DNA from: Thermoanaerobaculia bacterium
Lineage (GTDB): Bacteria > Acidobacteriota > Thermoanaerobaculia > UBA5066 > DATFVB01
Assembly: GCA_035717485.1 (NCBI GenBank)
Contig: DASTIQ010000044.1
Coordinates: forward strand, 3,791 to 67,790
Reading direction: 5' to 3'
Length of the DNA stretch: 64,000 nucleotides
Below are positions 1-64,000 of the stretch, piece by piece. The stretch's first letter is position 1. Each line of letters begins with the position of its first letter. The notes beneath the pieces were generated by a model. That model searched no databases, had not been told where the DNA came from, and was given only the letters and a program-made list of their open reading frames with translations. The translations under genes were made by a program, and so were the position numbers.

Positions 1-854
1 TCGTACGGCGCCGGCCTTCGAGAAGGATCTCGTCGTGGGCCGCGGAACCGAAACCGCGGGAGGCTTCGATCGCGGAGCCGAACTCCACGGCCTTGACGGC
101 GGGAATCGAGAGGATCGCGCGTCCGATCCGCCCGTCGAGCTTCCGGTCCCACGCGACGTACGAGCCGAGTCCCGGAGGAACGTTCGCGGCGCCGATCAGG
201 ATCGATCCGCCGAGCGTTTCGCCCTTCGCTTTCGCTTCGTCGATCGCCGCGACCATCTTCTTCTCGGCGGCCCGATCCAGGGCGCGGAGCGGGGAGGAAT
301 CGTCGACCCGTTCGAGGGAAGCAAACGTCCGGGGTACGTCGCCTTCGACGGCACCGAGCGACAGGACGCCGCTCGCGATCCGGATGCCGCATTCGGAGAG
401 GAGCATCCGGCAGACCGCGCCGGCCGCCACCCGGGCGGCGGTCTCGCGCGCCGACGCGCGCTCGAGGACGTTCCGCAGGTCGTCGGCGCCGAACTTCTGC
501 GCGCCGGCGAGGTCGGCGTGTCCTGGGCGCGGCCGGCGGACGCGGCGGGAGGCGGCGGCTTCGGGATCGACCTCCCACGGGTCCATCACCGCTTTCCAGT
601 TGGCGAAATCCCGGTTCTCGATCCGGAAAGCGACCGGAGAGCCGAGCGTCACCCCTCCGCGGACACCGCCGGTGATCTCGACCGCGTCGGTCTCGATCTT
701 CATTCGCCCGCCGCGGCCGTATCCATGCTGCCGGCGCGACATGTCGGACCGGAGGAGTTCGCGGTCGATCGTCAGGCCGGCCGGTATCCCCTCGAGAATC
801 GCGCTCAGCGCGGGTCCGTGGGACTCGCCGGCGGTCGTCAGGCGCAACGTCATC
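1..854 (-). CDS. aroC: chorismate synthase, partial (C-terminal end runs off the window start)
   Basis: Minus-strand translation from ATG at 854-852 reads MTLRLTTAGESHGPALSAILEGIPAGL..., the canonical chorismate synthase N-terminus. It is absent from the ORF track because it runs off the edge. Plus-strand ORFs 35..1849 and 93..869 are antisense artefacts. Confidence 0.85.
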
Positions 855-914
855 GCGCGGAGAGTCTGACCGATCCTTTTTCAAAAGACAAAGAAACAGG
901 AATAGGATTTCCGT

Positions 915-2249
915 TTGACGATCATGCTTTCGACGGCGGCCGGAGGCGCGCTCCTCTCCCGGTTCACCGCGGCGCGGAAGCGCACCGAGGACCTCTTCTC
1001 GTTCATCCGCGACGAGGCGTTCCTCGCGCGCCCCATTCCTCTCCGGCACCCGATCGTGTTCTACCGCGGACACCTGCCCGCCTTCGCGGTCAACACCCTC
1101 CTGAAGAGAGCGCTCGGCCGGCCGGGGATCCGCGCCGACTTCGAGACGCTCTTCGAACGCGGCATCGACCCCGCCGACGCCGCCACCGCCGAGAAGGTGT
1201 CGATCGCCCGATGGCCGGAGCGGTCCGAGATCGAGGCGTACCTCCGGGAGGCCGGCGAGCGGCTTTCGGCGGCGTTCGAGGCCATCGACGCGGGGGAAGT
1301 CGCGGACGTCGATTTCGCGCGCGAGGCCGCGGCGATGTGCATCGAGCACGAGGAGATGCACCAGGAGACCCTCCTCTACATCTTTCACCGGCTCGATTTC
1401 TCGATGAAGTGCCCGCCGGAGCGTTCGCCACACGCGCCGCTCGGGGCCGGACCGGCTCCGGAAACGGTCCGCGTTCCGGCGGGAATCGCGACGCTCGGTG
1501 CCGAACGCGGCGGGATCCCGTTCGGATGGGACAACGAGTTCCCGAAGCTCGCCGTCGACGTGCCGGCCTTCGAGATCGACCGGAACGACGTGACCAACGG
1601 CGAGTACCTCGAATTCGTCGATGCCAGCGGCTACGGGAACGCGCGCTGGTGGGACCATGCCGCCCGCGCGTGGATCTCGGGCGGGAAGATCGCGCATCCT
1701 CTCTTCTGGGAGCGGGACGGAGGGCGCTGGAAGTGGCGAACGATGTTCGAGGCCGTCGAGCTTCCGCTCGCGTGGCCGGTCTACGTCAGCCACGCCGAAG
1801 CGTCGGCGTTCGCCCGCTGGCGCGGGAGACGGCTGCCGACGGAGGCTGAGATCCATCGGGCCGCGTACGGGACGTCTTCGGGCGAGGAGCGATCGTTCCC
1901 GTGGGGAGAGGACCCGCCCGATTCCTCTCGCGCGAACTTCGGGATGTTCCGGTACGATCCCGTTCCCGTCGGAAGCTTTCCCGCCGGCGAGAGCTTCTGG
2001 GGCGTGCGCGACCTCGTGGGGAACGGCTGGGAGTGGACGTCGACGCCGTTTTCCGGCTTTCCGGGCTTCCGGGCGAGCCCGCTCTATCCCGGCTATTCGG
2101 CCGATTTCTTCGACGGCGCGCACTACGTGATGAAGGGGGGATCGCCCGCGACGGCGCCTTCGATGCTTCGCCGGAGTTTCCGGAACTGGTTTCAACCGCG
2201 CTACCCGTATCCGTACGCCACGTTCCGCTGCGCCCGGGACGCGGTGTGA
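915..2249 (+). CDS. egtB: ergothioneine biosynthesis sulfoxide synthase EgtB-like (DinB_2 N-domain plus FGE-sulfatase C-domain)
   Basis: 444 aa. HEEMHQETLLY two-His iron motif sits in a DinB-like N-terminal half. C-terminal half has FGE-like signatures (GNGWEWT, YVMKGGS). Immediately followed by an EgtD-like methyltransferase. Confidence 0.75.
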   Translation: MTIMLSTAAGGALLSRFTAARKRTEDLFSFIRDEAFLARPIPLRHPIVFYRGHLPAFAVNTLLKRALGRPGIRADFETLFERGIDPADAATAEKVSIARWPERSEIEAYLREAGERLSAAFEAIDAGEVADVDFAREAAAMCIEHEEMHQETLLYIFHRLDFSMKCPPERSPHAPLGAGPAPETVRVPAGIATLGAERGGIPFGWDNEFPKLAVDVPAFEIDRNDVTNGEYLEFVDASGYGNARWWDHAARAWISGGKIAHPLFWERDGGRWKWRTMFEAVELPLAWPVYVSHAEASAFARWRGRRLPTEAEIHRAAYGTSSGEERSFPWGEDPPDSSRANFGMFRYDPVPVGSFPAGESFWGVRDLVGNGWEWTSTPFSGFPGFRASPLYPGYSADFFDGAHYVMKGGSPATAPSMLRRSFRNWFQPRYPYPYATFRCARDAV

Positions 2250-3199
2250 GCTCGGCGGCGACGCTTTCCGCGTTCGCGCTGGACGTCGCACGCGATCTCG
2301 CCCTGACGCCGCGCCAGCTCCAGTCCAAGTACCTCTACGATCGGCTCGGAAGCCGGCTCTTCGAGGCGATCTGCCGGCTGCCCTGGTACACGATCACCCG
2401 CGCGGAGCTCGGTCTTCTCTCGCGGCACGCCGACGAGATCGCCGCGGAGCTCCCCGATCCGCTGACGCTGACCGAGCTCGGCCCCGGAGACGGGGAGAAG
2501 ATCGCCCTGCTCGCGGCCGCGCTCGTCCGGGAGCGGGCGGCTCTCGCGACGCATCTGATCGACATCTCGCAGTCCGCGCTCGACCAGACGGAGCGGCGGC
2601 TCGGCCGGTACGAAGGCGTCTCCGTGGTCGGGCACCGCGCGTCCTACGAGGAAGGGCTGCGGCGCGTCGCCCGCGAGCGCAACGGCGGCGGGCTCCTCGT
2701 CCTCTTCCTGGGATCGAACCTCGGCAACTTCGACCGCGGCGCGGCGGCCGATTTCCTGCGCGCGATCCGGGCGACGCTCCGCCCGGGCGACGCGCTCCTC
2801 CTCGGCGCGGATCTCGTCAAGCCGGAAGCGGATCTGCTCCTCGCCTACGACGATCCCCTCGGCATCACCGCCGCGTTCGACAAGAACGTCCTCCTCCGGA
2901 TCAACCGGGAGCTCGGCGGGGACTTCGACCTCGCGTCCTTCACCCACCGCGCGGTCTTCGATCCGGCCGAATCCCGGGTCGAAATGCGGCTCGTCTCGCT
3001 TCGCGACCAGGACGTCTCGATTCCCGCGGCCGGAATCCAGGTGCGGTTCGCCGAGGGCGATTTCATCTGGACGGAGAGCTCGTACAAGTACACGCCCGCG
3101 GACCTGACACGGCTCGTCGAGGGCGCGGGATTCGCCTGCCGCCGGCAGTGGATCGACCCCGTGGCTCAATTCGCGCTCGCGCTCTTCTTCGCGGGGTGA
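2246..3199 (+). CDS. egtD: histidine N-alpha-methyltransferase EgtD-like (SAM-dependent)
   Basis: GTG at 2246 overlaps the egtB stop (GTGTGA) and translates VSSAATLSAF.... It contains LTELGPGDGEKIALL (EgtD ELGxGxxxK motif) and the DFL/ESSYKYTPADL C-terminal region. The track ORF 1901..3199 begins with a spurious upstream extension. Confidence 0.75.
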   Translation: MSSAATLSAFALDVARDLALTPRQLQSKYLYDRLGSRLFEAICRLPWYTITRAELGLLSRHADEIAAELPDPLTLTELGPGDGEKIALLAAALVRERAALATHLIDISQSALDQTERRLGRYEGVSVVGHRASYEEGLRRVARERNGGGLLVLFLGSNLGNFDRGAAADFLRAIRATLRPGDALLLGADLVKPEADLLLAYDDPLGITAAFDKNVLLRINRELGGDFDLASFTHRAVFDPAESRVEMRLVSLRDQDVSIPAAGIQVRFAEGDFIWTESSYKYTPADLTRLVEGAGFACRRQWIDPVAQFALALFFAG

Positions 3200-3248
3200 T
3201 CCCGGCAGGGCCGGAACGCGGCTAAGATTCCGCGAGACCGACGAGCGC

Positions 3249-3365
3249 ATGCTGACTGTGGGAACCCGCCTCGCACCTGGCGATCCGCCTTCGCTCCTTC
3301 GGAGCCGGAAGCCTCGCCGAAGCCTTGGCGAAGGCGGGTTCGGCGCGACGACGGGTTTGCCATGA
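3249..3365 (+). other. 38-codon leader ORF (MLTVGTRLAPGDPPSLLRSRKPRRSLGEGGFGATTGLP) resembling a decayed kinase 5-prime end; its TGA overlaps the kinase-1 ATG (ATGA)
   Basis: ATG at 3249, stop 3363-3365 overlapping ATG 3362. Contains GC-rich inverted repeat CCGCCTTCGC (3285-3294) / GCGAAGGCGG (3328-3337). A homologous element precedes kinase 4. Confidence 0.4.
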
Positions 3366-5755
3366 CGCTCCCGGCCGGCGACAGACTCGGACCGTACGAG
3401 ATCATCTCGCTCCTGGGTTCAGGGGGCATGGGAGAAGTCTACCGGGCGCGCGACACCCGGCTGGGCCGGACGGTCGCGCTCAAGATCCTCCCCGAAGCGG
3501 TCGCCGCCGACCCGGAACGCGTGCGGCGATTCGAAATGGAGGCGCGGTCGGCCTCGGCCCTGGCCGATCCCCGCATCGTCACCGTTTTCGACGTGGGCGC
3601 CGAGCGGGGCATCCACTTCATCGCGACCGAGCTCGTCGAGGGTTCGGACCTCCGACATCTCCTCGAGGGCGGTCCCGTCCCTCCCGCGAGAGTGATCGAA
3701 ATCGCCGCGCAGATCGCCGAGGGACTCGCCGCCGCACACGAGCAGGGAATCGTGCATCGAGACCTGAAGCCCGAGAACGTCCTGATCAACCGGTCGGGCG
3801 CCGTCAAGATCGCCGATTTCGGCCTCGCGAAGCAGACGGATCGGTCCTCGGGCGATCTCTCGCAGATGGCGACGGCGGCAGCGGATTCGACGGCCACCGG
3901 CATCGTGATGGGAACGGTCGCCTACATGTCGCCGGAGCAGGCTCGCGGCGCGAGAGTCGACTTCCGGTCCGACCAGTTCTCGCTCGGACTGATCCTCTAC
4001 GAGATGGCGGCGGGAAGGCGGGCGTTCGCCCGTGGCAATCCCGCCGACACGCTCTCCGCGATCCTCAGGGACGATCCGCCCCCGCTCGCGTCCGCCTCTC
4101 CGGGGATGTCGGAGCCTTTCGCGAGGATCGTCCACCGATGCCTCGAAAAGGACCCGGAGCGGCGGTACGGCTCGACGAGCGACCTCGCCCACGACCTGAA
4201 AGGGCTCGTCGCTTCCTCTCCGTCGACCGTGGCGGCGAAGACGTCGCCGCCCCTTCGGAAATTCGTCATCCCGCTCGCCCTCGCCCTCGCCGCCGCCGCG
4301 CTCGCGGCGTTCCTTTTCCTGCGGCATCCGAAGCCGGTGTCGGAACCGATCAATTCCCTCGCGATCCTGCCCTTCGTCAGCTCGAGCGGTAAGGCGGACA
4401 TGGAATTCCTGACCGACGGGATCACGGAGAGCCTGATCAACAAGGTGTCGCAGGTCTCCGGCCTGCGGGTGATCTCTCGCACGTCGGCGTTCCACTACAA
4501 GGGGAGGGAAATCGACCCCGCGAAAGTCGCGAGGGAGCTGGACGTTCGGGCGATCCTGACCGGGCACGTGGCGGCGGTGGGAGACTCCCTCTCCGTCGGC
4601 GCCGAGCTCGTGGACGCGCGCGACGGGCGGCACCTCTGGGGAGAGCAGTACAACCGGAAGATCTCGGACGTCTTCGCGATGCAGAGCGAGATCGCGTCGG
4701 TGATCGCAACCTCGCTTCGCGGCCCACTGACGGGACAGGAGCAGGGTCGGATCGAAAAGCGCCCGACGCGCAACCTCGCCGCCTACCAGGAATATCTGAA
4801 GGGGAAATATTTCTTCGGCCGCAGCAACCCGGGCGATCTCGAAAAGGCCCGGGCCGCTTTCGAGGAGGCCGTGTCGCTCGACCCGGATTTCGCCCTCGCC
4901 CACGTCGGCATCTCGGGCTGTTACGGGATCGAAGGGTCCGCGAGCTACCTCAACCCCACGGAGGCATGGCCGAAGTCCCGTGAGCACGCCGAGCGGGCCA
5001 TTGCCCTCGACGCGTCCCTGCCCGACGCGCACACGGCACTCGCCGCCGTCTATCTGAACCACGACTGGGACTGGGCGGCCGCCGAGAGAGAGTTGAAGCG
5101 CGCGATGACGCTCGGGCCGGTCGACCTGTCGCTCGCCGAGCCGAACGACCTTTTTTCCTTCTACCTGGCGGCCATGGGCCGTCTCGATGAGGCCGTCGCC
5201 GCGGAGAAGACGGCCCAGAAGACGGATCCTCTTTCTCCCTTCCTCGCGGCGGACCTCGCTCAGGAGTACTACTACGCGAGGAAATTCGACGCCGCGATCC
5301 GGGAGGCGCGCCGTGCCCTCGAGCTCCAGCCCGATTCCGTCTTCGGGTTGACGGCATTGGGCCTGTCGTTCGTCATGGAGGGGAAGTCCGAGGCGGGGAT
5401 CGCGTCGCTCCAATCCGCGGTCGAGCGGTCGGGGGGAGAGTCGTTCAATCTCGGTAACCTCGGGTGGGCATACGGGCGCGCCGGACGGATCGCCGACGCG
5501 AAGGAAGTCCTGCGCCGAATGGAGGTGTCGTCTCGGGAGCGCTACGTCGCGCCGTTCGACCGCGCAATGGTCGAGATCGGCATGGGGAACGCGGACGCCG
5601 CGTTCGCCGGGCTCGACCGTGCGGTCGAGGAGCGCAATGCCTGGCTGATCTTCCTCAACGTGGAGCCGATGTTCGACCCGATCCGCGCCGATCCGCGCTT
5701 CGCGAAGGTCGTCGCGCGCGTCGGCCTGCCTCCCCCGAAGGCGAGGACCTCGTGA
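3362..5755 (+). CDS. Ser/Thr protein kinase with TM segment and C-terminal TolB-N-like plus TPR sensor region (paralog 1)
   Basis: GxGxxG loop (LGSGGMGEVYRARD), VALK, HRDLKPENVLI, DFGLAK and SPEQ motifs. A hydrophobic segment (FVIPLALALAAAALAAFLF) is followed by a TPR-like C-terminus. Confidence 0.9.
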   Translation: MTLPAGDRLGPYEIISLLGSGGMGEVYRARDTRLGRTVALKILPEAVAADPERVRRFEMEARSASALADPRIVTVFDVGAERGIHFIATELVEGSDLRHLLEGGPVPPARVIEIAAQIAEGLAAAHEQGIVHRDLKPENVLINRSGAVKIADFGLAKQTDRSSGDLSQMATAAADSTATGIVMGTVAYMSPEQARGARVDFRSDQFSLGLILYEMAAGRRAFARGNPADTLSAILRDDPPPLASASPGMSEPFARIVHRCLEKDPERRYGSTSDLAHDLKGLVASSPSTVAAKTSPPLRKFVIPLALALAAAALAAFLFLRHPKPVSEPINSLAILPFVSSSGKADMEFLTDGITESLINKVSQVSGLRVISRTSAFHYKGREIDPAKVARELDVRAILTGHVAAVGDSLSVGAELVDARDGRHLWGEQYNRKISDVFAMQSEIASVIATSLRGPLTGQEQGRIEKRPTRNLAAYQEYLKGKYFFGRSNPGDLEKARAAFEEAVSLDPDFALAHVGISGCYGIEGSASYLNPTEAWPKSREHAERAIALDASLPDAHTALAAVYLNHDWDWAAAERELKRAMTLGPVDLSLAEPNDLFSFYLAAMGRLDEAVAAEKTAQKTDPLSPFLAADLAQEYYYARKFDAAIREARRALELQPDSVFGLTALGLSFVMEGKSEAGIASLQSAVERSGGESFNLGNLGWAYGRAGRIADAKEVLRRMEVSSRERYVAPFDRAMVEIGMGNADAAFAGLDRAVEERNAWLIFLNVEPMFDPIRADPRFAKVVARVGLPPPKARTS

Positions 5756-8154
5756 CGCTGTCGACGGGCGTCAGGCTCGGTCCCTACGAGATCCTTTCTT
5801 CCCTGGGCGCCGGCGGCATGGGAGAGGTCTATCGGGCGCGCGACACGCGGCTGGGCCGGACGGTCGCGCTCAAGATCCTCCCGGAAGCAGTCGCAGGCGA
5901 CCCGGAACGCGTGCGCCGATTCGAAATGGAGGCGCGGTCGGCGTCGGCCATGGCGGACCCGCACATCGTCACCGTTTTCGATGTCGGCACCGAGCGCGGC
6001 ATCCCTTTCATCGCGACCGAGCTCGTCGAGGGTTCGGACCTTCGACATCTCCTCGAGGACGGCCCGATCCCTCCCGCGAGAGTGACCGACATCGCCGCGC
6101 AGATCGCCGAAGGACTCGCCGCCGCGCACGAGGGGGGGGTCGTGCATCGGGACCTGAAGCCCGAAAACGTCCTGATCAACCGGTCGGGGGTGGTCAAGAT
6201 CGCGGACTTCGGTCTCGCGAAACAGACGGAATCCTCGGGCGATCTCTCGAGAATGGTGACCGCGGCGGCGGATTCGACCGCGACCGGCATCGTCATGGGT
6301 ACGGTCGCCTACATGTCGCCGGAGCAGGCGCGCGGCGCGAAAGTCGACTTCCGGTCCGACCAGTTCTCGCTGGGACTGATCCTCTACGAGATGGCGGCGG
6401 GAAGGCGCGCGTTCGCCCGCGGCAATCCCGCCGACACGCTCTCCGCGATCCTCAGGGACGATCCGCGCCCGCTCGCGTGCGCCTCACCGGGGATGTCGGA
6501 GCCCTTCGCGAGGATCGTTCACCGATGCCTCGAAAAGGATCCGGAGCGGCGGTACGGCTCGACGCGCGACCTCGTCCACGACCTGAAGGCGGCGGGACAC
6601 GACGCACGCACGCCGTCCGTCCCGGTGGCGGCGCCCGGAGCGACGCCCGCCGCGCGGCGGAATCGGATGATCGCGGCCGCGGTCGTCGCGGCGGCGCTCG
6701 CGGCCGGAGCGTTCTTCCTCCTGCGGAGACGCGCTTCCGCCCCGGCCGGGATCGACTCCCTCGCGATCCTTCCCTTCGAGAACTCCAGCGGGAAGCCGGA
6801 CACGGAGTTCCTGAGCGACGGGATCACGGAGAGCCTGATCAACAAGGTTTCGCAGGTCTCCGGCCTCCGGGTGATCTCGCGGGCCTCGTCGTTCCACTAC
6901 AAGGGGCGGGAGATCGACCTCGAGAAGGTCGGAAAGGAGCTGAACGTCCGCGCGGTCCTCACGGGCCATGTCCTCGCGGTGGGCGATTCGCTTTCCGTCG
7001 GCGCGGAGCTCGTCGACGCGCAGGACGGGCGGCACCTCTGGGGAGACCAGTACCGCCGGAAGATGTCCGACATCTTTTCGATGCAGAGCGAGATCGCTTC
7101 CGAGATCGCCACGGCGCTTCGCGGGAGGTTGACGGGGGAGGAAAAGGGACGTCTTCAGAGGAGACCGACGGGGGACCCCGAAGCCTATCAGGCGTACCTG
7201 AAAGGCAAATATCTCCTGAATCGCGTCGGCCCGGAAGAATTCGACAGAGCGAGAGAAGCGTTCGAAGACGCGACCCGCCGCGATCCGAAGTTCGCTCTCG
7301 CCTTCGTCGGCATCTCCGTGACCTACGCGGTGCAGGGCTTCAACGGTTTCCGCGATCCGGCCGAGTCCTGGAGGAAGTCCCGGGAGAGCGCGCAACGGGC
7401 GATCGAGCTCGACGGCCAGCTGCCGGACGGGCACGTTGCGCTGGCGGCAGTCCTCCTGAACCGGGACTGGGACTGGACGAGGGCCGAAAGCGAGCTCACG
7501 CAGGCGATCGCTCTCGAGCCCGCCGACATATCCTGGACGGTGCCCGAGGACCAGTATTCGTTCTACCTCGAGGTCATGGGCCGCTTCGATGAAGCCATCG
7601 CGGTGATGAAGAAGGCCGAGAAATTTGACCCGCTCTCCGCGAATCTTGCGTCCGATCTGGCACAGGCTTACTACTTTGCGAGGAGATACGACCTTGCGGC
7701 CGCGGAAGCCCGCCGGGGGATCGAGCTCGATCCCCGCTCGCTGCTTGTGAACTGGGCGCTCGGTCAGATCCTGACGGCGCAGGGAGACCATGCCGGCGCC
7801 GTCCGAGCCCTGGAGTCATGCGTCGAGCCTTCGGGCGGATCCCCGCAGTCTCTCGGGCTCCTCGGCTGGGGATACGGGCGCGCGGGTCGAAAGACAGATG
7901 CGGAACGCATCCTCCGCCGGCTGGAGGAACTCTCCCGAAGCCGTTACGTCGAGCCGATCGATTTCGCCCTCACGCACATCGGCCTCGGAAACCGGGACGA
8001 GGCCTTCGCGTATCTCGACAAGGCCGTCACCGAGCGCAACGGCTGGCTGATCTACCTCAATGCCGATCCGATGTTCGACCCGATTCGGACGGATCCGCGA
8101 TTCGGGAAGATCGTCGCGCGCGTCGGCCTGCCGGCCTCGGGGAAAACGCCGTGA
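5752..8154 (+). CDS. Ser/Thr protein kinase with TM segment and C-terminal TPR-like region (paralog 2)
   Basis: GTG 5752 overlaps the upstream stop (GTGA). Translation VTLSTGVRLGPYEILSSLGAGGMGEVYRARD... has the same motif set. The track ORF 5464..8154 has a spurious N-terminal extension. Confidence 0.9.
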   Translation: MTLSTGVRLGPYEILSSLGAGGMGEVYRARDTRLGRTVALKILPEAVAGDPERVRRFEMEARSASAMADPHIVTVFDVGTERGIPFIATELVEGSDLRHLLEDGPIPPARVTDIAAQIAEGLAAAHEGGVVHRDLKPENVLINRSGVVKIADFGLAKQTESSGDLSRMVTAAADSTATGIVMGTVAYMSPEQARGAKVDFRSDQFSLGLILYEMAAGRRAFARGNPADTLSAILRDDPRPLACASPGMSEPFARIVHRCLEKDPERRYGSTRDLVHDLKAAGHDARTPSVPVAAPGATPAARRNRMIAAAVVAAALAAGAFFLLRRRASAPAGIDSLAILPFENSSGKPDTEFLSDGITESLINKVSQVSGLRVISRASSFHYKGREIDLEKVGKELNVRAVLTGHVLAVGDSLSVGAELVDAQDGRHLWGDQYRRKMSDIFSMQSEIASEIATALRGRLTGEEKGRLQRRPTGDPEAYQAYLKGKYLLNRVGPEEFDRAREAFEDATRRDPKFALAFVGISVTYAVQGFNGFRDPAESWRKSRESAQRAIELDGQLPDGHVALAAVLLNRDWDWTRAESELTQAIALEPADISWTVPEDQYSFYLEVMGRFDEAIAVMKKAEKFDPLSANLASDLAQAYYFARRYDLAAAEARRGIELDPRSLLVNWALGQILTAQGDHAGAVRALESCVEPSGGSPQSLGLLGWGYGRAGRKTDAERILRRLEELSRSRYVEPIDFALTHIGLGNRDEAFAYLDKAVTERNGWLIYLNADPMFDPIRTDPRFGKIVARVGLPASGKTP

Positions 8155-10817
8155 CGCTGGCCTCGGGGACCCGCCTCGGGCCCTACGAAATCCTGTCTCC
8201 GCTGGGCGCCGGGGGGATGGGGGAGGTGTACCGCGCCCGCGACACGCGTCTCGGGCGGGAGGTGGCGGTCAAGATACTTCCGGAGGATCTCGCGAACGAC
8301 GCGGAGAGGATTTCGCGTTTCGAGCGCGAAGCGCGGTCGGCTTCGGCACTGTCTCACGCGCACGTCGTTTCGGTATTCGACGTCGGCCGGGAGAAAGACC
8401 GCTTCTACATCGTCACGGAAGTCGTTGCGGGAGGGAGCCTCCGGGATCTCCTCGATCGCGGTCCGCTGCCGTTCCGGCGAGCGCTCGATCTCGCCGTTCA
8501 GATCGCTTCGGGGCTCGCGGAGGCCCACGAGAGCGGGATCGTGCATCGGGACCTGAAGCCCGAGAACATCCTGCTCACGAAGTCGGGCGATGCGAAGATC
8601 GCGGATTTCGGCCTGGCGAAGCTCGTGGAGACGGAAGGGGCGGACCTCTCTCAGCTTCCGACCTCGGACGGCCTGAAGACCTCCGACGGCCTGGTGATGG
8701 GGACGGTCGCGTACATGTCGCCGGAGCAGGCGAGCGGGCGTGCGGTGGATTTTCGGTCGGATCAATTCGCGTTCGGCTCGATTCTCTACGAGATGCTCGC
8801 CGGGAAGCCGCCTTTCCGGCGAGCGTCGCCCGGCGAGACGATGGCCGCGGTCATCCGCGACGAGCCCGATCCGCCGGGGGCCGGAGTTCCGCCGCAGCTC
8901 TTCTGGGTCGTCGAACGGTGCCTTTCCAAGGAGCCCGCCGACCGTTACGGGTCGACGCGGGACCTCGCGCGCGAGCTCGCGTTGCTGCGGCAGCATCTTT
9001 CCGAGGTCATGAGCGGCCCGGCCGCCGCCCCGGCACCAAGCCCGATTATCGGTCGACGACGCGACGTCATTCCCTGGGCGATTGCCGGCGTGCTGCTCCT
9101 CGGCGTCGTTGTGCTCGTCGCTCGCCGGGGATCTCACTCCCCGCCCGACGCCGGCCCGATCCGCTTCTCCGTTCCGCCCCCGGCAAACGGCGCCTTCTCG
9201 TTCTTCGTGGAGGACTCTTTTCTCGCCGTCTCCCCCGACGGGTCGCGGCTCGCGTACGTCGCGTCCGATCCGGAAGGCGGCCAGCGGATCTTTCTGCGGC
9301 GGCTGTCAGACGCCAACGCCCGGCCGATTCCGGGGACCGAAGCCGCCGACTCGCTGTTCTTTTCTCCCGATGGCCGTTCCATCGCTTTCTTCGCCGAAGC
9401 CAAGCTGAAGCGCGTCGAGCTCTCCGGGGGCGCGGCCGTCCCGATCTGCGACCTTCCGCTCATCGGCCGGTACTGGTCGGGGACCTGGGGCAGCGACGGC
9501 GACATCCTGTTTGCCGGAGTTACGAGGGGGCGAGGGATCTTCCACGTTTCGGCGTCGGGCGGCGCGCCAGCCAATTTGATTCCGGTCGATCTCTCGCGCG
9601 GCGAGGCACGCATCGGCTGGCCCTGGTTCCTGCCGGATGGAAGGCGGTTTCTCTACCTGCTCCGCTATGCCGATGGTCATGGGAGCCTCATGCTGGCGGA
9701 GCCGGGAAAAAAGCCGCGTCCCGTCATGCCGATGCTATCGGCCGTGCAGTACGTCGACCCCGGTTATCTGATCTTCGTGAAGGACGGAGCCCTTCTCGGA
9801 CAGCGCTTCGATTCGGAGAGCGGCCGGGTCACCGGCGAGCCCTTCTCGATCGCCGAGCAGGTTCGTTACTTCCTCACGACGGGGGGCGCCGCCTTCGCCG
9901 TTTCGCGGACCGGCACCCTCGCGTATCAGTCTCAGGGGGACGTGAGCCAACTGGCCTGGTTCGACCGAACCGGCCGGGAGTTGGGCTCTGTGGGTCCGCA
10001 CGGGAGGTACGTGACGGTCTCGATCTCTTCCGACGGCCGGCGGGCTCTCTTCGATCGGGCGAGGCCGGGGGTGGGAACGTGGGACGTCTGGTCACTGGAC
10101 CTCGAGCGTGGTACCGAGACTCCCGTCGTTGCCGCCCCGGAAACCGATGTCTTTCCCATCTGGTTGCCCGACGGAAAGAGCATCGCCTTTTCGGCCGACC
10201 GCGGCGAGGCGGCGACGCTCTTTCGAAAGGACCTCGCGACGGGGAGAGAAGAGAAGCTTGTAGCGAACGCTCCGAGCGAAGAATTCCAGATCGCGCAGGA
10301 CGTCTCGCCCGATGGCCGGTCTCTGGTCTACATGGAGGCGACCCAGCATGGTTGGTTCGATCTCTGGACGTACCCGCTCGACGGCGGCGGAAGGCCGGTC
10401 CCTCTCCTCAGGGCGCCATTCCCCAAGAGCGAAGCGCGCTTCTCGCCCGACGGCCGGTACGTCGCGATGATCACCGCCGAGTCAGGCCGACCGGACGTTT
10501 ACGTGACCCCTTATCCCGGGCCCGGAGAGAGAATCCGTGTCTCGACCGGAGGCGCGCGAGCTCTGCGCTGGAGTCGCGACGGAGAGCTTCTCTTCGTCTC
10601 GGGCGACGATCGCTTGATGTCGATACCGATTCGAACCGCTCCTTCCCTGCAGATCGGGACGCCGACGGAGCTCTTCGCCTTGAAAGGGAAATGGCCCTGG
10701 CTCGACTTCGACGTTTCCAAAGATGGAAAACGTTTTCTCGCCATCGTTCCCGAAGTCGTCGCCGACGAGCTCCCGCTGAACGTCGTCGTCAACTGGAAAC
10801 CGGGTGTGGCCGAATGA
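8151..10817 (+). CDS. Ser/Thr protein kinase with TM segment and C-terminal TolB-like (PD40) beta-propeller (paralog 3)
   Basis: GTG 8151 overlaps the kinase-2 stop (GTGA). Translation [31 protein letters not shown].... The C-terminal region has [10 protein letters not shown] / [10 protein letters not shown] / [10 protein letters not shown] repeats. Confidence 0.9.
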   Translation: [888 protein letters not shown]

Positions 10818-10900
10818 CACTTGCCACAGGTTCTCGACTCGGCCCATACGAGATCCTCGGACCGCATCCCGTCTCGATCGCGCCTCGGCGTGCCTCATGA
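10814..10900 (+). pseudogene. 28-codon relic of a kinase N-terminus ([28 protein letters not shown]); its ATG overlaps the kinase-3 stop (ATGA)
   Basis: The first 15 codons match the paralog N-termini, then the frame leaves the kinase sequence. Codon usage is lower-GC than the neighbours. Confidence 0.5.
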
Positions 10901-10980
10901 TCATCGCTGGCGAGGAGAACGGCGAACGCCGGATATCCTCGCCGCGATAAGATCCCGCGAAGCTTCGAAGGAGGTTGGAA

Positions 10981-12567
10981 GTGAAACGAGTCGCGGCGGC
11001 ATGTCTGGTGGCGGGCTTCCTGGGATTCGGCGCGAGCGCGCAGGAGAAGCCGGCGGAATCGCCGAAACGGGAGCCGGCTCGGAGCGAGCCGGGGCGCAGC
11101 GAGACGCCTCGGGACGAGACGCCGAAGCGGACCCCCACGGAACCGCCGAAGGCCGAGCAGTCCGTCACCTCGCATTCGATCGTGATCGGCGGGGCGACCG
11201 TCGCTTACACCGCCACCGCGGGAACCTTCGTCGTTCGAAACGAGAAAGAGGAGCCCGTGGCGAACGTCGGATACACCGCCTATGTCCGGCGCGGCGGCGA
11301 TCCCTCGTCGCGCCCCATCACGTTCGCCTACAACGGCGGTCCGGGCTCCTCCTCGGTGTGGCTGCACATGGGAGCGCTCGGTCCGCGCCGCGTCGTCGTG
11401 ACGGACGCGGGCTTCACCCCGCCCCCCCCGTATCGCGTCGTCGACAACGCGGAGAGCATCATCGACCGGAGCGATCTCGTGATGATCGATCCCGTCGGGA
11501 CCGGTCTCTCGCGGGCGGCGGGAGAGGCGAAGGACAAGGATTTCTGGGGAACCGACCCCGACATCGAATCGGTCTCGAACTTCATCAAGGAGTGGGTGAC
11601 CGAGAACGGCCGATGGAACTCCCCGAAGTACCTCCTCGGCGAGAGCTACGGCACGACCCGCTCGGCGGGAATCGTCGACCGGCTCCAGAGCCAGGGAATG
11701 GCGTTCAACGGCGTGATTCTCGTCTCGGTGGCGCTCGATCTGGAAGCGATCTTCAACGCGCCGGGGAACGACCGGCCCTATCCGCTCTTCCTTCCGACGT
11801 ACGCCGCGGTCTCCTGGTACCACAAGGCGCTCCCCAACCGGCCGGCGAAGCTCGAGCCGTTCCTCGACGAGGTGCGCGCCTGGGCCACCGGCCCGTATGC
11901 CGCCGCGCTGATGAAAGGCGACACGATCGGAGACGCCGAGCGCGACGCCGTCGCCCGCAAGCTCCACGAATACACGGGACTCCCGGAGGATTACGTCAAG
12001 CGGTCGAACCTCCGGATCGACGAGGCGGCCTTCACGCAGGAGCTGCTCCGGGATCGGGGGGAGACCGTCGGCCGTCTGGACGCGCGCTTCACCGGCCCCA
12101 CCCTCGACGCGATCGGCCGAGACGCCGAGTACGATCCGCAGAGCGCGGCGATCACCGCGGCCTATACCGCGGCCTTCCTCGACTACTACCACCGGGATCT
12201 CGCCTTCGGAAAGGGAAAGACCTACATCATCACCAACTACGGGCTCTTCCCGCAGTGGGATTTCAAGCACAAGGCGCCCGGTGCGCGTTTCCCGTCCCCC
12301 TTCACGAATACCGGCCTCGACCTCGCGCATGCGCTGACCGTCAATCCGAACCTGCGCGTGCTCGTGCTGAACGGGTACTTCGATCTCGCGACGCCGTTCC
12401 TCGCGACCGAGGAGATGATGTCCCACCTCCTGCTCGCCAAGGACCTGCGGCCGCACGTGGAAATGAAGTACTACGCCGCGGGCCACATGATGTACGTCAA
12501 CGAGGACGCGCTCAAGGCGATGAAGACCGACGTCGCGGCGTTCATGGATCGAACGAGCCGGCGCTAG
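10981..12567 (+). CDS. secreted peptidase S10 family serine carboxypeptidase-like protein
   Basis: GGAGG at 10969-10973 precedes GTG 10981 (alternative start TTG 10975). Signal-peptide-like N-terminus and the LLGESYGT active-site serine context. About 530 aa. Confidence 0.65.
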   Translation: MKRVAAACLVAGFLGFGASAQEKPAESPKREPARSEPGRSETPRDETPKRTPTEPPKAEQSVTSHSIVIGGATVAYTATAGTFVVRNEKEEPVANVGYTAYVRRGGDPSSRPITFAYNGGPGSSSVWLHMGALGPRRVVVTDAGFTPPPPYRVVDNAESIIDRSDLVMIDPVGTGLSRAAGEAKDKDFWGTDPDIESVSNFIKEWVTENGRWNSPKYLLGESYGTTRSAGIVDRLQSQGMAFNGVILVSVALDLEAIFNAPGNDRPYPLFLPTYAAVSWYHKALPNRPAKLEPFLDEVRAWATGPYAAALMKGDTIGDAERDAVARKLHEYTGLPEDYVKRSNLRIDEAAFTQELLRDRGETVGRLDARFTGPTLDAIGRDAEYDPQSAAITAAYTAAFLDYYHRDLAFGKGKTYIITNYGLFPQWDFKHKAPGARFPSPFTNTGLDLAHALTVNPNLRVLVLNGYFDLATPFLATEEMMSHLLLAKDLRPHVEMKYYAAGHMMYVNEDALKAMKTDVAAFMDRTSRR

Positions 12568-12592
12568 GAGTCGTCCGGCCGGCGTCGGCTAT

Positions 12593-12610
12593 CATCGGGT
12601 CGACCCGATG
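12593..12610. promoter_or_regulatory. perfect 18-bp palindrome CATCGGGTCGACCCGATG between the peptidase stop and the leader-B start codon
   Basis: Identical to its own reverse complement. The right arm contains ATG 12608 of leader ORF B. Could act as a terminator or operator. Confidence 0.35.
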
Positions 12611-12781
12611 AATCTGGCCACGGGAACCCGTCTCCGCCCCGGCGATCCGCCCTCGCTCGCGACGGCGAGCCGTCAGGCGCGCCGAAGCGCCGGCGAGGGC
12701 GGGTACGGCGCGACGCGCCCGCCTTCGCCCCGCCTTCGCCAAGGCTTCGGAGGGCGACGGCGGACTTCGGGTGGGCGATGA
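12608..12781 (+). other. 57-codon leader ORF (MNLATGTRLRPGDPPSLATASRQARRSAGEGGYGATRPPSPRLRQGFGGRRRTSGGR), homologous to leader A; its TGA overlaps the kinase-4 ATG
   Basis: Shares M.L.TGTRL.PGDPPSL and GEGG[FY]GAT with leader A. Contains GGCGAGGGCGG (12692-12702), tandem CCGCCTTCGCC x2 (12719-12740) and GGCGACGGCGG (12753-12763), which could form alternative hairpins. Confidence 0.4.
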
Positions 12782-15477
12782 GTCTCGCCGCCGGAACCCG
12801 CCTCGGTCCTTACGAAATCGTTTCCGCCCTGGGCGCCGGCGGCATGGGAGAGGTGTACCGGGCCCGCGATACCCGCCTTGGCCGCGACGTCGCGATCAAG
12901 GTCCTCCCCGAAGCGCTCGCCGACGACCCGGAGCGCGTCGCGCGTTTCGAAAGGGAGGCGCGCTCGGCCTCCGCCCTTTCGCACGCGCACGCGGTGTCGG
13001 TCTTCGACGTCGGAAGGATCGGCGACCGCCTCTATCTCGTCACCGAGATCGTCGAGGGGGGCAGTCTTCGGGACGCGATCGACCGGGGTCCCGTTCCGCT
13101 CCGCCGGGCGATCGACCTGGCCGCGCAGATCGCGTCCGGGCTCGCCGCGGCGCACGAGAGCGGGGTCGTCCACCGGGACCTCAAGCCCGAGAACGTGCTC
13201 ATCGCGCGGACCGGCGAGGCGAAGATCGCCGACTTCGGGCTCGCGAAGCTGACCGAAACGGCGGGCGACTCCGACTCGCACCTGCCGACGTCGGACGGCT
13301 TGAGCACGTCGGCCGGGCTCGTGATGGGAACGGTGGCGTACATGTCTCCGGAGCAGGCCAGCGGAAGGAAGGTCGACTTCCGTTCCGACCAGTTCGCCTT
13401 CGGCGCGATCGTCTGGGAAATGCTCACGGGGCGGCCCTGCTTCCGGCGCGCTTCGGCGGCCGAGACGCTGTCGGCGATCATGCGCGACGAGCCGGAGCCG
13501 GTGCGCGGCGTGAACTCCGCCGTTCCGCCGCCCCTCGCGTGGATCATCGACCGATGCCTCGCGAAGGAGCCGACGGGGCGCTACGCGTCGACCCGGGATC
13601 TCGCCAGCGAGATCGTGACCGTGAGAGACCACCTCTCGGACCTCTCCGCGGGCTCCGGGGCCGCCGCGATCCGGGAGGGGCCGGGGAGCCGCCGGAAACT
13701 TCGCGCCGGGGCAATCGCGGCGGGCGCGGCGCTCCTCGGGGCGGCCGCGGTGCTCGGAGTACGCTTCGGCCGGCGTCCGGCTTCGCCGGCCCTCCCGGCG
13801 GTGCGGTTCTCGCTCCCACCCCCCTTGCCTTCGCTCTTCTACTCGAGGTTCGACGCGATCGCGCTCGCGATGTCGCCCGACGGCACGCGACTCGCGTTCA
13901 TCGGCGACCGGACCGCCTCCGCGCGGGAGGTCGCTCCGGCGGCCGAGCTGTCGACGCAGATCTACCTGCGGTCGCTCTCGGATCTCGACCCGAAGCCGGT
14001 GCCCGGGACGGACCGCGCGACCTCCATTTTCTGGTCGCCGGACGGGCGCGCAATCGGATTCTTCGCCGAGGGACAACTGAAACGAGAAGAGCTCGGCGGG
14101 GAATCGCCGGTGACCGTCTGCGCGCTCCCGCCCGGCAGGCTGATCACGGGGACGTGGGGAGCCGGCACGATCCTCTTCGGCTCGACTTTCGAGGGGATCA
14201 TCTACCGCGTGCCCTCCGACGGCGGCGCGCCGGCGGTCATCGTCCGCCCCGACCCGGCGCGCGGCGAGACCCGCATGATGTGGCCGCATTTCCTTCCCGA
14301 CGGCCGGTCGTTTCTCTATCTCGCCGTGCACCGCAACAGCGCGGGGACCCTGATGCTCGGCTCGATCGACGGCAAACCGCCTCGCGCCGTCGGCGAGATG
14401 GCGTCCCGCGTCGAATGGACCGCGCCCGGAGATCTCGTCTTCGCCGCGGACGGGGCGTTGTTCGCCCGGCCGTTCGACGCGAAGGCGGCTCGGTTCACCG
14501 GACCGCCCCGGCCGCTCGCGCCGTCGGTTTATTCCTTTTTCACGAGCAAGTGGGCCGGATTCACGGCCTCGAAGAACGGAAGTTTCGCGTACCAGCCCCG
14601 GGGAAACGTGAATCGCCTCACGTGGTTCGACCGCGCCGGCCGGAACGTGGGAGAGATCGGCTCGTCCGCGGCCGGGGAGATAATCGACGTCGCGATCTCG
14701 CCGGACGGACGGCGTGCCGCATTCGACCGGAGCGGGCTCAGTCTCGGGACGTACGACGTCTGGCAGATCGACCTCGAGCGCAGCGCGGAGACGCGCGTGA
14801 CGTCGGACCCGAACACGGAGTTCGATCCCGTGTGGCTGCCGGACCAGTCGCATCTGGTCTATTCGGTCGTCCGCGACTACCTGCCGCAGCTCGTCCGGCG
14901 CGACCTCGCCGGCGGACCCGAGGAGCCGCTGCTCCCTCCCGGGACTTTCCAGGAGGCCCTGGACGTGTCGCGCGACGGCCGTCTCCTCTTCTCGCAGAGC
15001 GATGCGAAGGGCGTGTTCGGCATCTGGATGCTCCCGCCCGGGCTCGCAGCGACGCCCTCTCCGATCGTCGTTTCGCGTTACCAGGCGGAGATCGGCCGTT
15101 TCTCGCCGGACGGCCGGTTCCTCGCCTTCCTCTCGAACGAATCGGGCGCGGGGGACGCCGCTTACGTTCAGCCGCTCGGCGCGCCCGGCGAGAAGGTCCG
15201 TGTCTCGCCGGGGGCGGCGATGCTCCTCCGCTGGAGCCGCGACGGGAAGGAGATCTTCTACACGACGCCCGACGGCCATCTCGTCGCGGTTCCGGTCGAG
15301 ACGTCGCCGGCCCTCCGCGTGGGGGACCCCGCGACGCTCTTCGCGCTTCCGGCGAAAGGCTGGCGCGCCTTCGACGTGTCGCCGGACGGCCGGTTCCTCG
15401 CCGCGGTGCCGACCGTGAGCTATGCCACGGAGCCGATCTCCGTGGTGGTCAGCGGTACCGGCTCACTGCCGGAATAG
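12778..15477 (+). CDS. Ser/Thr protein kinase with TM segment and C-terminal TolB-like beta-propeller (paralog 4)
   Basis: [31 protein letters not shown]..., [17 protein letters not shown]. The C-terminal region has SPDGR repeats. Confidence 0.9.
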   Translation: [899 protein letters not shown]

Positions 15478-15491
15478 GGAGCGGCCGCTCC
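15478..15491. terminator. GGAGCGGCCGCTCC palindrome between the convergent kinase-4 and ispG 3-prime ends
   Basis: 14-nt self-complementary sequence with no U-tract. Weak terminator candidate. Confidence 0.2.
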
Positions 15492-15494
15492 GGG

Positions 15495-16742
15495 TCACCG
15501 CGCGGCCGGCGCAGGCGCGGCCTTCCGCGGGTACTTCGTCTCGACGTATTCCTCGACGAGGCGCCGGAAGCCCTCGGAGAGCTCGTCGTAGTTTCCCTTC
15601 AGCGTCGTGAAGTGCTTCCCGTCGATGTAGACGGGGCAGTGGGGCTCTTCGCCCGTTCCCGGAAGGGAGATGCCGATGTTGGCGGCCTTCGACTCGCCGG
15701 GACCGTTGACGATGCACCCCATCACCGCGAGCGTCATCGCCTCCACTCCCTCGAACTCGCGCTTCCATTCCGGCATCCGATCGCGGACGTAGCCCTGGAT
15801 CCGCTCGGCGAGCTCCTGGAACGTGGTCGACGTGGTGCGCCCGCAGCCGGGGCACGCCGTCACCGACGGGGAGAAGGATCGGATTCCGAGCGCCTGCAGC
15901 AGCTCGCAGGCGGCGTAGACCTCTTCGCGGCGGTCGCCTCCCGGGCGCGGCGTGAGCGAGACGCGGATCGTGTCGCCGATCCCCTCCGCCAGGAGAACGC
16001 CCATCGCGGAGGCGGACCAGACCAGCCCCTTCGTCCCCATCCCGGCTTCCGTCAACCCGAGATGCAGCGGCTGGTCGGTACGGCGCGAGAGCTCCCGGTA
16101 GACCGCGATCAGATCGAGAGGGCGCGAAACCTTGCAGGAGACGATGATGCGGTCGGCGCCGAGGCCCGAAGCCTGAGCGAGCTCGGTCGACTGGAGCGCC
16201 GACAGCACCATGCACTCGTTGACGATCTCCTCCGAGGTCCTGCCGAGATCGCGGTCGGTGTTCTCCTGCATCTTCGCCATGACGAGCTCCTGGTTCAGGG
16301 AGCCGCCGTTGACGCCGATCCGCACGGGCTTGCCGTTGTCGGCGGCGATGCGGCAGATCGTCGCGAACTGCTCGTCGCGTCGCTCGCCCTTGCCGACGTT
16401 CCCCGGGTTGATCCGGTACTTGTCGAGGGCCCGCGCCATCTCCGGGTATTTCGTCAGAAGAACGTGGCCGTTGTAGTGGAAGTCGCCGATCAGGGGAGCT
16501 TCGCACCCGGCATCGAGCATCCGTCGCTTGATCTCGGGGACCGCGGCGGCGGCCTCCGGGACGTTGACGGTCACCCGGACCATCTCCGAGCCCGCCTGCG
16601 CGAGCTCGATGCACTGCCTTGCCGTGCCGGCGGCGTCGGCCGTGTCGGTGTTCGTCATCGACTGGACGACGACGGGCGCGCCTCCGCCCACGAGGACGTT
16701 CCCGACCTTCACTCCGACCGTTCGGCGGCGGCTTGCCGGCAT
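15495..16742 (-). CDS. ispG: 4-hydroxy-3-methylbut-2-enyl diphosphate synthase (IspG/GcpE)
   Basis: 415 aa with the characteristic MEP-pathway IspG sequence (VGNVLVGGGAPVVVQSMTNT..., C-terminal CPGCGRT...GC cluster motif). Confidence 0.9.
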   Translation of the reverse strand: MPASRRRTVGVKVGNVLVGGGAPVVVQSMTNTDTADAAGTARQCIELAQAGSEMVRVTVNVPEAAAAVPEIKRRMLDAGCEAPLIGDFHYNGHVLLTKYPEMARALDKYRINPGNVGKGERRDEQFATICRIAADNGKPVRIGVNGGSLNQELVMAKMQENTDRDLGRTSEEIVNECMVLSALQSTELAQASGLGADRIIVSCKVSRPLDLIAVYRELSRRTDQPLHLGLTEAGMGTKGLVWSASAMGVLLAEGIGDTIRVSLTPRPGGDRREEVYAACELLQALGIRSFSPSVTACPGCGRTTSTTFQELAERIQGYVRDRMPEWKREFEGVEAMTLAVMGCIVNGPGESKAANIGISLPGTGEEPHCPVYIDGKHFTTLKGNYDELSEGFRRLVEEYVETKYPRKAAPAPAAR

Positions 16743-16855
16743 CCGGTCAGTCTACCAAACCCGTTCTCTTGCGCGGGTTCCCGCTCCTCGCGTAGAATCC
16801 GCCCTCGAAAAATCCGGTTCAGAATCGACGCCAGACCCGCATCGAGAGGAGCATC

Positions 16856-17446
16856 ATGAAGGAACGCCTCGCCCGCCTGGCCCGTCCCGTTCTCGTCGTC
16901 GCCGCCGTCGCGGCGGTCTTCTCGTCCGCGCTCCTCCGCGCGGCCGCGATCAGCGCCGATCTCTCGGTCGTCAAGACCCGAACGACTCCCGCGCCGGCGC
17001 ATCCCGGCGACGTGATCGGCTACGACATCGCGGTGACGAACAACGGCATCGACGCGGCGACGAACGTCGTGGTCACCGACGTCGTGCCGGCCAACACGAC
17101 GTTCGACGAGGGAGGAATCGTGACGGCCCCAGGCTGGAACTGCACGCTTCCCCCCGTCGGAGGGACCGGAACGATGACGTGCACGATCGCCTCGTTCGCC
17201 TCGGGCGCCTCCGCAGATTTCTATCTCGAGGCGGACGTCGACGTCGGATCGAAGGTCGTCGAGGTCGACAACACGGCGGCCGTTTCCTCCGACACGCCGG
17301 ATCCCGACACGACGAACAACAGCTCGACCGTTTCCACCGAGGTGAATGCGCCGGTCGTGCCGGCCGTGCCGACGCTCACGGGGGCCGCGCTCGCCGGCCT
17401 GGCTGCCGCCGTGGCCTTCGCCGGCCTCTTGCTGCTCCGCCGGTAG
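16856..17446 (+). CDS. DUF11-like repeat surface protein with a C-terminal hydrophobic/basic sorting-signal-like tail
   Basis: Signal peptide, DLSVVKT...PGDVIGYDIAVTNNG DUF11-type fold signature. Tail is VPAVPTLTGAALAGLAAAVAFAGLLLLRR. Confidence 0.55.
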   Translation: MKERLARLARPVLVVAAVAAVFSSALLRAAAISADLSVVKTRTTPAPAHPGDVIGYDIAVTNNGIDAATNVVVTDVVPANTTFDEGGIVTAPGWNCTLPPVGGTGTMTCTIASFASGASADFYLEADVDVGSKVVEVDNTAAVSSDTPDPDTTNNSSTVSTEVNAPVVPAVPTLTGAALAGLAAAVAFAGLLLLRR

Positions 17447-17474
17447 AGCGGGGGCCCGCGGCCGGTGCTGCCTT

Positions 17475-17506
17475 CGCTATAATGGGTAACCTTATGGTTA
17501 CCGATA
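17475..17506 (+). promoter_or_regulatory. putative arsR promoter/operator: TATAAT at 17477-17482 followed by inverted repeat GGTAACCttatGGTTACC overlapping the arsR ATG
   Basis: Sequence cgcTATAATGGGTAACCTTATGGTTACCgatatgg. 7-bp perfect IR arms; ATG 17494 lies in the spacer. Confidence 0.4.
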
Positions 17507-17769
17507 TGGTATTTCGCGCCATCGCCGATCCGACCCGCCGGAGGATCCTCGCCCGGCTCCGGGGAGCGCCGCTCGAGACCGGGAGGATCGCGCGCTCCTT
17601 TCCCGTCAGCCGGCCCGCGATCTCGAGGCACCTGCGAATCCTGGCCGAGGCCGGGCTGGTCCGGCGCCGGAGGGCCGGGCGCCGATGCTTCTACTCCCTG
17701 CATGCCGGGCCGTTGGGGGAGATCGGGAAATGGGTCGCCCGGTTCGCGGCGGAGCGATCCGATCGCTGA
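17494..17769 (+). CDS. ArsR/SmtB family transcriptional regulator
   Basis: 91 aa. AIADPTRRRILARL and the HTH region SRPAISRHLRILAEAGLV are typical of ArsR. The track ORF 16528..17769 is an upstream artefact extension. Confidence 0.8.
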   Translation: MVTDMVFRAIADPTRRRILARLRGAPLETGRIARSFPVSRPAISRHLRILAEAGLVRRRRAGRRCFYSLHAGPLGEIGKWVARFAAERSDR

Positions 17770-17796
17770 GCCGGGTGGACCTGCCATAATCGTTTC

Positions 17797-19854
17797 GTGG
17801 CGGAGCGCAGATACGTCCTCAAGACCCCGTCGGCTCCGAAGACGTACCGCGTCGACTACGACGGGGAGCTGAACGCCGAGCAGAAGGACGTCGTCTTCGC
17901 CGGCAGCGGGCCGGTCCTCGTGATCGCCGGGGCCGGCTCCGGGAAGACGCGGACGCTCGTGTATCGCGTCTCGCGGCTCATCGAATCGGGCGTCGATCCC
18001 TCGAAGATCCTGCTCCTGACGTTCACCAACAAGGCGGCGCGCGAGATGATGCGGCGCGTCGAGGCGCTCCTGACGATCGACGCCCGGAAGATGGCGGGCG
18101 GGACCTTTCATTCGCTCGGAAACCGGCTGCTCCGCCAGTACGGCGAGCGGATCGGTCTCTCTCCGCACTTCACGATCCTCGACCCCGAGGACGCGCGCGA
18201 GATCCTCGAGGCGTCGACGTCCGACCTCCAGATCAAGACGCTCGACCGCCGCTTCCCGAAGGGGGACGTCCTCCTCGATCTCTACTCCTTCACGATCAAC
18301 ACCGAGCGGAAGCTCTCCGAGGTCCTCGCCGAGCGCGCGCCGCATTTCCTGACGCTCCACGAGGAGATCGTCCGGGTGTTCGGGCGCTATCTCGAACGGA
18401 AGAAGGCGGCGCGCGCGTGCGATTACGACGACCTGCTGCTCCACTGGAAGACCCTCCTCGACACCGAGACCGGGGGGGAGCTGTCGCGCCGGTTCTCCCA
18501 CGTCCTCGTCGACGAATACCAGGACACGAACCGTCTCCAGGGGGAGATCGTCGACGGAATGGCGCGGGGCCACGGAAACGTCACGGTGGTGGGCGACGAC
18601 GCCCAGTCGATCTACGCCTTCCGCGGCGCCTCGTTCGACAACATCATCGGTTTTCCCGAGCGGTGGCCGAAGGCGCAGGTCTTCCGGCTGACCACGAATT
18701 ACCGTTCCGTTCCCGAGATCCTCGCGCTCGCGAACGCGTCCATCGATAAGAACGAGCGTCAGTTCCGGAAGGAGCTGACCGCCGTCCGGCCCGCCGGCCA
18801 GATTCCCGGGGTCGTTCCCCTTCCCGACGCGTTCGACCAGGCGCGGTTCGTGGCGCAGCGGATCCTCGAATGGCGGGACGAAGGAGAGAAGCTCTCCGAC
18901 TGCGCCGTGCTCTACCGTTCGCACTACCAGGCGATGGAGCTCCAGATGGAGCTCACCCGGCGTTCCATCCCGTACGAGATCCGCTCCGGGATCCGGTTCT
19001 TCGAGCAGAGACACGTCAAGGACGTCCTCGCGTTCCTCCGGATCCTCGTCAATCCGCACGACGAGATCTCCTGGAAACGGGCGCTCAAGATCTTTCCCCG
19101 GATCGGTGAGCGCACGGCCGCGTCGATCTGGGACGCGATCGGGCAGGCGCGCGAGCCGCTCGAAACGTTCCGCCGCGGCGATTTCTCCGGCGCGGGCCGG
19201 GGCGCGGAGACGGCCCTCGCCCCCTTCCGGAAGCTCCTCGGCCGGCTCGACGCGCCCTCGATGCGCAACGCCCCGGCCGAGGCGATCCGGGAGATCGTCG
19301 ACTCCGTGTATCGCGACTTCGCGCGCGCGAAGTTCGCCAACGGCGACGCGCGCCTGGACGATCTGGAGCAGTTCGCGCAGTTCGCGGCCGGTTACGCGAG
19401 CCTCCCGGACTTCCTGGACGAGGTCTCGCTCTACAACGAGCTGTCGGGAGAAGACACGGTGGCGGGACTTCCCGAGGACGAGCGCGTCGTTCTTTCCTCG
19501 ATCCACCAGGCGAAAGGCCTCGAGTGGCGGCGCGTCGCGGTGATCGGTCTCTCCGAGGGGAGGTTCCCGAACTACCGCGCTTCGGCGACGGCCGAAGGGC
19601 TGGAAGAGGAGCGCCGGCTCTTCTACGTCGCGTGCACGCGCGCGAAAGACGAGCTCCTCCTGACCTATCCGATGCTCGCGCGCGACCGGTATTCGACCGA
19701 CGTGATCCTCGAAGCGTCCCGCTTCGTCTCGGAGCTCCCGGGCGAGGTCTACGAAAAGTGGATCGTCGAGCTCGAGCCGGAGGAGCGCCCCGAGCGGCCG
19801 TCCTCGTTCGAGCCGGAGGACGAGAACCAGGAAGTCCCGGAAGACGTGAACTAG
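17797..19854 (+). CDS. UvrD/PcrA/Rep family ATP-dependent DNA helicase
   Basis: 685 aa. Walker A AGAGSGKTRTLVYRV, LLLTFTNKAAREM, DEYQDTN and later helicase motifs. Confidence 0.85.
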   Translation: MAERRYVLKTPSAPKTYRVDYDGELNAEQKDVVFAGSGPVLVIAGAGSGKTRTLVYRVSRLIESGVDPSKILLLTFTNKAAREMMRRVEALLTIDARKMAGGTFHSLGNRLLRQYGERIGLSPHFTILDPEDAREILEASTSDLQIKTLDRRFPKGDVLLDLYSFTINTERKLSEVLAERAPHFLTLHEEIVRVFGRYLERKKAARACDYDDLLLHWKTLLDTETGGELSRRFSHVLVDEYQDTNRLQGEIVDGMARGHGNVTVVGDDAQSIYAFRGASFDNIIGFPERWPKAQVFRLTTNYRSVPEILALANASIDKNERQFRKELTAVRPAGQIPGVVPLPDAFDQARFVAQRILEWRDEGEKLSDCAVLYRSHYQAMELQMELTRRSIPYEIRSGIRFFEQRHVKDVLAFLRILVNPHDEISWKRALKIFPRIGERTAASIWDAIGQAREPLETFRRGDFSGAGRGAETALAPFRKLLGRLDAPSMRNAPAEAIREIVDSVYRDFARAKFANGDARLDDLEQFAQFAAGYASLPDFLDEVSLYNELSGEDTVAGLPEDERVVLSSIHQAKGLEWRRVAVIGLSEGRFPNYRASATAEGLEEERRLFYVACTRAKDELLLTYPMLARDRYSTDVILEASRFVSELPGEVYEKWIVELEPEERPERPSSFEPEDENQEVPEDVN

Positions 19855-19948
19855 GTTCCGCGCGGAGCGCGGCAGTCGGGAGTTCCGAGTCTTCGGGTCG
19901 AAAGTCGGGTGCCTCGCGGCGAAAACGAGTCGCGAGTCCCGAGTCGGA

Positions 19949-21331
19949 TCAGGGGGAAGGAGTCCCGACCTTCGACTCGGTACTCGCGACCCGGGATCGG
20001 CCGATTCCGAACCGGTACATCAATCCGAGAAGAATGCGGTTGCTTCGCGACGTGTCGTCGCGCAGCTGCTCGCCCGTGAGCATCAGCGAGAAATGGCGAT
20101 CCACGTTCCAGAGGCCGTAGAGGCTGTAGCGTTTCGTCTTGGGCCGCGACTGGATGGTGACGTCGCCGGAGACGAACGTGAGCCGGGAGAGCGAGGTCGA
20201 ATAGTCCGCCGAGAGGTAGAACTTCGTGCCGAGGTTCCGTCCCAGCGACGCGTACCACGAGTCGAATGCGCCGCCCGTCCGGTCGGACCGATAGTCGGAG
20301 ACGACGACGTCGAAGCCCGATCCGAAGACGTTTCCGGCGAAGAGGCCGAGGTTCGTCCGGCCGTAGGAGCGGTCGTCGCGATTGTCCCGCTCCCGCGAAT
20401 ATCCGGCATAAACGTTGAGGCTGGGCGTGATCCGGAACGTGACCCGCCCACCCGCCGAGTCGAAGAGGAATCCCTCGATCGTCCTCGCGTCGACCGGGAT
20501 CCCGTCGAGCTGGTCCTGCGTGATCGTGCGCGCATCGACGGAACGGCCGTGGTGGTAGAGCCCCTGCAGCTCGATCCACGGGGCGGGGGCCCAGCGCACG
20601 TTCGCGAAGAGATAGTTCAGTCCCGCTTTCGCCAGGCCGCCGGGCTTTTCGACGTCGTACTCGGCTCCCTGGTAGAGGAAGAACGTGTTTCCTCCCGGGA
20701 TGAAGTTCGTCAGCGTCAGGACCGATCGCTCGGTCATTCCCGCGTCCCGGATCTGGACGAAGCCGAGGACGTGGCTCCGCGCGCCGTCGCCGTCGAGCGC
20801 GACGTATCCGCCGAATTTCCGGACGTCCTTCGCGTACCCGGCTTCGAGGATCTTCGGCTCGAGCCCGCCGAAGATGCCCAGGCGCAGGCGTCCCGCCCGC
20901 CAGGGGTCGTGCTGGCGGTAGTCGAGGAGGAGGCCGCCCACGGAACCGAGTGCACCGAGCTCGTTCAGCCACATCTGCCCGGCGCGGAACCCGAACCGCC
21001 CTCCCGCGGTCCGCGCTCCGACGTACGCGTCGTAGATCGAGTAGCGGTTGCGGCGTTCGGAGGTCGAGGGAAAAGTTTCGCCCCGGAGATCGAATCCGTA
21101 CTCGAAGCCCCCGTTGAGGTTCGACGGGCTCCGCACGGTCGCCGAAAGCGACACGTCGCTGAAATCGGTCGAATAACCGTCTCCCGTCGTTCGGCTTTCC
21201 ATCCCGAACAGCGAGATCCGTCCCCAGCCCGGCGTCTCGGGGGATTCGGGCGTTTGAGCGTCGAGCGCCGCGGCGAGGAGAACGGCGGCGACGAAGGCGA
21301 GCGCGTGAGGCAGGCGGGAACGCGGCGCCAT
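19949..21331 (-). CDS. secreted putative outer-membrane beta-barrel protein (last gene of the cytochrome operon)
   Basis: Signal peptide MAPRSRLPHALAFVAAVLLAAALDAQ. Gly/Tyr-rich alternating amphipathic segments. Its ATG 21331 lies 4 nt from the cytochrome stop (21335-21337). Confidence 0.45.
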   Translation of the reverse strand: MAPRSRLPHALAFVAAVLLAAALDAQTPESPETPGWGRISLFGMESRTTGDGYSTDFSDVSLSATVRSPSNLNGGFEYGFDLRGETFPSTSERRNRYSIYDAYVGARTAGGRFGFRAGQMWLNELGALGSVGGLLLDYRQHDPWRAGRLRLGIFGGLEPKILEAGYAKDVRKFGGYVALDGDGARSHVLGFVQIRDAGMTERSVLTLTNFIPGGNTFFLYQGAEYDVEKPGGLAKAGLNYLFANVRWAPAPWIELQGLYHHGRSVDARTITQDQLDGIPVDARTIEGFLFDSAGGRVTFRITPSLNVYAGYSRERDNRDDRSYGRTNLGLFAGNVFGSGFDVVVSDYRSDRTGGAFDSWYASLGRNLGTKFYLSADYSTSLSRLTFVSGDVTIQSRPKTKRYSLYGLWNVDRHFSLMLTGEQLRDDTSRSNRILLGLMYRFGIGRSRVASTESKVGTPSP

Positions 21332-21334
21332 GGC

Positions 21335-24300
21335 CTAGTCTCCGAGTCCCGTGGGATGACACGAATAGCAGGCGGGGGAGCTGTACAGGTAGCCCGCCAC
21401 GCCCGTGTGATGCGAGTCCGTCGTGGCCTTGTCGTGACAGGTGAGGCACGTGAATACGGCGAAGTTCAGCGGGTTCGTGTGACAGTCGGAGCAGAGGCGG
21501 CCGGCGTGCGCGCCCGACGTGATCACGAACCACGTGTGGTTGAACGTTCCCTGGAGCCAGCTCGTGTCGGAGGCCCTGTGGCAGTTCTGGCACGTCGTCG
21601 GGAAGCCCGCCGCCACGTGGTTCGGGTTCGTCGTGTTCTGGTAGGCGGTCTTGTGGCAGGAATAGCAGTCGGTCGGCGTCCCCTTGTAGACGTTGTTGAC
21701 GTGGCAGGCGGTGCACGGCTGCGTCGCGTGGACGCCGAGGAGCGTGTAGAACGTCGAATGGTTGAACGTGCCCTGCGACCAGCTCGTGTCGGAGGCCTTG
21801 TGGCAGTTCTGGCACGTCGTCGGGAAGCCCGCCGCCACGTGGTTCGGGTCGGTCGCGTTCTGGTAGGCGGTCTTGTGGCAGGAATAGCAGTCGGTCGGCG
21901 TCCCCTTGTAGACGTTGTTGACGTGGCAGGCCGAGCACGGCTGCGTGGCGTGGACGCCGACGAGCGCATAGAAGGTCGAATGGTTGAAGACTCCCTGTTG
22001 CCAGTTCGCGTCGGACGCCTTGTGGCAGTTCTGGCAGGTCGTCGGGAACCCGGCCGAGACGTGGTTCGGATTGGCGGCCGCGGCGTATTGGGCCTGATGG
22101 CACGAATAGCAGTCGGTCGGAGTGCCGGCGAAGACGTTGTTGACGTGGCACGCGGCGCACGGCTGGGTGGCATGGACGCCCACGAGCGGAAAGACCGTCG
22201 AATGGTCGAAGGCGCCCTGCTGCCAGGTCGCATCGGAGGCCTTGTGGCAGTTCTGGCAGGTCGTGGGGAATCCGGCGGAGACGTGGTTCGGATTGGCGGC
22301 CGCGGCGTATTGGGTCTTGTGGCAGGAATAGCAGTCGGTCGGAGTGCCGGCGAAGACGTTGTTGACGTGGCAGGCCGAGCACGGTTGGGCGGAGTGGACG
22401 CCGAGCAGCGGGTAGACCGGCGTGTGATCGAAGGTTCCGAGCTGCCAGGTGGGATCGCTCGCCTTGTGGCAGCTCTGACACGTCGTCGCGAATCCGGCCG
22501 CGACATGGCTCGGATTCGTCGTCTGATGGTACGCGTTCTGGTGGCACGAGTAGCAGTCCGTCGACGTTCCCTTGAAGACGTTGTTGACGTGGCACGCCGA
22601 GCAGGGTTGGGCCGCGTGGACGCCGACGAGCGGATAGACCGCACCGTGGTTGAACGTTCCGAGCTGCCAGGTGGGATCGCTCGCCTTGTGGCAGCTCTGG
22701 CACGTCGTTCCGAATCCGGCGGCCAGGTGGCTGGGATTCGTCGCCTGGTGGTAGGCGTTCTGGTGGCAGGAGTAACAGTCGGTCGGCGTTCCTTTGTAGA
22801 CGTTGTTGACGTGGCAGGCGGAGCACGGCTGGGCCGCGTGGACGCCGACGAGCGGGTAGACGGCGGTATGGTTGAACGTCGCCTGGTGCCAGGTCGTGTC
22901 GGACGCCTTGTGGCAGCTTTCGCACGTCGTCGGGAAGCCCGCCGCCGCGTGGTTCGGGTTCACCGAGCGGTCGTAGTCGCGCTGGTGGCAGGAGGCGCAC
23001 GCGGACGTCGCCGCCGTGAACACCTGATTCCCGTGGCAGGACTCGCACGCGAGCGTCCCGTGCGCCCCGTTGAGCGCGAAGCCCGTCTGGGCGGCGTGGT
23101 TCCAGACGACGGCGGCCCACGAGGTCGCGCGATGGCAGTCCTCGCACTGGTTGCCGAGACGCGTGCGGTACGGGTCGTCCTGGCGGCGGATCCAGTGGCA
23201 GTCGAAGCAGCGCGTCGGCGTTCCTTTGATCACGCCTTTCAGGTGACACGACTCGCACGGGACGAGGAGATGCCTCCCCTCGAGCGGGAAGACCCCGACC
23301 TTGTGGAACGCCCGCGACGCGTTCTTCCACGACGACGCGACCGAATGGCAGCTCTCGCAGCGGGCGCCGAGAACGCCGCGATGGGGGTCTCCGTGGCAGG
23401 AGCCGCAGGTCGTCGGCGTTCCCGCGTACCGGACGGCCGTGCCGCGTCCCGCCGGGAAGTCGGCCTCGACCTTCCGGTGACAGCCGGCGCACGCGACCGC
23501 GGCATGGCGCGCGGAGAAGAAGGACCCGGCCGCCCTGTCGGCGTGGACGTATCGCGGAATCGCGAACGTGTCGGTCGAGTGGCAGGACGCGCAGGTCGCC
23601 GCCTTCATCTGTCCGAGATGCGGGTCCTTGTGGCATCCCGCGCAGTCGAGCGGCAGGCCGCGGAGCCGCACCGCGGACCCCGTTCCGGAGGGGAAGGAGG
23701 CGGTTTCGCGCCTGTGGCACTTCTCGCAGGCGAGCGCAGCGTGCTTTCCGGTCAGCGCGAATTTCGAGCGCGCGTGGGAAAAGAGATCGGGCGCGAACTT
23801 CGAGCCCGCGACCGAGTGACAGCTCTCGCATGACGTCCCGAGCTGGCCGAGATGGGGGTCTTTGTGGCAGGAGGCGCACGCGAACGGGACCTGTGTGAAT
23901 CGCCGCTCGGCGCCGGCTTTCGGGGCGCCGTGGCATTTCTCGCAGGCGACCGCCGCGTGCCCCGCCGCGAAGAATTCGGGCCGACGGGGATGCGTGTAGT
24001 CGGTCACGCGGAAAGTCCGCGTCGTGTGGCACTTCTGGCAGGCGGTCCCGAGCTCGCCCCGGTGGACGTCCGTGTGGCACGACGCGCAATCGGACCGGGC
24101 TCCGCGGAAATCGACCGCGGCCGGGCTTCCGGCGCCCTGCGCCGGGGCGTTCTTGTGGCACGACGCGCAGGGGATCTCCGCGTGCCTTCCGTCGAGCGGG
24201 AACTTCGTGCGCGCGGCGTGGTCGAACGCGGCCTTCCGGAAGCCGTCCTCCCGGTGGCAGGAAGCGCAGTCCTCCTTGAACACGCCGCGATGGGGATCCC

Positions 24301-25246
24301 GGTGGCAATCCGCGCAGCGGGCGGCCGGGATCCGGACTTTCACCGCGCTCTGGACATGGCATTTCGCGCAGGGCACGGTCGCGTGCGCCCCGAGCAGCGG
24401 ATACCCCGTCTTCCCGTGATCGATCTTTTCCGTCCGGAAGGTCGCGGTCGTGTGGCACGACTCGCAGGCGCCGAGCGGCTTGCGGTGCGGGTCGCGGTGG
24501 CAGTCGGCGCACGCGGCGAACTTCTCGATCTTCCAGGCGCCGGCCCGGTGACAGCTCTCGCACTTGAGGGCGGCGTGAGCGCCCGTGAGCGGAAAAGCGG
24601 TCTTCGCGTGGTCGAATCCGCGGCGCGTCTCCTTGAACGCGACCGACGCGGAATGGCAGCGCGCGCAATCGGCGCCCAGCGCGCCGCGGTGCGGGTCGGC
24701 GTGGCACGACGCGCAACCGGGCGAGGCGGCGAGGTACGACCGCGCCTTGTGGCAGCTCGCGCACGAAAGCCCGGCGTGCTTTCCCTCGAGCGGAAAGCCG
24801 GCGTCCTTCGCGTGGTCGAAGGTCTTCGGGTCGAAGCGCGTGATCGCGGCGTCGGCGCCGGCGTGCTCGACGTGGCAGGAAACGCAGCTTTCGCCGGCGG
24901 TTCGGTGAACTCCCTTTCCGGCCGCGATCCGTTCGGCGATCGGCCGATGGCAGGCGAGGCACTTCGCGGGCGTGACCTGTCGACCCGGTTCGTGGCACTT
25001 CTGACAGTTGTCGATCCCTTCGAGCTTCGCGTGAAACCGCGAAAGCGGCCCGGGCGAGACCAGGCCACCGAGCTGCTGGGCGCGGGCGATGGGCGCGAGC
25101 CCCGCGGTGAATGCCGCCAGGAGGAAGCATGGGAGAAGGGCGTGGCCGACGGGGAGCGCCCGGCGCCGCGAGCGGGTCCGACCGCGGTCGTCTCTCCCGG
25201 CGGGCGCGGGCGACGAGGCGGTGCGCGCCGTCCCGGCCCTCACCAC
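21335..25246 (-). CDS. giant multihaem cytochrome c (about 1300 aa, about 51 CxxCH motifs) with seven tandem 74-aa triheme repeat modules
   Basis: I counted about 51 CxxCH in the minus-strand translation. Probable GTG start at 25246 or 25243, overlapping the upstream gene stop. N-terminal ...SRRRALPVGHALLPCFLLAAFTAGLAPIARAQ signal. The track ORF 21335..25738 includes a spurious extension. Confidence 0.8.
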   Translation of the reverse strand: MVRAGTARTASSPAPAGRDDRGRTRSRRRALPVGHALLPCFLLAAFTAGLAPIARAQQLGGLVSPGPLSRFHAKLEGIDNCQKCHEPGRQVTPAKCLACHRPIAERIAAGKGVHRTAGESCVSCHVEHAGADAAITRFDPKTFDHAKDAGFPLEGKHAGLSCASCHKARSYLAASPGCASCHADPHRGALGADCARCHSASVAFKETRRGFDHAKTAFPLTGAHAALKCESCHRAGAWKIEKFAACADCHRDPHRKPLGACESCHTTATFRTEKIDHGKTGYPLLGAHATVPCAKCHVQSAVKVRIPAARCADCHRDPHRGVFKEDCASCHREDGFRKAAFDHAARTKFPLDGRHAEIPCASCHKNAPAQGAGSPAAVDFRGARSDCASCHTDVHRGELGTACQKCHTTRTFRVTDYTHPRRPEFFAAGHAAVACEKCHGAPKAGAERRFTQVPFACASCHKDPHLGQLGTSCESCHSVAGSKFAPDLFSHARSKFALTGKHAALACEKCHRRETASFPSGTGSAVRLRGLPLDCAGCHKDPHLGQMKAATCASCHSTDTFAIPRYVHADRAAGSFFSARHAAVACAGCHRKVEADFPAGRGTAVRYAGTPTTCGSCHGDPHRGVLGARCESCHSVASSWKNASRAFHKVGVFPLEGRHLLVPCESCHLKGVIKGTPTRCFDCHWIRRQDDPYRTRLGNQCEDCHRATSWAAVVWNHAAQTGFALNGAHGTLACESCHGNQVFTAATSACASCHQRDYDRSVNPNHAAAGFPTTCESCHKASDTTWHQATFNHTAVYPLVGVHAAQPCSACHVNNVYKGTPTDCYSCHQNAYHQATNPSHLAAGFGTTCQSCHKASDPTWQLGTFNHGAVYPLVGVHAAQPCSACHVNNVFKGTSTDCYSCHQNAYHQTTNPSHVAAGFATTCQSCHKASDPTWQLGTFDHTPVYPLLGVHSAQPCSACHVNNVFAGTPTDCYSCHKTQYAAAANPNHVSAGFPTTCQNCHKASDATWQQGAFDHSTVFPLVGVHATQPCAACHVNNVFAGTPTDCYSCHQAQYAAAANPNHVSAGFPTTCQNCHKASDANWQQGVFNHSTFYALVGVHATQPCSACHVNNVYKGTPTDCYSCHKTAYQNATDPNHVAAGFPTTCQNCHKASDTSWSQGTFNHSTFYTLLGVHATQPCTACHVNNVYKGTPTDCYSCHKTAYQNTTNPNHVAAGFPTTCQNCHRASDTSWLQGTFNHTWFVITSGAHAGRLCSDCHTNPLNFAVFTCLTCHDKATTDSHHTGVAGYLYSSPACYSCHPTGLGD
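21548..23100. repeat. tandem 222-bp repeats (about seven copies, adjacent copies near-identical) inside the cytochrome gene
   Basis: ctcgtgtcggaggcc... recurs at 21561 and 21783 (222-nt period). Protein unit is FNH..Y.L.GVHAAQPC.ACHVNNV..GT.TDCYSCH....NP.H.AAGF.TTCQ.CHKASD..W. Confidence 0.8.
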
Positions 25247-26181
25247 CGCACCATTCCGTAGCCGAGGTAGATCGCGACCGCGACGTGCAGCGCCGCGATC
25301 ACGAGCATCACGTAGACGAGCGGCTTGTGGAACACGTGCCAGAGGGAGAAGAGCTTCTTCGTCCGGCCCAGATACGCGATCCGCCGGCGGAGCACCGCGC
25401 GATCGCGGATCAGGGCGAAAACCTCGGCGAGCCGCTCCTCCTCGAGGCCGGTGCGACGGATCTCGCGCTTGAGCTCCCGGAGCGCCCGCCGAAGGAGCAG
25501 GTCGCCGACGAGGAACGCCCGGCCGCTGCTCTCCGCGCCCCGAGCGACATGCCGCTCGAAAGCGTCGATCTTCGAGACCACCGCCGGGGGAAGACCTTCG
25601 CCGGCGAGCTCCGCCGTGAGCTCCGCGGTCCGGGCGGCGAGCTCCCCGTACGTCAGTTCGTTTCCGCGAATGCTCTTCGGGACCCGGACGTAGAGATACC
25701 GCCCGACGAACCCGGAGAGGACGACGAGCGCCATGCACCAGTACGCGACCGAGATCACGCCGTTGAATTTGAAGGAGGTGTGGAGCGTGATGAGAACGGG
25801 GCCGACGATGCCGCAGAAGATGTGGGCTTCGAGCCAGTTCTTCGCCGATCCCACTTTCGAGAGGCGGCGGGATTTCTTCCGGACGACGTAGAGCAGCGTC
25901 GCCAGGAGAAGGATCGAGCCGCCGACGGCGAAGAGCTGCCCCCCCGTCCCCGCCGGGCGGAGGAGACGGTGCGCCGGATCGAACCCTCGAGCGCGGAGCG
26001 GCGTACGGTAATAGCTCCAGCCGCCGAAGCCCGCGAGGGTCGCGATGATGAAGACGCCGCTGACGATCCCCGCGAGGAGGAGAACGTTCGTGAGGCCGGG
26101 CATGGGGGCCCAGCCCGGACGAGCCGGCGCTCCGGCGGGCGCCTCCGGACGCGCTCCTCCGGCCTCGGGCCGCTCAGGCAT
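25240..26181 (-). CDS. polytopic membrane protein with conserved His in TM helices (candidate haem-b electron-transfer subunit)
   Basis: 313 aa, five predicted TM helices (e.g. WLEAHIFCGIVGPVLITLH; LWHVFHKPLVYVMLVIAALHVAV). Its stop overlaps the cytochrome start and its start overlaps the reductase stop. Confidence 0.5.
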   Translation of the reverse strand: MPERPEAGGARPEAPAGAPARPGWAPMPGLTNVLLLAGIVSGVFIIATLAGFGGWSYYRTPLRARGFDPAHRLLRPAGTGGQLFAVGGSILLLATLLYVVRKKSRRLSKVGSAKNWLEAHIFCGIVGPVLITLHTSFKFNGVISVAYWCMALVVLSGFVGRYLYVRVPKSIRGNELTYGELAARTAELTAELAGEGLPPAVVSKIDAFERHVARGAESSGRAFLVGDLLLRRALRELKREIRRTGLEEERLAEVFALIRDRAVLRRRIAYLGRTKKLFSLWHVFHKPLVYVMLVIAALHVAVAIYLGYGMVRW

Positions 26182-27517
26182 CGATCACGCACTTTCCCCG
26201 CGCGAAGGAAACGCACGGAAGGATCCACCCCTCCCGCCGGTCGGCATCGTCCAGGTCCGCCTCCGCCTCGACGTCTCCTTCGACCAGGCGGGTCCGGCAC
26301 GTTCCGCAGATTCCCGAGCGGCACGAGAACTCGATCGCGACGCCGGCCCGCTCGGCGGCATCGAGGAGGGTCTCCGAGGCGGAGGCCGACGCGCGGCGGC
26401 CCGACCGCGCGAACACCACCTCGGATGCTTCTCTCGAGGAGGGCGCGAAGCCCCGGGAGCCTCCGGGCATCACCGGCTCGCGCGACGCCCACGCGACGGC
26501 CGCTTCGAACGCTTCCGCGTGGATGCGTTCGGCGGGGACGCCGATCGCTCCGAGGAGCTCCGTCATCGAGGCGATCATCGGAAGGGGCCCGCAAAGGCAC
26601 GCGACGGACTCCGCCGCTTCCGGCGCGACGCTGCGCACGAAGTTCTCGTCGATGCGGCCGGGAAATCTCCGCGGATCGCCCTCCCCCCGGGTGAGCGCGA
26701 CGACGATCCGCGTTCGCGGATGGAGACTCTCGATCCGGTCGAGCTCGCGGCGGAACGGGACGTCGGCTTCGGTTCGCGCGGAGAGGAGGAGGGTGACGGG
26801 CCGCTCCGGATCGGCTGCCACGGCATGCCGAATCATGCTCATGAGCGGCGTCGCGCCGACGCCCCCTCCGATCAGGAGAATCGGGCGGCGGTCCTTCGAG
26901 GGATACCGGAAATGCCCGCCCGGGCCGCGGATCTCGAGGGTCGATCCGGTTCGCAGCGTCTCGTGGAGAGCGGTCGAAACCACCCCCTGCCGTTTCACCG
27001 TGATCTCGAGATGGCCGCGAGATTCCGGCGCCGAGCTGATCGTGTAGCAGCGGACGAGAGGCTTCCCCCCCACCCGGACCCGGATGGAGAGGAACTGGCC
27101 GGCCGCGAACTCGAACCCGGGCGGGCGGGCGATGCGGAACGTGCGGATATCGGGCGTCTCGTCGAAAGCCGAGAGGACCGGCGTCGGCAGGAAGCCCGGC
27201 GCGGGCCTCCCGGGAATCACGGCGTTCGCCGGGGCCCCGGGTTCGCCCGTGGTCTTCGGCGTGCCGAGCTTCTCGCACGCAGCGAACCACGCGACGTGGA
27301 GAAGGAGTCCGAGAGCGAGCCCGGCGGGGCTCGGCAGGAGCCAGGGAGCGGCGACGAAGAGAAATGACGCGAAGAGAAGCGGCTTCGATCTGCTTCTTTC
27401 GCGGCGCAGGAGCGCGAGAGCGAGGTGGAGGGTCGTGACGAACGCGAGAGCGGACGAGGAGGCGGGAGAGACGAGGATCTCCCGGTACACCCCGATGTCA
27501 CCGCCCGCCATCGGCAT
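26174..27517 (-). CDS. membrane-anchored FAD/NAD(P)H oxidoreductase with C-terminal 2Fe-2S ferredoxin domain (FNR-like / phthalate-dioxygenase-reductase-type)
   Basis: GGAGGAAAAC then ATG at 27517. N-terminal TM helices, RCYTISS FAD motif, LLIGGGVGATP NAD motif, C-terminal CRSGICGTC...C plant-type ferredoxin motif. Confidence 0.7.
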   Translation of the reverse strand: MPMAGGDIGVYREILVSPASSSALAFVTTLHLALALLRRERSRSKPLLFASFLFVAAPWLLPSPAGLALGLLLHVAWFAACEKLGTPKTTGEPGAPANAVIPGRPAPGFLPTPVLSAFDETPDIRTFRIARPPGFEFAAGQFLSIRVRVGGKPLVRCYTISSAPESRGHLEITVKRQGVVSTALHETLRTGSTLEIRGPGGHFRYPSKDRRPILLIGGGVGATPLMSMIRHAVAADPERPVTLLLSARTEADVPFRRELDRIESLHPRTRIVVALTRGEGDPRRFPGRIDENFVRSVAPEAAESVACLCGPLPMIASMTELLGAIGVPAERIHAEAFEAAVAWASREPVMPGGSRGFAPSSREASEVVFARSGRRASASASETLLDAAERAGVAIEFSCRSGICGTCRTRLVEGDVEAEADLDDADRREGWILPCVSFARGKCVIDA

Positions 27518-27808
27518 CCGTTTTCCTCCCGGAAATCGAAAGCGGACTTACTTCGTCGCTGCCGAGGCGGCATCGATGGAGAAAACCCGCCTGACTCGGA
27601 AGTTACCCGGGAGAGAATTTCCGGAAAAGCGAAAAACGTTCCGCGAATCAAACGACGCAGCGGGGCCGCGTGGACCCCTTGGAGCACGGTCGATTCGATC
27701 GTTTCGATCGGTTCGGGCAGGTAGATTCGCGGGACGGAAGATGAATGCAGGATGAACGAGAGCCCGGCGAGGAGGAGCTCCGCATCCCCTCCCCGCCGGG
27801 TCGGAGAT

Positions 27809-28942
27809 TCAGCGCCGGCCGTGGACGATGGCGGCGCGGGCGGGCGCCGGCACCCCGGCGACGGCGGGGATCGCCCGGATCGAGCCGAAGAGCCCGTGGC
27901 TCTCGCCATCCGGGCCCGACGTGAAGAAAAGGAGGTTGGTGCTTCCGCCGGAGCCCCCGTTGCCGAACCGCAGTCCCCACAGCCCGTCGATCACGAGAGG
28001 CTGGCCGCTCGGGAGGAGCATCTGTCCGAGGAAGTCGCCCGTCGACGGGTCGAAGGCGTTGATCCGGCCGTCGCCGAAGTTGCCGACGAGGATGGCTCCC
28101 GCGAACGCCCCGAAGTTTCCGGGCGCGAGCACCATTCCCCAGGGAGAGTTGAGCGCGCCCTGGGCGGCGAACTGCCGGATCAGGGTGCCGCTCGTGTCGA
28201 ATTCGTCGACGTAGCCGTTGCCCGCCCCCGCGACGTCGTCGTGCGCGTCGGCGTCCTGTTTGGCGAAGGAGACGTAGAGATTCCCGCCGATGTTCGCGAT
28301 TCCGAACGGGGCGAAGCCGAGGGCGGTGAGACTCGAATCGGTGAACGTCGTCGTGGGCGTGAACGTCGAATCGAACACCTGGACGAAGCCGTCGTGGAAG
28401 TCGGTCGCGTAGAGGAAGTTCCCCGAGCCGGTGCTGCCGAGCGCGAGGCCTTTGAACACGGCTCCGCTCGCCGAGAGATCGGCGGAGGCCGGAAGGATCG
28501 CGTGGGTCGCATCGACGCTCGGGTTCCAGCCGGAAATCGTCCCGTCCTCTCCGGCGAAGATGAACACCGCGGAACCGCTCACGGAGTTCTCCGTCACCAT
28601 GAACTGGCCGGTCGCGTTGAAGACGAGTCCCGTCGGAACGGCGCCTTCGGTGTTGGCCGCCCCGGCGGGGATCGTCACGACGAGCGGAAGGGGAGTCCCG
28701 TTTCCGTGATAGATGGTCGACGTTCCCGAACCGTTGTTGGCGATCCAGATCGGTCCGCTTCCGCTCGAGGCGATGCCCCAGGCGTTCACGAGATTCGGAT
28801 CCGTGAAGGCCGCCAGGCCCGGCTCGTCGGAGACGAGGTTGTGGGGAATGTAGCGCTGCGCCGACGCGGGGATCGCCGCGAGCGCGAGCAGCGCGGCGGC
28901 GGCGCCGCGGGTCATGAAAGAGACGACTCGGGTTTTCGTCAT
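27809..28942 (-). CDS. secreted beta-propeller repeat protein (function unknown)
   Basis: GGAGGA then ATG 28942, signal peptide MTKTRVVSFMTRGAAAALLALAAIPASA. Gly/Asn/Thr-rich repeats. The track ORF 27809..28999 has a slightly extended start. Confidence 0.55.
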   Translation of the reverse strand: MTKTRVVSFMTRGAAAALLALAAIPASAQRYIPHNLVSDEPGLAAFTDPNLVNAWGIASSGSGPIWIANNGSGTSTIYHGNGTPLPLVVTIPAGAANTEGAVPTGLVFNATGQFMVTENSVSGSAVFIFAGEDGTISGWNPSVDATHAILPASADLSASGAVFKGLALGSTGSGNFLYATDFHDGFVQVFDSTFTPTTTFTDSSLTALGFAPFGIANIGGNLYVSFAKQDADAHDDVAGAGNGYVDEFDTSGTLIRQFAAQGALNSPWGMVLAPGNFGAFAGAILVGNFGDGRINAFDPSTGDFLGQMLLPSGQPLVIDGLWGLRFGNGGSGGSTNLLFFTSGPDGESHGLFGSIRAIPAVAGVPAPARAAIVHGRR

Positions 28943-29060
28943 TTTTCCTCCTTCCGGGGAGATTCCCGGTTGACGATTTCCGGCGGCCGGGGCGTGCAAC
29001 GGGAATGCCTCGCGGGCGGTTTCTCAAGGCGGTTTAATGAAAACGGAATAGATTTCCGCG

Positions 29061-30296
29061 ATGCATCCCGCTTCGGCGATCGATCTCGTGCCCTTCGGCG
29101 CGGCCCTCGTTTCGCTGGCAGTTCTGCCCGCCGCTCTCCCGCATCTCTGGGAAACGCGGATCTTCCGTCTCGCCTGGGCGCTCGCTCTCGCCGTGCCGGC
29201 GGTCGCGATGGCCGCGGCGCGGGGGGCGTGGAGCTCGATCGTCCACGCCGGCGGGGAATACGTCGACCTCGTGGCGCTGCTCGGCGCTCTTTTCATGATT
29301 TCCGGCGGGATCGCGCTCGCGGGCCGCCTCGAGGGCACGCCCCTCGTCAACACGGGGCTGCTGGCGATCGGAGCGGTCCTCGCGTCATTCCTCGGAACGC
29401 CCGGCGCCGCGACGCTGATGATTCGGCCCTATCTCCACGCGAACCGCCGGCGGGTCGGTGTCGCGCACGGCGTCATCTTCCTGATCGTGCTCGCCGGGAA
29501 CATCGGCGGCCTGCTCCTGCCGATCGGGGATCCTCCCCTCTATCTCGGCTATCTCTCCGGCGTGCCGTTCTTCTGGACGCTCACGCTCTGGCGGGAATGG
29601 CTCTTCCTGACGTCGGCCCTCCTGCTCGTGTTCTTCTTCTGGGATCTCCGGCTCTTTCGGCGGGAAGGTTTCGTCGGCGAAGACGAGACGCGCACGCTGG
29701 CGAGGATCAGGATCCACGGGCTCGTGAACGTGCCGATCCTCGTCGCCGCGCTCGCGTCGGCCGCGCTCCTCCGCGGCGCCCTTCGCCCCGTCGCGCTCGC
29801 GGCGTGCGCCGCGCTCTCCTGGTGGGCGACGCCGAAGGAGGTGCGGCAGCGGAACCGGTTCACGTTCGAGCCGGTCGAGGAGATCGCGGTGATCTTCTTC
29901 GCGATCTTCGGGACGATCGCTCCGGCGCTCGCGTTCCTCGCCCGCCATCCCCTGCCGCTGTCGACGCCGCGCGCATTCTTCTGGGCGACGGGCGGATTCT
30001 CGGCGATCCTCGACAACGCTCCGACGTACCTCTCGGCGGTCGAGTCGGCACGGCGGCTCGCGCCCGTGCCGGGAATCGCGATGGTCGCCGGCCTTCGGGA
30101 GGATTTCCTGCGCGCGATCTCGCTCGGCGCGGTGGCGTTTGGCGCGCTCACCTACATCGGCAACGGCCCGAATCTCCTCGTCCGCTCGATCGCTTCGGCG
30201 CGAGGGGTGAAGATGCCGGGGTTCTTCGGATTCACGGCCGTCGCCGCCGTGATCCTCCTGCCGCTCTTCGCGGTCGTGACGATCGTCTTCCTGTAG
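29061..30296 (+). CDS. anion permease of the ArsB/NhaD/citrate-transporter superfamily
   Basis: 411 aa, about 10-12 hydrophobic helices, Pro/Gly-rich loops typical of the family (GNGPNLLV, LLLPIGDPPLYLGY). Confidence 0.55.
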   Translation: MHPASAIDLVPFGAALVSLAVLPAALPHLWETRIFRLAWALALAVPAVAMAAARGAWSSIVHAGGEYVDLVALLGALFMISGGIALAGRLEGTPLVNTGLLAIGAVLASFLGTPGAATLMIRPYLHANRRRVGVAHGVIFLIVLAGNIGGLLLPIGDPPLYLGYLSGVPFFWTLTLWREWLFLTSALLLVFFFWDLRLFRREGFVGEDETRTLARIRIHGLVNVPILVAALASAALLRGALRPVALAACAALSWWATPKEVRQRNRFTFEPVEEIAVIFFAIFGTIAPALAFLARHPLPLSTPRAFFWATGGFSAILDNAPTYLSAVESARRLAPVPGIAMVAGLREDFLRAISLGAVAFGALTYIGNGPNLLVRSIASARGVKMPGFFGFTAVAAVILLPLFAVVTIVFL

Positions 30297-30343
30297 GCGA
30301 GTCGCGAGCCGGAGAGTCTCGAGTCGCGGGTCGGGACCGGGCT

Positions 30344-31402
30344 CTAGGCGCGCGCGACGTTGCGCGCGACGGCGTCGCCGGCGGCCGAGGTCGTGAGCGT
30401 CCCGCCGACGTCGCTCGTGCACTCGCGGGATTCGAGGCAGGCGACGACCGCGCTCTCGACCGACCGCGCCGCCTCCGCGAGCCCGAGGTGCTCGAGCATC
30501 AGGGCGGCCGTCAGGATCGCGCCGAAGGGATTCGCCTTGCCGGTTCCCGCGTACTTCGGTGCGGAGCCGTGAACCGGCTCGAACATCGAAATCCGTCCGG
30601 GGTGGATGTTCCCGGACGCCGCCATTCCGAGGCCGCCCTGCAGCGCGGCGCCGAGGTCGGTCGTGATGTCCCCGAACATGTTGTTCGTGACGATCACCTC
30701 GAACTGCCCCGGGTCCTTGACCATCTGCATCACGAGAGCGTCGACGTAGAGATGCGACGGCGCGATTCCCGGAAATTCCGCGGCGACCTCGCGGAACGTC
30801 CGCTGCCAGAGGTCGCCGACGAAGCGCATCGCGTTCGATTTGTCCGACATGCAGACCTTCGTCCGGCCGTGCGCCTTCGCGTATTCGAACGCGTGGCGGA
30901 CGATGCGCTCGACCCCCTTGCGCGTCGAGACGTCTTCCTGGAGTGCGACCTCGTCGGGCGTGCCCTTCTTGAAATTGCCTCCGGTTCCCGCGTACGAGCC
31001 TTCGGTGTTCTCGCGGAAGATCACGAAGTCGATCGCGGTGGCGGGGACGTTCTTGAGCGGGTTCAGGCGCTCGGCGAGGCAGCGCACGGGGCGGTAGTTC
31101 ACGTAGAGGTCGAGCACGAAACGGGCGCCGAGGAGGATGTCGCGGGCGTGCGCCATGTCGGGGACGCGCGGGTCGCCGAAGGCCCCCATGAAGATCGCGT
31201 CGTAGTTCTCACGGAGGTCGTCGAACGCGCCCTTGGGCAGCGATTCTCCCGTCTCGAGATAGTGGTCCGCGCTCCACGGGAAGAAAACCTTCTCGAACGA
31301 CGCCGTCCCGGGGGGAAGCGCGTCGAGCACCTTCACCGCCTCGCGGGTGACGTCGACTCCGATCCCGTCGCCGGGGACGATCGCGAGCCGGAAATTCCTC
31401 AT
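30344..31402 (-). CDS. isocitrate/isopropylmalate dehydrogenase family enzyme (LeuB or tartrate-dehydrogenase-like)
   Basis: 352 aa. LAIVPGDGIGVDV N-terminus, NMFGDITTDLGAALQGGLGMAASGN, ENTEGSY motifs. Confidence 0.8.
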   Translation of the reverse strand: MRNFRLAIVPGDGIGVDVTREAVKVLDALPPGTASFEKVFFPWSADHYLETGESLPKGAFDDLRENYDAIFMGAFGDPRVPDMAHARDILLGARFVLDLYVNYRPVRCLAERLNPLKNVPATAIDFVIFRENTEGSYAGTGGNFKKGTPDEVALQEDVSTRKGVERIVRHAFEYAKAHGRTKVCMSDKSNAMRFVGDLWQRTFREVAAEFPGIAPSHLYVDALVMQMVKDPGQFEVIVTNNMFGDITTDLGAALQGGLGMAASGNIHPGRISMFEPVHGSAPKYAGTGKANPFGAILTAALMLEHLGLAEAARSVESAVVACLESRECTSDVGGTLTTSAAGDAVARNVARA

Positions 31403-31421
31403 GGGCGCGCGGAGGATACCA

Positions 31422-31865
31422 TCAGGCCTTGCGCGCCTGGCGCTCGGCGCGGATCTTCCTCTGGTAGTCCCGCATTCCCGCGGCGCGCTCCTGTCCGCCC
31501 GGCGTTTCGCGGACGAAGCGCTCGACGTTGGCGAGGAAGCCGTGGTTGCCGGTCATGTCGCGGAAGCCCGGCACCCATTCCCCGACCTTCGCCCAGAGGA
31601 AGAACGCCTCGCCGCCCGCCTCGACGAACAGGCCGCGGTGGATCACGCCCAGGTTGACCATCGACGTCGCGATGTCCCAGTATCCCGCGACCATCCGCAG
31701 GTAGTTGTCGGAAGACATGTAGGCGTCGTACAGCTCCTTCGCGGAGTCGGGGTAGAAGCTCCCCATCCAGCCGCGGGCCTCGCGGAGCTTCGCTTCGCGG
31801 CGCAGGTCGAACAGCCGGAGCACGAGCTCCGCGTCGTGGTGGTTCGGGGCGCGGTCGTCGGACAT
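31422..31865 (-). CDS. conserved hypothetical cytoplasmic protein
   Basis: 147-aa ORF with normal composition and a plausible start. No recognisable motif. Confidence 0.4.
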   Translation of the reverse strand: MSDDRAPNHHDAELVLRLFDLRREAKLREARGWMGSFYPDSAKELYDAYMSSDNYLRMVAGYWDIATSMVNLGVIHRGLFVEAGGEAFFLWAKVGEWVPGFRDMTGNHGFLANVERFVRETPGGQERAAGMRDYQRKIRAERQARKA

Positions 31866-31920
31866 GGTTCCTCCCTCTTCTCGGGTCGGATCGTATCGAA
31901 TCCGTTTTCGCGGCGCTCGG

Positions 31921-34900
31921 TCAGTCCCCCAGGACGACCCTCACGTCGTGGCGCTTTCCGTCGCCGTGGCGCGGAATCGACCGGTCGGCCGAGGGCGCGC
32001 CGTCCACGACGACTTCCCGCACGCCGCGGCACGCACCGCGCGGGTTCTCGACCGTGATCGCGTAGAGCGTCTCGTTGCCGTCGCGGAGCTGGATCTCGAA
32101 GCGCGGCCAGCGCCGCGGAATGCACGGATCCACGCGGAAACGGGAGCCTTCGAGCCGCAGGCCGAGGATCGACTCGGTCGCCGCGCGATAGAGCCACCCG
32201 GCCGAACCCGTGTACCAGGTCCAGCCGCCGCGCCCCGTGAGCGGCTCGACCGAATAGACGTCGCCGGCGGTCACGTACGGCTCGACCTTGTAGCGGTGAA
32301 GGCCCGCGCGGGTGCTGGTCGGCGCGATCGGGTTGACGAGCGCGAGGAGCTCGCCGGCGAGGTCACCCTGACCGAGCTCGGCGAACGCCATGATCGTCCA
32401 GGCCGCCGCGTGCGTGTACTGGCCGCCGTTCTCGCGGATCCCGGGGAGATACCCCTTGATGTAGCCCGGGTCCCTCGGCGTCGTATTGAACGGAGGGGTG
32501 AAGAGGAGGATCAGCCCGTCCTCGCGGCGGACGAGATACTGCTCCACGGCGACCATCGCGCGCTCGACGCGGACGCGGTCGCCCGCGCCGGAGAGCGCCG
32601 CCCACGTCTGGGCGAGCGAATCGATCCGGCATTCGGCGTCGCGCGCGGAGCCGAGCGGCGTCCCGTCGTCGTAGAAGGCGCGGACGTACCAGTCCCCGTC
32701 CCACGCGTGCTCTTCGATCGCGGACTTCAGCGCGCCGGCCTGCCCGCGATAACGCGTCGTGCGCTCTCCGTCGCCGCGCCGCTCGGCGACGGCCGCGAAC
32801 CGGCTGAGCGTGGCGTGGAGGAACCAGCCGAGCCAGACGCTCTCTCCCTTCCCCTCGAATCCGACGCGATTGAACCCGTCGTTCCAGTCTCCCGAGCCGA
32901 TCAGCGGAAGGCCGTGGGAGCCGACGGCCGCCGAGCGGTCGAGAGCGCGCACGCAGTGCGCATAGACGCTCTCCCGGAGGTCCGATTCCTTCGGCTCCTG
33001 GTACGACTCGACCTCGCCCTCCGCCAGCACCGGCCCCTCGATGTAGGGAACGGATTCGTCCAGGAGCCCCTCGTCTCCGGTCGCGTCGACGTAGCTCGCG
33101 ACCGCATAGGGGAGCCAGAGATAGTCGTCGGAACATCGCGTCCGGACACCGCGGCCGCTCGGCGGATGCCACCAGTGCTGGACGTCGCCTTCGAGGAACT
33201 GATGAGAGGCGAACCGGGGAATCAGCCGCCGCGCGATTTCCGGCGCGAGCGAGGCCACGCCGAGCGCGTCCTGGATCTGGTCGCGGAATCCGAAGGCGCC
33301 GCTCGATTGATAGAACGCCGTCCGCCCGCGAATCCGGCACGAAATCGCCTGGTAGGGGAGCCAGCGATTGACGAGGAGGTCGAGAGCGGGATCCGGGGTC
33401 CGGACGACGATTCCGCCGAGGAGGCGATCCCAGGAGCGGCGGGCCTGCTCCAGCGCGCCTTCGACGGACGCCGGGTCCCGGAAACGTTCGATCAGGGCGG
33501 ATGCCCGCTCGCGATCGCCGGCCTGGCCGAGGAGGAACACGATCTCGCGCGTCTCGCCGGGAAGGAGCGGGAACGAGGCCAGGTGCGCGGCGCACGGATC
33601 GAGCCCCGCTCCCGCGCGTCCGAGGAGCGTCGTCCGTCGAAGCGCCGCCGGGTCGGAAACGTGTCCGTTCCGGCCGAGGAACTCGCGCCGGTCCGCCGTC
33701 GCGGCGAGGCGCGCGCCGGGAGCGTGGACCGCCGAGAACGCGACGCGCGATCCGAACTCGGCGTTGTAGGGATTGCGCGCGAAGATCGCTCCTCCGGCCG
33801 GGTCGCTCTGCGTGATCACGAACCGCGCGGTGGACCGGTCGACGCCGAGGACCCATTCGGCGTAGTGCGCGGCCGACAGTCGCCGGGCCGCCGTGCCGTG
33901 GTTCGTCAGCCGCAGGCGCGTGATCTTGACGGCGCCCTCTTCGGGAACGAACGTCGTGACCTCCGCGGCGATGGCGCCCCGGCGATGTTCGAAGACGGTG
34001 TATCCCTGCCCGTGGCGGCACACGCACGGTTCGGGTCCGCGGATCGGGAGGGCGGTCGGCGACCAGAGATCCGCCGTTTCGTCGTCCCGGAGATAGATCG
34101 CCTCCCCCGAAGGGTCGGAGACCGGATCGTTCGACCACGGCGTGAGCCGGTTCTCCTGGCTGTTCTCCGACCACGTGCAGGCGGAGCCCGATTCGCTCAC
34201 GAAGAAGCCGAACTCGTCGTTGGCGACGACGTTGACCCACGGCGCCGGCGTGTACTGCCGCTCGGCGAGGCTGACGACGTATTCCCGCCCGTCCGGCGTG
34301 AACCCGCCGATTCCGTTCCCGAAGAGGAGACGGCGCGGCTCGGGAGGAGGTCCCGCGGGTCGCGCCGCGGCCGCGGTCGAGGCCGTGAGCGGCGCCGGCC
34401 AGGATTCGAGAGCGGGGGGACGCTCGATCTGTTCGGCGAGCGTCCCGCGCTCACCGACGAGGACCGCGCGCGCCGCCGTCTGCAGGAGAGTCGCGTCCTC
34501 CTCGGAGATCTGGTCCCCCCTCCGGACGAAGACCCCTCCCGGCTTGTCGACGAGGGCCTGCGAGGGCGACGCGCCGATCAGCCGCTGGATCTGTTCCTGG
34601 ACGGGCTGGAAGTACCCGGACGGGTCGTCGTTGACGATCACGAGGTCGACCGAGAGACCCTTCAGGCGCCAGTACTCGTGCGCGCGGATCAGCTGACGCG
34701 CGAGTTCCGTCTCGTCCGCGCTTCCGATCCGGAGGAGGACGATCGGCAGGTCTCCGGAGATCCCGTGGCCCCACAGGTTCCGCTGCGATCCGGCGTTTCG
34801 CGACAGGACCTCCGGCGGCGGGCGCAGGCTCGGGTCGTCGTAGACGATGCGGGTCGCGAGCCGCTGGAAGAGCTGCGCCTCGTCGGCCGTGACGTCGAGG

Positions 34901-37900
34901 TGGCGGAGAAGGACCTGCGACCGCATCCAGGCGAGGGACGCCTCCCGGTCGAAGAGCCGCGGGTCCTGGAAGCGCTCCGCGAGCGCGACGGCCGCTTCGC
35001 GGCTGTCGGCGACGCCCGTCGAAAAGAGGAGGCGCGCGGTCTCGCCGGGCGCGATCCGCACGCGCTGCCGCAGCGAGAAGATCGGATCGAGCACCGCGCC
35101 GGTCGTGTTGGAGAGCGGCCGGTCTTCCACGAGCACGGCCGGCGCGCGCGGCGACCGTCCTCGGCCCAGGAACCGGGCCCGGTCGGTCTCGTACTGCACC
35201 GCGCCGAGCGTGGCGCCGCGGACGGCGAGGACGTGGACCGCCCAGACCGGCGCCTCCTCCGCCGAGCGCGGACGACGGCGGGCGAGAAGGGCGTTGCCGA
35301 TCCATTCGGTTTCGACGAAGAGCTTCGAGAAGGCCGGATGCGAGACGTCCGCCGCCCTCGCGCCGAGGACGATCTCGGCGTAGCTCGTCACCTCGATGTC
35401 GCGCGCATCGCGGGCGCGCGGGGACGTGTTGGCGAGCGTGACGCGGCGGATCTCGGCGTCGTCCTGCGACGAGACGATGACCTCCATCGTCGTGTCGATT
35501 CCCTCGTCGGATCGGGAGATCTCGACCTTGTGTTCCGAGAATCGCGCCTCGAAACGCTTCGGCGGCCGCACGGTCGGCTGGTAGCCGGCCGACCAGTTGA
35601 CGCCGCTCCGGACGTCCCGCAGATAGATCCACGATCCCCACGAATCGGTCGTCGCGTCGTCCCGCCAGCGGGTCACGGCGAGGTTTCCGCGCCGGCTCTC
35701 TCCGGCTCCGGCCGCGGTCATCAGGACGGAATAGCTGCCGTTCGAGAGGATCTGGGTGCGCGGCGTCGGAGTGTCGGGCGTCTCGAACCGCCGGAACGGG
35801 ATGGTCGCCTCTTCCCGGACGACGCGGCCCGCCGCGACCTGGGCCACGATCGCACCGGCCAGCGCGGCGGTGTTGCGCGGGATCCGTTCCTGCAGCAGGA
35901 GCTCGGTCGCCTGGACGGAGGGGTCGGCGTGGAACCGCTCCCGCATCACGTCGCGGTTGAGGTAGTTGTCGAGCGCGAGAAGGATCATCCCCTGGTGGTG
36001 CGCCATCGACGCCTTGATCACCGCTCGGCCCGCGTCCGGCGGCAGGCGCCTCTCGGTGTAGTCCACGGACTCCCAGAAGCCGAACGGACCGCGCGCGCCC
36101 TCGGCCGCGAGCCGCCGCAGATTCTCCGCGGCGCCCGAAGGGTCGGCGAGGAGGGCGAGGAAGGTCGAGTAGGGGGAGACGACGAGCTCGTCGGGAGAGG
36201 TGCGCCGCAGGCCGAGCTCCGGCACGCCGAACGGTCCGTACTGGTAGTTCAGGTGCAGATCGCGGGCGTTGTACGCCGATTCGGAGACCCCCCACGGAAC
36301 GCCCCGCGCGCGCCCGTACTGCATCTGCGCGGCGACGGCGTTCCGGCAGGTCGACGCCAGGAGCGTCCCCGGATAAGAACGGAGCAGGAGGAGGGGCATG
36401 AGGTACTCGAACATGCTCCCCGACCAGGAGAGGAGGAGCGGCTTTCCGGCGGCGACCGTGAAAGGCCGCTGGAGGCGGAACCAGTGCTCCGTCGGCGCGT
36501 CTCCCTTCGCGATCGCGAGGAAGCTCGTCAGGCGGGCCTCCGACACGAGGAGGTCGTAGTACGAACGGTCGAGGCGGCCGAGCGCCGGATTGAAGCCGAT
36601 CGAGAAGACCTTGCGGTCCGGATCGAAGAGGAACCCGAAATCCATTTCGCGGACGAGCGATTCGGCGCGCTGCGCGATCGCCAGGAGCCGTTCCGCCCGG
36701 GACGGGGGCGGATCTGCCGCGGGCGCGACGGCTCCCGCCGCCGATGCCGGGACGGCCGCCGCGGGCGGATCGCCCGGGAGGCCGCGCCCGAGCGAATCGA
36801 CCTGCGCGAGGAGATCGGCGAGCCAGCCCCTCAGGTCGGCGATCTCGAGCTCGCGGTGCTCCGCCGCGAGGGCGGAGAGCCCGTCGGCGATCTCGGCGGC
36901 GAGGCGCGCCATTTCGCGGAGACACTTTTCCTCGTCCCGCTCGGCCAGGGCCGTCTCCGAGAGCATCCGAATCTGCTCGCGGAGCTGGTGCACCGGGACC
37001 GCCTCGGTCCGGACGCCCGACGGCGGGACCTTTTCGAACTCGCGGGCGACGATCCGCGCGACGTCCGCGAGGCCGTCGCGCCAGGCGTCGCTCTCGCCGC
37101 CGGATGCCGCGAGCGCCTTCGCCCCTTCTTCGAGAGCGACGAGGCATGCCGCGAGATTCCCGCTGTCCACCGACGAGACGTAGAGCGGGTGGAGGGGCGT
37201 CAGCGTCAGCGTGTCGTACCAGTTGTAGAAGTGGCCGCGGTGGCGGGGGAGCCGCTCGAGCGAGCCGAGGGTGCGCTCGAGGCGGCCGATCGCGTCGTCC
37301 GTCCCGACGTAGCCGAAATCGTGAGCGGCGAGCACGGCCAGGAGCGAGAGTCCGACGTTCGTCGGGGACGTCCGGTGCGCGACGGGCGGATCGCGGTCTT
37401 CCTGGTAGTTGTCCGGCGGGAGGCCGTTCTCGGCGGCGCCGCAGAACCGGTCGAAGTATCGCCACGTCTGCCGGGCGATCTCGCGGAATTCCCGCCGCTC
37501 GGCGTCGGAGATCTCCGGCCGCGCTTCGGGGATCGGGCGGGAGAGCTGGGCCGCGAGCGCCGGGGCGACGACCCAGAGCAGGAGGAAGGGAGAGGCGGCG
37601 ACGAGGCTTCCCGGAGCGAACGCCGCGGTCGCCGCGGCGAGGACGATCGTGAGCGTCCAACCCGCCCCCATGCGCCGGAAGTAGGCGGGCACCGAGTCGG
37701 CCCGGTTCTTCTCGGCGGCGGCGGCGGTGGTCCAGTCGAGGAGGCCCCGGTGCGACACGAACTGCCGCCAGGTGGCGCGGAGAGCCGCGTCGAGCGACAC
37801 GATCGCCAGATGCGGGAGGAAGGCGACGCGGAGCGCGAACTGCGCGCAGTTGTCCATCGCGTCTCCCCAGACGCTCCAGAAATGGCTCGTCCAGGGAATG

Positions 37901-40485
37901 CCGCGGGGGTGGATCGAGAGGCCTTCCGCGAGGTGGAAGACGATCGGGAACGCGATCGTCAGCACGGCGAGGGCCGACCAGACGAACGGCGATCCGGGGA
38001 GGACGAGCCACGCGGCGGCGAGCCACAGGAGGAGAGCCGGCGGGACGAGGCTCCTCCGGAGGTTGTCGAAGATCTTCCAGAGCGAGAGCGCCGAGAGATC
38101 GTTCCGCCGGGGTCCCCGTTCCCCCGGGACGCGCGGCCAGAGCCACCGGAGGAGCTGCCAGTCGCCGCGGATCCACCGGTGCTGTCGGCGCGTGTAGACG
38201 TCGTAGGAGGAGGGGTGATCCTCGAAGACCTCGATGTCCGTCGCGAGCGCGGAACGGGCGAAGCTCCCCTCGAAGAGGTCGTGCGAGAGGAGCGCGTTCT
38301 CCGGGATGCGGCCCGCGAGCGCCGCCTCGAAGGCGTCCACGTCGTAGATCGCCTTCCCGGTGAAGCTCCCCTCGTCGAAGAGGTCCTGGTACACGTTGGA
38401 GACCGCCGTCGTGTAGGGGTCGATCCCCGCGTGCCCGGAGGAGATCTGCGCGAAGGCGGAGCGGTTCGCGCTCTCCGGAGAAATGGAGACGCGCGGCTGG
38501 ACGATCGCATGGCCCTCGCGGACGACGCCGCTTCCGGAATCGAGTCGCGGACGGTTGAGCGGATGGGCGAGCGTCCCCGCGAGGGCGCGCGCCGAGTCGC
38601 GCGGCAGCCGCGTGTCGGCGTCGAGCGTGAGGACGAAACGGATCCGGCGGAGAGCGGCCGGATCGTCCGGGAGGATCTCGAAGGTCGTCGGCTCCTTCCC
38701 GCGGAGCGCGCGATTGAGCTCCGTGAGCTTCCCTCGCTTCCTCTCCCACCCCATCCATTTCCGCTCGGCCGGGTTCCATACGCGGCGGCGATGGAAGAGC
38801 CAGAAGCGGTCGCCTCCGTCGGCGGACCGCGTCCCGGCGGCTTCGTTGAGCAGCCGGATCCCTTCGACGAGGAGCGGGAGAAGGGCTTCCTCTCCGGATA
38901 CCGTTTCTTCCGGGGCGTCGGCGAAGTCGGTCAGGAGGGCGAAGCGGAGGCGGGGATCGGGATTCGCGTACGAACGGATCTGGAGGCCGGTCAGGAGGTC
39001 CCGGATGCCTTCTTCGTCGTCGAGGAGCGCGGGAATGGCGACGAGCGTCTCGAACTCGTCCGGGATCCCCTCGCGCCATTCGAGCTTCGGGAGGAGGCGC
39101 GGCGGAAAGAGGAGGGTCGCCGCGAAGTTCACGAGGGTCATCGCGAGCTCCGAGACCGGGACGAGCGCCAGGGTCGCGGTCGCCGCGACGAGACCCGGCG
39201 GGGCTCCCCAGCGGGCCGCATAGCGGACGACGAGAGCCTCGACGAGGGCCGCGATCGCGGCGATCGATCCGACGTAGAAGAGCGTCGGACGACCGAGGAC
39301 GACGCGGCGAATCGCGTCGGGGAGCGGCGGCCGCCACCCGACGGAGCGCTCGAGTCCCTCCCGCCCCCGGTCGATCAGGTACCAGCCGACGTGGCGCTCG
39401 GGTTCGCTGCGCGCGGCGGACGCCAGATCGATCGCCCGCCGGGCGATGCCCTTCTCGCGCTCGCCGTCCCGGCGTCCCAGCGTTTCGACGACGTGGCGGT
39501 AGCGGTCCCGGGTCGCGAAGTCCTGCTGAAGGTACGCGCCGGCGGGATCCTCGGAAAGGATCTTCTCGACGAGGCTGACCGACTCGAAGAAGTCGGACCA
39601 GTCCGTCTGCGCGAAGAGCCGCATGCTCGCGATGATGTTGGCGATCGTCGCCTGCGCGGTCGTCTGCCGGTGGTGCTCCGCGTGGACCGCGGCGTCGGTC
39701 GTCATCCCCTCCCGCGCGAGCCCCTCCTCGATCCAGCGCTGCGCCGCCGAGAGCGCGGGGTCGATGTCGCGGAGGCGCTGCATGACGCGGACCGCGAACG
39801 TCGGGTTCAGGACGATCTCCCGGCGCTCCGGGGTGCGGAGGACCGTCTCCGCGGTCTTCTCCCTTTCGCCGGGAGCGGCCCCGTCGATCGCCGCGAGGAT
39901 CCGGTCGCAGAGCGCGTCCGCCTTCGCGCGTTCCCGGCGGGCGACTTCCATCCGGCCCGCGAGCCGGCGAAGGTTCTCGATCAGGGCCATGCGGAACGCG
40001 ATCGGGACCGCCCACAGCTCGCCGATCGAGAGCGTCGTCACCCGCTGGTACGCCGTCAGGAACCGCCGCAGCGTCTCCATGTCCGGGTTGCTGTCGGTGT
40101 GGGCGATCACGTCGATCGCGATCGCGTACACCCGCGGATACCCCCGCCATTCCCCTTCCGCGAGCTGGGGGAGCTGCTTCTCGTAGGTCGCGGGAAAGTC
40201 CTGCCGGACCTCGCGGATCTGGTCGAGCACGAGGTGGAAGTTGTCGAGGAACCACTCGGCGGCGGGGGAGATCGGCTCGCCGCGGCGCGCGCCGGTGACG
40301 ATCGACTCGTGGATCGCCCGGAGCTCGCGATCACTCTCCTCGAGGCGCCGGCGGAGGAGATGCCGCCGCGACAGACGCGATACGGTCTCGTGGCTGGCGG
40401 CCAGGCGTTCGGCTTCGTGCTCGAGGCGTTCGGGTCCGTAGATGTCCGCCCGGATCGGCTCCTGCCGCCCGAGGCTCTTCCACAT
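31921..40485 (-). CDS. cgs: cyclic beta-1,2-glucan synthase (giant GT84 glycosyltransferase plus GH94 phosphorylase-like protein, about 2855 aa)
   Basis: Size and architecture (N-terminal TM and glycosyltransferase region, C-terminal cellobiose-phosphorylase-like region) fit Cgs/NdvB/ChvB. Proposed start is ATG at 40485 (MWKSLGRQEPIRADIYGPERLEHEAERLA...). The track 3009-aa version extends through the intergenic region. The 2895-aa plus-strand ORF 31864..40551 is its antisense artefact. Confidence 0.75.
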   Translation of the reverse strand: MWKSLGRQEPIRADIYGPERLEHEAERLAASHETVSRLSRRHLLRRRLEESDRELRAIHESIVTGARRGEPISPAAEWFLDNFHLVLDQIREVRQDFPATYEKQLPQLAEGEWRGYPRVYAIAIDVIAHTDSNPDMETLRRFLTAYQRVTTLSIGELWAVPIAFRMALIENLRRLAGRMEVARRERAKADALCDRILAAIDGAAPGEREKTAETVLRTPERREIVLNPTFAVRVMQRLRDIDPALSAAQRWIEEGLAREGMTTDAAVHAEHHRQTTAQATIANIIASMRLFAQTDWSDFFESVSLVEKILSEDPAGAYLQQDFATRDRYRHVVETLGRRDGEREKGIARRAIDLASAARSEPERHVGWYLIDRGREGLERSVGWRPPLPDAIRRVVLGRPTLFYVGSIAAIAALVEALVVRYAARWGAPPGLVAATATLALVPVSELAMTLVNFAATLLFPPRLLPKLEWREGIPDEFETLVAIPALLDDEEGIRDLLTGLQIRSYANPDPRLRFALLTDFADAPEETVSGEEALLPLLVEGIRLLNEAAGTRSADGGDRFWLFHRRRVWNPAERKWMGWERKRGKLTELNRALRGKEPTTFEILPDDPAALRRIRFVLTLDADTRLPRDSARALAGTLAHPLNRPRLDSGSGVVREGHAIVQPRVSISPESANRSAFAQISSGHAGIDPYTTAVSNVYQDLFDEGSFTGKAIYDVDAFEAALAGRIPENALLSHDLFEGSFARSALATDIEVFEDHPSSYDVYTRRQHRWIRGDWQLLRWLWPRVPGERGPRRNDLSALSLWKIFDNLRRSLVPPALLLWLAAAWLVLPGSPFVWSALAVLTIAFPIVFHLAEGLSIHPRGIPWTSHFWSVWGDAMDNCAQFALRVAFLPHLAIVSLDAALRATWRQFVSHRGLLDWTTAAAAEKNRADSVPAYFRRMGAGWTLTIVLAAATAAFAPGSLVAASPFLLLWVVAPALAAQLSRPIPEARPEISDAERREFREIARQTWRYFDRFCGAAENGLPPDNYQEDRDPPVAHRTSPTNVGLSLLAVLAAHDFGYVGTDDAIGRLERTLGSLERLPRHRGHFYNWYDTLTLTPLHPLYVSSVDSGNLAACLVALEEGAKALAASGGESDAWRDGLADVARIVAREFEKVPPSGVRTEAVPVHQLREQIRMLSETALAERDEEKCLREMARLAAEIADGLSALAAEHRELEIADLRGWLADLLAQVDSLGRGLPGDPPAAAVPASAAGAVAPAADPPPSRAERLLAIAQRAESLVREMDFGFLFDPDRKVFSIGFNPALGRLDRSYYDLLVSEARLTSFLAIAKGDAPTEHWFRLQRPFTVAAGKPLLLSWSGSMFEYLMPLLLLRSYPGTLLASTCRNAVAAQMQYGRARGVPWGVSESAYNARDLHLNYQYGPFGVPELGLRRTSPDELVVSPYSTFLALLADPSGAAENLRRLAAEGARGPFGFWESVDYTERRLPPDAGRAVIKASMAHHQGMILLALDNYLNRDVMRERFHADPSVQATELLLQERIPRNTAALAGAIVAQVAAGRVVREEATIPFRRFETPDTPTPRTQILSNGSYSVLMTAAGAGESRRGNLAVTRWRDDATTDSWGSWIYLRDVRSGVNWSAGYQPTVRPPKRFEARFSEHKVEISRSDEGIDTTMEVIVSSQDDAEIRRVTLANTSPRARDARDIEVTSYAEIVLGARAADVSHPAFSKLFVETEWIGNALLARRRPRSAEEAPVWAVHVLAVRGATLGAVQYETDRARFLGRGRSPRAPAVLVEDRPLSNTTGAVLDPIFSLRQRVRIAPGETARLLFSTGVADSREAAVALAERFQDPRLFDREASLAWMRSQVLLRHLDVTADEAQLFQRLATRIVYDDPSLRPPPEVLSRNAGSQRNLWGHGISGDLPIVLLRIGSADETELARQLIRAHEYWRLKGLSVDLVIVNDDPSGYFQPVQEQIQRLIGASPSQALVDKPGGVFVRRGDQISEEDATLLQTAARAVLVGERGTLAEQIERPPALESWPAPLTASTAAAARPAGPPPEPRRLLFGNGIGGFTPDGREYVVSLAERQYTPAPWVNVVANDEFGFFVSESGSACTWSENSQENRLTPWSNDPVSDPSGEAIYLRDDETADLWSPTALPIRGPEPCVCRHGQGYTVFEHRRGAIAAEVTTFVPEEGAVKITRLRLTNHGTAARRLSAAHYAEWVLGVDRSTARFVITQSDPAGGAIFARNPYNAEFGSRVAFSAVHAPGARLAATADRREFLGRNGHVSDPAALRRTTLLGRAGAGLDPCAAHLASFPLLPGETREIVFLLGQAGDRERASALIERFRDPASVEGALEQARRSWDRLLGGIVVRTPDPALDLLVNRWLPYQAISCRIRGRTAFYQSSGAFGFRDQIQDALGVASLAPEIARRLIPRFASHQFLEGDVQHWWHPPSGRGVRTRCSDDYLWLPYAVASYVDATGDEGLLDESVPYIEGPVLAEGEVESYQEPKESDLRESVYAHCVRALDRSAAVGSHGLPLIGSGDWNDGFNRVGFEGKGESVWLGWFLHATLSRFAAVAERRGDGERTTRYRGQAGALKSAIEEHAWDGDWYVRAFYDDGTPLGSARDAECRIDSLAQTWAALSGAGDRVRVERAMVAVEQYLVRREDGLILLFTPPFNTTPRDPGYIKGYLPGIRENGGQYTHAAAWTIMAFAELGQGDLAGELLALVNPIAPTSTRAGLHRYKVEPYVTAGDVYSVEPLTGRGGWTWYTGSAGWLYRAATESILGLRLEGSRFRVDPCIPRRWPRFEIQLRDGNETLYAITVENPRGACRGVREVVVDGAPSADRSIPRHGDGKRHDVRVVLGD

Positions 40486-40547
40486 CGCCGTGCTCCTGCC
40501 CAACCCACCTCCGGGGCGCGCGAGCAGCCTCGCGGGGCGCGCCTCGC

Positions 40548-40577
40548 TTGACAATACCGCAATCTTTTCTATGCTTC
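40548..40577 (+). promoter_or_regulatory. sigma70-like promoter candidate (TTGACA-N16-TATGCT) in a local low-GC patch upstream of cysK
   Basis: cTTGACAataccgcaatcttttcTATGCTtcc; AT-rich island in a 70% GC background, about 120 nt upstream of cysK. Confidence 0.35.
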
Positions 40578-40696
40578 CGGCGTGCCTGCCCGCCGCGCCT
40601 GTCCCCGCTGTCGCTCCACCCCGTAGCGCCCGGGCGGCTGACCACGTGTCGACGAGCCCGGATTGACCGGGCTCTTTTATTTGGGGAGAGGTGCCC

Positions 40697-41635
40697 GTGA
40701 GAATCGCCAGCGACGTCACCCGGTTGATCGGAAATACCCCGCTCGTGCGTCTGAACCGCGTCACGGAGGGCGCGGTCGCGACCGTGGCGGCCAAACTCGA
40801 GTTCTTCAATCCCGCGCACTCGGTCAAGGACCGCATCGGGGTCGCGATGATCGCCGCCCTCGAGCGCGCGGGGAAGCTCGATCCCCGGAACGCGTCGAAG
40901 TCGACGATCGTCGAGCCGACGAGCGGCAACACCGGTATCGCGCTCGCCATGGTCGCGGCGCAGCGCGGCTACTCCTGCGTGCTCGTGATGCCGGACACGA
41001 TGTCGAAGGAGCGCGTCAAGGTCCTGAAGTTCCTCGGCGCCGAGGTCGTCCTGACGCCCGGGGCCGAGGGCATCAAGGCGGCGCTCGCGAAGGCCGAGGA
41101 GATCGCGAAGGACCGGGGCGGTGTCATTCCCCAGCAGTTCGAGAATCCGGCGAACCCCGAGATCCACGAGCGGACGACCGCGATGGAGATCTGGAACGAC
41201 ACGGACGGCGACATGGACATCTTCGTGGCGGGAGTCGGCACCGGCGGGACGTTCACGGGCGTCGGCCGCGTCTGGAAGGCCTGGAAGCCGCAGGTGAAGC
41301 TGATCGCCGTCGAGCCGGCCGAGTCGCCCGTCATCGCGGGCGGCACGCACTCGAAGCACAAGATCCAGGGGATCGGAACGGGGATGATTCCGAAGAACCT
41401 CGACATGCGCTTCGTGGACGGCACGTTCTCGGTGTCGTCGGACCAGGCGCTCGTGATGGCGCGGCGCCTCGCCCGCGAGGAGGGGATCCTCGGCGGCATC
41501 TCGTCGGGCGCGGCGGCGCACGCGGCGGTCGAGATCGCGAAGCAGCCCGACAACCGGGGAAAGCTGATCGTCTGCATCTTCCCGTCGACCTCGGAGCGGT
41601 ACGTCTCGACGGATCTCTTCCAGGGAATCGACTGA
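40697..41635 (+). CDS. cysK: cysteine synthase A (O-acetylserine sulfhydrylase)
   Basis: [13 protein letters not shown] lysine context [17 protein letters not shown] and GIGTGGT motifs. GTG 40697 is preferred over 40691 on RBS spacing. Confidence 0.9.
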
Positions 41636-41789
41636 TCGAAGCGGCGTGAGCGGGAGCGGCCGGGGATTCCCGGCCGCCCCCGATTCCCGCTCGCGGGTTC
41701 AGGTTCCGCGATTCGGCCGCTCCTTTCCGGGCACATCCGTTGCACGGCTTCCCTCCGCCCGGAAAAATCGCGGGCGGGAAGGAAGCACG

Positions 41790-42311
41790 ATGCGACGACT
41801 GGCGATTCCGGCGGCTGTGTTTTTCCTCTTCGGGGGGCTCGCGTCCGCCCAGCCGCGTCACGGGCGGTCCGGGTCGGGGGACGAGCACGACATCCGGCAG
41901 ATGGTGGACTCGATGAATTCGTTCTGGGAACGCGGCGACGCCCGGAACTACGCGAGCGGGCTCTCCGCCGACACCGACTGGGAGAACGCCGCGGGTTGGC
42001 GCATTCGCGGCCGCGACGGAGTCGAGCGGTTCCTCGGGCAGTATCTCTGGAAGGAGGGAGCGCGGCCGACCTTCCGTCCCGTCGGGGAACGCGTGAGAAT
42101 GCTCGGAGGAGATCTCGCCGTCGCCGAACAGGCGGCGGACGCCTCGTCGTCCGTCGAGCCCGGCGGCCCGCCGCGTCGGATCCAGGAGATCCTCTTCTTC
42201 CGGAAGCACGCGGGTCGCTGGGAAGTCATCTCGACGTTCATCTGGGAGCTTCGCCAGGGACCCCCGCCGCCCCGGATGCCCGATCTCAGCCCGGAGCCGT
42301 TCCGGCAATAG
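41790..42311 (+). CDS. secreted NTF2/SnoaL-like fold protein (hypothetical)
   Basis: ATG 41790, signal peptide MRRLAIPAAVFFLFGGLASAQ, about 170 aa. Confidence 0.45.
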   Translation: MRRLAIPAAVFFLFGGLASAQPRHGRSGSGDEHDIRQMVDSMNSFWERGDARNYASGLSADTDWENAAGWRIRGRDGVERFLGQYLWKEGARPTFRPVGERVRMLGGDLAVAEQAADASSSVEPGGPPRRIQEILFFRKHAGRWEVISTFIWELRQGPPPPRMPDLSPEPFRQ

Positions 42312-42460
42312 GGGAAAGGCCCCGCGCCGCGGCCGCGGGAGGGCGCCCGGTCGAAGAGGCGGCAGCCGGTTCCAGAGCCGGTGCTCGAGGACGGCTTTCT
42401 CGGCCCCCGGTCGATCCCGGAACTCGCAGACTCCGAGACCCGAATTTATCGCCGGTCCGG

Positions 42461-42474
42461 ATGATCCGGGTCAT
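42461..42474. promoter_or_regulatory. FNR/Dnr-type box candidate aTGATccggGTCAt upstream of the nnrS fusion gene
   Basis: Matches TTGAT-N4-GTCAA at 8/10 positions, centred about 52 nt upstream of ATG 42520. An adjacent palindrome CCGGATgATCCGG lies at 42454-42466. Confidence 0.3.
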
Positions 42475-42519
42475 ATGCCGGCCGGAGGTCGCCGGGTAAC
42501 TTCCCTCTCGGAGGCACTC

Positions 42520-44343
42520 ATGGCCACGATCGATCCGGATCTCCCCGTCAAGGACCTCCTCGAGCGATTGCCGGAAATCCGGCCGGTGCTCGCGGCCTTC
42601 GACATCGATACCTGCTGCGGGGGACAGCATCCGCTGAAAGAGGCGTGCATCGCCCGGGGCGTCCCGCTCGAGGAGGTCCTCCGAGAGATCGGCCACATCC
42701 TTCCGGAGCCCGCCGGCGGCAGAACGCTCCGGGCCGTCCCCGCGCCGGGGGGCGATCTCGTCATCCCCGCGATGTCGATCCGGGAGATCGTCCGGCGGTT
42801 CCCGTCGACCGCGGCCGTGCTCGAGAAGCACGGGCTCGGCGACTGCGGGGGAGAGGACGGGCCCGACGAGCCGCTCGGGTGGTTCGCCACGGTCCACCGC
42901 ATCGCCCTCGGCCCGCTGATGGCCGACGTCAACGCCGCCGCGGCGCGCGACGGCCGCAAAGCTCCGGCGGCTTCCACGCCGAAGGCTCCGCCCCGTCCGT
43001 TCTCACCCGAGTTCATCGTCGGTTCGCTCGTCCTGACGCTGACTCTGGGCGCCACCACCGGGATGATCAACCTCCTCCGGATCGCGGCGGGGGGAGACGT
43101 GCCGTTCTCCCATCGCCAGATGCACGCGCACACGCAGATCCTCGGATTCGCGGCACTTTTCCTCATGGGGATCGCGTTTCACGCGCTCCCGCGCATCTCG
43201 GGAGTCGGCGGCGGTCCGCCCCGCTCCTCGAAGGCGACGTTCTGGCTGATGGCGGGCGGCGTGATCCTTCGGAACTTCGGGCAGCCGTTCAACCTCGCGC
43301 CGATCGGGCGAATCGCATCGCTGCTGTCGGGCGTGGCGGAGCTGGCGGCGGGCTGCCTCTTCGCGATCTTCGTCGCGGACCTGATTCGTCGCGCTCCGGC
43401 CGGCAAATACGGGAAGAAGGATCCTTTCCTCGTCCTGCTCGGATTCGGGACGACGTTCTTCCTGGCGGCCCTCGTCGTGAATGCCGCCCAGAGCGTCTGG
43501 CTCGCCGGACACCTCGAGACCGCGCTGCCGGCGGCGCTGGTCGACCCGTTCTACTTCGTCGCGCTGTACGGATTCCTGCTGGGGTGGGTGTTCGCCTTCG
43601 CGCACCGCGTCGTCGCTCTCTTCCTGGGCCTCGAGGCGCCGGGACCGAACCCGGCCCGCGCCGCGCTCGTTCTCCAGACGCTCGGCGTCGCGACGTTCCT
43701 CGCCGCCGGGATCCCCGGCCTTTCGAATCCGGCCGCCGCGCTCCTGCGGGACGCGGGAATGGCGGGCGTGGCCCTCGCCGCCATCGTCTTCGTCGCCGGA
43801 GCGAAACTCCTCGGCCGCCCGAAGCTTCCCGCGCTCGCTCCTCCCGGCAATCCGCTGTTCGCCATCCGGGCGGCGTTCGTCTGCCTGATGCTCTGGGCGG
43901 TCCTGGAGCTCGGCGCGATCGTCGTCGCCCGGACCACCGTGTTCCCGGCCCAGAACCTCTGGTGGGCGGATGCGGCGCGCCACGTCTTCACGATCGGGTT
44001 TCTGACGCTGATCATCGTGGGGATGAGCCTCCGGATCCTCCCGGTGTTCTCCGGAAAGACGCTCTGGTCGCCGAAGATGGCGTACGCCACGTACGCGCTG
44101 ATCCTGGCGGGGGTGGCGCTGCGGCTCCTCCAGTACCCGGCCGCGTTCCACGCGAAGCTCTACGAAGTCGGGTCCTGGATGGGCGTCTTCGTCGTGGGCG
44201 GTCTCGTCCTGTTCGCGGTCAACCTCGTCCGGACGATGCGCGCCCGGCCTCCGGCGCGCTCGACGCTTCCGGTCGCGCCCCCGGCGACCCCGGCCGCCTC
44301 CCCGGCGCCGTCGCGGTTCGTTTCCCGGCTGCCGGTCCGATGA
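42520..44343 (+). CDS. DUF1858-like redox domain fused to an NnrS family haem-copper membrane protein
   Basis: N-terminal about 70 aa LPVKDLLERLPEIRPVLAAFDIDTCCGG (DUF1858/ScdA-N-like), then a polytopic His-containing membrane domain typical of NnrS. Confidence 0.65.
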   Translation: MATIDPDLPVKDLLERLPEIRPVLAAFDIDTCCGGQHPLKEACIARGVPLEEVLREIGHILPEPAGGRTLRAVPAPGGDLVIPAMSIREIVRRFPSTAAVLEKHGLGDCGGEDGPDEPLGWFATVHRIALGPLMADVNAAAARDGRKAPAASTPKAPPRPFSPEFIVGSLVLTLTLGATTGMINLLRIAAGGDVPFSHRQMHAHTQILGFAALFLMGIAFHALPRISGVGGGPPRSSKATFWLMAGGVILRNFGQPFNLAPIGRIASLLSGVAELAAGCLFAIFVADLIRRAPAGKYGKKDPFLVLLGFGTTFFLAALVVNAAQSVWLAGHLETALPAALVDPFYFVALYGFLLGWVFAFAHRVVALFLGLEAPGPNPARAALVLQTLGVATFLAAGIPGLSNPAAALLRDAGMAGVALAAIVFVAGAKLLGRPKLPALAPPGNPLFAIRAAFVCLMLWAVLELGAIVVARTTVFPAQNLWWADAARHVFTIGFLTLIIVGMSLRILPVFSGKTLWSPKMAYATYALILAGVALRLLQYPAAFHAKLYEVGSWMGVFVVGGLVLFAVNLVRTMRARPPARSTLPVAPPATPAASPAPSRFVSRLPVR

Positions 44344-44570
44344 GCGGCGAGCCGCGCGTGATCGACGTGCGTCCGATCCTCCAGTCGGGCGGCGAACCGC
44401 TCGATGCGATTCTCGCGGCGGCCGAAACCGTCGCGCCGGGGGAAGCCCTCGTCGTGATCGCGCCGTTCGAGCCGATGCCGCTCTACGGTCTGATGCGACA
44501 GATGGGCTTTTCCCGCGACGTCGAGGAGCTGGACGGCGGCGGATTCCGGGTGACGTTCACGCGCGGCTGA
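44340..44570 (+). CDS. DUF2249 domain protein
   Basis: 76 aa, MSGEPRVIDVRPILQSGGEPLDAIL...; ATG overlaps the nnrS stop (ATGA). DUF2249 is commonly linked to NnrS/hemerythrin NO-response genes. Confidence 0.6.
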   Translation: MSGEPRVIDVRPILQSGGEPLDAILAAAETVAPGEALVVIAPFEPMPLYGLMRQMGFSRDVEELDGGGFRVTFTRG

Positions 44571-44781
44571 GCCGTTGGAACGCCGCCGGCCGATTCGGTA
44601 GAGTGGCGACGTCCGGTTCCGGGGGACGGCGGGATCGGGAGGAGGGACGACGGCAGGCGAAGCGACCACCCAGGGCTCGGACGTCCGGCACGCGGCGGCC
44701 TGGGGTCTTCTCGCGGCGATCCTGGTCCTCGCCGGGATCTATGTCGGAAGCCGACGTCTCAAGGACTTCGATCCGGCGCTC

Positions 44782-45714
44782 GTGTCCTACGCGGGAGCGA
44801 CCGTCTTTTGCGCGTTCGGGCTCGGCTACCGTTACTCGATGTGGCTCCGCCGCCCGCCGACCCGCCTCTTCTGGTTCCGCGGCTGGCGGCTCTTCCTCGA
44901 TCCCCGGCGGCTGCCGAGGAACGCCGCCCGTCTCGTCTCGCTCTTCTGGAACAACATCCTCGCCCAGACCTTCATCCGCCGGCGATCGCGCGTCCGATGG
45001 GCGGCGCACTGGCTGATCTTCTGGGGGTGCATTCTCGCGGCGGCGGTCACGTTCCCTCTCTCCTTCGGGTGGATCCGCTTCGAGACCCCGCGCGATTCCC
45101 AGAGCGTGTACCAGGCATACGTCTTCGGCATCCACGTCTTTTCGTTCCCGCTCGCGAGCATCGTCGCGCCGCTCGTTTTCAACGTGCTCGACATCTCGGC
45201 CTTCCTCGTTCTCGGGGGCATCTTCTTCGCTCTCTGGCGCCGCGGCCGGGATCGGGGCGCCTTCGCGGTGCAGCAGTTCGCCAACGACCTCCTCCCGCTT
45301 CTCCTGCTCTTCGCGGTTTCGGCGACCGGCCTCTTCCTCACCGCCTCGACGCACTTCATGAACGGCTTCCATTACGTCTTCCTGTCGCAGATCCACGCCG
45401 TGACGGTGATCTTCACGCTCCTCTATCTCCCGTTCGGCAAGTTCTTCCACATCTTCCAGCGTCCGGCGCAGCTCGGCGTGGCGTATTACAAGAAGATCGG
45501 GGCGGAGGAGGCGGCGGCGCGGTGCGCCGTGTGCGGCGAGGCGTTCGCGTCCGTGATGCACCGCGAGGACCTCAAGACGGTCGAGAGCGCGCTGGGGATC
45601 CGGTATGCGCTCGAGTCGGGCGGCCATTACCAGGACGTCTGCCCGTCCTGCCGGCGGAAAACGCTCGCCGTCGTTCAGGACGGGCTGTGGCGCGCCGGGA
45701 CGCGGGAGGTCTGA
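44782..45714 (+). CDS. NarI-like cytochrome b membrane subunit (respiratory nitrate reductase gamma family) with a Cys-rich C-terminal tail
   Basis: [17 protein letters not shown] aligns with the NarI TM1 region. The [10 protein letters not shown] motif and conserved His in TM2/TM5-equivalent helices are present. C-terminal CAVCGE...CPSCRRK. Start uncertain (see findings). Confidence 0.6.
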
Positions 45715-47936
45715 TGGCGAAGCTTCCGGCCCCCCTTTCGCAGATCGTGGATCGTTTCGGCCCGCACACCAAGGGAGTTCCGGCGGGTGGATGGGCGCCG
45801 ATCGGAGAGCCGGACCGATTCGTCAAGACCCACTGCTGCTTCTGCGGCCAGCAGTGCGGGATCCAGCTGAAGGTCAAGGACAACAGGGTCGTCGGATTCG
45901 AGCCGTGGGAGGACTTTCCGTTCAACGCCGGCAAGCTCTGCCCGAAAGGCGTCAAGCGATACATGCAGGACGAGCACCCGGACCGGCTCCGGTCGCCGCT
46001 CGAGCGCGTCGAAGGGGAGGGCTTTCGGCCGGTCTCCTGGGACCTCGCCCTCGATCGCACCGCGAAGGAGATCCGCCGCATCCAGGAGCGGTACGGCGAC
46101 GACGCCTTCGCGGTGCTCACGGGAGCGTCGCTGACCAACGAGAAGGCCTACCTGATGGGGAAGTTCGCGCGCGTCGCGGTCCGCACCGCGAACATCGACT
46201 ACAACGGACGGCTCTGCATGGTGTCGGCCGCCGCGGCGTCGAAGAAGGTCTTCGGGATCGACCGGAGCGCGAATCCGTGGAGCGACATCCCGAAGGCGAA
46301 GGCGATCCTCGTCGCCGGCGCCAACGTCGCCGACTGTGCGCCGATCACGACCGACTACCTCTGGCAGGCGCGCGAGAACGGGGCGAAGATCATCGTCCTC
46401 GATCCCCGGATGACCCCGATCGCGCGCACGGTGGATCTCTTCATCCCGGTTCGCCCGGGCGGCGACATCGGGATCTTCAACGGGATGCTCCACGTGATGA
46501 TCGAGCGAGGGTGGGTCGACCGCGAATTCATCTCGGAGCACACGACCGGATTCGAGAAGGTCGAGGAGTCCGTCCGCAAGTACACGCCGGAATACGCGGG
46601 CAGGATCGCGGGGGTGCCTCCCGCGATGATCGTGAAGGCCGCGGAGATCTGGGGACCCGCGGAGACGAGTTTCCTCCTCCATGCGCGCGGCATCGAACAC
46701 CACTCGAAGGGCGTCGAGAACTGCATGGCGGCGATCAACCTCGTCGTCGCGACCGGGCGGATCGGCCGCGAAGGGTGCGGCTACGCCATGATCACGGGGC
46801 AGGGGAACGGCCAGGGGGCGCGGGAGCAGGGGCAGAAGTGCGACCAGCTCCCCGGCGGGCGCGACATCGAGAACCCCGACCATCGCCGCTTCATCGCGGA
46901 AGTCTGGGGGGTCCCGGAGGAGTCGATCCCGCACAAGGGTCTGTCGGCGGTTCCCCTCCTGGAGGCGGTCCACGCCGGCAAGATCAAGGGGCTGCTCCTC
47001 ATCTGCTTCAATCCCATGGTTTCGCTCCCCGACCAGAATTTCATCCGGGAAGCGCTCGAGAAGCTCGAGTACTTCGCCGTCATCGACTTCTTCCTCTCCG
47101 AGACGGCGCGGTTCGCGGACGTCGTCCTCCCCGGCTCGCTCATGGAGGAGGACGAGGGGACGACGACCAGCGTCGAGGGAAGGGTGATCCATCACCGGAA
47201 GGCGGTCGAGCCGCCGGCCGGCGCGCGGGAAGACTGGCGGATCGTCTGCGATCTCGCCGCGCGGCTCGGGGCCGGGGTGAAGTTCCCGTACGGCTCGCCG
47301 CGGGAGATCTTCGAGGAGCTCCGCACCGCGTCGAAGGGGGGCGTCTCCGACTATTTCGGCATCACGTGGGAGAAGATCGACGCGCAGAAAGGGGTCTTCT
47401 GGCCCTGCCCGTCGCTCGATCACCCCGGGACCCCGCGACTCTACGAAGGGGCGCGATTCGGCCATCCCGACGGCCGGGCGCATTTCCAGGCCGTCGAGTG
47501 GCGGCCGGCGGCCGAAGAGCCGGACGCCGAATATCCCGTGATCCTCACGACCGGCCGCGTGGTGTCCCAGTATCTCTCGGGGACCCAGACGCGGCGGATC
47601 GCCGGGCTCATGGCCCAGGAGCCGGAACCCTTCTGCGAGATCCACCCCAACCTCGCCGCCCGGTACGGGATCGAACCGGACGGGTTCGTCAGCGTCGAGA
47701 GCCGCCGCGGATCGACGGTCGTCCGCGCGCGGATCGTCCGGACGATCCGGCCCGACACGGTCTTCGTGCCGTACCACTGGCCCCTCGCGCGCGCCGCGAA
47801 CAACTGCACGATTCGGGCGATCGATCCCGTGTCGAACATCCCGGAATTCAAGATCTGCGCCGTCCGCATCTCGGCGGCGCCGCGCCCGGACGATGCGATC
47901 GCCCGGCTCCCGCCGGAAGCCGGGGGAATCGCGTGA
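45714..47936 (+). CDS. molybdopterin (bis-MGD) oxidoreductase catalytic subunit, about 740 aa, no Tat signal (nitrate-reductase / arsenite-oxidase-like)
   Basis: GGGAGG then ATG 45714 overlapping the upstream TGA. N-terminal [10 protein letters not shown] (C-x2-C-x3-C) FeS motif, MopB-type body. The track ORF 44808..47936 is an N-extended fusion of frames. Confidence 0.8.
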
Positions 47937-48553
47937 GCGAGCTCGCCTTCTTCATCGACTATTCGCGGTGCATCGGATGCCGGGCGTGCGTGCAGGCGTG
48001 CGAGGAATGCGACACCCATCGCGGAGTCTCGATGATCCATCTCGAGACGATCCGCCGCGCCGATACCGTTCAGACCGCTCCGCAGGTCTGCATGCACTGC
48101 GAAGATCCGATCTGCGCGCGCGTCTGCCCGGCCGACGCGATCAAGCAGACCCCCGACGGCGTGACCCAGTCGGCGCTGAAGCCCCGCTGCATCGGATGCA
48201 GCAACTGCGTCCTGGCGTGCCCCTTCGGCGTGCCGAAGTACTTCGGCGCGATCGACCAGATGATGAAGTGCGACTACTGCTACGACCGGACGAGCGCGGG
48301 AAAGCGCCCGATGTGCGCGACCGTCTGTCCTTCCCAGGCGCTCGCGTTCACGACGCGCGAGGAGATCGAGAGGAAGCGCCAGGGAACCGCGATCAACCTC
48401 TGGAAGTTCGGCGGCGAGGTCGTCCGAACGAAGATCTCGGTGATCGTTCCCTCGGGAGTGTCCGAGATCCGGATCGGCGAATCGGCACTTTCCCGTGCGG
48501 GAGGCCCCGCCGGCGCGACCGAGGACGTGGCCGTGCTGCTGGGAGAGATCTGA
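47933..48553 (+). CDS. four-cluster 4Fe-4S ferredoxin-type electron-transfer subunit (complex iron-sulfur molybdoenzyme beta-like)
   Basis: GTG 47933 overlaps the MopB stop (GTGA). Four Cys clusters: [43 protein letters not shown]...CATVCP. Confidence 0.8.
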
Positions 48554-48554
48554 C

Positions 48555-49052
48555 GTGGAGGAGCGCGAGGGAGCCGGCCCGCGCTGGCGCGAGGACTTCC
48601 CGATCGCGTGGGAGCGGGACCACTACGTCACGCGCCGCGAGCTCGCGAAGTTCCTGACGCTCGGCTCGGCTCTGCTGGCGGGCGCCAGCGCCGTGATCGC
48701 GCTGGCGGGACGGCTGTGGAAACCGGCCCGCCGCCGGCGCACGCGGATCGCGAGCGCGGCCGCGGTTCCGCGCGGCGGCTCGCTCCTTTTCCGGTTCCCG
48801 ACCGACGAAGACCCCTGCATCCTCCTCCGCGCGCCGGACGGCTCCTTCGAGGCCTACTCGCAGGTCTGCACGCATCTTTCCTGCGCCGTCGTCTACCGGC
48901 CCGAGGATCGGACGCTCGCCTGCCCCTGTCACAAGGGGGTATTCACGTGCAGCGAAGGGCGGCCGATCGCAGGACCGCCGACGCGCCGGCTCCCGCGGAT
49001 CGTCCTCGACGTCCGCGGCGACGACGTTTTCGCGACCGGAGTGGAGCTGTAG
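48555..49052 (+). CDS. Rieske 2Fe-2S protein with twin-arginine (Tat) signal
   Basis: TRRELAKFLTLGSALLAGASAV Tat-like motif. Rieske boxes CTHLSC and CPCHKG. Start GTG 48555 (alternative ATG 48495 would overlap the FeS gene). Confidence 0.7.
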   Translation: MEEREGAGPRWREDFPIAWERDHYVTRRELAKFLTLGSALLAGASAVIALAGRLWKPARRRRTRIASAAAVPRGGSLLFRFPTDEDPCILLRAPDGSFEAYSQVCTHLSCAVVYRPEDRTLACPCHKGVFTCSEGRPIAGPPTRRLPRIVLDVRGDDVFATGVEL

Positions 49053-49062
49053 GGAGATCGCC

Positions 49063-49308
49063 GTGGAGACGCGCAAACAGGGAACGACCCTCTTCACCGC
49101 GATCGCGGTGCTCATCGGCATGCTCGTCGTGATCCAGCTCTGGCTGGTCGCGGCGGCCCTCGAGGCGCTCCTCTCGGGGAATCGCGGCGCGCTGCTGCCC
49201 GCGGCGATCGCCTCCGTCGTCCTCCTACTCGTCAACGCCGGGCTCCTCCTCTACATCGTCCGGTTCGACGAGCGGATCCGGCGCCTCGAGGCGCCTCCGC
49301 GTGACTGA
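49063..49308 (+). CDS. small two-helix membrane protein (81 aa)
   Basis: Two hydrophobic helices. Its stop overlaps the GTG start of the HPP gene. Confidence 0.4.
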   Translation: METRKQGTTLFTAIAVLIGMLVVIQLWLVAAALEALLSGNRGALLPAAIASVVLLLVNAGLLLYIVRFDERIRRLEAPPRD

Positions 49309-49936
49309 GCGGCGGCCGCCGCTCTCGCTTCTCGAGCCGCAGGTCGTACGGGGGCTCGCGGAACGGCTGCGGATCGCCCGGCTCCTCCGGCGCTTTCCCG
49401 AGCGGAACGTCTGGGCGGCATTCATGTTCGTCAACGGATTCATCACGATCGCGCTGCTCGCCGCCCTCGCGATGGTTTCGCGGACGCCGTTCGTCTTCCC
49501 GTCGCTCGGACCGACGGCGTTCCTCTTCTTCTTCACGCCGACGCTTCCGACGGCGAGCCCGCGGCATTCGATCTACGGGCACGCGATCGGGATCGCCTGC
49601 GGATACGGGGCTCTGCTCGCGACCGGGCTCCAGCACGCGCCTCCGGCGATGGTCGCCGGGGTGGACTTTCGGCGCGTGCTGGCGGCGGCCCTCTCGCTCG
49701 CCGCGACGGGCGCGCTCATGATCCTCTTCAAGGCGGCGCATCCGCCGGCAGGCGCCACGACGCTCATCATCTCGCTCGGAATCGTGACGAGGCCGTCCTA
49801 TCTTCTGGTCATCGAGATCGCGGTGGCCCTTCTGACGATCCAGGCCATCGCGATCAACCGCCTCGCCGGCATCGACTACCCCCTGTGGTCCCGACGAGCG
49901 GAGCCGTCTGGCAGAACGGACGGCCCGCTGGCGTAG
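49301..49936 (+). CDS. HPP family integral membrane protein (family implicated in nitrite transport)
   Basis: 211 aa, four hydrophobic segments, HPP motif context ...KAAHPPAGATTLI.... Confidence 0.6.
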   Translation: MTERRPPLSLLEPQVVRGLAERLRIARLLRRFPERNVWAAFMFVNGFITIALLAALAMVSRTPFVFPSLGPTAFLFFFTPTLPTASPRHSIYGHAIGIACGYGALLATGLQHAPPAMVAGVDFRRVLAAALSLAATGALMILFKAAHPPAGATTLIISLGIVTRPSYLLVIEIAVALLTIQAIAINRLAGIDYPLWSRRAEPSGRTDGPLA

Positions 49937-50035
49937 TCGTGGTCCTCCCGGGACCAATGACTCTTATGATGCATTTGAGCTATTCCCTGCGCCCCGATCC
50001 GGCAGGAGGATGGGCCCAAGAACAGGAGAGGTGAA

Positions 50036-51442
50036 ATGGAGAGAAACCACCGGCGAATCCTCGTGGCTCTTCCCCTGGGAATGGCGATATTCCTCGCCCT
50101 GGGGGCCCCGCGGCAGGCGGGCGCGGTCCCCGTCTTCTCCCGGAAATACCAGACTTCGTGCCAGACCTGCCATGCGATCTTTCCGAAACTGAACCCCTTC
50201 GGCGAAGCCTTCCGCTTGAACGGATACCGGATGCCGATGGAAACGCCGGAGCTGGTCAAGCAGCCCCCGGTGTCGCTCGGCTCCGAGGCGTATGAGCGGA
50301 TCTGGCCGGCGATGGTCTATCCGAGCGACCTGCCGTCGTTCGTGCCGCTCGCGATCAACGTCAAGATGGCCGACATCTACGCTTCGAGCCACGACGACAG
50401 CGGCAAAACGATCACGCACAACGACTTCCAGTTCCCGCAGGAAGCAAACCTCTTCTCGGCCGGCACTCTCGGATCGCATTTCAGCTTCTTCGGCGAGGTG
50501 ACGTACGCGGAGAGACCCGACGGCGGCACGGACGTCGAGATCGAGCACGCGCGGCTCGACCTGGATTCGGCGTTCGGGCCGGAGCATCTCTTCAACTTCA
50601 AGATCGGCAAGTTCGCGCCCGACCTCTACGACGGCTTCCAGGAAATGTGGCTGATGACCGACAACGGCGTCGACTCGCTCTTCGCCTTCAGCCCGATCGG
50701 GATCCACGGCGGGACCGGACTCTCCGAGGAAGGGCCCGGCGTCAGCCTGCCGGACCGGATGCGCGCGATCGAGATGTACGGCGTGGCCGCGCATCGGTTC
50801 TTCTACACGATCGGCTACGGGAGTCCGATCGGGCCGGGCGGCCCGAACGACACGTTCGGGAGCAGCAGCCGGAAGGACGTCTACGCCCGGATGGACTACA
50901 AGTTCGGCGGGATGGGGCTCGACGGCGACACGACGGGGGTCACGCTGCCCCCGGAGAACTGGCGCGAGCATTCCCTCCGCATCGGCGTCCTCGGCTACTA
51001 CGGCGACGGCTCTCAGGCCGACCCCTTCGACATCACGGACGAGGAGGGGAACGCGTTCAAGATGCGCGACACCCATTACGGGAGGATCGGCGCCTACGCG
51101 TCCCTCTACGTCGGCGACCTGAACCTCTTCGGCGTCGCGCTCCACGGGACCGACAAGCTCCAGCTCAGCGACCCCGACACGCTGACCGAGATCAGCACGA
51201 CCACGCGGACGTACGACGCGTGGTTCGCCCAGGCGGACTACGTCATCGTGCCGCCGTTCCAGCTCTCGCTCCGCTACGAGAACCTCCGGGTCGCCGATCC
51301 CGTCACGCCGACGATCAAGACCCTGAACGCGAACGCGAGCTTCCTGATCCGGGCCAACATCAAGGCCATGATCGAATACAACCGGGACCTCCGCGATTCC
51401 GAGAATTACACGCTCGCGACGGTCCTCCGATTCGCTTATTGA
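50036..51442 (+). CDS. Cyc2-like fused monohaem cytochrome c / outer-membrane beta-barrel (porin) protein
   Basis: Signal peptide, then a single CQTCH haem motif followed by PKL within 12 residues. About 420 aa of alternating amphipathic beta-strand-like sequence ending in an aromatic C-terminus (...LRFAY). Confidence 0.65.
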   Translation: MERNHRRILVALPLGMAIFLALGAPRQAGAVPVFSRKYQTSCQTCHAIFPKLNPFGEAFRLNGYRMPMETPELVKQPPVSLGSEAYERIWPAMVYPSDLPSFVPLAINVKMADIYASSHDDSGKTITHNDFQFPQEANLFSAGTLGSHFSFFGEVTYAERPDGGTDVEIEHARLDLDSAFGPEHLFNFKIGKFAPDLYDGFQEMWLMTDNGVDSLFAFSPIGIHGGTGLSEEGPGVSLPDRMRAIEMYGVAAHRFFYTIGYGSPIGPGGPNDTFGSSSRKDVYARMDYKFGGMGLDGDTTGVTLPPENWREHSLRIGVLGYYGDGSQADPFDITDEEGNAFKMRDTHYGRIGAYASLYVGDLNLFGVALHGTDKLQLSDPDTLTEISTTTRTYDAWFAQADYVIVPPFQLSLRYENLRVADPVTPTIKTLNANASFLIRANIKAMIEYNRDLRDSENYTLATVLRFAY

Positions 51443-51456
51443 AGGAGAAAGGAACC

Positions 51457-52038
51457 ATGAAGAAGATCCTGATCGCCCTGATCGTCGCCGCTTCGTCGGC
51501 GCTCCCCGCGGCCGCCGGAGACATCCACGGCAAAGTGACCTGCAAGGGCTCCTCGACGTGCGCCGACACGGTCGTCTACGTCGCCGCGATCCCCGGCAAG
51601 ACCTTCCCCGCGCCGGCGGCGCACGCGAAGATGAACCAGCTCAACATGAAGTTCGTCCCGCGAATTCTCCCCGTTCTCGAAGGCACCACCGTCGACTTCC
51701 TGAACTCCGACGCCGTGCTGCACAACGTCTTCACCCCGGACGCTTGCGCGGACAAGTTCAACCTCGGCACCTGGCCGAAGGGAGAGACGAAGACCTACAC
51801 GTTCAAGAAGGAATGCGCAGCGGCCCTGCTCTGCAAAGTGCACCCGGAGATGGAGGCGTATGTCGTCGCCGTTCCGACGCCGTACTATGCGCAGGCCAAG
51901 GCCGACGGCAGCTACCAGATCGCCGACGTGCCCGACGGGAGCTACACGCTGAAAGTCTGGCATCCGCGGCTCAAGGGCAAGGAAAAGCCGGTGAAGGTCG
52001 CGGGAGCGACGGAAGCGGACTTCGAGATCGCCCGCTGA
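51457..52038 (+). CDS. periplasmic type-1 copper (amicyanin/pseudoazurin-like cupredoxin) protein
   Basis: AAGGAGAAAGG RBS, signal peptide MKKILIALIVAASSALPAAA. Candidate copper ligands His in VLHNVF and C-x2-H-x2-M (CKVHPEM). Confidence 0.6.
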   Translation: MKKILIALIVAASSALPAAAGDIHGKVTCKGSSTCADTVVYVAAIPGKTFPAPAAHAKMNQLNMKFVPRILPVLEGTTVDFLNSDAVLHNVFTPDACADKFNLGTWPKGETKTYTFKKECAAALLCKVHPEMEAYVVAVPTPYYAQAKADGSYQIADVPDGSYTLKVWHPRLKGKEKPVKVAGATEADFEIAR

Positions 52039-52042
52039 CGCC

Positions 52043-53038
52043 GTGAGAAACCGGGTGGGTCGGCCGCGCCTTCTCTTCCGCATCGCCGCCCTTCTCCCTC
52101 TGCTGGCCGCCCTCGGGTGGGCGGCCGGCGAGCGGGGAGGCGACCGAGGAGGAAACCGTCCCGCGAGCCACGTTCCGGAAAAGCCGACCTCAACGGTCGG
52201 CGAGAGCTGGGTGCGCCATCTCCGGATCTCTCTCGAGAACACGACGCTCGGGGGGATCGGCCGCTGGGGACCGTCGAGCCCGCAGCCTACCGGGTCCGTT
52301 TCGGCTCCCCGGGAGTCGCTCGGTTCCCCGTTCGTCCTGAGCGGGAAGGACCTCTACCGGCTGAACTGCCAGGCATGCCATCGCGAAGACGGAAGCGGAG
52401 CGCCTCCCGAGGTCCTCCCCGTGACGAGCCTCGCGCGCGCGACGTCCCGGCAATACTTCCGGGACAAGATGAAGGAACGGGGGCTGCCGGTCGACGAGGC
52501 CCAGCTCGCCAAGAACGCGGCGGAGGCGGAAGCGTCCCTCCGCAAGAGGATCCGGAGCGGCGGCGAGAAGATGCCGCCGTTCCCGCAGCTCGACCACGCC
52601 GAGACCGAGAGCGTGATCGCGTACGTCAAGCAACTCTCCGGAGTGCCGGAGCCGGGGCCCCCTCCCGCGCCCCTCGAGGAGCCCGTCAACCGCGTCGGCG
52701 AGCTCCTCGTCAAGGGAACGTGCCACGTGTGCCACGACGCCTCGGCGACGCCGACCACGGCGTTCGAATACCGCGTCGGCTACGGAGAGCCGCCCCCTCT
52801 CTCGTTCTTCACGGAGCAGCGAACGCCCGCCCAGCTCGTCCGGAAGGTCCGGGAGGGGCTCGCGGAACCGAGCGTTTCCGCCCGGCACGGACGCATGCCG
52901 ATCTTCGACTATCTCACGCCCGAGGAGGTCACCGCGGCCTACATCTACCTCCTCACGGAACCTCCGGGACGCGGCGCCGCCGCATCCCCGGGAGCGTCGG
53001 TGCCGGCGGCGGCCGGAGGAGGGCGCCCGAAACTATAA
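52043..53038 (+). CDS. dihaem cytochrome c (periplasmic)
   Basis: GTG 52043, signal peptide, two CxxCH motifs (CQACH, CHVCH). Confidence 0.7.
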   Translation: MRNRVGRPRLLFRIAALLPLLAALGWAAGERGGDRGGNRPASHVPEKPTSTVGESWVRHLRISLENTTLGGIGRWGPSSPQPTGSVSAPRESLGSPFVLSGKDLYRLNCQACHREDGSGAPPEVLPVTSLARATSRQYFRDKMKERGLPVDEAQLAKNAAEAEASLRKRIRSGGEKMPPFPQLDHAETESVIAYVKQLSGVPEPGPPPAPLEEPVNRVGELLVKGTCHVCHDASATPTTAFEYRVGYGEPPPLSFFTEQRTPAQLVRKVREGLAEPSVSARHGRMPIFDYLTPEEVTAAYIYLLTEPPGRGAAASPGASVPAAAGGGRPKL

Positions 53039-53047
53039 TCGCGGGTC

Positions 53048-53734
53048 GTGCCCCCACGGCCTCCGATTCCTTTCGAGGCGATCCCGATCCTCGCGTCGCT
53101 CCGGCCCGAGGACCGCGACGCTCTCGCGCCGCTGTGCGAGATGCGCGGCTACGAGAAGGGGGAGACGATCTTCCGGGAGGGGGATCCCGGCGAGCGCATC
53201 CACTTCGTGTTCATCGGCCGCGTCAAGATCGTCAAGGCCGGCCCCGGGCGAGACCTGATCCTGGAGATCCTCGGCCCGGGGGAGCCGGTCGGCGCGGTCG
53301 CGGCGTTCGAGCGCAAGGCCTTTCCGGCGACGGCCGTCGCGCTCGAAGCCTGCGGGGTCCTCTCGATCCCGGAGCGACAGTTCTTCGAGCTCCTGGAGAA
53401 GCGCCCGGAGATCACCCGCCGGCTCTTCGCCGGGCTGACGATGCGGCTCATGAACCTCAACCGCCATCTCGCCGACATGCTGGGCTCGGTCGAGTATCGC
53501 GCCGCGCGGCTCTTCCTGACGCTCGCCGCGAAGATGGGCCAGAAGCGCGACGGCGCGGTCTTCATTCCGGTCGCGCTCTCGCGCCAGGAGCTCGCCGACC
53601 TGATCGGGACCACGATCGAAACGGCCATCCGCGTGATGAGCCGGTGGCAGAAGGACGGGCTCGTCGAGACGGAGAAGAACGGCTTCCTTCTTCTCCGGCC
53701 GGCGGCGCTTCGCGAGATCAGCTCGGTGGCGTGA
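53048..53734 (+). CDS. Crp/Fnr family transcriptional regulator lacking an N-terminal Cys cluster (Dnr/NnrR-like)
   Basis: cNMP-binding-like domain (GETIFREGDPGERIHFV...) and C-terminal HTH (SRQELADLIGTTIETAIRVMS). No FNR-type Cys motif. Confidence 0.75.
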   Translation: MPPRPPIPFEAIPILASLRPEDRDALAPLCEMRGYEKGETIFREGDPGERIHFVFIGRVKIVKAGPGRDLILEILGPGEPVGAVAAFERKAFPATAVALEACGVLSIPERQFFELLEKRPEITRRLFAGLTMRLMNLNRHLADMLGSVEYRAARLFLTLAAKMGQKRDGAVFIPVALSRQELADLIGTTIETAIRVMSRWQKDGLVETEKNGFLLLRPAALREISSVA

Positions 53735-54248
53735 GGGCGCGGGCCAGCCGGCGGGCGCGGGCGCGCTTGCCCGCGACGGAGACGGCGAGATCGGCCAGCG
53801 TGCGCCGTTCGAGCTGGCGATCGAGAAGCGCCCGCGCCCTCTTCCAGACCGGGTGAGCGGGACACGGCGTCTCGTCCGTGCACTCGGAGAACCCCAGGAG
53901 ACACCGGCCGCCGAGTCCGAATCCGTCGATCGCCCGCACGACCTGGAGCACCGTGATCCGATCCGCGGGCCGCGAGAGCACGATGCCGCCCAGCGGGCCG
54001 CGGCGCGTCTTCACGATGCCGGAATTTCGCAGCTGCTGGACGATCTGGGCGAGCGCGGTCGTGGAAATTCCGACGTCGTTCGCGAGCTCTTCCTGGACGA
54101 CCATCCTTCCCGGATTGGCGTGTTCCGCCGCCGCGAGCCGCTCCGCCGCCCGCAGCGCGTGCTGGCAGGTCCGGGAATAGAGAAGGGGGCGCCCCTCGGC
54201 GGCCGCGTCGTAACGAGGTCGGGCGGGCATGCCGCCGAACCATAGCAC
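53718..54248 (-). CDS. Rrf2 family transcriptional regulator with three-Cys Fe-S cluster motif (IscR/NsrR-like)
   Basis: HTH LANDVGISTTALAQIVQQLRNSGIV and C-x7-C-x5-C (CLLGFSECTDETPC). Alternative start at 54230. Its 3-prime end overlaps the crp gene convergently. Confidence 0.75.
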   Translation of the reverse strand: MLWFGGMPARPRYDAAAEGRPLLYSRTCQHALRAAERLAAAEHANPGRMVVQEELANDVGISTTALAQIVQQLRNSGIVKTRRGPLGGIVLSRPADRITVLQVVRAIDGFGLGGRCLLGFSECTDETPCPAHPVWKRARALLDRQLERRTLADLAVSVAGKRARARRLARALTPPS

Positions 54249-54254
54249 GGCTTG

Positions 54255-54275
54255 ACTCCCGTCCGGCCCGGGAGT
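54255..54275. promoter_or_regulatory. inverted repeat ACTCCCG-N7-CGGGAGT in the divergent rrf2 / multihaem-cytochrome intergenic region (candidate Rrf2 operator)
   Basis: 7-bp perfect arms. A second palindrome ATCAAttcTTGAT lies at 54283-54295, and TTGAC at 54252-54256. Confidence 0.35.
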
Positions 54276-54305
54276 ACCGTTTCATCAATTCTTGATGGAG
54301 AACTC

Positions 54306-56366
54306 ATGAATAGGCCGTGCGTCCCGCGCACCGCGGAAGAGAGGGCCGCCGGATGGGGAGGCGCGCTCGCCCGTTTCACGGGCGGAACGCTCGCCTATCT
54401 CCTGCTGAGCGGCCTCGCGATCCGGTTCGTTTCGTTTTCGGCGCTCGCGGAATGGACGGTGATCGTCCACAGCGCGGCGGGGGTCCTCTCGTTCGCGCCG
54501 CTCGGCGTGTACCTCTTCCGGCACTGGCGCGCCTACCGCGCCGACGCCCTCACCCCGGCAAAGGTGCTCGGGTGGTTCGCGTTCGCGGCCGTCGCCGCGG
54601 CGGAGATGTCGGGATTCTGGGCGGCGGGCCTCGCGCTCTTTTCCCGCCGGGTGCCCGGCTGGGTCCGGGACGTCCACCTGATCCCGTCGATCGCGGTCGG
54701 CGTCTTCGCCGTCGCTCACCTCTGGCCGATCTGGAAGCGCAAGGCCCTCTCGCCCGACCTCGCCCGCCGGGCGCGGGCGCTCCGCGAGGGGTACCTCGCG
54801 TCGACGGTCCTCGTTTCCGCCGCGCTCCTGCTCGCCGCATTCCCGGCGACGCTCGCCCAGCGGTCGCCGCGCCGCGCCGGATCCTTCCCGAAGGATTATC
54901 GGATGCCCTTCGGGAAGAACCGTCCCTTCGCGCCCAGCCTCGCGCGCACCGAGCACAACGGAGCGCTGGCGCCCGAGGCGCTCTCGGGATCCGCGTCGTG
55001 CGGCTCGTCGGGGTGCCATGAGTCGATCTATCGGGAGTGGTCCGTGTCCGCCCACCGATGGGCGGCGCTCGACCCCGCGTTCCAGCGCGTCCAGGAGGAG
55101 ATGGCTCGCCAGAACGGGCCGGAGTCGACCCGTTACTGCGGCGGCTGCCACGATCCCATCTCCCTCTTCTCGGGGTCGAAGACCGTCTTCAAGGCGGACC
55201 TGACGAGCGATGCCGGCATGACCGAGGGGGTCTCGTGCCTCTCCTGCCATTCCGTCGGAAAAGCGGACGTGCAGGGAAACGCGAACTACGTCGTCCATCC
55301 GCCGGAGCGCTATCTCTTCGAGACGTCCCGCTCGCGCGCGGCGCGCCTCGTCTCCGATTTCCTGATCCGCGCCTACCCGAAGCACCACGTCGCGTCCCTC
55401 GAGAAGCGCCTGTTCAAGACGCCGGAGTACTGCGCCGCGTGCCACAAGCAGTTCGTCGACCAGGAGGTCAACAACTTCGGGTGGGTACAGCTTCAGAACC
55501 AGTACGACAACTGGCGAAAGAGCAAGTGGAACCACCCGGGCGATCCGCGCCGCACGATCGAGTGCCGCGAGTGCCACATGCCTCTCCTCGGCGGCCCCGA
55601 GCCCGCTTCGGGGGACACGGCGGACTACAACCGCACGGCGGCCGACGGACAGCACCGCAGCCACCGATTCCTCGGCGCGAACCAGTACATGCCCGCGCTC
55701 CTGAAGCTCCCGGGGGGCGAACGGCAGGTGGAACTCGTCGACCGCTGGCTGCACGGCTCGTACCCCGTCCCGGAGATCGCGTCGAAATGGGCCGCCGGCC
55801 CGGCGGTGTCGCTCGCCCTCGACGTCCCCTCGCACGCCGACGCGGGCCGCCCGCTGCGGGTGCGGGCGATCATCACGTCGAACAAGGTGGGGCACGACTA
55901 TCCCACGGGTCCGCTCGACCTGATCCAGTCGTGGATCGAGATCGACGTCCGCGATGCCTCCGGGGCCGTCGTCTTCACGTCGGGGCGTCCGGACGCGAAG
56001 AAGATGATCCCGCCCGGTTCCTTCCTCTTCAAGGCGGAGCCCGTCGACCGCTACGGCAATCTCATCGATCGCCACAACCTCTGGGAGATGGTCGGCGTCC
56101 GGTACCGGCGCAGCCTCTTCCCGGGATACTCCGACGTGGCGGAGTACACCTTCACGTGCCCCTCCTCGGGTGGCACGCCCGCGCCCGTTCGCGACCTCGT
56201 GGTTCCCGACCCGCCGGTCGGCGCCGTCTCGATCGAGGCGATCCTCCACTACCGCAAGCTCGACCAGTTCCTCGTCGATTTCCTTTTCCCGGGCAAGGGG
56301 CTCTCGGCGCCGATCACCGATCTCGCCCGGGCCCGGGCGGTCGTCCACATCGTTCCCGCCGCATGA
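54306..56366 (+). CDS. membrane-anchored multihaem cytochrome c (N-terminal four-helix His-containing domain plus periplasmic domain with four CxxCH and one CxxxxCH)
   Basis: GGAG then ATG 54306. TM helices with His (IVHSAAGVL, AVAHLWPIW). Haem motifs CGGCH, CLSCH, CAACH, CRECH and CGSSGCH. Confidence 0.7.
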   Translation: MNRPCVPRTAEERAAGWGGALARFTGGTLAYLLLSGLAIRFVSFSALAEWTVIVHSAAGVLSFAPLGVYLFRHWRAYRADALTPAKVLGWFAFAAVAAAEMSGFWAAGLALFSRRVPGWVRDVHLIPSIAVGVFAVAHLWPIWKRKALSPDLARRARALREGYLASTVLVSAALLLAAFPATLAQRSPRRAGSFPKDYRMPFGKNRPFAPSLARTEHNGALAPEALSGSASCGSSGCHESIYREWSVSAHRWAALDPAFQRVQEEMARQNGPESTRYCGGCHDPISLFSGSKTVFKADLTSDAGMTEGVSCLSCHSVGKADVQGNANYVVHPPERYLFETSRSRAARLVSDFLIRAYPKHHVASLEKRLFKTPEYCAACHKQFVDQEVNNFGWVQLQNQYDNWRKSKWNHPGDPRRTIECRECHMPLLGGPEPASGDTADYNRTAADGQHRSHRFLGANQYMPALLKLPGGERQVELVDRWLHGSYPVPEIASKWAAGPAVSLALDVPSHADAGRPLRVRAIITSNKVGHDYPTGPLDLIQSWIEIDVRDASGAVVFTSGRPDAKKMIPPGSFLFKAEPVDRYGNLIDRHNLWEMVGVRYRRSLFPGYSDVAEYTFTCPSSGGTPAPVRDLVVPDPPVGAVSIEAILHYRKLDQFLVDFLFPGKGLSAPITDLARARAVVHIVPAA

Positions 56367-58879
56367 GCGGCTCGCGCCTCCGACGCTTCACTCACCCGCG
56401 CGCCGTGATCGCCGCGGCGCTGGCGGTGGTCGCGGCGGCGGCGGCGCTCTACGCGACGCACGGAGGAGAGGAAGCCCCCTACCGCCCCGGAGAGGCCGTC
56501 GAAGGAATCACCGACGTCAATCGCCACCAGGTCTCCGGCGCGGACTGGGGGATCCGCTGGACCGACGTCGCCGCGAAGTCCGGCCTCGCCTTCCGGCACT
56601 TTTCGGCGGGGGCGCGGTCGACGCAGCTTCCCGAGGACATGGGCTCGGGGCTCGCCTTCGGCGACTACGACGGAGACGGGTGGTGGGACCTCTTCGTGGC
56701 CGACACGACCGGACCGCTGACGATGAGCGCGAGCGAGCTCGCGAGCGCTCGCGGCGGCTGCCGTCTCTACCACAACCTCGGAGGCGTGTTCACGGACGTG
56801 ACCGAGGAGGCGGGTCTGGGAGGGCTCCGCGGGAACTATCTCGGCGCGGCGTGGGGCGATTACGACAACGACGGCCGACCCGACCTCGTCGTGACCTCCT
56901 TCGGGGGGATCCGTCTCTTCCACAACCGCGGAGACGGGACGTTCGAGGACGTGTCGCACGCGTCGGGCGTCGACGCGTTCCGCGGCTTCTGGACCGGCGC
57001 GACATGGGGAGATGCCGACGGGGACGGGCGTCTCGATCTCTACGTGTGCGGTTACGTCGACTACCGTTTCGACCCCGCCGATGCGGGGCGATCGTCGAAA
57101 TTCGGCGCCGCCGACAGCCCTTTCACCATCAACCCTTCGTCGTATCCGCCGATCGCGAACCTGTACTTCCACAACGAGGGAGGGGGCCGGTTCCGGGAGA
57201 TGGCCGCCGAGGCCGGAATCTCCGACCCGGAGGGACGCAGCCTGTCGGCGACGTTCGCCGATTTCGACAATGACGGGCGGTCCGATCTCTACGTCGCCAA
57301 CGACGTGTCCGAAGGGGCGCTCTACGTCAACGCGGGCGGCGGCCTGTTCGCCGAACGGGGGCACGACGCGCACGTCGCCGACTACCGCGGCGCGATGGGG
57401 ATCGCGGTCGGCGACGTCGACGGCGACGGCGCGCTCGACATGTTCGTCACCCACTGGATCGCGGAAGCGAACGCGCTTTACCTCAACCGGCTCTTCGCCG
57501 GGCCCTCGCGGCGGCTCGACTTCGAGGACGCGGCGGAGCGTTTCGGGCTCGGCGAGATCTCGACCGACGACATCGCCTGGGGCGCCGCCTTCCTCGACGT
57601 CGACGGCGACGGTTTCCCGGATCTCGCCGTGGCGAACGGCTCGACGTTCGAGGACGCCGCCGACCGTCGCCGGCTCGTCCCGATGCCGATGCGACTGTTC
57701 CGGAACCTCGGCGGCCGGAGGTTCACCGACGTCGCTCCGGCTTCCGGCGAGGTCTGGACCACCCCACGGGTGCATCGCGGCCTCGCCGTGGCGGACGTGG
57801 ACGGAGACCTCCGGCAGGAGATCGCCGTGGTCGTCCACGGCGGAGAATTGATCCTCCTGAAGGCGGCCGGGGGGCCCGCGAACCACCGAATCGCGTTTCG
57901 ACTGGAGGGAACGCGGTCGAACCGGTCGGCGTACGGCGCCCGGGTCACGCTGCTCGCCGCGGGGAGGACGCAGATTCGCGAGATCGGCGCGGGGTCTTCC
58001 TATCTTTCCCAGAACGCCCCGGAGGCCGTCTTCGGCCTCGGCGCGGCGGCGAGCGCCGACCGGGTCACGGTCCGGTGGCCGTCCGGCGCCGCGCAGACGT
58101 TCACGGACCTCGCCGCCGATCGCGCGTACCGGCTCAAGGAAGGGCGGGGGGCGCCCGAGGCGATCCCGGGAGGGCGGGGCGGCGAACTGGCCTTCTGGGA
58201 CGCCTACGCGCGGGCGCGGGACCGCGCGGGCCGCGGAGATGCGGTCGGCGCGATCGCGGGCTACCGCGAGGCGCTGGCCGTGAACCCGAGGCACGAGGAC
58301 AGCCTCTATGCGCTCGGGAACCTCCTCCTCGAGAGCGGCGACCGGTCCGGCGCCCGAAAAGCGTTCGAGACGCTCGCGGCGTTCGCCCCGCGGAGCGCCC
58401 GAATGCACGGGGCGCTCGGCGACCTGCTTGCCGAAGAGGCCGCCGGGAGCGGCGCCGGGTTCGACGCGGCAAGAACGCATTACCGCGCCGCCGGCGAGTT
58501 GAACGGCGAAGAGACGGGCTGGGTACTCCGGACGGGGGAGATTTCGCTCGCCGAGGGGAAGACCCGGGACGCGGCGGTCGCGTTCCGGAACGTCCTCTCG
58601 ACGAATCCCCGCTCGTTCGAAGCGCTCTATCTCTCCGGTTTTCTCGCGTACCGCCGGGGCGATCTCACCGAAGCCGGGCGCCTTCATGCGCACGCCTTCG
58701 CGGCGATCCCCCTTCCGGCCGGGCCGGCGTCGGCCGAGGGGGACGCGCGCCGCGCGGGATCCGCGCTTCCGCGGCGGGGCGTCTTCGCCGCGCACTGGAG
58801 ACGCCTGGCATCGGGTCCGATGACGATGGAAGAAGCCTACGCGGACCTGTCGCGGCGGATCGGGAAACCTTCCCGCTGA
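56363..58879 (+). CDS. FG-GAP repeat / ASPIC-UnbV (CRTAC1-like) protein with C-terminal TPR repeats
   Basis: ATG overlaps the upstream stop (ATGA). Repeated DxDGDG.D...V motifs (GDYDGDGWWDLFV, GDYDNDGRPDLVV, GDADGDGRLDLYV...), then RVTLLAAGRTQIREIGAGSSYLSQ ASPIC region and TPR-like tail. Confidence 0.75.
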   Translation: MSGSRLRRFTHPRAVIAAALAVVAAAAALYATHGGEEAPYRPGEAVEGITDVNRHQVSGADWGIRWTDVAAKSGLAFRHFSAGARSTQLPEDMGSGLAFGDYDGDGWWDLFVADTTGPLTMSASELASARGGCRLYHNLGGVFTDVTEEAGLGGLRGNYLGAAWGDYDNDGRPDLVVTSFGGIRLFHNRGDGTFEDVSHASGVDAFRGFWTGATWGDADGDGRLDLYVCGYVDYRFDPADAGRSSKFGAADSPFTINPSSYPPIANLYFHNEGGGRFREMAAEAGISDPEGRSLSATFADFDNDGRSDLYVANDVSEGALYVNAGGGLFAERGHDAHVADYRGAMGIAVGDVDGDGALDMFVTHWIAEANALYLNRLFAGPSRRLDFEDAAERFGLGEISTDDIAWGAAFLDVDGDGFPDLAVANGSTFEDAADRRRLVPMPMRLFRNLGGRRFTDVAPASGEVWTTPRVHRGLAVADVDGDLRQEIAVVVHGGELILLKAAGGPANHRIAFRLEGTRSNRSAYGARVTLLAAGRTQIREIGAGSSYLSQNAPEAVFGLGAAASADRVTVRWPSGAAQTFTDLAADRAYRLKEGRGAPEAIPGGRGGELAFWDAYARARDRAGRGDAVGAIAGYREALAVNPRHEDSLYALGNLLLESGDRSGARKAFETLAAFAPRSARMHGALGDLLAEEAAGSGAGFDAARTHYRAAGELNGEETGWVLRTGEISLAEGKTRDAAVAFRNVLSTNPRSFEALYLSGFLAYRRGDLTEAGRLHAHAFAAIPLPAGPASAEGDARRAGSALPRRGVFAAHWRRLASGPMTMEEAYADLSRRIGKPSR

Positions 58880-58906
58880 GACCGAGTCGCCTTCGACCCG
58901 GAACCG

Positions 58907-59208
58907 CTACCGGTGGGCGGGCGCCGCGCCGAGTTCGTCGGCCCGCACGCGGCCGAGGCATTCCTGACCGCACCCGCGGTTCTCGGGCCAGAGCGAGCAC
59001 TCCGCGACCCGGAGCGGCAGGCGGTCGAACGCCGAGCCGATCGCGATCGAAAGCGCGTCGACCCGAACGCCCGCCGGCCCCCCCGTGCGCGGGCAGAGGA
59101 GCGAGCGGGTCCCTCGAAATCGCCGGTAGGCGCCCACGGCGACCGGCAGGGCGACCAGCAGCAGCCCCGCGCCGACGACTCCCACGATCTCCCAGGCCGA
59201 ACCGTTCA
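58907..59208 (-). CDS. small membrane protein with Cys-rich C-terminal part (hypothetical)
   Basis: ATG 59208 (MNGSAWEIVGVVGAGLLLVALPVAVGAY...), 100 aa. Confidence 0.35.
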
Positions 59209-59258
59209 TGACCGCCTCCTTCGCTCCGCGGCTCGCGCCGCGATCTCGAGGTCCGACT

Positions 59259-59855
59259 TCAGCGCTTCGGGTGCTCGCTCTCCGCCGGCGCGGAACCGGC
59301 ATCGAACAGCGACTCCGCCGCATGGACGTACTCGACGTAGGCGCGGACGTACGCGCGTCCCGCCGCCACGCTCTCCGACGCATGCCGTCGCGCTTCGCGG
59401 ACGCGGGCGAACCGTTCGCGGAGGAAGGCGGCGTCGCGGTCCGTGACGAGGCGGACGAGATCGTCGGCCGACCCGGTCTCGAGCGATCGGTCCGCGGCCC
59501 GCACCGCGGGAGAGACTTCCGTCCCGGCTGCCTTGACGCCCGTGAACGGCTCGCCTTCGGAGGCGCGATGCAGGCGCACGACGGTCTCGAAAAACGAACG
59601 ATCGGCCAGGGCCTCGGCGGCCGGCCCGAGTCGCCGCACGACGGATACTTCGTCGAATGCGCGCCGGACCTCCGCCTCGCTCGCCGGAGCCACCCACTTC
59701 AGCACCGGATCGACCGCGCCCGACTCGAGCGCGGCGCGCGCGTCGGCGACGACGGGACCATCCAGCGTGTCGCAGTGGGCGGCGGCGGGACGGGCGGTCG
59801 CGACGGCCGCGAGGAAGAACGCCGCGATCGCGACGCGGAGCGGGGAGCGGAGCAT
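59259..59855 (-). CDS. secreted hypothetical protein
   Basis: GAAGGAGGGAG RBS then ATG 59855, signal peptide MLRSPLRVAIAAFFLAAVATARPAAA. The track ORF 59259..61163 is an artefactual 634-aa extension. Confidence 0.5.
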   Translation of the reverse strand: MLRSPLRVAIAAFFLAAVATARPAAAHCDTLDGPVVADARAALESGAVDPVLKWVAPASEAEVRRAFDEVSVVRRLGPAAEALADRSFFETVVRLHRASEGEPFTGVKAAGTEVSPAVRAADRSLETGSADDLVRLVTDRDAAFLRERFARVREARRHASESVAAGRAYVRAYVEYVHAAESLFDAGSAPAESEHPKR

Positions 59856-59869
59856 CGGCTCCCTCCTTC

Positions 59870-61096
59870 TCATGCCGCGCGCGGCTTCCGCTTCCACGCG
59901 ATGTAGGGACGCGCGAGCGTCCGCATCGCGGCGAGCTTGGCTTCGTAGAACCGGGTCCCGAGCGTCGGCGGAACGAGGTCGGCGGCCTCTTCCGGCTGCA
60001 CGACGAGAGAAACCTCGATCGGAAGGATGCCGACGGGAAGGCCGGTTCGCCGGCATGCCTCGTACAGGTACGCGAAGACCTCTTTCATCGCTGCCGGTTC
60101 CGGCGACGGGACGTCCTGCATCTCGCTGTCGACGGTCGGCCGGAAGATGCAGACCGTGGGGAACGCGCCGGCGTCGACGATCCGGTCGATGCCGCGTTTC
60201 GTCGCTTCGATCGGCTCGACGCCCGCGATGATCTCTCCCGAAACCCGGCCGGCTCCGAGCTTCTTTGCCGCGTATTCCATCGCGTCGAAGAAGCCCTGCT
60301 GCCCGACGGTGTCGGCCTTGCCCGGGCAGAGCCGGGCGAACCATTCGGGGTCCTCGAACTCGTAGCAGAAGGAGAAGTGGTCGGCACCGGCGTCGATGAG
60401 CGCGTCGTACTCCCCGAACTTGCGCTTCGGGACCGGGTGGGCCTGGACGCCGATGAATCCGCCGACGCGCTCCCGAACGGCCTTCACGAACGGCTCGCAT
60501 TGCCGCAGGCCGTGGATCGGCTCGAGCTTGTCGACGTCCTCGAAGTGGTAGCCGGTGTTGAAGTGCGTGAAGATCGAACCCGATTCGTCGCGGGCCGCGA
60601 GGGCGACCTCGACGACGTCCTCCACCTTCTTGCGCGACTGCTCGACGACGCCGACGTTCTTTCCGGTCGTGCAGAACTTGCAGGCCCGGGAGGGGGTCGA
60701 CGCCCAGTAGAGGCAGGAGTTCGAGACGTAGACGCCGAGGTAGTTCCCCTGGAGAACGCCGATGCGGGACATCTCGACGCCGGTCTCCGTCCGGCGGGAG
60801 TACCACCCGGGCTCCGGAGGGATCTCGACGGGGTAATGCATCCCCGAGCGGACGTCCTCGACGAAGTAGCTCCCGGCGCGCTGCAGGAGAAAAGGGGAAG
60901 CCTGTGCGAAAGGCTCGACGACGGGAGCGTTCATCCAGATGTTCTTCCGGGGCGACGGCAGGACGAGCTCGAGCCCCGACCCGAGGCCGGCGCGCGTCCG
61001 GGCGATCCGCCGGGCGTCCTCGTCGGTGTGGCACGACGGGTCGATCCGGACTCCCCGGCAGAAGAGTTCGATCTCGAGTTCCACGGGTGACAGCAT
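59870..61096 (-). CDS. Fe-S / radical-SAM-like TIM-barrel protein with noncanonical Cys motif (function unknown)
   Basis: GGGAGGGAAC RBS then ATG 61096. 408 aa, C-x10-C-x2-C (CLYWASTPSRACKFC), normal composition. Confidence 0.45.
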   Translation of the reverse strand: MLSPVELEIELFCRGVRIDPSCHTDEDARRIARTRAGLGSGLELVLPSPRKNIWMNAPVVEPFAQASPFLLQRAGSYFVEDVRSGMHYPVEIPPEPGWYSRRTETGVEMSRIGVLQGNYLGVYVSNSCLYWASTPSRACKFCTTGKNVGVVEQSRKKVEDVVEVALAARDESGSIFTHFNTGYHFEDVDKLEPIHGLRQCEPFVKAVRERVGGFIGVQAHPVPKRKFGEYDALIDAGADHFSFCYEFEDPEWFARLCPGKADTVGQQGFFDAMEYAAKKLGAGRVSGEIIAGVEPIEATKRGIDRIVDAGAFPTVCIFRPTVDSEMQDVPSPEPAAMKEVFAYLYEACRRTGLPVGILPIEVSLVVQPEEAADLVPPTLGTRFYEAKLAAMRTLARPYIAWKRKPRAA

Positions 61097-61149
61097 GGGT
61101 TCCCTCCCTCTCTCTGCCCGCAGCGTAGGCGGACCGCCGCTTTCCCGCC

Positions 61150-61206
61150 ATGATGCAAATCATCCAGAACGCCCGAAAAACCCGCGTTTCTTATGACGGA
61201 AATCAT
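61150..61206. promoter_or_regulatory. two FNR/Dnr-type boxes (aTGATgcaaATCAt at 61150-61163; aTGACggaaATCAt at 61193-61206) upstream of the nosZ-linked cytochrome gene
   Basis: Each matches TTGAT-N4-ATCAA at 8/10 positions. Box 2 is centred about 41 nt upstream of ATG 61241 and about 68 nt upstream of ATG 61268. Confidence 0.35.
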
Positions 61207-61267
61207 GGGGCGCCCGGCGGGGCCGCCCTACGCTCGCGGCATGAAACAGAACACGAGCGGAGGATGT

Positions 61268-62422
61268 ATGCGGAGAGCTTCCCGGACGATTCCCGCCGCC
61301 CTTCTGGCCGCGGCGCTCGGCGCCGCCGGCTGCGCGCGGAAGGCGGCCACGGCCGGACCGGGGTCCCTGACGCCCGCCTTCCTGGACGTGGCGGTCGCGA
61401 AGCGCCCGCCGGTCTCGCCGGCCACGATCGCGCGGGGCCGGACGGTCTACCTCGCCAATTGCGTCCAGTGCCACGGCGAGGACGGCGCGGGCGACGGCTT
61501 CGGCGCGCCGTTCCTGGTGCCGCCGCCGCGCGACTTCACGACCGCCGAGTTCAAGTTCCGGACGACGGCGGCGGGGGAACTCCCGACGGACGAAGACCTC
61601 TTCCGAACGATCTCGCGCGGCGCGTCCGGGACCGGGATGCCGCCGTGGGCCTACCTGCTCCCGGCGGAAGACCGCTGGGCGCTCGTCGACTACGTCAAGA
61701 CCTTCTCGCCGCGCTTCAACGGGGCCGCCGCGCGGACGATGGCGGCGATCCCGCCGCCGCCGTCCTCCGAGGACGCGGCCCGGGGAAAGCTCGTGTACCA
61801 GCAGATGCAGTGCGCGAAGTGCCACGGCGACGACGGGCGCGGCGACGGACCTTCGGCGCTGACGCTCCAGGATGCGAAGGGGCGGCACATCAACTCGCGC
61901 GACTTCACGACGCCCGGCGCCTTCCGAACCGGATGGACCGACCGGGAGATCGTCCGCACGTTCCAGACGGGGCTGAACGGCACCCCGATGCCTTCCTACG
62001 CCGGGCTGATGACGCCGCAGCAGGCCTACGACCTCGCCGCGTACGTGAGGAGCTTCGCCGGGCCGGGATCCGGCAACCAGAAGCGCCAGACCGCCCGCGG
62101 GATGGAGGGGGTCGGAGCGCCGTCGCGCGTGATCGAGCTCCGCGAGCACGCGTGGCGGTACGAGCCCGCCGAGATCCGCGTCCGGAGAGGCGAGGTCGTC
62201 CAGATCCGCTTCTCGGCGACCGACAACGGGCTGGGCGCCGGCCACGGCTTCGCGATCGACGGCTACGACCAGCAGGTGTTCATCAACGGCGCGATGGTCG
62301 GCTCGCCGCAGACGGTCACGTTCAAGATCGACGAGCCGGGGACCTACCGCTACTACTGCGCGACCCAGTGCAGCACGACGGAGCTCCATCCGAAGATGCA
62401 CGGAACGCTGATCGTCGAATGA
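61268..62422 (+). CDS. dihaem cytochrome c fused to a CuA-like cupredoxin domain (probable lipoprotein)
   Basis: GGAGGA then ATG 61268 (alternatives 61193, 61241). MRRASRTIPAALLAAALGAAGC lipobox-like signal. CVQCH and CAKCH haem motifs. C-terminal C-x3-C-x5-H-x2-M (CATQCSTTELHPKM) resembling CuA ligands. Confidence 0.65.
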   Translation: MRRASRTIPAALLAAALGAAGCARKAATAGPGSLTPAFLDVAVAKRPPVSPATIARGRTVYLANCVQCHGEDGAGDGFGAPFLVPPPRDFTTAEFKFRTTAAGELPTDEDLFRTISRGASGTGMPPWAYLLPAEDRWALVDYVKTFSPRFNGAAARTMAAIPPPPSSEDAARGKLVYQQMQCAKCHGDDGRGDGPSALTLQDAKGRHINSRDFTTPGAFRTGWTDREIVRTFQTGLNGTPMPSYAGLMTPQQAYDLAAYVRSFAGPGSGNQKRQTARGMEGVGAPSRVIELREHAWRYEPAEIRVRRGEVVQIRFSATDNGLGAGHGFAIDGYDQQVFINGAMVGSPQTVTFKIDEPGTYRYYCATQCSTTELHPKMHGTLIVE

Positions 62423-62450
62423 TCGATCGTCGAAAGGAAAGAGGAAGAAC

Positions 62451-64000
62451 ATGAATCGGAAATCCCTTCTCCTGGTCCTGGTGGCGGTCGCGGGGACGAT
62501 CGCCTTCATGCGGACGGTCGGATGCGGCTCGGCGCGGACGGCCCGATCCCTCGCGGCGGACAAGGTCTACGTCCCGCCCGGCGAGCACGACAAGTACTAC
62601 GCCTTCCTCTCCGGAGGGCAGAGCGGCTCGGTGTTCGTCGTCGGGATTCCCTCCTGCCGGCTCATCCGGGAAATCCCGGTCTTCGAGCCCCGGGCGGCGT
62701 ACGGCTACGCCGTCCACGACGGCGATCCGCGTCGGCAGCAGCTGATCGATACCGGCGGCCTCTGGGGCGACACGCATCACCCGGCGCTCTCCGAGACGAA
62801 CGGCGTGTACGACGGGCGCTATCTCTGGATCAACGACCTTTCGAACGCGCGGCTCGCCCGGGTCCGGCTCGACTACTTCGAAGCGGACAAGATCGTGAAG
62901 ATCCCGAATCTCCAGGGGGCCCACGGCATCGCCGTCGTCTCTCCCGATACGAAGTACATCGTGGTCAACGGCGAGTTCGAGCAGCCGACCGACGGGATGG
63001 TGACGAACCCGGCGCCGTACACGTCGGTCGTCGCCTTCGTCGAGCCGAACACGATGGAGGTCCGGTTCGAGGTCCGGGTACCCGGAAACATCGACATCGC
63101 CGACACGTCCAAGGACGGGCGCTATTCCTTCTCGACCGTCTACAACCTCGAGCAGGGGAAGGACATGGGCGGCATGATCCAGTTCGACCGCGACGCCGTC
63201 GCCGCGATCGACATTCCCCTGGCGGAGAAGAACGCGGCCGCCGGGAAGGGTCACGTCCGCAACGGCGTGCCGATCCTGGAGCCCTCGGAGAATCCGGGCG
63301 TCCTGACGCTCATCCCCGTCCCGAAGAACCCGCACGGCGTCAACGTCACGCCCGACGGGAAATACGCGATCGCCGCCGGCAAGCTCTCCCCGACCGTGAC
63401 GATCATCGACGCCCGCACGTTGAAGATCGTCGCGGAGCCCGAGGTCGGCCTCGGACCGCTCCACACGACGTTCGACGGCCGCGGCAACGCGTACACCTCG
63501 CTCTTCCTCGACAGCCAGGTCGTCAAGTGGAACATCGAGAAGGCGGTCAAGGGCGCGCCCGATTACATCGTCGACCGCATCAACGTCCATTACAACATCG
63601 GCCACCTCCAGGCGGTCGGAGGCGCGTCCATGAAGCCGGCGGGAGACTACCTGCTGGCCCTGAACAAGCTCTCCAAGGACCAGTACCTGCCGGTCGGCCC
63701 GGACATGCCCGAAGATCAGGAGCTGATCGACATCTCGGGCGAGAAGATGAAGATGCTCGCCTCGTTCCCGACTCCCCCCGAGCCGCACGACGCGGAGTTC
63801 ATCGCGGCGTCCGTGCTCTCTCCGAAGGTCAAGCAGGTCTTCACGCCGGCCCCCGACGCGGTCGCCGCCGGACAGGAGAGCGTCGTCCGGACGGGGCCCC
63901 ACGCCGTCACCGTCAACATGACGATGATCCGGAGCGCCTACACGCCCGACCACTTCGAGGTGAAGGAAGGCGACACCGTGACGTTCCGGCTGACGAACGT
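62451..64000 (+). CDS. nosZ: nitrous-oxide reductase, Sec-dependent (clade II-like), partial at window end
   Basis: AAGGAAAGAGGAAG RBS, Sec-type signal without RR (MNRKSLLLVLVAVAGTIAF). Beta-propeller region with conserved His, and the cupredoxin domain starting at HFEVKEGDTVTFRLTN at the window edge. Confidence 0.8.
   Translation, partial: MNRKSLLLVLVAVAGTIAFMRTVGCGSARTARSLAADKVYVPPGEHDKYYAFLSGGQSGSVFVVGIPSCRLIREIPVFEPRAAYGYAVHDGDPRRQQLIDTGGLWGDTHHPALSETNGVYDGRYLWINDLSNARLARVRLDYFEADKIVKIPNLQGAHGIAVVSPDTKYIVVNGEFEQPTDGMVTNPAPYTSVVAFVEPNTMEVRFEVRVPGNIDIADTSKDGRYSFSTVYNLEQGKDMGGMIQFDRDAVAAIDIPLAEKNAAAGKGHVRNGVPILEPSENPGVLTLIPVPKNPHGVNVTPDGKYAIAAGKLSPTVTIIDARTLKIVAEPEVGLGPLHTTFDGRGNAYTSLFLDSQVVKWNIEKAVKGAPDYIVDRINVHYNIGHLQAVGGASMKPAGDYLLALNKLSKDQYLPVGPDMPEDQELIDISGEKMKMLASFPTPPEPHDAEFIAASVLSPKVKQVFTPAPDAVAAGQESVVRTGPHAVTVNMTMIRSAYTPDHFEVKEGDTVTFRLTN

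What the first reader, a model, noticed from the sequence alone, without database searches (positions are those of the whole stretch)
3249..12781. Conserved kinase-derived leader ORFs with ATGA overlap and GC-rich alternative hairpins ahead of kinase operons
Leader A (3249-3365) and leader B (12608-12781) both begin like the kinase N-terminus (M.L.TGTRL) but then share their own conserved peptide (PGDPPSL ... GEGG[FY]GAT). Both terminate with a TGA overlapping the ATG of the downstream kinase. At RNA level, A carries CCGCCTTCGC/GCGAAGGCGG arms 33 nt apart. B carries GGCGAGGGCGG, a tandem CCGCCTTCGCC x2 and GGCGACGGCGG, which can form two mutually exclusive hairpins. An 18-bp perfect palindrome overlaps the leader-B start codon. 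This looks like a recurring translational-coupling or attenuation-like leader specific to this kinase family, or a fossil of kinase 5-prime duplication maintained by selection. Kinases 2 and 3 lack it and are instead GTGA-coupled.
Basis: seen in the sequence. Interest (0 to 1): 0.65.

Follow-up and report, generated by a model that had tools for sequence, protein, structure and literature searches.

The report
Old kinase start stranded by repeat
Two short "leader" reading frames ahead of protein-kinase genes are the genes' original start codons, cut off from the gene body by an inserted GC-rich hairpin repeat. They now end exactly on a second, working start codon, so they probably serve only to hand ribosomes on to the kinase.

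Summary
Leader A (3249-3365) and leader B (12608-12781) share about 100 nt. Both end in ATGA on the kinase ATG, and both carry the described hairpins.

Syntenic loci from related Thermoanaerobaculia metagenome assemblies change the interpretation.
- The leader ATGs sit where insert-free orthologues have their kinase start codon, behind the same rare -10-like box.
- The shared "peptide" (DPPSL...GEGG[FY]GAT) is the translation of a REP/REPIN-like hairpin repeat. Its unit is 36-39 nt and occurs as an inverted doublet, a tandem array of 2-4 copies, or a singleton.
- The repeat also occurs away from kinases. It varies between strains that carry an identical kinase and shows no coding signature.
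- The long and alternative hairpins are not conserved, and most alleles fold no better than shuffled sequence. An attenuator or a conserved leader peptide is therefore not supported.
- One feature is conserved. In all eight distinct alleles the old start lies 86-200 nt upstream of the kinase start, always 2 mod 3. The relic frame therefore stops at +1 or +4 of the kinase start.

This fits selection for termination-reinitiation coupling. I read it as a new variant of known kinds, of moderate interest.

The parts
3223..3228 (+). -10-like box TAAGAT, 20 nt upstream of the relic-A ATG
   Evidence: TA[AT]N[AT]T occurs only 12 times on both strands of the 69% GC window. Three of these sit just upstream of relic A, the S10 peptidase gene and relic B. 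The box is shared with the insert-free orthologue L013.
3249..3281 (+). Relic A: the ancestral 5' end (11 codons) of the first kinase after the methyltransferase gene
   Evidence: It aligns with the real kinase starts of L013 (ATGCTGACGCCCGGAACG...) and L019, behind the same upstream sequence.
3249..3365 (+). Leader ORF A (38 codons): relic plus read-through of the repeat, with its TGA overlapping the kinase 1 ATG
3282..3349 (+). REPIN-like inverted doublet of the hairpin repeat unit (units 3282-3313 on + and 3308-3340 on -), plus the unit tail TCGGCGCGAC
   Evidence: Model R1 hits both strands. The arms are 3285-3294 and 3328-3337. The segment is similar to the metagenome doublets L004 and L003, z = 11-16.
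3362..5755 (+). Kinase 1 (Pkinase + TPR) with its present start and a second copy of the N-terminus, MTLPAGDRLGPYEI
   Evidence: Pfam. The first 90 nt are closest to a K4-type kinase and the rest is closest to kinase 2.
5752..8154 (+). Kinase 2, coupled to kinase 1 through a GTGA overlap, with no leader
8151..10817 (+). Kinase 3, coupled to kinase 2 through a GTGA overlap, with no leader
10814..10900 (+). Separate 28-codon kinase 5' relic (MTLATGSRLGPYEIL...), ATGA-coupled to the kinase 3 stop, with no kinase behind it
   Evidence: L016 has a 96-codon version at the same place.
12590..12595 (+). -10-like box TATCAT, 12 nt upstream of the relic-B ATG
   Evidence: It is conserved in L012, L013, L016, L020 and L023, and reads TATATT in L017.
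12592..12611 (.). 20-bp perfect palindrome covering the relic-B ATG
   Evidence: It is identical in L016, reduced to 6-bp arms in L013 and L023, and absent in L012, L017 and L020.
12608..12643 (+). Relic B: the ancestral 5' end (12 codons) of the kinase downstream of the S10 peptidase gene
   Evidence: It aligns with the real kinase start of the insert-free orthologue L012.
12608..12781 (+). Leader ORF B (57 codons), with its TGA overlapping the kinase 4 ATG
12644..12714 (+). REPIN-like inverted doublet (units 12644-12677 on + and 12673-12705 on -) plus the tail ACGGCGCGAC
   Evidence: Relative to copy A the stem carries a compensated T-A to C-G change.
12715..12777 (+). Third, diverged repeat unit ('module 2', R1 hit 12727-12768), running up to the kinase start
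   Evidence: It is homologous to the only unit in the L017 A-site leader. In the predicted fold it pairs with the bases just upstream of the kinase ATG.
12778..15477 (+). Kinase 4 (Pkinase + PD40 beta-propeller), present start MSLAAGTRLGPYEI
   Evidence: P0001, 100% identity.

Best explanation
Each leader is a composite of three pieces.

1. The original promoter-proximal start codon and first 11-12 codons of a Ser/Thr kinase gene (the 'relic').
2. One to four copies of a GC-rich REP/REPIN-like hairpin repeat lying after the relic.
3. A complete kinase gene with its own second copy of the conserved N-terminus (M.L..G.RLGPYEI).

Shown:
- The relic ATG is homologous to the kinase start of insert-free orthologues.
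- The intervening sequence belongs to a dispersed repeat family.
- It is not conserved as a peptide or as a defined structure.

Inferred mechanism:
- Transcription starts a few bases upstream of the relic ATG, from the conserved -10-like box. No Shine-Dalgarno sequence precedes the relic ATG.
- Ribosomes initiate at the relic ATG and translate 29-66 codons through the repeat, melting its hairpins.
- They terminate on a UGA that overlaps the kinase AUG/GUG or lies one codon inside it.
- They then reinitiate on the kinase by termination-reinitiation coupling.

On this reading the only property of the leader under selection is its reading frame.

Inferred origin (less certain):
- A single old event placed the repeat after codon 12. 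One possibility is a deletion that joined an upstream kinase's 5' end to a repeat which normally abuts a TGA stop codon.
- The unit later spread between paralogous kinases by recombination in their conserved 5' ends, and was lost again in some lineages.
For: 1. Synteny. The methyltransferase-kinase and S10 peptidase-kinase junctions of L012, L013 and L019 have no insert. Their kinase ATG aligns with the window's leader ATGs behind the same box.

2. Frame. The distance from relic start to kinase start is 113 (window A), 170 (window B and L016), 122 (L013 and L014), 149 (L015), 86 (L017 B-site), 128 (L017 A-site), 113 (L020) and 200 (L023). Every value is 2 mod 3. The leader stop falls at +1 (ATGA or GTGA) or +4 (ATGTTGA) of the kinase start. 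The alleles differ by length changes of 3, 27, 33, 36/39 and 54 nt and by an independent junction in the L017 A-site. With at least 5 independent events, the chance expectation is about (1/3)^5 = 0.004.

3. Repeat nature. Covariance model R1, built from the 36-39-nt units, hits tandem copies in L013, L015 and L023. It hits both strands (inverted doublets) in window A, window B and metagenome loci L003, L004, L006, L007, L008, L010 and L011. It also hits a singleton directly after a TGA stop in L012. The unit hairpin pairs in 100% of cells and has one compensatory pair. The inserts resemble those dispersed copies (z up to 14) but not kinase heads or tails (z about 0).

4. No peptide selection. 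The coding log-odds over the insert is -0.37 to 0.0 per codon, against +0.50 +/- 0.24 for real coding segments. Window vs L016 shows 2 synonymous and 3 non-synonymous changes in the leader, against 9 and 1 in the first 600 nt of the kinase. L013 and L015 encode the same kinase but differ by a 27-nt replacement in the leader.

5. Promoter position. The rare -10-like boxes lie 8-20 nt upstream of the relic starts, and none lies inside the inserts.

6. Kinase tree. Insert-bearing kinases fall in four kinase clades, and insert-free L012 is nested among insert-bearing K4 orthologues. The first 90 nt are mosaic. This fits spread and loss by recombination.
Against: - There are no expression data. Translation of the relic ORF and dependence of the kinase on it are inferred from frame conservation alone.
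- Unit lengths of 36 and 39 nt keep the frame automatically, so copy-number changes are not independent evidence. The alleles are also phylogenetically related.
- Some alleles have an SD-like AAGGA or GGGGGA 4-9 nt upstream of the kinase start (L017, L020). That could allow independent initiation.
- The strict sigma-70 scan found no promoter. The -10 box assignment rests on the rarity and conservation of AT-rich hexamers.
- How the second N-terminal copy arose is unresolved.
- All loci were reached through kinase homologues, so the repeat's genome-wide copy number and contexts are unknown.
Confidence: 0.65

Rival explanations
1. Neutral scar. The relic and repeat are non-functional debris. The kinase is translated independently from its own start, or from an unrecognised internal promoter, and the frame agreement is due to chance plus shared ancestry.
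For: The insert evolves fast and carries no coding signature. The 36- and 39-nt units preserve frame automatically. SD-like motifs precede the kinase start in L017 and L020. L012 lost or never had the insert with no visible consequence.
Against: All eight distinct alleles share the one frame out of three that puts the stop on the kinase start. They do so despite non-unit length changes of 3, 27, 33 and 54 nt and an independent junction. A start codon is retained at the ancestral position in every allele. No -10-like box lies inside the inserts.
Confidence: 0.22
2. Regulatory leader. Translation of a conserved leader peptide selects between alternative hairpins, as in attenuation or a structure-gated ribosome binding site specific to this kinase family.
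For: Mutually exclusive pairings exist in window B and also in window A. B folds better than shuffles, z = -3.9. The A and B stems differ by a compensated pair. In B the predicted fold sequesters the bases around the kinase start.
Against: The long stem carries two uncompensated changes in L016 and is absent in L013, L015, L017 and L023. Fold z-scores for the other alleles run from -1.0 to +0.5. No terminator-like hairpin with a U-run was found. There is no Rfam match. The leader peptide is not conserved. The same hairpins occur in non-kinase contexts.
Confidence: 0.05
3. Target-specific mobile cassette. The hairpin repeat, together with a replacement kinase 5' end, is a mobile unit that inserts into the conserved GPYE-coding sequence of kinase genes and restores the gene. 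This would resemble integrating elements that carry a copy of the tRNA end they disrupt.
For: The junction TAC|GATCCGCCTTCGC is identical in L013, L023 and L020, which belong to different kinase clades. Insert-bearing kinases lie in four clades. The first 90 nt after the insert have a different closest relative than the rest of the gene. Presence or absence varies among close relatives.
Against: The same pattern follows from homologous recombination among tandem paralogues with near-identical 5' ends. No transposase or integrase was seen nearby. The L017 A-site junction lies at a different codon. The 5' mosaic signal rests on 90-nt windows and is weak except in L013. Dispersed copies of the repeat carry no kinase 5' end.
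Confidence: 0.08

Closest known systems
Translational coupling and restart through overlapping stop/start codons. Examples from my own knowledge: the ATGA/TGATG junctions of trpE-trpD and trpB-trpA, lacI and T4 rIIB restarts after early stops. Short uORF coupling such as the iraD leader is described in PMC5574718, and SD-independent coupling in PMC9955659.
   Same: A short upstream ORF ends on or within a few bases of the start codon of the main gene. The downstream start lacks a strong ribosome binding site of its own in several alleles. The reading frame of the upstream ORF is what is conserved.
   Different: Here the upstream ORF begins with the gene's own former start codon and N-terminal codons, and the rest of it is a repeat element. 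Coupling has not been demonstrated experimentally.
REP, BIME and REPIN elements, including REPs found inside or at the N-terminus of annotated ORFs (Di Nocera et al. 2013, PMC3733652).
   Same: The unit is a short GC-rich imperfect palindrome. It occurs as singletons, inverted doublets and tandem clusters. Copies abut stop codons and copy number varies between strains. That paper notes that many intragenic REPs lie at the ORF N-terminus and that translation may start downstream of them.
   Different: Genome-wide copy number is unknown, and only one dispersed copy was seen in about 240 kb of related loci. The GTAG tag is present only in some units and overlaps the stem. No RAYT transposase was looked for. 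A duplicated gene 5' end flanking the insert is not a described REP feature.
Leader-peptide transcription attenuators (trpL, pheL, ermCL), from my own knowledge.
   Same: A short ORF upstream of the regulated gene overlaps alternative hairpins.
   Different: There is no terminator with a U-run, no regulatory codons, no conserved peptide, and the hairpins are not conserved among orthologous leaders.
Rickettsia palindromic elements and other repeats tolerated inside coding regions (own knowledge; also mentioned in PMC3733652).
   Same: A palindromic repeat lies inside what was a coding region, and the gene remains functional.
   Different: RPEs are translated in frame as part of the host protein. 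Here the insert is out of frame with the kinase, and the gene restarts after it.

Membership tests
Translationally coupled upstream ORF (termination-reinitiation) | The upstream ORF stop overlaps or lies within a few nt of the downstream start codon | tested here: met
   ATGA, GTGA or ATGTTGA in all 8 distinct alleles.
Translationally coupled upstream ORF (termination-reinitiation) | The arrangement (frame) is conserved while the uORF sequence is free to vary | tested here: met
   Distances of 86-200 nt are all 2 mod 3. There is no coding signature, and substitutions are 2 synonymous to 3 non-synonymous.
Translationally coupled upstream ORF (termination-reinitiation) | Translation of the downstream gene depends on translation of the upstream ORF | not testable with these tools
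   This needs reporter fusions or ribosome profiling.
Translationally coupled upstream ORF (termination-reinitiation) | The upstream ORF has its own initiation signals | tested here: inconclusive
   A start codon is retained in every allele, with a rare, conserved -10-like box 8-20 nt upstream. This suggests a very short leader. No SD is present, and the strict promoter scan found nothing.
Leader-peptide transcription attenuator | Intrinsic terminator (GC hairpin plus U-run) that alternates with an antiterminator | tested here: not met
   No terminator-like site in 3100-3450 or 12480-12850. Alternative pairings exist but have no U-run.
Leader-peptide transcription attenuator | Leader peptide and alternative structures conserved among orthologues | tested here: not met
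   The peptides differ widely. The long stem is lost in L013, L015, L017 and L023. Fold z-scores run from -1.0 to +0.5.
REP / REPIN repeat family | Short imperfect palindrome with a conserved stem, kept by compensatory change | tested here: met
   The 5-6-bp stem GCTCC/GGAGC or GCTCGC/GCGAGC pairs in 100% of cells and has one pair changed on both sides.
REP / REPIN repeat family | Occurs as singletons, inverted doublets and clusters | tested here: met
   R1 hits on both strands, overlapping (doublets). Tandem arrays of 2 and 4 units. A singleton in L012.
REP / REPIN repeat family | Many dispersed, mostly extragenic copies per genome | tested here: inconclusive
   Copies occur in unrelated contexts: L012 and L004 directly after TGA, and L003, L006, L010 and L011 with no kinase detected. 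Whole genomes could not be scanned. Only one dispersed copy was found in about 240 kb of related loci.
REP / REPIN repeat family | Terminal GTAG (or CGTC) tag next to the stem (PMC3733652) | tested here: inconclusive
   On the reverse strand some units read GTAG-CTCC..GGAG (L013 unit 1, L023 unit 2). Others read GCAG, GTGG or GAAG. The last G is part of the stem.
REP / REPIN repeat family | Associated RAYT (IS200/IS605-type) transposase in the genome | not tested
   No whole genome was available. The window's ORFs were not screened for Y1 transposases.
Curated cis-regulatory RNA (Rfam) | Match to a covariance model at its gathering score | tested here: not met
   0 matches in the window and in L002-L011. 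Only chance-level hits at E up to 10.
Conserved small protein | Homologues in protein databases, purifying selection, codon usage of the host | tested here: not met
   No homologue was found, although the search only reaches proteins that share three exact 5-residue words. No Pfam match. No coding signature. 3 of 5 substitutions are non-synonymous.

The most novel reading that the evidence does not exclude
The hairpin-repeat array, together with a replacement kinase 5' end, is a cassette that specifically colonises the conserved GPYE-coding start of Ser/Thr kinase genes in Thermoanaerobaculia. Its variable copy number (1, 2 or 4 units, always a multiple of 3 nt) would act as a heritable dial, setting how efficiently ribosomes are passed from the old start to the kinase. 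That would make it a contingency-type expression switch for signalling kinases.
Probability: 0.1. Interest if true: 0.7.

Novelty: new variant of a known kind. Interest (0 to 1): 0.4.

Why it matters
- It gives a worked example of how a gene can survive a repeat insertion just behind its start codon. The old start is kept as a short upstream frame whose only constrained property is where it stops.
- It is a caution for annotation and for small-protein discovery. An apparently conserved leader peptide can be nothing more than a translated REP-like repeat.
- If coupling is confirmed, repeat copy number would be a simple natural knob on kinase expression.
- The locus would also give a clean natural system for studying termination-reinitiation on near-leaderless mRNAs in Acidobacteriota.

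Tried and rejected
- **Leader peptide homology.** A search with the leader-B peptide found no candidate, and Pfam found nothing.
- **Rfam.** No match at gathering scores on the window or the metagenome loci. Permissive E-values on both leaders gave only chance-level hits.
- **Genome scan.** A 23-mer from the 3' arm scanned against genome contigs gave one hit, in a Microbacterium MAG. It has no hairpin partner and lies in unrelated sequence, so I treat it as chance.
- **Viral scans.** Two scans of viral contigs, for the junction and for the unit, found nothing.
- **Is the insert the 3' end of a deleted upstream kinase?** If so, the ATGA would be an inherited kinase-kinase junction. Rejected: kinase C-termini and tails show no similarity to the inserts, z about 0.
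- **Is the insert a decayed kinase 5' coding segment?** Rejected: z is about 0 to 2.8 against kinase heads, compared with up to 14-16 against dispersed repeats.
- **In-frame alleles.** I checked whether the longer kinases in the homologue list were fusions of relic, repeat and kinase. Their extensions are unrelated.
- **Own contig.** A look-up of the window's own kinases by exact sequence found nothing on record.
- **ORF 19851-25130 (-).** This 1759-aa ORF is a shadow frame of multihaem cytochrome genes.
Full report
**1. What is in the window**

The window is 69% GC. Kinase 4 is 100% identical to a protein that NCBI annotates in a Thermoanaerobaculia (Acidobacteriota) MAG (P0001).

The gene order, is:
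- a histidine-specific methyltransferase gene, 1901-3199;
- leader A, 3249-3365;
- kinase 1, 3362-5755 (Pkinase + TPR);
- kinase 2, 5752-8154 (GTGA overlap);
- kinase 3, 8151-10817 (GTGA overlap, PD40 propeller);
- a 28-codon kinase 5' fragment, 10814-10900 (ATGA overlap with the kinase 3 stop);
- an S10 peptidase gene, 10975-12567;
- leader B, 12608-12781;
- kinase 4, 12778-15477 (Pkinase + PD40).

**2.

Both TGA stops overlap the kinase ATG.

A and B align in conserved blocks. The two longest blocks occur exactly twice in the window, against 0.00-0.01 expected.

The arms, their 33-nt spacing and the mutually exclusive pairings in B are all present. The palindrome over the leader-B ATG is 20 bp rather than 18.

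Folding is better than shuffled sequence for B (z = -3.9). It is only marginally better for A (z = -1.6 to -1.8).

No Rfam family matches. No protein resembles the leader peptide.

**3. The leader ATGs are the old kinase start codons**

I fetched DNA around kinase 4 homologues of 61-83% identity. This gave syntenic loci from related metagenome assemblies.

Insert-free loci:
- L012 (83% identity) has the S10 peptidase gene, the same TATCAT box, and then the kinase ATG directly (MSLAPGTRLGPYEIL).
- L013 and L019 have the methyltransferase gene, a TAAGAT box and the kinase ATG directly.

In alignments, the window's leader ATGs fall exactly on these kinase start codons.

Insert-bearing loci:
- L016, L013/L014/L015, L017 and L023 carry relic, insert and kinase at the S10 site.
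- L017 carries the arrangement at the methyltransferase site as well.
- L020 (61% identity) carries it at the methyltransferase site.

In L013, L023 and L020 the relic runs through GPY, and the insert begins at the same junction, TAC|GATCCGCCTTCGC.

Kinases in L018, L019, L021 and L022 have no insert.

**4. The 'conserved peptide' is a translated hairpin repeat**

In L023 the insert is four tandem units, 36 + 39 + 36 + 39 nt. TRF reports a 75-nt dimer repeated 2.0 times at 97% identity. L013 and L015 have two units.

I built a covariance model from eight units. It finds these tandem copies. In window A, window B and metagenome loci L003, L004, L006, L007, L008, L010 and L011 it finds overlapping hits on opposite strands. 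The long hairpins of A and B are therefore inverted doublets of the unit, as in REPINs.
- DPPSL is the forward unit read in the leader frame.
- GEGG is the reverse unit.
- [FY]GAT is the unit tail.

A singleton lies directly after the TGA stop of an unrelated gene in L012. The L004 copy also starts within a TGA stop.

tblastn detected no kinase in the metagenome loci.

The inserts resemble these dispersed copies. For L013 and L015, which were not used to design the search pattern, z reaches 14. They do not resemble kinase 5' or 3' ends, z about 0.

The unit's small stem is always paired and switches between GCTCC/GGAGC and GCTCGC/GCGAGC.

**5. Neither the peptide nor the larger structures are conserved**

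- L013, L014 and L015 encode the identical 899-aa kinase, yet L015 differs from the other two by a 27-nt replacement in the leader.
- The window and L016 are about 98% identical from the peptidase gene into the kinase domain. The leader carries 5 changes, 2 synonymous and 3 non-synonymous in its frame. Two of them break the long stem. The first 600 nt of the kinase carry 9 synonymous and 1 non-synonymous change.
- The leader frame over the insert has no coding signature: -0.37 to 0.0 bits per codon, against +0.50 +/- 0.24 for real coding segments.
- The 3' arm of the long hairpin is absent in L013, L015, L017 and L023.
- Fold z-scores for those alleles and for L020 run from -1.0 to +0.5.
- No terminator-like site is present.

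An attenuator or a functional leader peptide is therefore not supported.

**6. What is conserved is the frame**

| Allele | Distance from relic start to kinase start (nt) |
|---|---|
| Window A | 113 |
| Window B and L016 | 170 |
| L013 and L014 | 122 |
| L015 | 149 |
| L017 B-site | 86 |
| L017 A-site | 128 |
| L020 | 113 |
| L023 | 200 |

Every value is 2 mod 3. The relic ORF therefore stops at +1 (ATGA or GTGA) or +4 (ATGTTGA) of the kinase start.

Changes in unit number keep the frame automatically, because units are 36 or 39 nt long. The alleles also differ in other ways:
- a 3-nt difference between the two unit variants;
- a 33-nt difference between the doublet and the single unit;
- a 54-nt extra unit in window B;
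- the 27-nt replacement in L015;
- an independent junction at about codon 21 in the L017 A-site.

Five independent events all preserving the one useful frame has a chance of roughly 0.004.

Every allele keeps ATG or GTG at the ancestral position.

AT-rich -10-like hexamers are rare, 12 on both strands of the window. Three of them lie just upstream of relic A, the peptidase gene and relic B, and none lies inside an insert.

No Shine-Dalgarno sequence precedes the relic starts. The peptidase gene, by contrast, has GAAGGAGG.

**7. Most likely mechanism (inferred)**

- A very short-leadered mRNA starts just upstream of the relic ATG.
- Ribosomes translate the relic and the repeat, opening its hairpins. 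In window B the predicted fold pairs the bases just upstream of the kinase AUG and its first codons with repeat sequence.
- They terminate on the UGA at the kinase start and reinitiate.

A distance of 0 mod 3 would fuse about 30-65 junk residues to the kinase. A distance of 1 mod 3 would send ribosomes across the kinase start in the wrong frame. Only 2 mod 3 gives coupling.

The main rival is a neutral scar with independent kinase initiation. SD-like AAGGA or GGGGGA motifs precede the kinase start in L017 and L020, which leaves this open.

**8. Origin (inferred, unresolved)**

All inserts share homologous 5' and 3' ends. This points to one old event followed by internal deletions and duplications.

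Insert-bearing kinases lie in four kinase clades. Insert-free L012 is nested among insert-bearing K4 orthologues.

Window A shares with window B the derived CCNGGC|GATCC junction. The first 90 nt after the insert have a different closest relative than the rest of the gene, most clearly in L013.

Three other kinase 5' fragments in these loci show that deletions and recombination at kinase 5' ends are common here:
- window 10814-10900;
- a 96-codon version in L016;
- a 12-codon fragment in L013.

Because dispersed copies of the unit abut TGA stops (TGA|TCCGCC, TGA|CCCGCC), one simple route is a deletion joining ...TACGA of an upstream kinase to ...TGA|TCCGCC of a repeat behind its stop codon. 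This is a conjecture.

A target-specific mobile cassette cannot be excluded, but the data do not require it.

**9. Comparison with what is known**

The working principle is ordinary stop/start coupling or restart. Coupled short uORFs are described in PMC5574718, and SD-independent coupling in PMC9955659.

The insert has the anatomy of REP/REPIN elements. Di Nocera et al. (PMC3733652) already report REPs inside ORFs, often at the N-terminus, with translation possibly starting downstream.

Three features appear not to have been described:
- the gene's own former start serving as the start of the upstream frame;
- a duplicated N-terminus behind the repeat;
- comparative evidence that only the frame is maintained.

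REP membership is incomplete. Genome copy number, the GTAG tag and a RAYT gene are untested or inconclusive.

**10. Verdict**

The fossil and coupling readings hold. The conserved peptide, the attenuator and the kinase-family-specific element do not.
- This is a new variant of known kinds, of moderate interest.

Noticed in passing
window 19949-21331 (-) and 21335-25738 (-); repeats 21425-23164: Two adjacent genes in one frame carry 51 CxxCH haem-binding motifs between them, so they are giant multihaem cytochromes. They contain seven 222-nt (74-aa) tandem repeats. The 1759-aa ORF 19851-25130 (-) in the ORF list is a shadow frame: it has no CxxCH motif and no Pfam hit.
   Followed up: partly
window 10814-10900; L016 1306-1596; L013 3626 onwards: Kinase 5' fragments of 28, 96 and about 12 codons are coupled by ATGA or GTGA to the stop of the preceding kinase, with no kinase body behind them. 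They look like remnants of deleted tandem kinase copies.
   Followed up: partly
window about 13450-13550, compared with L016: Identity to the L016 contig drops from about 98% (10975-13450) to about 78% for the rest of kinase 4. This marks a recombination breakpoint inside the kinase gene, after the kinase domain.
   Followed up: no
window 12592-12611: A 20-bp perfect palindrome, TCATCGGGTC/GACCCGATGA, lies between the -10-like box and the relic-B ATG and covers that ATG. It is identical in L016, reduced to 6-bp arms in L013 and L023, and absent in L012, L017 and L020. It could be an operator or an mRNA 5' hairpin, but it is not conserved.
   Followed up: partly
L005 about 410-560; L007 about 3925-4070; L008 about 850-1000 (-): Three soil metagenome contigs share a conserved element of about 140 nt around a hairpin with the same arms (...CCGGTNTCAACCGGATCCGCCTTCGC...GCGAAGGCGGGTCAGGTTCCAAGGGT...CTCTCAATCC...GGGATACCCCTGGCGG). 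The hairpin interiors vary and there is no Rfam match. It may be an undescribed structured RNA or a transposon end.
   Followed up: no
window 3223, 10948, 12590, 17478, 49965, 53034: AT-rich hexamers of the form TA[AT]N[AT]T are very rare in this genome, 12 on both strands of 64 kb. Several sit 10-40 nt upstream of gene starts, so they are likely the -10 boxes of this organism. The kinase promoters leave almost no 5' UTR.
   Followed up: partly
L006 about 880-950; L010 and L011, upstream of their doublets: These three metagenome contigs share a further conserved segment, GGGGACTCGTGGAACTCGTCCTTCCGAGCGTTGTGCC, just upstream of the repeat doublet. L011 has an extra unit at 1316-1349. The repeat may be part of a larger element there.
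   Followed up: no

Follow-up and report, generated by a model that had tools for sequence, protein, structure and literature searches.

In 2017 He, Barco, Emerson and Roden predicted porin-cytochrome c gene clusters, designated PCC3 (and PCC4), in Proteobacteria, among them neutrophilic Fe(II) oxidisers (PMC5566968), and the prediction has been extended in PMC9900912. The published PCC3 model is quinone-linked and inward, that is, for Fe(II) oxidation (PMC5566968). The main text of the PCC3 literature contains no occurrence of the terms FAD, ferredoxin or 2Fe-2S and mentions no reductase gene; we found no report in the literature linking such an enzyme to PCC3. Here, we describe an operon from a Thermoanaerobaculia bacterium, located in a stretch of 64,000 nucleotides that was analysed as a whole (the window), whose components resemble those of PCC3. 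Unlike PCC3, it has an FAD/NAD(P)H/[2Fe-2S] reductase as the first gene, the two cytochromes are fused (51 haems) and the host belongs to the Acidobacteriota.

Several other systems are similar in part. MtrCAB, MtoAB and PioAB have a multihaem cytochrome sheathed by an outer-membrane barrel for taking electrons across that membrane, the arrangement also proposed for the window operon. The MtrCAB-type barrel has 26 strands, compared to the 22 predicted for the window barrel, and in Mtr systems CymA supplies electrons from quinol, not NAD(P)H. The DmsE/MtrA NCBIfam score in the window operon was 76.8, below the cut-off of 192. CymA, ImcH, CbcL and CbcBA are quinol dehydrogenases and Listeria Ndh2/EetA/EetB is a flavin-based route; all of them pass through quinone. 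The window operon is like them in having a dedicated inner-membrane step that would hand respiratory or NADH electrons to periplasmic or extracellular carriers. Unlike them, it encodes no above-threshold quinone-reactive family, and its ferredoxin-type FeS domain is positioned such that it could reduce haem b directly. The ferric-reductase-domain families NOX/FRE/FRO and MsrQ-Fre were also compared. The window system differs from NOX/FRE/FRO in having separate polypeptides rather than a fusion, 5 TM helices (not 6), an additional [2Fe-2S] step, FAD_binding_6/NAD_binding_1 instead of FAD_binding_8/NAD_binding_6 domains and, as the proposed acceptor, a multihaem cytochrome rather than O2 or Fe(III) directly.

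Components of the operon

The features of the operon are as follows (positions are those of the window).

26174..27517, minus strand: FNR-type membrane-anchored reductase, 447 aa, first gene of the operon
27263..27517, minus strand: membrane domain at the N terminus of the reductase (aa 1 to ~85), with about three hydrophobic helices (hydropathy)
26201..26407, minus strand: C-terminal Fer2 domain of the reductase, aa 371–439, Cys pattern C-x4-C-x2-C...C (PF00111, E 4.8e-17)
25240..26181, minus strand: inner-membrane 5-TM protein, 313 aa, candidate dihaem cytochrome b
23311..25243, minus strand: first part of the cytochrome, aa 1 to ~645, signal peptide and haems 1–24 (CxxCH positions)
21335..23310, minus strand: second part of the cytochrome, aa ~646–1302, haems 25–51
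21537..22961, no strand assigned: tandem array in the cytochrome, 222 bp, 6.4 copies, 83% identity (TRF)
19949..21331, minus strand: outer-membrane beta-barrel (predicted), 460 aa

The cytochrome ORF spans 21335–25738 on the minus strand, and the only usable starts ahead of its first haem motif are the GTG codons at 25246 and 25243. The reductase stop and the membrane-protein start overlap by 8 nt, the membrane-protein stop and the cytochrome GTG overlap by 4 nt (GTGA), and a 3-nt gap lies between the cytochrome stop and the barrel ATG. All four genes are translationally coupled. The initial annotation had located all four minus-strand ORFs and recognised their coupling; the spacing that it gave as 4 nt is in fact 3 nt, a trivial correction.

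The reductase has the Pfam domains FAD_binding_6 (aa 119–205), NAD_binding_1 (aa 215–318) and Fer2. Together with the hydrophobic N-terminal ~85 aa, these agree with its annotation as a membrane-anchored FNR-like enzyme carrying a C-terminal plant-type 2Fe-2S domain. An alignment of the window protein and 70 homologues, drawn from the retrieved loci, showed that in the N-terminal domain H31, W59 and W77 are at least 95% conserved and H74 at least 80%; the Cys residues of Fer2 are conserved in the same alignment. The Fer2 domain is presumed to be the electron exit towards the membrane protein. The best NCBIfam matches were PaaE, GbcB and Hcr-like, all far below cut-off (178 bits for GbcB, against a cut-off of 500), and all the equivalog scores were less than half of the cut-off. 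Among proteins of solved structure, those nearest to it are P450 reductases and the benzoate and phthalate dioxygenase reductases. The Class I/III oxygenase reductases (phthalate dioxygenase reductase, PaaE, GbcB, Hcr) share the order FAD–NAD–[2Fe-2S] with the window reductase, which differs from them by the membrane domain at its N terminus, where His and Trp residues are conserved. The genomic partner of those enzymes is an oxygenase, whereas that of the window reductase is a predicted membrane haem protein.

The membrane protein has 5 TM helices, of which TM4 and TM5 are separated by a cytoplasmic helical insert of ~100 aa. Its invariant residues are W116-x3-H120-x13-H134 in TM3, S156-G-x-x-G160 in TM4 and W281-H282-x2-H285-x13-H299 in TM5. 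The five helices and the conserved His pairs proposed earlier were thus recovered, with four invariant His spaced 14 residues apart within TM3 and TM5, and we infer that the protein binds haem b. No Pfam or NCBIfam match above threshold was obtained for it. Sub-threshold Ferric_reduct matches were present in 38 of 56 family members, some distant members matched Pfam Ni_hydr_CYTB (a quinone-reactive family), and one membrane protein is labelled 'iron reductase' in RefSeq. No quinone-site motif was identified in the protein.

The cytochrome, estimated in the initial annotation at roughly 1300 aa and 51 CxxCH motifs, was found to have ~1302 aa with exactly 51 such motifs, and no CxxxCH or CxxxxCH motifs. 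It has 25.5 aa per haem, and its mature part contains 105 His and 1 Met; the His are therefore enough for bis-His ligation of all 51 haems. This aa-per-haem ratio and the sufficient number of His point to a pure electron wire. The first part corresponds to MHC-A, the 'periplasmic' cytochrome of 24 haems that is a protein of its own in split variants and in PCC3. It matched Emticicia MHC-A with a BLASTP E of 1e-93 (~1e-13 for the 7-haem plasmid cytochromes), and it shares the N-terminal motif Q-L-x-x-L-V-S-P-G-x-L-x3-H-x2-L-E-G-x3-C-x-K-C-H with MHC-A of distant loci. The second part likewise corresponds to a fused MHC-B ('extracellular' in PCC3) devoid of its own signal peptide. The MHC-B of split loci begins with a signal peptide, after which comes F-x-T-P-N-R-x-F-H...C-x-S-C-H...C-x-D-C-H-W-x-R-R-Q-D-D, and this motif is also present at haem 25 of the window cytochrome. 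The commonest split pattern, 24 + 27 haems, equals the 51 of the window protein.

The product of the tandem array consists of 74-aa trihaem units with a haem spacing of 33/16/25 (protein repeat listing). The cytochrome scored 40.4 with NCBIfam TIGR04257 (cut-off 40) and had 15 Cytochrome_C7 stretches; no PDB sequence matched it at E ≤ 1e-3. Tandem trihaem c7-like units in a long haem chain are also found in the polymeric c7-type nanowire cytochromes of Geobacter (GSU1996 family; TIGR04257). Compared to the 12 haems of the GSU1996 type, the window cytochrome has 51 haems in 74-aa units, and unlike that type it sits in a membrane-to-barrel operon.

The last gene encodes a protein with a signal peptide and 22 predicted strands, ending in ...L-M-Y-R-F followed by a 19-aa tail. 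The barrel, put forward earlier as a putative secreted outer-membrane protein, is predicted with high confidence, and no Pfam MtrB_PioB match was found in it.

On published motifs and numbers, the membrane protein, cytochromes and barrel match PCC3 and may be classed as PCC3-type. The shared characters are a ~300-aa 5-TM protein whose TM4 carries SGxxG and whose TM3 and TM5 carry one W-x3-H-x13-H motif each, a first cytochrome of 24 haems, a second, highly repetitive one with tens of haems, ~26 aa per haem, and a beta-barrel; for the PCC3 of Leptothrix cholodnii, a porin of 22 strands and a periplasmic cytochrome of 24 haems are listed. The initial annotation had considered the gene combination undescribed. 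This does not hold for the membrane protein, giant cytochromes and porin (PMC5566968), but it appears to stand for the flavin/ferredoxin entry module, and the NAD(P)H entry enzyme appears to be the only new element relative to PCC3.

Conservation of the gene set and variant loci

In 80 of 80 acidobacterial species genomes, the gene immediately upstream of that for the membrane protein, and in the same orientation, is the reductase gene. In 71 of the 72 evaluable loci the membrane protein is directly followed by a cytochrome with at least 10 haems, and a barrel homologue comes next in 49 of 52 (51 of 52 when two frameshifted assemblies are allowed). Recurrence in 80 independent genome loci places the gene order well beyond chance, and the gene set is strongly conserved, as the reading in the initial annotation requires. 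Exceptions were a locus with the reductase and membrane protein but no cytochrome (L024) and one with a 23-haem cytochrome and no barrel (L008). In loci L002 and L003 the genes after the reductase and membrane protein encode an MtrA-like decahaem and a porin of the Pfam family MtrB_PioB, and the pairing of the entry genes with these partners adds support to the reading of the operon as a conduit.

A distant branch of the membrane-protein family (29–35% identity) has another enzyme in the reductase slot. This ~440-aa protein combines a single TM helix at its N terminus with 2x[4Fe-4S] and an FAD/NAD(P) fold that resembles YpdA/thioredoxin reductase. It is non-homologous to the reductase and was present in 6 sampled loci and in all 80 metagenome loci with enough downstream sequence; the latter also have a 20-haem cytochrome, a second one of 13–80 haems and a ~540-aa barrel candidate. 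The presence of two unrelated membrane-anchored fusions of ferredoxin and pyridine-nucleotide flavoprotein in one slot argues that the membrane protein needs that activity. A reduced trio, made up of the reductase, the membrane protein and a cytochrome of 7 haems, occurs on proteobacterial plasmids; on those of Variovorax, Legionella and Alteromonas it is located in copper and heavy-metal islands. The trio shows that the three inner components form a unit without the barrel.

Proposed electron path and alternative readings

We consider it probable, though by no means strongly so, that the operon encodes a quinone-independent conduit across the whole envelope, of PCC3 type with its own cytoplasmic entry enzyme. 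This reading builds on the gene content, domains, folds, invariant His geometry, strict synteny and entry-enzyme replacement established above from the sequences. NAD(P)H would reduce the FAD of the membrane-anchored reductase, whose [2Fe-2S] centre would pass single electrons to a cytoplasmic-side haem b (H120 with H285 or H282). Each electron would then cross the membrane to a periplasmic-side haem b (H134/H299) and enter the N-terminal haems of the cytochrome. The first 24 haems would span the periplasm and the last 27 would thread through or emerge from the 22-strand barrel, so as to reduce an extracellular acceptor such as Fe(III)/Mn(IV) minerals, humic matter or possibly O2. The proteins probably form a physical complex, for which NAD(P)H is the likely donor. 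The route from NAD(P)H through the membrane and a haem wire to the outer membrane had been proposed in the initial annotation; it is supported by the present data, and the checks that could refute it returned no refuting result.

A rather unlikely reading is that the 5-TM protein, as a dihaem cytochrome b active with quinol/quinone, joins the quinone pool to the wire, and that the reductase is a mere accessory which acts in effect as an NAD(P)H:quinone reductase or serves in redox poising or repair. To our knowledge, all other well-studied extracellular electron transfer routes begin at the quinone pool. This role was proposed for PCC3 by analogy with bc1 and [NiFe] hydrogenase cytochrome b (He et al. 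2017, PMC5566968), and the Ni_hydr_CYTB matches of some distant family members are in line with it. However, in each of the two deep branches of the family the membrane protein has a flavoprotein-FeS gene as its obligatory neighbour, and the entry enzyme was swapped for a non-homologous analogue and not lost. The entry flavoprotein is also membrane-anchored and translationally coupled, the membrane protein lacks an identifiable quinone-site motif, and its conserved ~100-aa cytoplasmic helical domain suits the docking of a protein partner. An even more remote reading, in which an ordinary reductase of an oxygenase or P450 lies here by coincidence and has its partner elsewhere, is extremely improbable. 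Its catalytic domains are indeed closest to PaaE, GbcB and the benzoate and phthalate dioxygenase reductases. Against this stand the invariable adjacency with the 8-nt stop/start overlap, a conserved membrane domain absent from soluble oxygenase reductases and the low equivalog scores, and among the loci with inspected gene tables, the window included, none has an oxygenase gene beside the reductase. The synteny effectively refutes this candidate, and the test for an ordinary dioxygenase reductase did not overturn the annotation.

The same wiring could serve a non-respiratory, NAD(P)H-driven metal reductase, periplasmic or extracellular, that obtains iron from minerals or detoxifies metals instead of disposing of electrons to support growth, which we judge unlikely. 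The plasmid trio in metal islands and the 'iron reductase' label favour this role, as do a carrier from warm spring water, Emticicia oligotrophica, which we take to be an aerobe, the equal logic of the eukaryotic FRE/FRO assimilatory ferric reductases, and the fact that outward flow from NAD(P)H spends membrane potential. On the other hand, 45–134 haems per protein would be costly for acquiring iron, the outer part has been expanded by repeats, which suggests that reach to solid phases was selected for, as in respiratory nanowires, and neither a Fur box nor siderophore or metal-resistance genes flank the window operon. Inward uptake, from extracellular Fe(II), Mn(II), reduced humics or a partner cell through the wire and the FeS-flavoprotein to NAD(P)H, is very unlikely. 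Phototroph FNR-type enzymes do physiologically reduce NADP+, Fe(II)-oxidising Gallionellaceae are enriched in PCC3, and iron-oxidising Sideroxydans CL21 up-regulates the inner-membrane component of one PCC3 copy. But Fe(II) donors at ~0 to +0.2 V should be unable to reduce NAD(P)+ at -0.32 V, as judged from standard potentials. Transfer from the P side to the N side opposes the membrane potential, the operon encodes no energy-coupling subunit, and the Acidobacteriota and Bacteroidota-like carriers are not known lithoautotrophic iron oxidisers.

PCC3 occurs in Fe(II) oxidisers and was modelled as inward and quinone-linked (PMC5566968), which speaks against an outward, quinone-independent path. 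The favoured quinone-independent conduit would most likely run outward, and its acceptors and physiological role are suggested accordingly in the path above. The membrane potential favours electron movement from the N side to the P side, and with NAD(P)H (-320 mV) as the source this movement is also downhill, while reverse flow from Fe(II)-type donors is uphill on both counts. Since outward flow from NAD(P)H dissipates the membrane potential, it would not be obviously energy-conserving. In its logic, the conduit would be analogous to a NOX/FRE-type ferric reductase that has been split into subunits and stretched over two membranes.

Organization of the operon

The four consecutive minus-strand genes reported in the initial annotation were all present at 19949-27517 of the window, the G+C content of which is ~69%. 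The corresponding ORFs are the following.

26174-27517, minus strand: reductase, 447 aa
25240-26181, minus strand: membrane protein, 313 aa
ORF open from 25738, minus strand, with its start at GTG 25246 or GTG 25243: cytochrome, 1302 aa
19949-21331, minus strand: barrel candidate, 460 aa

The reductase stop and the ATG of the membrane protein overlap by 8 nt, the TGA of the membrane protein overlaps the GTG of the cytochrome (GTGA), and a 3-nt gap separates the cytochrome TAG from the barrel ATG. GTG 25246 and GTG 25243 are the only start codons preceding the first haem motif. The N-terminus of the cytochrome (25075-25243, minus strand) has a signal peptide with a very long Arg-rich n-region (…GRTRSRRRALPVGH…). 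This n-region is twin-arginine-like, which is odd for a c-type cytochrome; the normal export of these proteins is through Sec, in the unfolded state.

We also observed the following around the operon. The gene directly upstream on the same strand (27809-28999) encodes a 396-aa secreted protein that matches the NHL repeat weakly. Because Uet clusters contain NHL proteins, it was weighed as a possible fifth gene of the operon, and it was rejected, as none of the 84 related loci had a homologue. A 3009-aa ORF (31921-40950, minus strand) combines GT2, glucoamylase-like and two GH94 domains, which is the architecture of cyclic beta-1,2-glucan synthase; in the MAG locus that is most closely related (L001/L005), GH94 genes occupy the same relative position as in the window. 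On the plus strand, a gene for a small secreted DUF11/CARDB-repeat protein with a hydrophobic C-terminal tail (16856-17446) lies upstream of a UvrD-like helicase gene (17797-19854).

Components of the module and their relation to described systems

The reductase contains FAD_binding_6, NAD_binding_1 and, at its C-terminus, plant-type Fer2 domains (Pfam); its NAD_binding_6 score was 16.6 bits against a cut-off of 22.2. The best NCBIfam scores (GbcB, 178 versus 500; PaaE, 177 versus 421; Hcr-like, 151 versus 383) were less than half of the cut-off for each of these nearest models. The nearest solved structures are the P450, benzoate and phthalate dioxygenase reductases. Unlike the nearest oxygenase reductases, however, the window protein starts with a hydrophobic domain of ~85 aa. 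Across an alignment with 70 homologues, conservation in this domain reaches at least 95% for H31, W59 and W77 and at least 80% for H74. Neither an equivalog score nor an adjoining oxygenase or other partner enzyme places it in the oxygenase-coupled FNR-ferredoxin reductase class (PaaE, GbcB, Hcr, BenC, MmoC), and its neighbours were the membrane protein and cytochromes in all of the 80 loci. Assignment as an ordinary dioxygenase reductase was ruled out by this synteny together with the membrane anchor.

The membrane protein had nothing above threshold in Pfam and NCBIfam, including no Pfam match above the gathering score to cytochrome b561, Ni_hydr_CYTB or DUF4405, and its profile gave no meaningful match to PDB sequences. 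Its AlphaFold2 model (pLDDT 80.8) shows five TM helices, with a helical insert (~100 aa) separating TM4 from TM5. The insert is Arg/Lys-rich and, by the positive-inside rule, would be cytoplasmic. When 56 homologues were aligned, W116-x3-H120-x13-H134, S156-G-x-x-G160 and W281-H282-x2-H285-x13-H299 were invariant. Among these 56 members, sub-threshold matches were obtained to Ferric_reduct (38), DUF4405 (31) and Ni_hydr_CYTB (27), and the best reading of the protein is hence a dihaem cytochrome b that lies outside the curated families. As a 14-residue His spacing corresponds to ~21 Å, one predicted haem b would lie near each membrane face.

The cytochrome was initially estimated to have about 51 haem motifs; we counted exactly 51 CxxCH, at 25.5 residues per haem. 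The mature protein has a single Met and 105 His, so that each of the 51 haems could have two His ligands. The low number of residues per haem and the sufficient His are the signature of a pure electron wire. Tandem 74-aa trihaem units make up the C-terminal half, and underneath them is a DNA repeat of 222 bp (6.4 copies, 83% identity). No meaningful match was found among PDB sequences. In split loci the cytochrome consists of two proteins, MHC-A and MHC-B; haems 1-24 of the window protein correspond to the separate 24-haem MHC-A, and its second part is a homologous, repetitive 27-haem stretch fused onto the first. In these loci the second cytochrome begins with a signal peptide of its own; the motif after it recurs at haem 25 of the window protein, and the 51-haem protein is hence a 24 + 27 fusion. 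Its first ~200 mature residues align with 7-haem plasmid cytochromes, and the motif at the mature N-terminus (S-P-G-x-L-x3-H-x2-L-E-G-x3-C-x-K-C-H) is kept from Acidobacteriota to a distant branch of the membrane-protein family. The membrane protein has a conserved periplasmic loop, for which this N-terminal unit is probably the docking site.

We compared these proteins with PCC3, a porin-cytochrome cluster that, together with PCC4, was predicted in Proteobacteria, Fe(II) oxidisers among them (He et al. 2017, PMC5566968), and was still a predicted system as of 2025. The PCC3 inner-membrane protein has ~300 aa and five TM helices, with SGxxG on TM4 and W-x3-H-x13-H on TM3 and TM5, and was proposed to be a quinone-active dihaem cytochrome b (PMC5566968). 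The window protein has the same features (313 aa, 5 TM, W116/H120/H134, S156-G-F-V-G160, W281/H285/H299). Periplasmic PCC3 cytochromes of Gallionellaceae carry 21, 24 or 27 haems (PCC3 median, 26 aa per haem), and the PCC3 of Leptothrix cholodnii pairs a 24-haem periplasmic cytochrome with a 22-strand porin (PMC5566968 supplement); window haems 1-24, with 25.5 aa per haem, fall in this range (~21-27 haems, low aa:haem). The second PCC3 cytochrome is repetitive and predicted to be extracellular (PMC5566968). The window barrel, predicted to have 22 strands, fits the outer-membrane beta-barrel porin of PCC3; it had nothing above threshold in Pfam and NCBIfam, including MtrB_PioB (PF11854). Matched by these published descriptors, the membrane protein, cytochrome and barrel would be of the PCC3 kind, which is itself predicted. 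A profile search with a diverse membrane-protein alignment retrieved no protein named Sideroxydans or Leptothrix.

Two features of the window go beyond the PCC3 descriptors, namely an NAD(P)H-FeS enzyme dedicated to electron entry and the cytochrome fusion. The main text of PMC5566968 has none of the words FAD, ferredoxin and 2Fe-2S, and no FNR- or thioredoxin-reductase-type flavoprotein linked to PCC3-like clusters was found in the literature covered, which came mostly from outside subscription journals; the acidobacterial EET clusters of a 2026 preprint have architectures other than that of the window. The initial remark that this gene combination was not recognised as a described system is thus narrowed to one part. 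Three of the components fit PCC3, and what appears to be new relative to the PCC3 literature found is the link to a reductase as the entry module.

The window system is not an Mtr system, because its barrel and cytochrome both fail the family models of MtrAB/MtoAB/PioAB (PF11854; TIGR03508, the DmsE/MtrA model, 76.8 versus a cut-off of 192.2). In logic, it would work like a NOX/FRE ferric reductase extended over two membranes. It would stand outside that family, since there is no above-threshold Pfam match, the system has an extra FeS step and the dehydrogenase is a separate polypeptide with FAD_binding_6/NAD_binding_1 instead of the fused FAD_binding_8/NAD_binding_6. Ferric_reduct (PF01794) has 6 TM with His pairs on TM3 and TM5; the window membrane protein has 5 TM, with its invariant His likewise on TM3 and TM5, and the matches of its homologues to Ferric_reduct were sub-threshold.

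Conservation of the module and replacement of its entry enzyme

Close homologues of the membrane protein number more than 1200. With clustering at 50% identity, an exhaustive search gave 2957 representatives of the family at E <= 1e-3, of which 1582 had E <= 1e-10. Synteny was analysed in 80 loci from a scan of one genome per species, the titled records of which were mostly from Acidobacteriota (Thermoanaerobaculia, Vicinamibacterales, Holophagae). The reductase was directly upstream of the membrane protein, on the same strand, in every locus (80/80). A cytochrome with at least 10 haems followed in 71 of the 72 evaluable loci, and a barrel homologue came next in 49 of 52 (51 of 52 when two frameshifted assemblies are allowed). 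The exceptions were L024, with reductase and membrane protein and no cytochrome or barrel within 10 kb downstream, and L008, with one 23-haem cytochrome and no barrel homologue. The cytochrome was either a single giant protein or two proteins, the commonest split being 24 + 21, 24 or 27 haems. In an Acidobacteriota MAG (L014 8434-18486, contig CAVRZJ010000024.1), the cytochrome ORF has at least 3351 aa and at least 134 CxxCH, both lower bounds as the ORF has no stop and is open at the contig end; this surpasses 85, the highest haem count quoted in PMC5566968. The acidobacterial module was also seen on contigs in MAGs labelled Methanoregulaceae archaeon and Bifidobacterium breve (L058, L081); these labels are probably binning errors.

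No FNR-type reductase accompanies the more distant relatives (29-35% identity) of the membrane protein. Clustered with them is a ~440-aa protein with one N-terminal TM helix, two [4Fe-4S] motifs and a YpdA/thioredoxin-reductase-like FAD/NAD(P) fold, which is that of the thioredoxin-reductase-like ferredoxin-NADP+ reductases. A metagenome scan of this distant branch yielded 80 loci. Wherever the downstream sequence was long enough, the flavoprotein was present, followed by a cytochrome of 20 (sometimes 23) haems, one of 13-80 haems and a ~540-aa protein. Between the latter and the window barrel, hhalign gave a weak alignment (probability 43%, E 2.6e-4), and both end in ...R-F. A cultured carrier of this sister version is the Bacteroidota isolate Emticicia oligotrophica DSM 17448. 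Its plasmid pEMTOL02 (L094, NC_018749.1 81299-89995, genes EMTOL_RS21090-21110) encodes the membrane protein, the 2x[4Fe-4S] thioredoxin-reductase-like flavoprotein, 23-haem and 40-haem cytochromes and a 538-aa barrel candidate, adjoining ccsA. Genes for a Rieske protein, a YceI protein and a DUF5777 barrel are nearby.

Two unrelated membrane-anchored fusions of FeS and pyridine-nucleotide flavoprotein domains thus hold one position in two deep branches. An entry module of this kind is an obligatory neighbour in both, with an analogue in place of the reductase in the distant one. This equivalent slot is the strongest argument that the membrane protein would exchange electrons, in either direction, with an FeS-flavoprotein rather than with the quinone pool.

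Two further arrangements are consistent with a flavoprotein-fed membrane protein. In L002 (8623-14424) and L003, from a 3.2-Mb MAG contig of wastewater origin, the genes after the same reductase and membrane protein encode an MtrA-like Paired_CXXCH cytochrome with 10 haems and a 759-aa MtrB_PioB porin, which replace the giant cytochrome and the 22-strand barrel. The other is a reduced trio on 41 PLSDB plasmids, mostly of Proteobacteria. It comprises a 600-690-aa TM + FNR + Fer2 protein, a 235-250-aa membrane protein in which two helices carry H-x13-H, and a 7-haem cytochrome (c3). Four plasmids carrying it were inspected (L095-L098; Bradyrhizobium BTAi1, Legionella pneumophila, Alteromonas macleodii and Variovorax RA8), and its neighbours there were copper/multicopper-oxidase, heavy-metal (sensor) or hydrogenase genes. 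The Bradyrhizobium plasmid has two copies of the trio, one interrupted by an IS3 element, and the RefSeq label for one trio membrane protein is 'iron reductase'.

Proposed electron path and its biological meaning

We propose that electrons would pass from NAD(P)H through FAD to the [2Fe-2S] of the reductase, and from there to the cytoplasmic-side and then the periplasmic-side haem b. The periplasm would be crossed by 24 c-haems of the cytochrome, and 27 further c-haems would run through and past the 22-strand barrel to an extracellular acceptor. Haem spacing in MtrA and OmcS is ~8 Å per haem; at this spacing, 24 haems would span ~19 nm and 51 haems ~40 nm.

Electron flow is inferred to be outward, since it is downhill from -320 mV and assisted by the membrane potential. 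Inward reduction of NAD(P)+ was rejected as the main reading, because electrons from Fe(II)-type donors would have to move uphill in both redox and membrane potential. The operon encodes no coupling device. As outward flow dissipates the membrane potential, the likely role is redox balancing or an electron sink in fermentative or microoxic growth, or reductive attack on humics and on minerals of Fe(III) and Mn(IV). The plasmid contexts of the reduced trio make metal reduction for assimilation or detoxification a serious alternative. The quinone-linked model of He et al., a possible though less probable reading, would place the membrane protein at the quinone pool; the recurrence of unrelated flavoproteins next to this protein argues against that, and the protein could have a quinone site in addition to a flavoprotein partner. 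Returning to the flavoprotein-fed path, we suggest tentatively, rating the proposal a little short of an even chance, that PCC3-type haem wires are a widespread, unrecognised and quinone-independent 'two-membrane NOX/FRE' class, and not quinone-linked iron-oxidation machines. A membrane-anchored ferredoxin-flavoprotein, recruited at least twice from unrelated folds, would feed NAD(P)H electrons straight into a dihaem b protein, from which they would leave by a wire of between 20 and more than 134 haems and by a barrel.

To our knowledge, every route of the well-studied bacterial extracellular electron transfer begins at the quinone pool. A bypass started by NAD(P)H, if true, would be another bioenergetic solution, for redox balancing or mineral attack and not for proton-motive respiration. 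PCC3 genes in metagenomes, now candidate markers of iron oxidation, would then be read differently. The inner-membrane step of PCC3 becomes directly testable, with a simple, assayable NAD(P)H-dependent flavoprotein as the entry enzyme. The module is common, its membrane-protein family being found in abundant, poorly cultured lineages of soil, sediment and wastewater (Thermoanaerobaculia, Vicinamibacterales, Holophagae). If the two-membrane NOX/FRE reading is true, Acidobacteriota, Bacteroidota-like and other soil and sediment bacteria would have a direct electron outlet from the cytoplasm to minerals or humus.

What the first reader, a model, noticed from the sequence alone, without database searches (positions are those of the whole stretch)
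44782..49052. Compact nitrate-reductase-like molybdoenzyme (gamma-alpha-beta order) with an extra Tat-Rieske subunit
Gene order is NarI-like cytochrome b, then a 740-aa MopB subunit with cytoplasmic-type [10 protein letters not shown] FeS motif and no Tat signal, then a four-cluster FeS subunit (GTGA-coupled), then a Rieske protein with a Tat-like TRRELAKFL leader. Nar-type complexes have a much larger alpha subunit and no Rieske. Arsenite oxidases have a Rieske subunit but no NarI or four-cluster beta subunit. The combination is therefore unusual. Neighbours (DUF1858-NnrS, DUF2249, an HPP nitrite-transporter-like protein) suggest a nitrate, nitrite or NO-related substrate.
Basis: partly seen in the sequence, partly recalled or inferred. 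Interest (0 to 1): 0.65.

Follow-up and report, generated by a model that had tools for sequence, protein, structure and literature searches.

The report
Membrane-bound NasC-type nitrate reductase with Rieske
A tightly linked five-gene operon joins an "assimilatory-type" nitrate reductase subunit to a membrane cytochrome b, a four-cluster iron-sulfur protein, a Rieske protein and a tiny membrane protein; it is conserved in many soil bacteria, I found no paper on it, and it probably means many genes now counted as nitrate assimilation are part of a respiratory-style enzyme.

Summary
Window 44602-49308 (+) carries five translationally coupled genes, followed by an HPP transporter gene:
- a NarI/HdrE-superfamily cytochrome b
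- a 740-aa MopB
- a four-[4Fe-4S] protein
- a membrane-anchored bc-type Rieske protein
- a 2-TM DUF6755 protein

All four main genes are collinear in 80/80 related genome loci, and DUF6755 is present in 76/80. The loci come from Acidobacteriota, Myxococcota, Planctomycetota, Actinomycetota, Binatia and Betaproteobacteria. The set also occurs on a Deinococcus megaplasmid and in a 54%-identity relative.

The MopB falls inside the NasC-type nitrate reductase clade (40/40 NJ bootstraps) and has the Nas/Nap active-site signature, not the formate dehydrogenase one. It forms its own subclade. Five of the six neighbouring subclades examined sit in assimilatory contexts or next to a transporter.

The operon instead travels with a NarK-like or an HPP transporter (never both), and with NnrS, RIC, qNor and Crp/Fnr genes. 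No nitrite reductase was among the recurring neighbours.

Best reading: a quinol:nitrate oxidoreductase with a cytoplasmic active site, working like NarGHI but built on a NasC-type subunit. The side of the membrane and the role of the Rieske domain are unresolved. No paper describing it was found. Verdict: new variant of a known kind.

The parts
44602..45714 (+). Membrane cytochrome b of the NarI/HdrE/DsrM superfamily: six predicted helices plus a cytoplasmic C-terminal 4-Cys (CxxC...CxxC) domain. The frame is open from 44602. The conserved protein begins by about 44674. The first canonical start is GTG 44782, which is internal relative to homologues.
   Evidence: NCBIfam QmoC E=4e-6, TcuB and TmcC about 2.5e-4. 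Pfam Nitrate_red_gam scores 13.6-19.9 bits against a cut-off of 22.9 in four divergent members, always over the same region. hhalign aligns E. coli NarI TM5 with haem ligands H187/H205 onto H242/H260 in '[10 protein letters not shown]'. AF2 model pLDDT 74.5, best Foldseek hit M. smegmatis EtfD, E=0.02. Invariant H113, H228, H242, H260 and C285, C288, C324, C327 in 47 sequences. N-terminal extension.
45714..47936 (+). Catalytic Mo-bisPGD subunit, 740 aa, NasC-type. It has the FS0 [4Fe-4S] motif C-x2-C-x3-C...C, a Cys Mo ligand in RLCMVS, and no signal peptide.
   Evidence: Pfam, three MopB domains. NCBIfam NasC 831.5 bits (cut-off 1100), Fdh-alpha 655 (666), NapA 289, narG 50.5. Active-site alignment. 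NJ tree 40/40. Start overlaps the cytb stop as TGATG.
47933..48553 (+). Electron-transfer subunit with four [4Fe-4S] clusters, 206 aa, with no signal peptide and no TM helix.
   Evidence: Pfam Fer4_11 64.3 bits. NCBIfam FDH-beta 100.7, DmsB 97.8, narH only 34.8. 16 Cys in four motifs, 97-100% conserved. GTGA overlap with MopB.
48555..49052 (+). Rieske [2Fe-2S] protein, 165 aa. It has a conserved N-terminal segment (W11 D14 F15 P16 W19 D22 Y24), an invariant twin arginine (R27 R28), one Gly/Ala/Ser-rich helix, a basic linker, and a minimal Rieske domain with bc-type boxes CTHLSC / CPCH.
   Evidence: Pfam Rieske 40.5 bits. NCBIfam QcrA 53.2, AioB 47.8, PetC 33.4, all below their cut-offs. Invariant columns. 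AF2 pLDDT 89.8. Foldseek best hit is arsenite oxidase AioB, E=4e-9, followed by Chlorobaculum and b6f Rieske proteins. Present in 80/80 loci.
49063..49308 (+). DUF6755, 81 aa. A two-helix membrane hairpin with a conserved QLWL motif and positive charge at both ends.
   Evidence: Pfam DUF6755 66.2 bits. Present in 76/80 loci directly after the Rieske gene. Alignment. Also present in Deinococcus. A 72-aa counterpart follows Rieske in the 54%-identity relative.
49301..49936 (+). HPP-family membrane protein (a putative nitrite transporter family), overlapping DUF6755 by 8 nt. It is an accessory part, replaced by a NarK-like MFS in other lineages.
   Evidence: Pfam TM_HPP 85.2 bits. Found in 24/80 loci by tblastn. 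In the ORF clustering, 44 loci have only the NarK-like MFS, 19 have only HPP and none have both.
42475..44570 (+). Upstream context genes: a ScdA_N-DUF1858-NnrS fusion (42475-44343) and DUF2249 (44340-44570, ATGA overlap). These belong to NO/nitrosative-stress-associated families.
   Evidence: Pfam. NnrS-like genes in 17 of 80 loci and ScdA-hemerythrin (RIC) in 18.
53048..54248 (.). Candidate regulators: Crp/Fnr-family (53048-53734, +) and Rrf2-family (53718-54248, -).
   Evidence: Pfam and NCBIfam. Crp/Fnr-family genes occur in 15-17 of 80 loci.

Best explanation
This is a five-subunit, membrane-bound quinol:nitrate oxidoreductase. It works like the respiratory NarGHI enzyme but is built from different parts.

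Proposed mechanism:
1. Menaquinol is oxidised at the outer face of a six-helix, probably di-haem cytochrome b of the NarI/HdrE superfamily.
2. The electrons cross the membrane through the two haems. The outer haem would be ligated by H242/H228 and the inner one by H113/H260.
3. They enter a four-[4Fe-4S] subunit docked on the cytoplasmic face. That face carries a long basic loop and a 4-Cys C-terminal domain.
4. They pass to the FS0 cluster and the Cys-ligated Mo-bisPGD of a 740-aa NasC-type subunit, which reduces nitrate to nitrite in the cytoplasm.
5. Nitrate and nitrite cross the membrane through the linked NarK-like MFS or, alternatively, the HPP protein.
6. NnrS, RIC and qNor neighbours handle NO by-products.

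Quinol protons released outside and protons consumed inside would give a Nar-like redox loop.

The Rieske protein and DUF6755 are obligatory extra membrane subunits. My preferred reading, at about 55%, is that the Rieske domain is Tat-exported. It would then sit on the outer face next to the conserved [10 protein letters not shown] loop of the cytochrome b, as part of the quinol-oxidising site or as its first electron acceptor.

Shown here: subunit identities, cofactor motifs, strict gene linkage, clade placement and genomic context.
Inferred: substrate, orientation, electron path, energy conservation and the role of the Rieske protein.
For: - Active-site residues match Nas/Nap and differ from FDH. 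They are RLC-M, Asp at +15, TGQ..G-ARE, and the NasC-type ARGxEH.
- The NasC equivalog HMM is by far the best model, at 831 bits.
- NJ bootstrap is 40/40 for the family and 40/40 for family plus NasC types, apart from NasA/NapA/FDH.
- MopB and FeS have no signal peptides.
- The cytochrome b has NarI-superfamily hits, a TM5 motif with both haem histidines, four invariant membrane His, and a strongly basic TM1-TM2 loop.
- The genes are translationally coupled.
- They are collinear in 80/80 loci from six or more phyla, on Deinococcus plasmid pDrdI and in a 54%-identity relative.
- A NarK-like MFS abuts the operon in 44 loci and HPP follows it in 19-24, never both. This resembles narK-narGHJI.
- Among the recurring neighbours (clusters present in six or more loci), RIC, NnrS, Crp/Fnr and qNor recur and no NirA/NirBD was found.
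- Neighbouring MopB subclades at 43-47% identity sit beside NirA/NrtABC, NasB/NirBD or siroheme synthase. This family does not.
Against: - No biochemical or genetic data exist for any member.
- The NasC HMM score is below the equivalog cut-off.
- The best solved-structure matches by sequence are formate dehydrogenases.
- NarI membership is sub-threshold. The profile search against PDB found nothing, and the second TM2 haem histidine of NarI is absent.
- A Rieske centre has no obvious role in a simple Nar-type redox loop.
- The Rieske helix has a net charge of about +3.8 on its C-terminal flank and about 0 on its N-terminal flank. By the positive-inside rule this places the Rieske domain in the cytoplasm, against the Tat reading.
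- The nearest structural relative, AioB, carries its signal-less MopB out of the cell, so a periplasmic enzyme is not excluded.
- I could not check whether host genomes also carry Nar, Nap or nitrite reductases elsewhere.
Confidence: 0.6

Rival explanations
1. This is an assimilatory nitrate reductase that draws electrons from the quinol pool. The chemistry and cytoplasmic orientation are the same, but the nitrite is passed to a NirA/NirBD enzyme encoded elsewhere and the purpose is nitrogen acquisition, not respiration or redox balancing.
For: - The MopB lies within the NasC-type clade, and five of the six neighbouring subclades examined are in assimilatory or transporter contexts.
- Sources annotate it as an assimilatory nitrate reductase.
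- Hosts include aerobes such as Deinococcus and Acidobacteriaceae.
- NarK-type transporters also accompany nas operons.
Against: - No nitrite reductase, siroheme synthase or Ntc/NasT-type regulator was found among the recurring neighbours in 80 loci.
- The recurring neighbours are RIC, NnrS, qNor and Crp/Fnr, which are typical of denitrification and NO-stress regulons.
- A redox-loop membrane anchor has no known assimilatory precedent.
Confidence: 0.2
2. The enzyme faces outward. MopB and FeS fold in the cytoplasm, bind the Rieske subunit and are exported together through Tat on the Rieske signal-anchor, as AioA is carried by AioB. Quinol is then oxidised by a Rieske/cytochrome b pair. One electron goes to Rieske, FeS and Mo, and the other goes through the b haems in a Q-cycle-like way, as proposed for haloarchaeal pNar with its Rieske/cytb partner.
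For: - The only Tat-like motif in the operon is on the Rieske protein. It is invariant and Tat-like in three divergent lineages: TRRELAKFL, SRREFTRFL and NRRAFLHIM.
- The Rieske model is closest to AioB, E=4e-9.
- It has bc-type disulfide cysteines.
- Rieske/cytb modules are linked to outward-facing nitrate reductases in haloarchaea and Methanoperedens.
Against: - No characterised NasC-type enzyme is known to be periplasmic (general knowledge).
- 63 of 80 loci by ORF clustering (up to 68 counting the tblastn HPP hits) carry a nitrate/nitrite transporter gene, as nar operons do and nap operons do not.
- The large, basic, conserved domains of the cytochrome b face the cytoplasm and would lack a partner.
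- The cytochrome b is not of the bc1/b6 type and no Qi-site features are known.
Confidence: 0.12
3. The complex acts on a different substrate. It could be a membrane-bound formate dehydrogenase donating to quinone, or a reductase for another oxyanion such as chlorate, selenate or nitrite-derived species.
For: - The best solved-structure hits are formate dehydrogenases, at 490 bits against 357 for NapA.
- TIGR01591 Fdh-alpha scores 655 bits, just under its cut-off of 666.
- The family-specific EHH replaces the EQH/EQQ of NasC types near the active site.
Against: - It lacks the FDH hallmarks: (Sec/Cys)-His and Arg before GQ. It has the Nas/Nap Cys-Met, Asp+15 and GRE/ARE instead.
- It clusters with verified NasC equivalogs, 40/40.
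- The gene context is nitrate/nitrite transport and NO stress.
Confidence: 0.06

Closest known systems
Respiratory membrane-bound nitrate reductase NarGHI (with narK upstream)
   Same: The predicted logic matches. There is a membrane b-type cytochrome with the NarI TM5 motif carrying both haem histidines, then a four-cluster FeS subunit, then a cytoplasmic Mo-bisPGD subunit. A NarK-type transporter gene lies directly upstream in 44/80 loci.
   Different: - The alpha subunit is 740 aa, Cys-ligated and NasC-type (narG HMM 50.5 bits against a cut-off of 1084).
- The beta subunit is 206 aa (narH 34.8 against 524).
- The gene order is gamma-alpha-beta, and no NarJ chaperone was found.
- The cytochrome b has six helices plus a 4-Cys domain and lacks the second TM2 histidine.
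- Two extra obligatory subunits are present, Rieske and DUF6755.
Assimilatory nitrate reductases of the NasC type (Bacillus NasBC, actinobacterial NasC-NasB-NirBD, NirA-linked NarB-like)
   Same: The catalytic subunit is in the same clade and has the same active-site signature: RxCM, DR, (A/G)RGxE, TGQxNGQG-GRE. It has no signal peptide.
   Different: - Identity is only 43-47%, and the score is below the NasC equivalog cut-off.
- The partners are a cytochrome b, a four-cluster FeS protein, a bc-type Rieske protein and DUF6755. They are not NasB/NirB flavoproteins, NirA or NirD.
- The gene neighbourhood is NO-stress/denitrification-like, not assimilatory.
Paracoccus NasC-NasG-NasB system
   Same: A Rieske-type [2Fe-2S] protein serves a cytoplasmic Nas-type nitrate reductase.
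   Different: NasG is a soluble NirD-type Rieske ferredoxin (Pfam Rieske_2) without the disulfide cysteines or a membrane anchor. Here the Rieske protein is bc/Aio-type (CTHLSC/CPCH) with a twin-arginine helix.
Haloarchaeal (and Methanoperedens) pNarGH linked to a Rieske/cytochrome b module
   Same: A Rieske protein and a b cytochrome are encoded with, or work with, a nitrate reductase.
   Different: - Those enzymes are NarG-type with a Tat signal on NarG and face outward.
- Their cytochrome b is bc1/b6-type.
- Here the MopB is NasC-type without a signal, and the cytochrome b is NarI/HdrE-type.
Arsenite oxidase AioAB (and iodate reductase IdrAB)
   Same: It is a MopB subunit without a signal, paired with a small Tat-motif Rieske subunit. 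AioB is the closest solved structure to this Rieske domain (E=4e-9, 26-29% identity).
   Different: - The AioA HMM scores 141.8 bits against a cut-off of 359.
- This MopB has a Cys Mo ligand and a four-Cys FS0. From general knowledge, AioA has no protein ligand to Mo and carries a [3Fe-4S] cluster.
- Aio has no four-cluster subunit and no cytochrome b.
NarI-like transmembrane electron modules of DsrMK, HdrDE, TmcBC, QmoC and EtfD
   Same: The best family and structure hits of the cytochrome b are QmoC, TcuB, TmcC and M. smegmatis EtfD. In all of these a b cytochrome feeds a cytoplasmic FeS partner.
   Different: In those systems the cytoplasmic partner is a CCG-domain (HdrD-like) protein, and none carries a MopB or a Rieske subunit.

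Membership tests
NarGHI respiratory nitrate reductase | NarG-type alpha subunit (about 1200 aa, Asp Mo ligand) | tested here: not met
   TIGR01580 narG scores 50.5 bits against a cut-off of 1084. The subunit is 740 aa with a Cys in RLCMVS.
NarGHI respiratory nitrate reductase | NarH-type beta subunit (about 500 aa) | tested here: not met
   TIGR01660 narH scores 34.8 bits against a cut-off of 524. The subunit is 206 aa with four 4-Cys motifs.
NarGHI respiratory nitrate reductase | NarI di-haem cytochrome b with His pairs in TM2 and TM5 | tested here: inconclusive
   Pfam Nitrate_red_gam scores 13.6-19.9 bits against 22.9 in four members. The TM5 His pair aligns with H187/H205. Only one TM2 His is conserved, and an invariant His in TM4 may substitute. 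Haem binding cannot be tested with these tools.
NarGHI respiratory nitrate reductase | NarJ chaperone gene in the operon | tested here: not met
   No such gene lies within the operon or among the conserved neighbour clusters of 80 loci.
Nas (NasC/NarB-type assimilatory nitrate reductase) | Catalytic subunit of the NasC clade with a Cys ligand and the Nas/Nap active-site residues | tested here: met
   The NJ clade with NasC equivalogs is supported 40/40. The motifs are shared. The equivalog HMM scores 831.5 bits, below its cut-off of 1100.
Nas (NasC/NarB-type assimilatory nitrate reductase) | Soluble enzyme fed by NAD(P)H flavoprotein, ferredoxin or flavodoxin, and genetically linked to an assimilatory nitrite reductase | tested here: not met
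   The partners are a cytochrome b, a four-cluster FeS protein, Rieske and DUF6755 in 80/80 loci. No NirA, NirBD or NasB was found among the recurring neighbours. Sister subclades do have them.
Nap periplasmic nitrate reductase | Tat signal on NapA, plus NapB/NapC or NapGH partners | tested here: not met
   The MopB has no twin-arginine leader. NapA HMMs score 282-289 bits against cut-offs of 904-930. No nap accessory genes are present in the operon.
Arsenite oxidase AioAB | AioA-type large subunit together with an AioB Rieske subunit | tested here: not met
   arsenite_ox_L scores 141.8 bits against 359, and arsenite_ox_S 47.8 against 95.65. The Rieske fold is nevertheless closest to AioB.
Rieske/cytochrome b (bc1, b6f) complexes | Rieske protein with the CTHLGC / CPCHGS boxes and a membrane anchor | tested here: met
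   CTHLSC and CPCH are invariant, a twin arginine precedes one helix, and the fold matches b6f and Chlorobaculum Rieske proteins.
Rieske/cytochrome b (bc1, b6f) complexes | Cytochrome b of the bc1/b6 family | tested here: not met
   Neither Pfam nor NCBIfam gives a cytochrome b/b6 hit. The best hits are to NarI-superfamily models.
Tat-exported proteins | Functional twin-arginine signal that directs export of the Rieske domain | not testable with these tools
   The motif and the Gly/Ala/Ser-rich helix are conserved in three lineages. The flanking charges favour the opposite orientation. No Tat or topology predictor was available.

The most novel reading that the evidence does not exclude
This is a fourth architectural class of prokaryotic nitrate reductase, alongside Nar, Nap and Nas. 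In it a Tat-exported Rieske centre and a NarI-type cytochrome b form a quinol-oxidising site unrelated to bc1/b6f. In the boldest version the site splits the two quinol electrons. One goes through the b haems to cytoplasmic nitrate reduction, and one goes through the Rieske centre to periplasmic acceptors such as c-type cytochromes feeding nitrite, NO or N2O reductases.
Probability: 0.12. Interest if true: 0.9.

Novelty: new variant of a known kind. Interest (0 to 1): 0.72.

Why it matters
- The catalytic gene is routinely labelled "assimilatory nitrate reductase (nasA/nasC)". Its membrane partner is labelled "hypothetical" or, wrongly, "MFS transporter".
- If the complex is a quinol-linked, respiratory-style enzyme, nitrate-reduction potential is being assigned to the wrong pathway in nitrogen-cycle inventories. 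This affects soil Acidobacteriota, Myxococcota and others. Up to about 450 species genomes and thousands of metagenome proteins are involved.
- It would also show that a membrane-bound nitrate reductase arose a second time, from a soluble NasC-type enzyme, by recruiting a NarI-superfamily cytochrome.
- It gives DUF6755 and an orphan class of Rieske proteins a concrete and testable context.
- Cultured hosts exist for genetics: Anaeromyxobacter oryzae Red232 and Deinococcus wulumuqiensis NEB 479.

Tried and rejected
- **Formate dehydrogenase.** Rejected. The top solved-structure hits are FDHs, but the Cys/Sec-His and Arg-GQ hallmarks are absent and the Nas/Nap residues are present.
- **Family-specific Arg in place of the Nap Met.** I first took ARG(I)EHH, where Nap has MGFNQ, as a sign of a new substrate. 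The Arg is shared by all NasC-type sequences, including verified equivalogs. Only Q to H in EHH is family-specific.
- **Deinococcus cluster without a cytochrome b.** Rejected. The gene annotated "MFS transporter" is the cytochrome b homologue, 49% identical over 300 aa.
- **FeS-Rieske fusions as a topology clue.** Long ORFs in L024, L025 and L027 are out-of-frame extensions, not fusions (coordinates).
- **Conserved His before the first helix as a haem ligand.** It is His or Arg and is not conserved.
- **Moco or other riboswitches, promoters and terminators.** No Rfam match in the whole window. Promoter and terminator scans were at chance level.
- **FNR box.** The relaxed pattern is enriched in the window (12 against 4.45 expected), but no site lies upstream of the operon.
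- **Profile search of the cytochrome b against PDB sequences.** It found nothing meaningful.
- **Exact-sequence look-up of the window's MopB.** It found no contig.
- **Literature.** Seven searches found no paper on this operon, and none mentions DUF6755.

Full report
**Source and gene calls**

The window is about 69% G+C. Its MopB protein is 100% identical to an NCBI entry from a Thermoanaerobaculia (Acidobacteriota) metagenome-assembled genome. I called genes from third-position G+C and from homologue alignments. The calls on the + strand are:

| Coordinates | Product |
|---|---|
| 42475-44343 | ScdA_N-DUF1858-NnrS fusion |
| 44340-44570 | DUF2249 |
| 44602/44782-45714 | cytochrome b |
| 45714-47936 | MopB |
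| 47933-48553 | FeS protein |
| 48555-49052 | Rieske protein |
| 49063-49308 | DUF6755 |
| 49301-49936 | HPP |

The junctions from cytochrome b to HPP are TGATG, GTGA, TGAcGTG, a 10-nt gap with a Shine-Dalgarno sequence, and an 8-nt overlap. This is an operon.

**Check of the observation**

Pfam confirms the three MopB domains, a four-cluster ferredoxin, a Rieske domain, DUF6755, HPP, and the NnrS and DUF2249 neighbours. The MopB has no twin-arginine leader and carries the [12 protein letters not shown]0 motif. The FeS protein has 16 cysteines in four motifs, 97-100% conserved.

Three details needed correction.

First, the cytochrome b is longer than reported. The segment [36 protein letters not shown] lies in frame upstream of 44782 and is conserved in homologues of 355-370 aa. 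There is no ATG, GTG or TTG in that frame after the stop at 44599. In an 89%-identical relative an ATG sits where the window has a sequence 2 nt shorter, and another indel follows. This is either a local assembly error or unusual initiation.

Second, alignment places the Rieske start at GTG 48555.

Third, DUF6755 is a fifth conserved member of the unit.

**Is the arrangement conserved?**

A scan of one genome per species found 452 genomes encoding a relative. The best 80 loci came from Acidobacteriota (Terriglobia, Vicinamibacterales), Myxococcota (including the isolate Anaeromyxobacter oryzae), Planctomycetota, Actinomycetota, Binatia and Betaproteobacteria.

tblastn found cytochrome b, MopB, FeS and Rieske collinear in 80/80 loci, and DUF6755 in 76/80. 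Identity to the window by subunit was:
- MopB: 76-84%
- FeS: 67-81%
- cytochrome b: 62-73%
- Rieske: 48-67%

The same five genes, followed by a nitrate/nitrite transporter, sit on Deinococcus wulumuqiensis megaplasmid pDrdI, where MopB identity is 59%. There the cytochrome b is annotated "MFS transporter". The 54%-identity cluster representative has the same layout.

Database searches returned over 8000 MopB hits, 5816 cytochrome b hits and 2171 Rieske hits. These are mostly named assimilatory nitrate reductase, hypothetical protein, or various Rieske names.

**What kind of MopB is it?**

The NCBIfam scores were:

| Model | Bits | Cut-off |
|---|---|---|
| NasC | 831.5 | 1100 |
| Fdh-alpha | 655 | 666 |
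| NapA | 289 | 904 |
| arsenite oxidase large subunit | 141.8 | 359 |
| narG | 50.5 | 1084 |

By sequence, the best solved structures are formate dehydrogenases. No NasC-type chain appeared among the 52 PDB hits.

I aligned it with a Ralstonia NasA that lies next to nirBD, a Sinorhizobium nitrate-reductase homologue, E. coli NapA and a Citrobacter FdhF. The family has the Nas/Nap residues: RLC-M, Asp at +15, and TGQ...G-ARE. It does not have the FDH residues: Cys/Sec-His, Arg-GQ and CDMG.

In an exhaustive search of 50%-identity cluster representatives, the nearest non-family proteins were 43-47% identical. Two of them pass the NasC equivalog cut-off. Their contexts are mostly assimilatory:
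- NirA plus an NrtABC-type transporter
- NasB-like, NirB and NirD
- siroheme synthase, and in one case also NirD

The other two looked up sit next to an MFS transporter and a MarR regulator.

A neighbour-joining tree (36 sequences, 684 columns) gave two results. The cytochrome-b-linked family is monophyletic in 40/40 bootstraps. That family plus the NasC-type sequences form a clade in 40/40, separate from proteobacterial NasA/NapA and from formate dehydrogenases.

So the catalytic subunit is a distinct offshoot of the NasC-type nitrate reductases. It acquired new partners.

**The partners**

*Cytochrome b.* It gives only weak family hits. These are QmoC at E=4e-6, TcuB and TmcC near 2.5e-4, and Pfam NarI below threshold but over the same region in four divergent members. 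hhalign against E. coli NarI aligns TM5, with haem ligands H187 and H205 matching invariant H242 and H260 in [10 protein letters not shown].

The AF2 model has pLDDT 74.5. It shows six helices, a three-stranded outer-face sheet, a long basic loop and a C-terminal domain with four invariant cysteines. Its best Foldseek hit is M. smegmatis EtfD at E=0.02. From my own knowledge, EtfD has a NarI-like membrane domain.

Four invariant membrane histidines allow two haems. I conclude it is a probable NarI/HdrE-superfamily di-haem cytochrome, and not a NarI orthologue.

*Rieske protein.* It has invariant bc-type boxes CTHLSC and CPCH, including the two disulfide cysteines, and an invariant twin arginine before a Gly/Ala/Ser-rich helix. 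The motif is Tat-like in three lineages: TRRELAKFL, SRREFTRFL and NRRAFLHIM. The model (pLDDT 89.8) is closest to arsenite oxidase AioB at E=4e-9, followed by Chlorobaculum and b6f Rieske proteins.

*DUF6755.* It is a two-helix hairpin.

**Context**

In the 80 loci a NarK-like MFS (TIGR00886, 211 bits, below its cut-off) lies directly upstream on the same strand in 44. An HPP protein follows the operon in 19 loci by ORF clustering and in 24 by tblastn. No locus has both.

Other recurring neighbours are ScdA-hemerythrin (RIC) in 18 loci, NnrS in 17-18, Crp/Fnr regulators in 15-17, a CLC channel in 12, and qNor in 6-7. No assimilatory nitrite reductase was found among the clusters annotated, which were those present in six or more loci.

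**Mechanism**

The most economical reading is a Nar-like redox loop.
1. Quinol is oxidised at the outer face of the cytochrome b.
2. Electrons cross through two haems to the four-cluster subunit on the cytoplasmic face.
3. They pass to FS0 and the Mo centre, where imported nitrate is reduced.
4. Nitrite leaves through the NarK-like or HPP transporter.

None of these steps has been shown. They are inferred from cofactor motifs, the absence of signal peptides, clade membership and transporter linkage.

The Rieske protein is the real puzzle. Two lines of evidence disagree on which side it faces.
- An outer-face, Tat-exported domain is favoured by the invariant twin arginine, the Tat-like helix composition in three lineages, and the bc-type disulfide cysteines.
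- A cytoplasmic domain is favoured by the flanking charges. The mean net charge is about 0 before the helix and about +3.8 after it. The precedent of NasG, a Rieske-type donor to NasC, points the same way.

A third option also exists. The AioB resemblance raises the possibility that MopB and FeS are exported by hitch-hiking on the Rieske protein. That would give an outward-facing enzyme with a Q-cycle-like Rieske/cytochrome b pair, as proposed for haloarchaeal pNar. The transporter linkage and the large cytoplasmic domains of the cytochrome b argue against it.

I put the three topologies at roughly 55, 25 and 12%.

**Comparison with known systems and novelty**

The complex fails the membership tests for Nar (alpha, beta, chaperone), Nap, Aio and bc complexes. 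It meets only the catalytic-subunit criterion for Nas. It resembles NarGHI in logic, NasC in chemistry, Aio and bc complexes in its Rieske protein, and the DsrM/HdrE/EtfD modules in its cytochrome.

Seven full-text searches found no description of the operon and no paper mentioning DUF6755. A recent survey of the MopB superfamily states that NasC/NasA homologues function exclusively in assimilation.

I therefore rate it a new variant of a known kind. Subscription-only literature was not searched, which limits this conclusion.

Noticed in passing
window 44599-44782: The cytochrome b gene has no canonical start codon for its conserved first helix. An 89%-identical relative (L097) has an ATG where the window has a sequence 2 nt shorter, followed by a further 1-nt indel. 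This is either an assembly error in a G-rich stretch or non-canonical initiation.
   Followed up: partly
L081 7889-9001 (Deinococcus wulumuqiensis pDrdI, WP_114673479.1), and P0146, P0147: Public annotation calls the cytochrome b homologue an 'MFS transporter'. It is 49% identical to the window's cytochrome b over 300 aa and gives no MFS Pfam hit. This is a propagating misannotation.
   Followed up: yes
window 50036-51442 (+): A 468-aa protein with no Pfam or NCBIfam hit. It has a signal peptide, a single CQTCH haem motif near the N-terminus, and a long C-terminal part ending in ...RFAY. This is the layout of Cyc2-type outer-membrane porin-cytochrome Fe(II) oxidases. It lies directly after the nitrate reductase operon, in a region of lower G+C (0.644). 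It was not found in the 80 related loci.
   Followed up: partly
window 54252-56366 (+): A 704-aa membrane-anchored multihaem cytochrome with four CxxCH motifs plus one CGSSGCH (CX4CH) and weak Cytochrome_C554 hits. It is divergently placed from an Rrf2 regulator. Its function was not examined.
   Followed up: no
window 52043-53038 (+) and 61193-62422 (+): Two further c-type cytochrome genes: a 331-aa cytochrome c, and a 409-aa di-haem cytochrome c fused to a cupredoxin-like domain. Together they point to a rich periplasmic electron-transfer set around the operon.
   Followed up: no
L001-L080, relative to the MopB start: The NarK-like MFS (44 loci, always directly upstream and on the same strand) and HPP (19-24 loci, always downstream) never occur together in one locus. 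This suggests they are functionally interchangeable transporters for this enzyme.
   Followed up: yes
window 42475-44570 (+): An unusual triple fusion, ScdA_N + DUF1858 + NnrS (622 aa), is coupled by an ATGA overlap to a DUF2249 gene. It lies about 100 nt upstream of the region where the cytochrome b gene should start.
   Followed up: partly
window 31921-40950 (-): A 3009-aa ORF with GT2, glucoamylase-like and GH94 domains. This is the architecture of a cyclic beta-1,2-glucan synthase.
   Followed up: no
whole window: The relaxed FNR/Crp box TTGATNNNNATCAA, allowing up to 2 mismatches, occurs 12 times against 4.45 expected (0 of 100 shuffles reach 12). None lies upstream of the operon, and two lie inside the HPP gene (49421, 49718).
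   Followed up: no
L084 (Paracoccus versutus pTAV4) 26-3145: A plasmid hit that I had provisionally labelled NasC has the formate dehydrogenase signature (RVC-H, RGQNNVQG, CDMG) and is 1039 aa. It was therefore treated as an FDH in the comparisons.
   Followed up: yes
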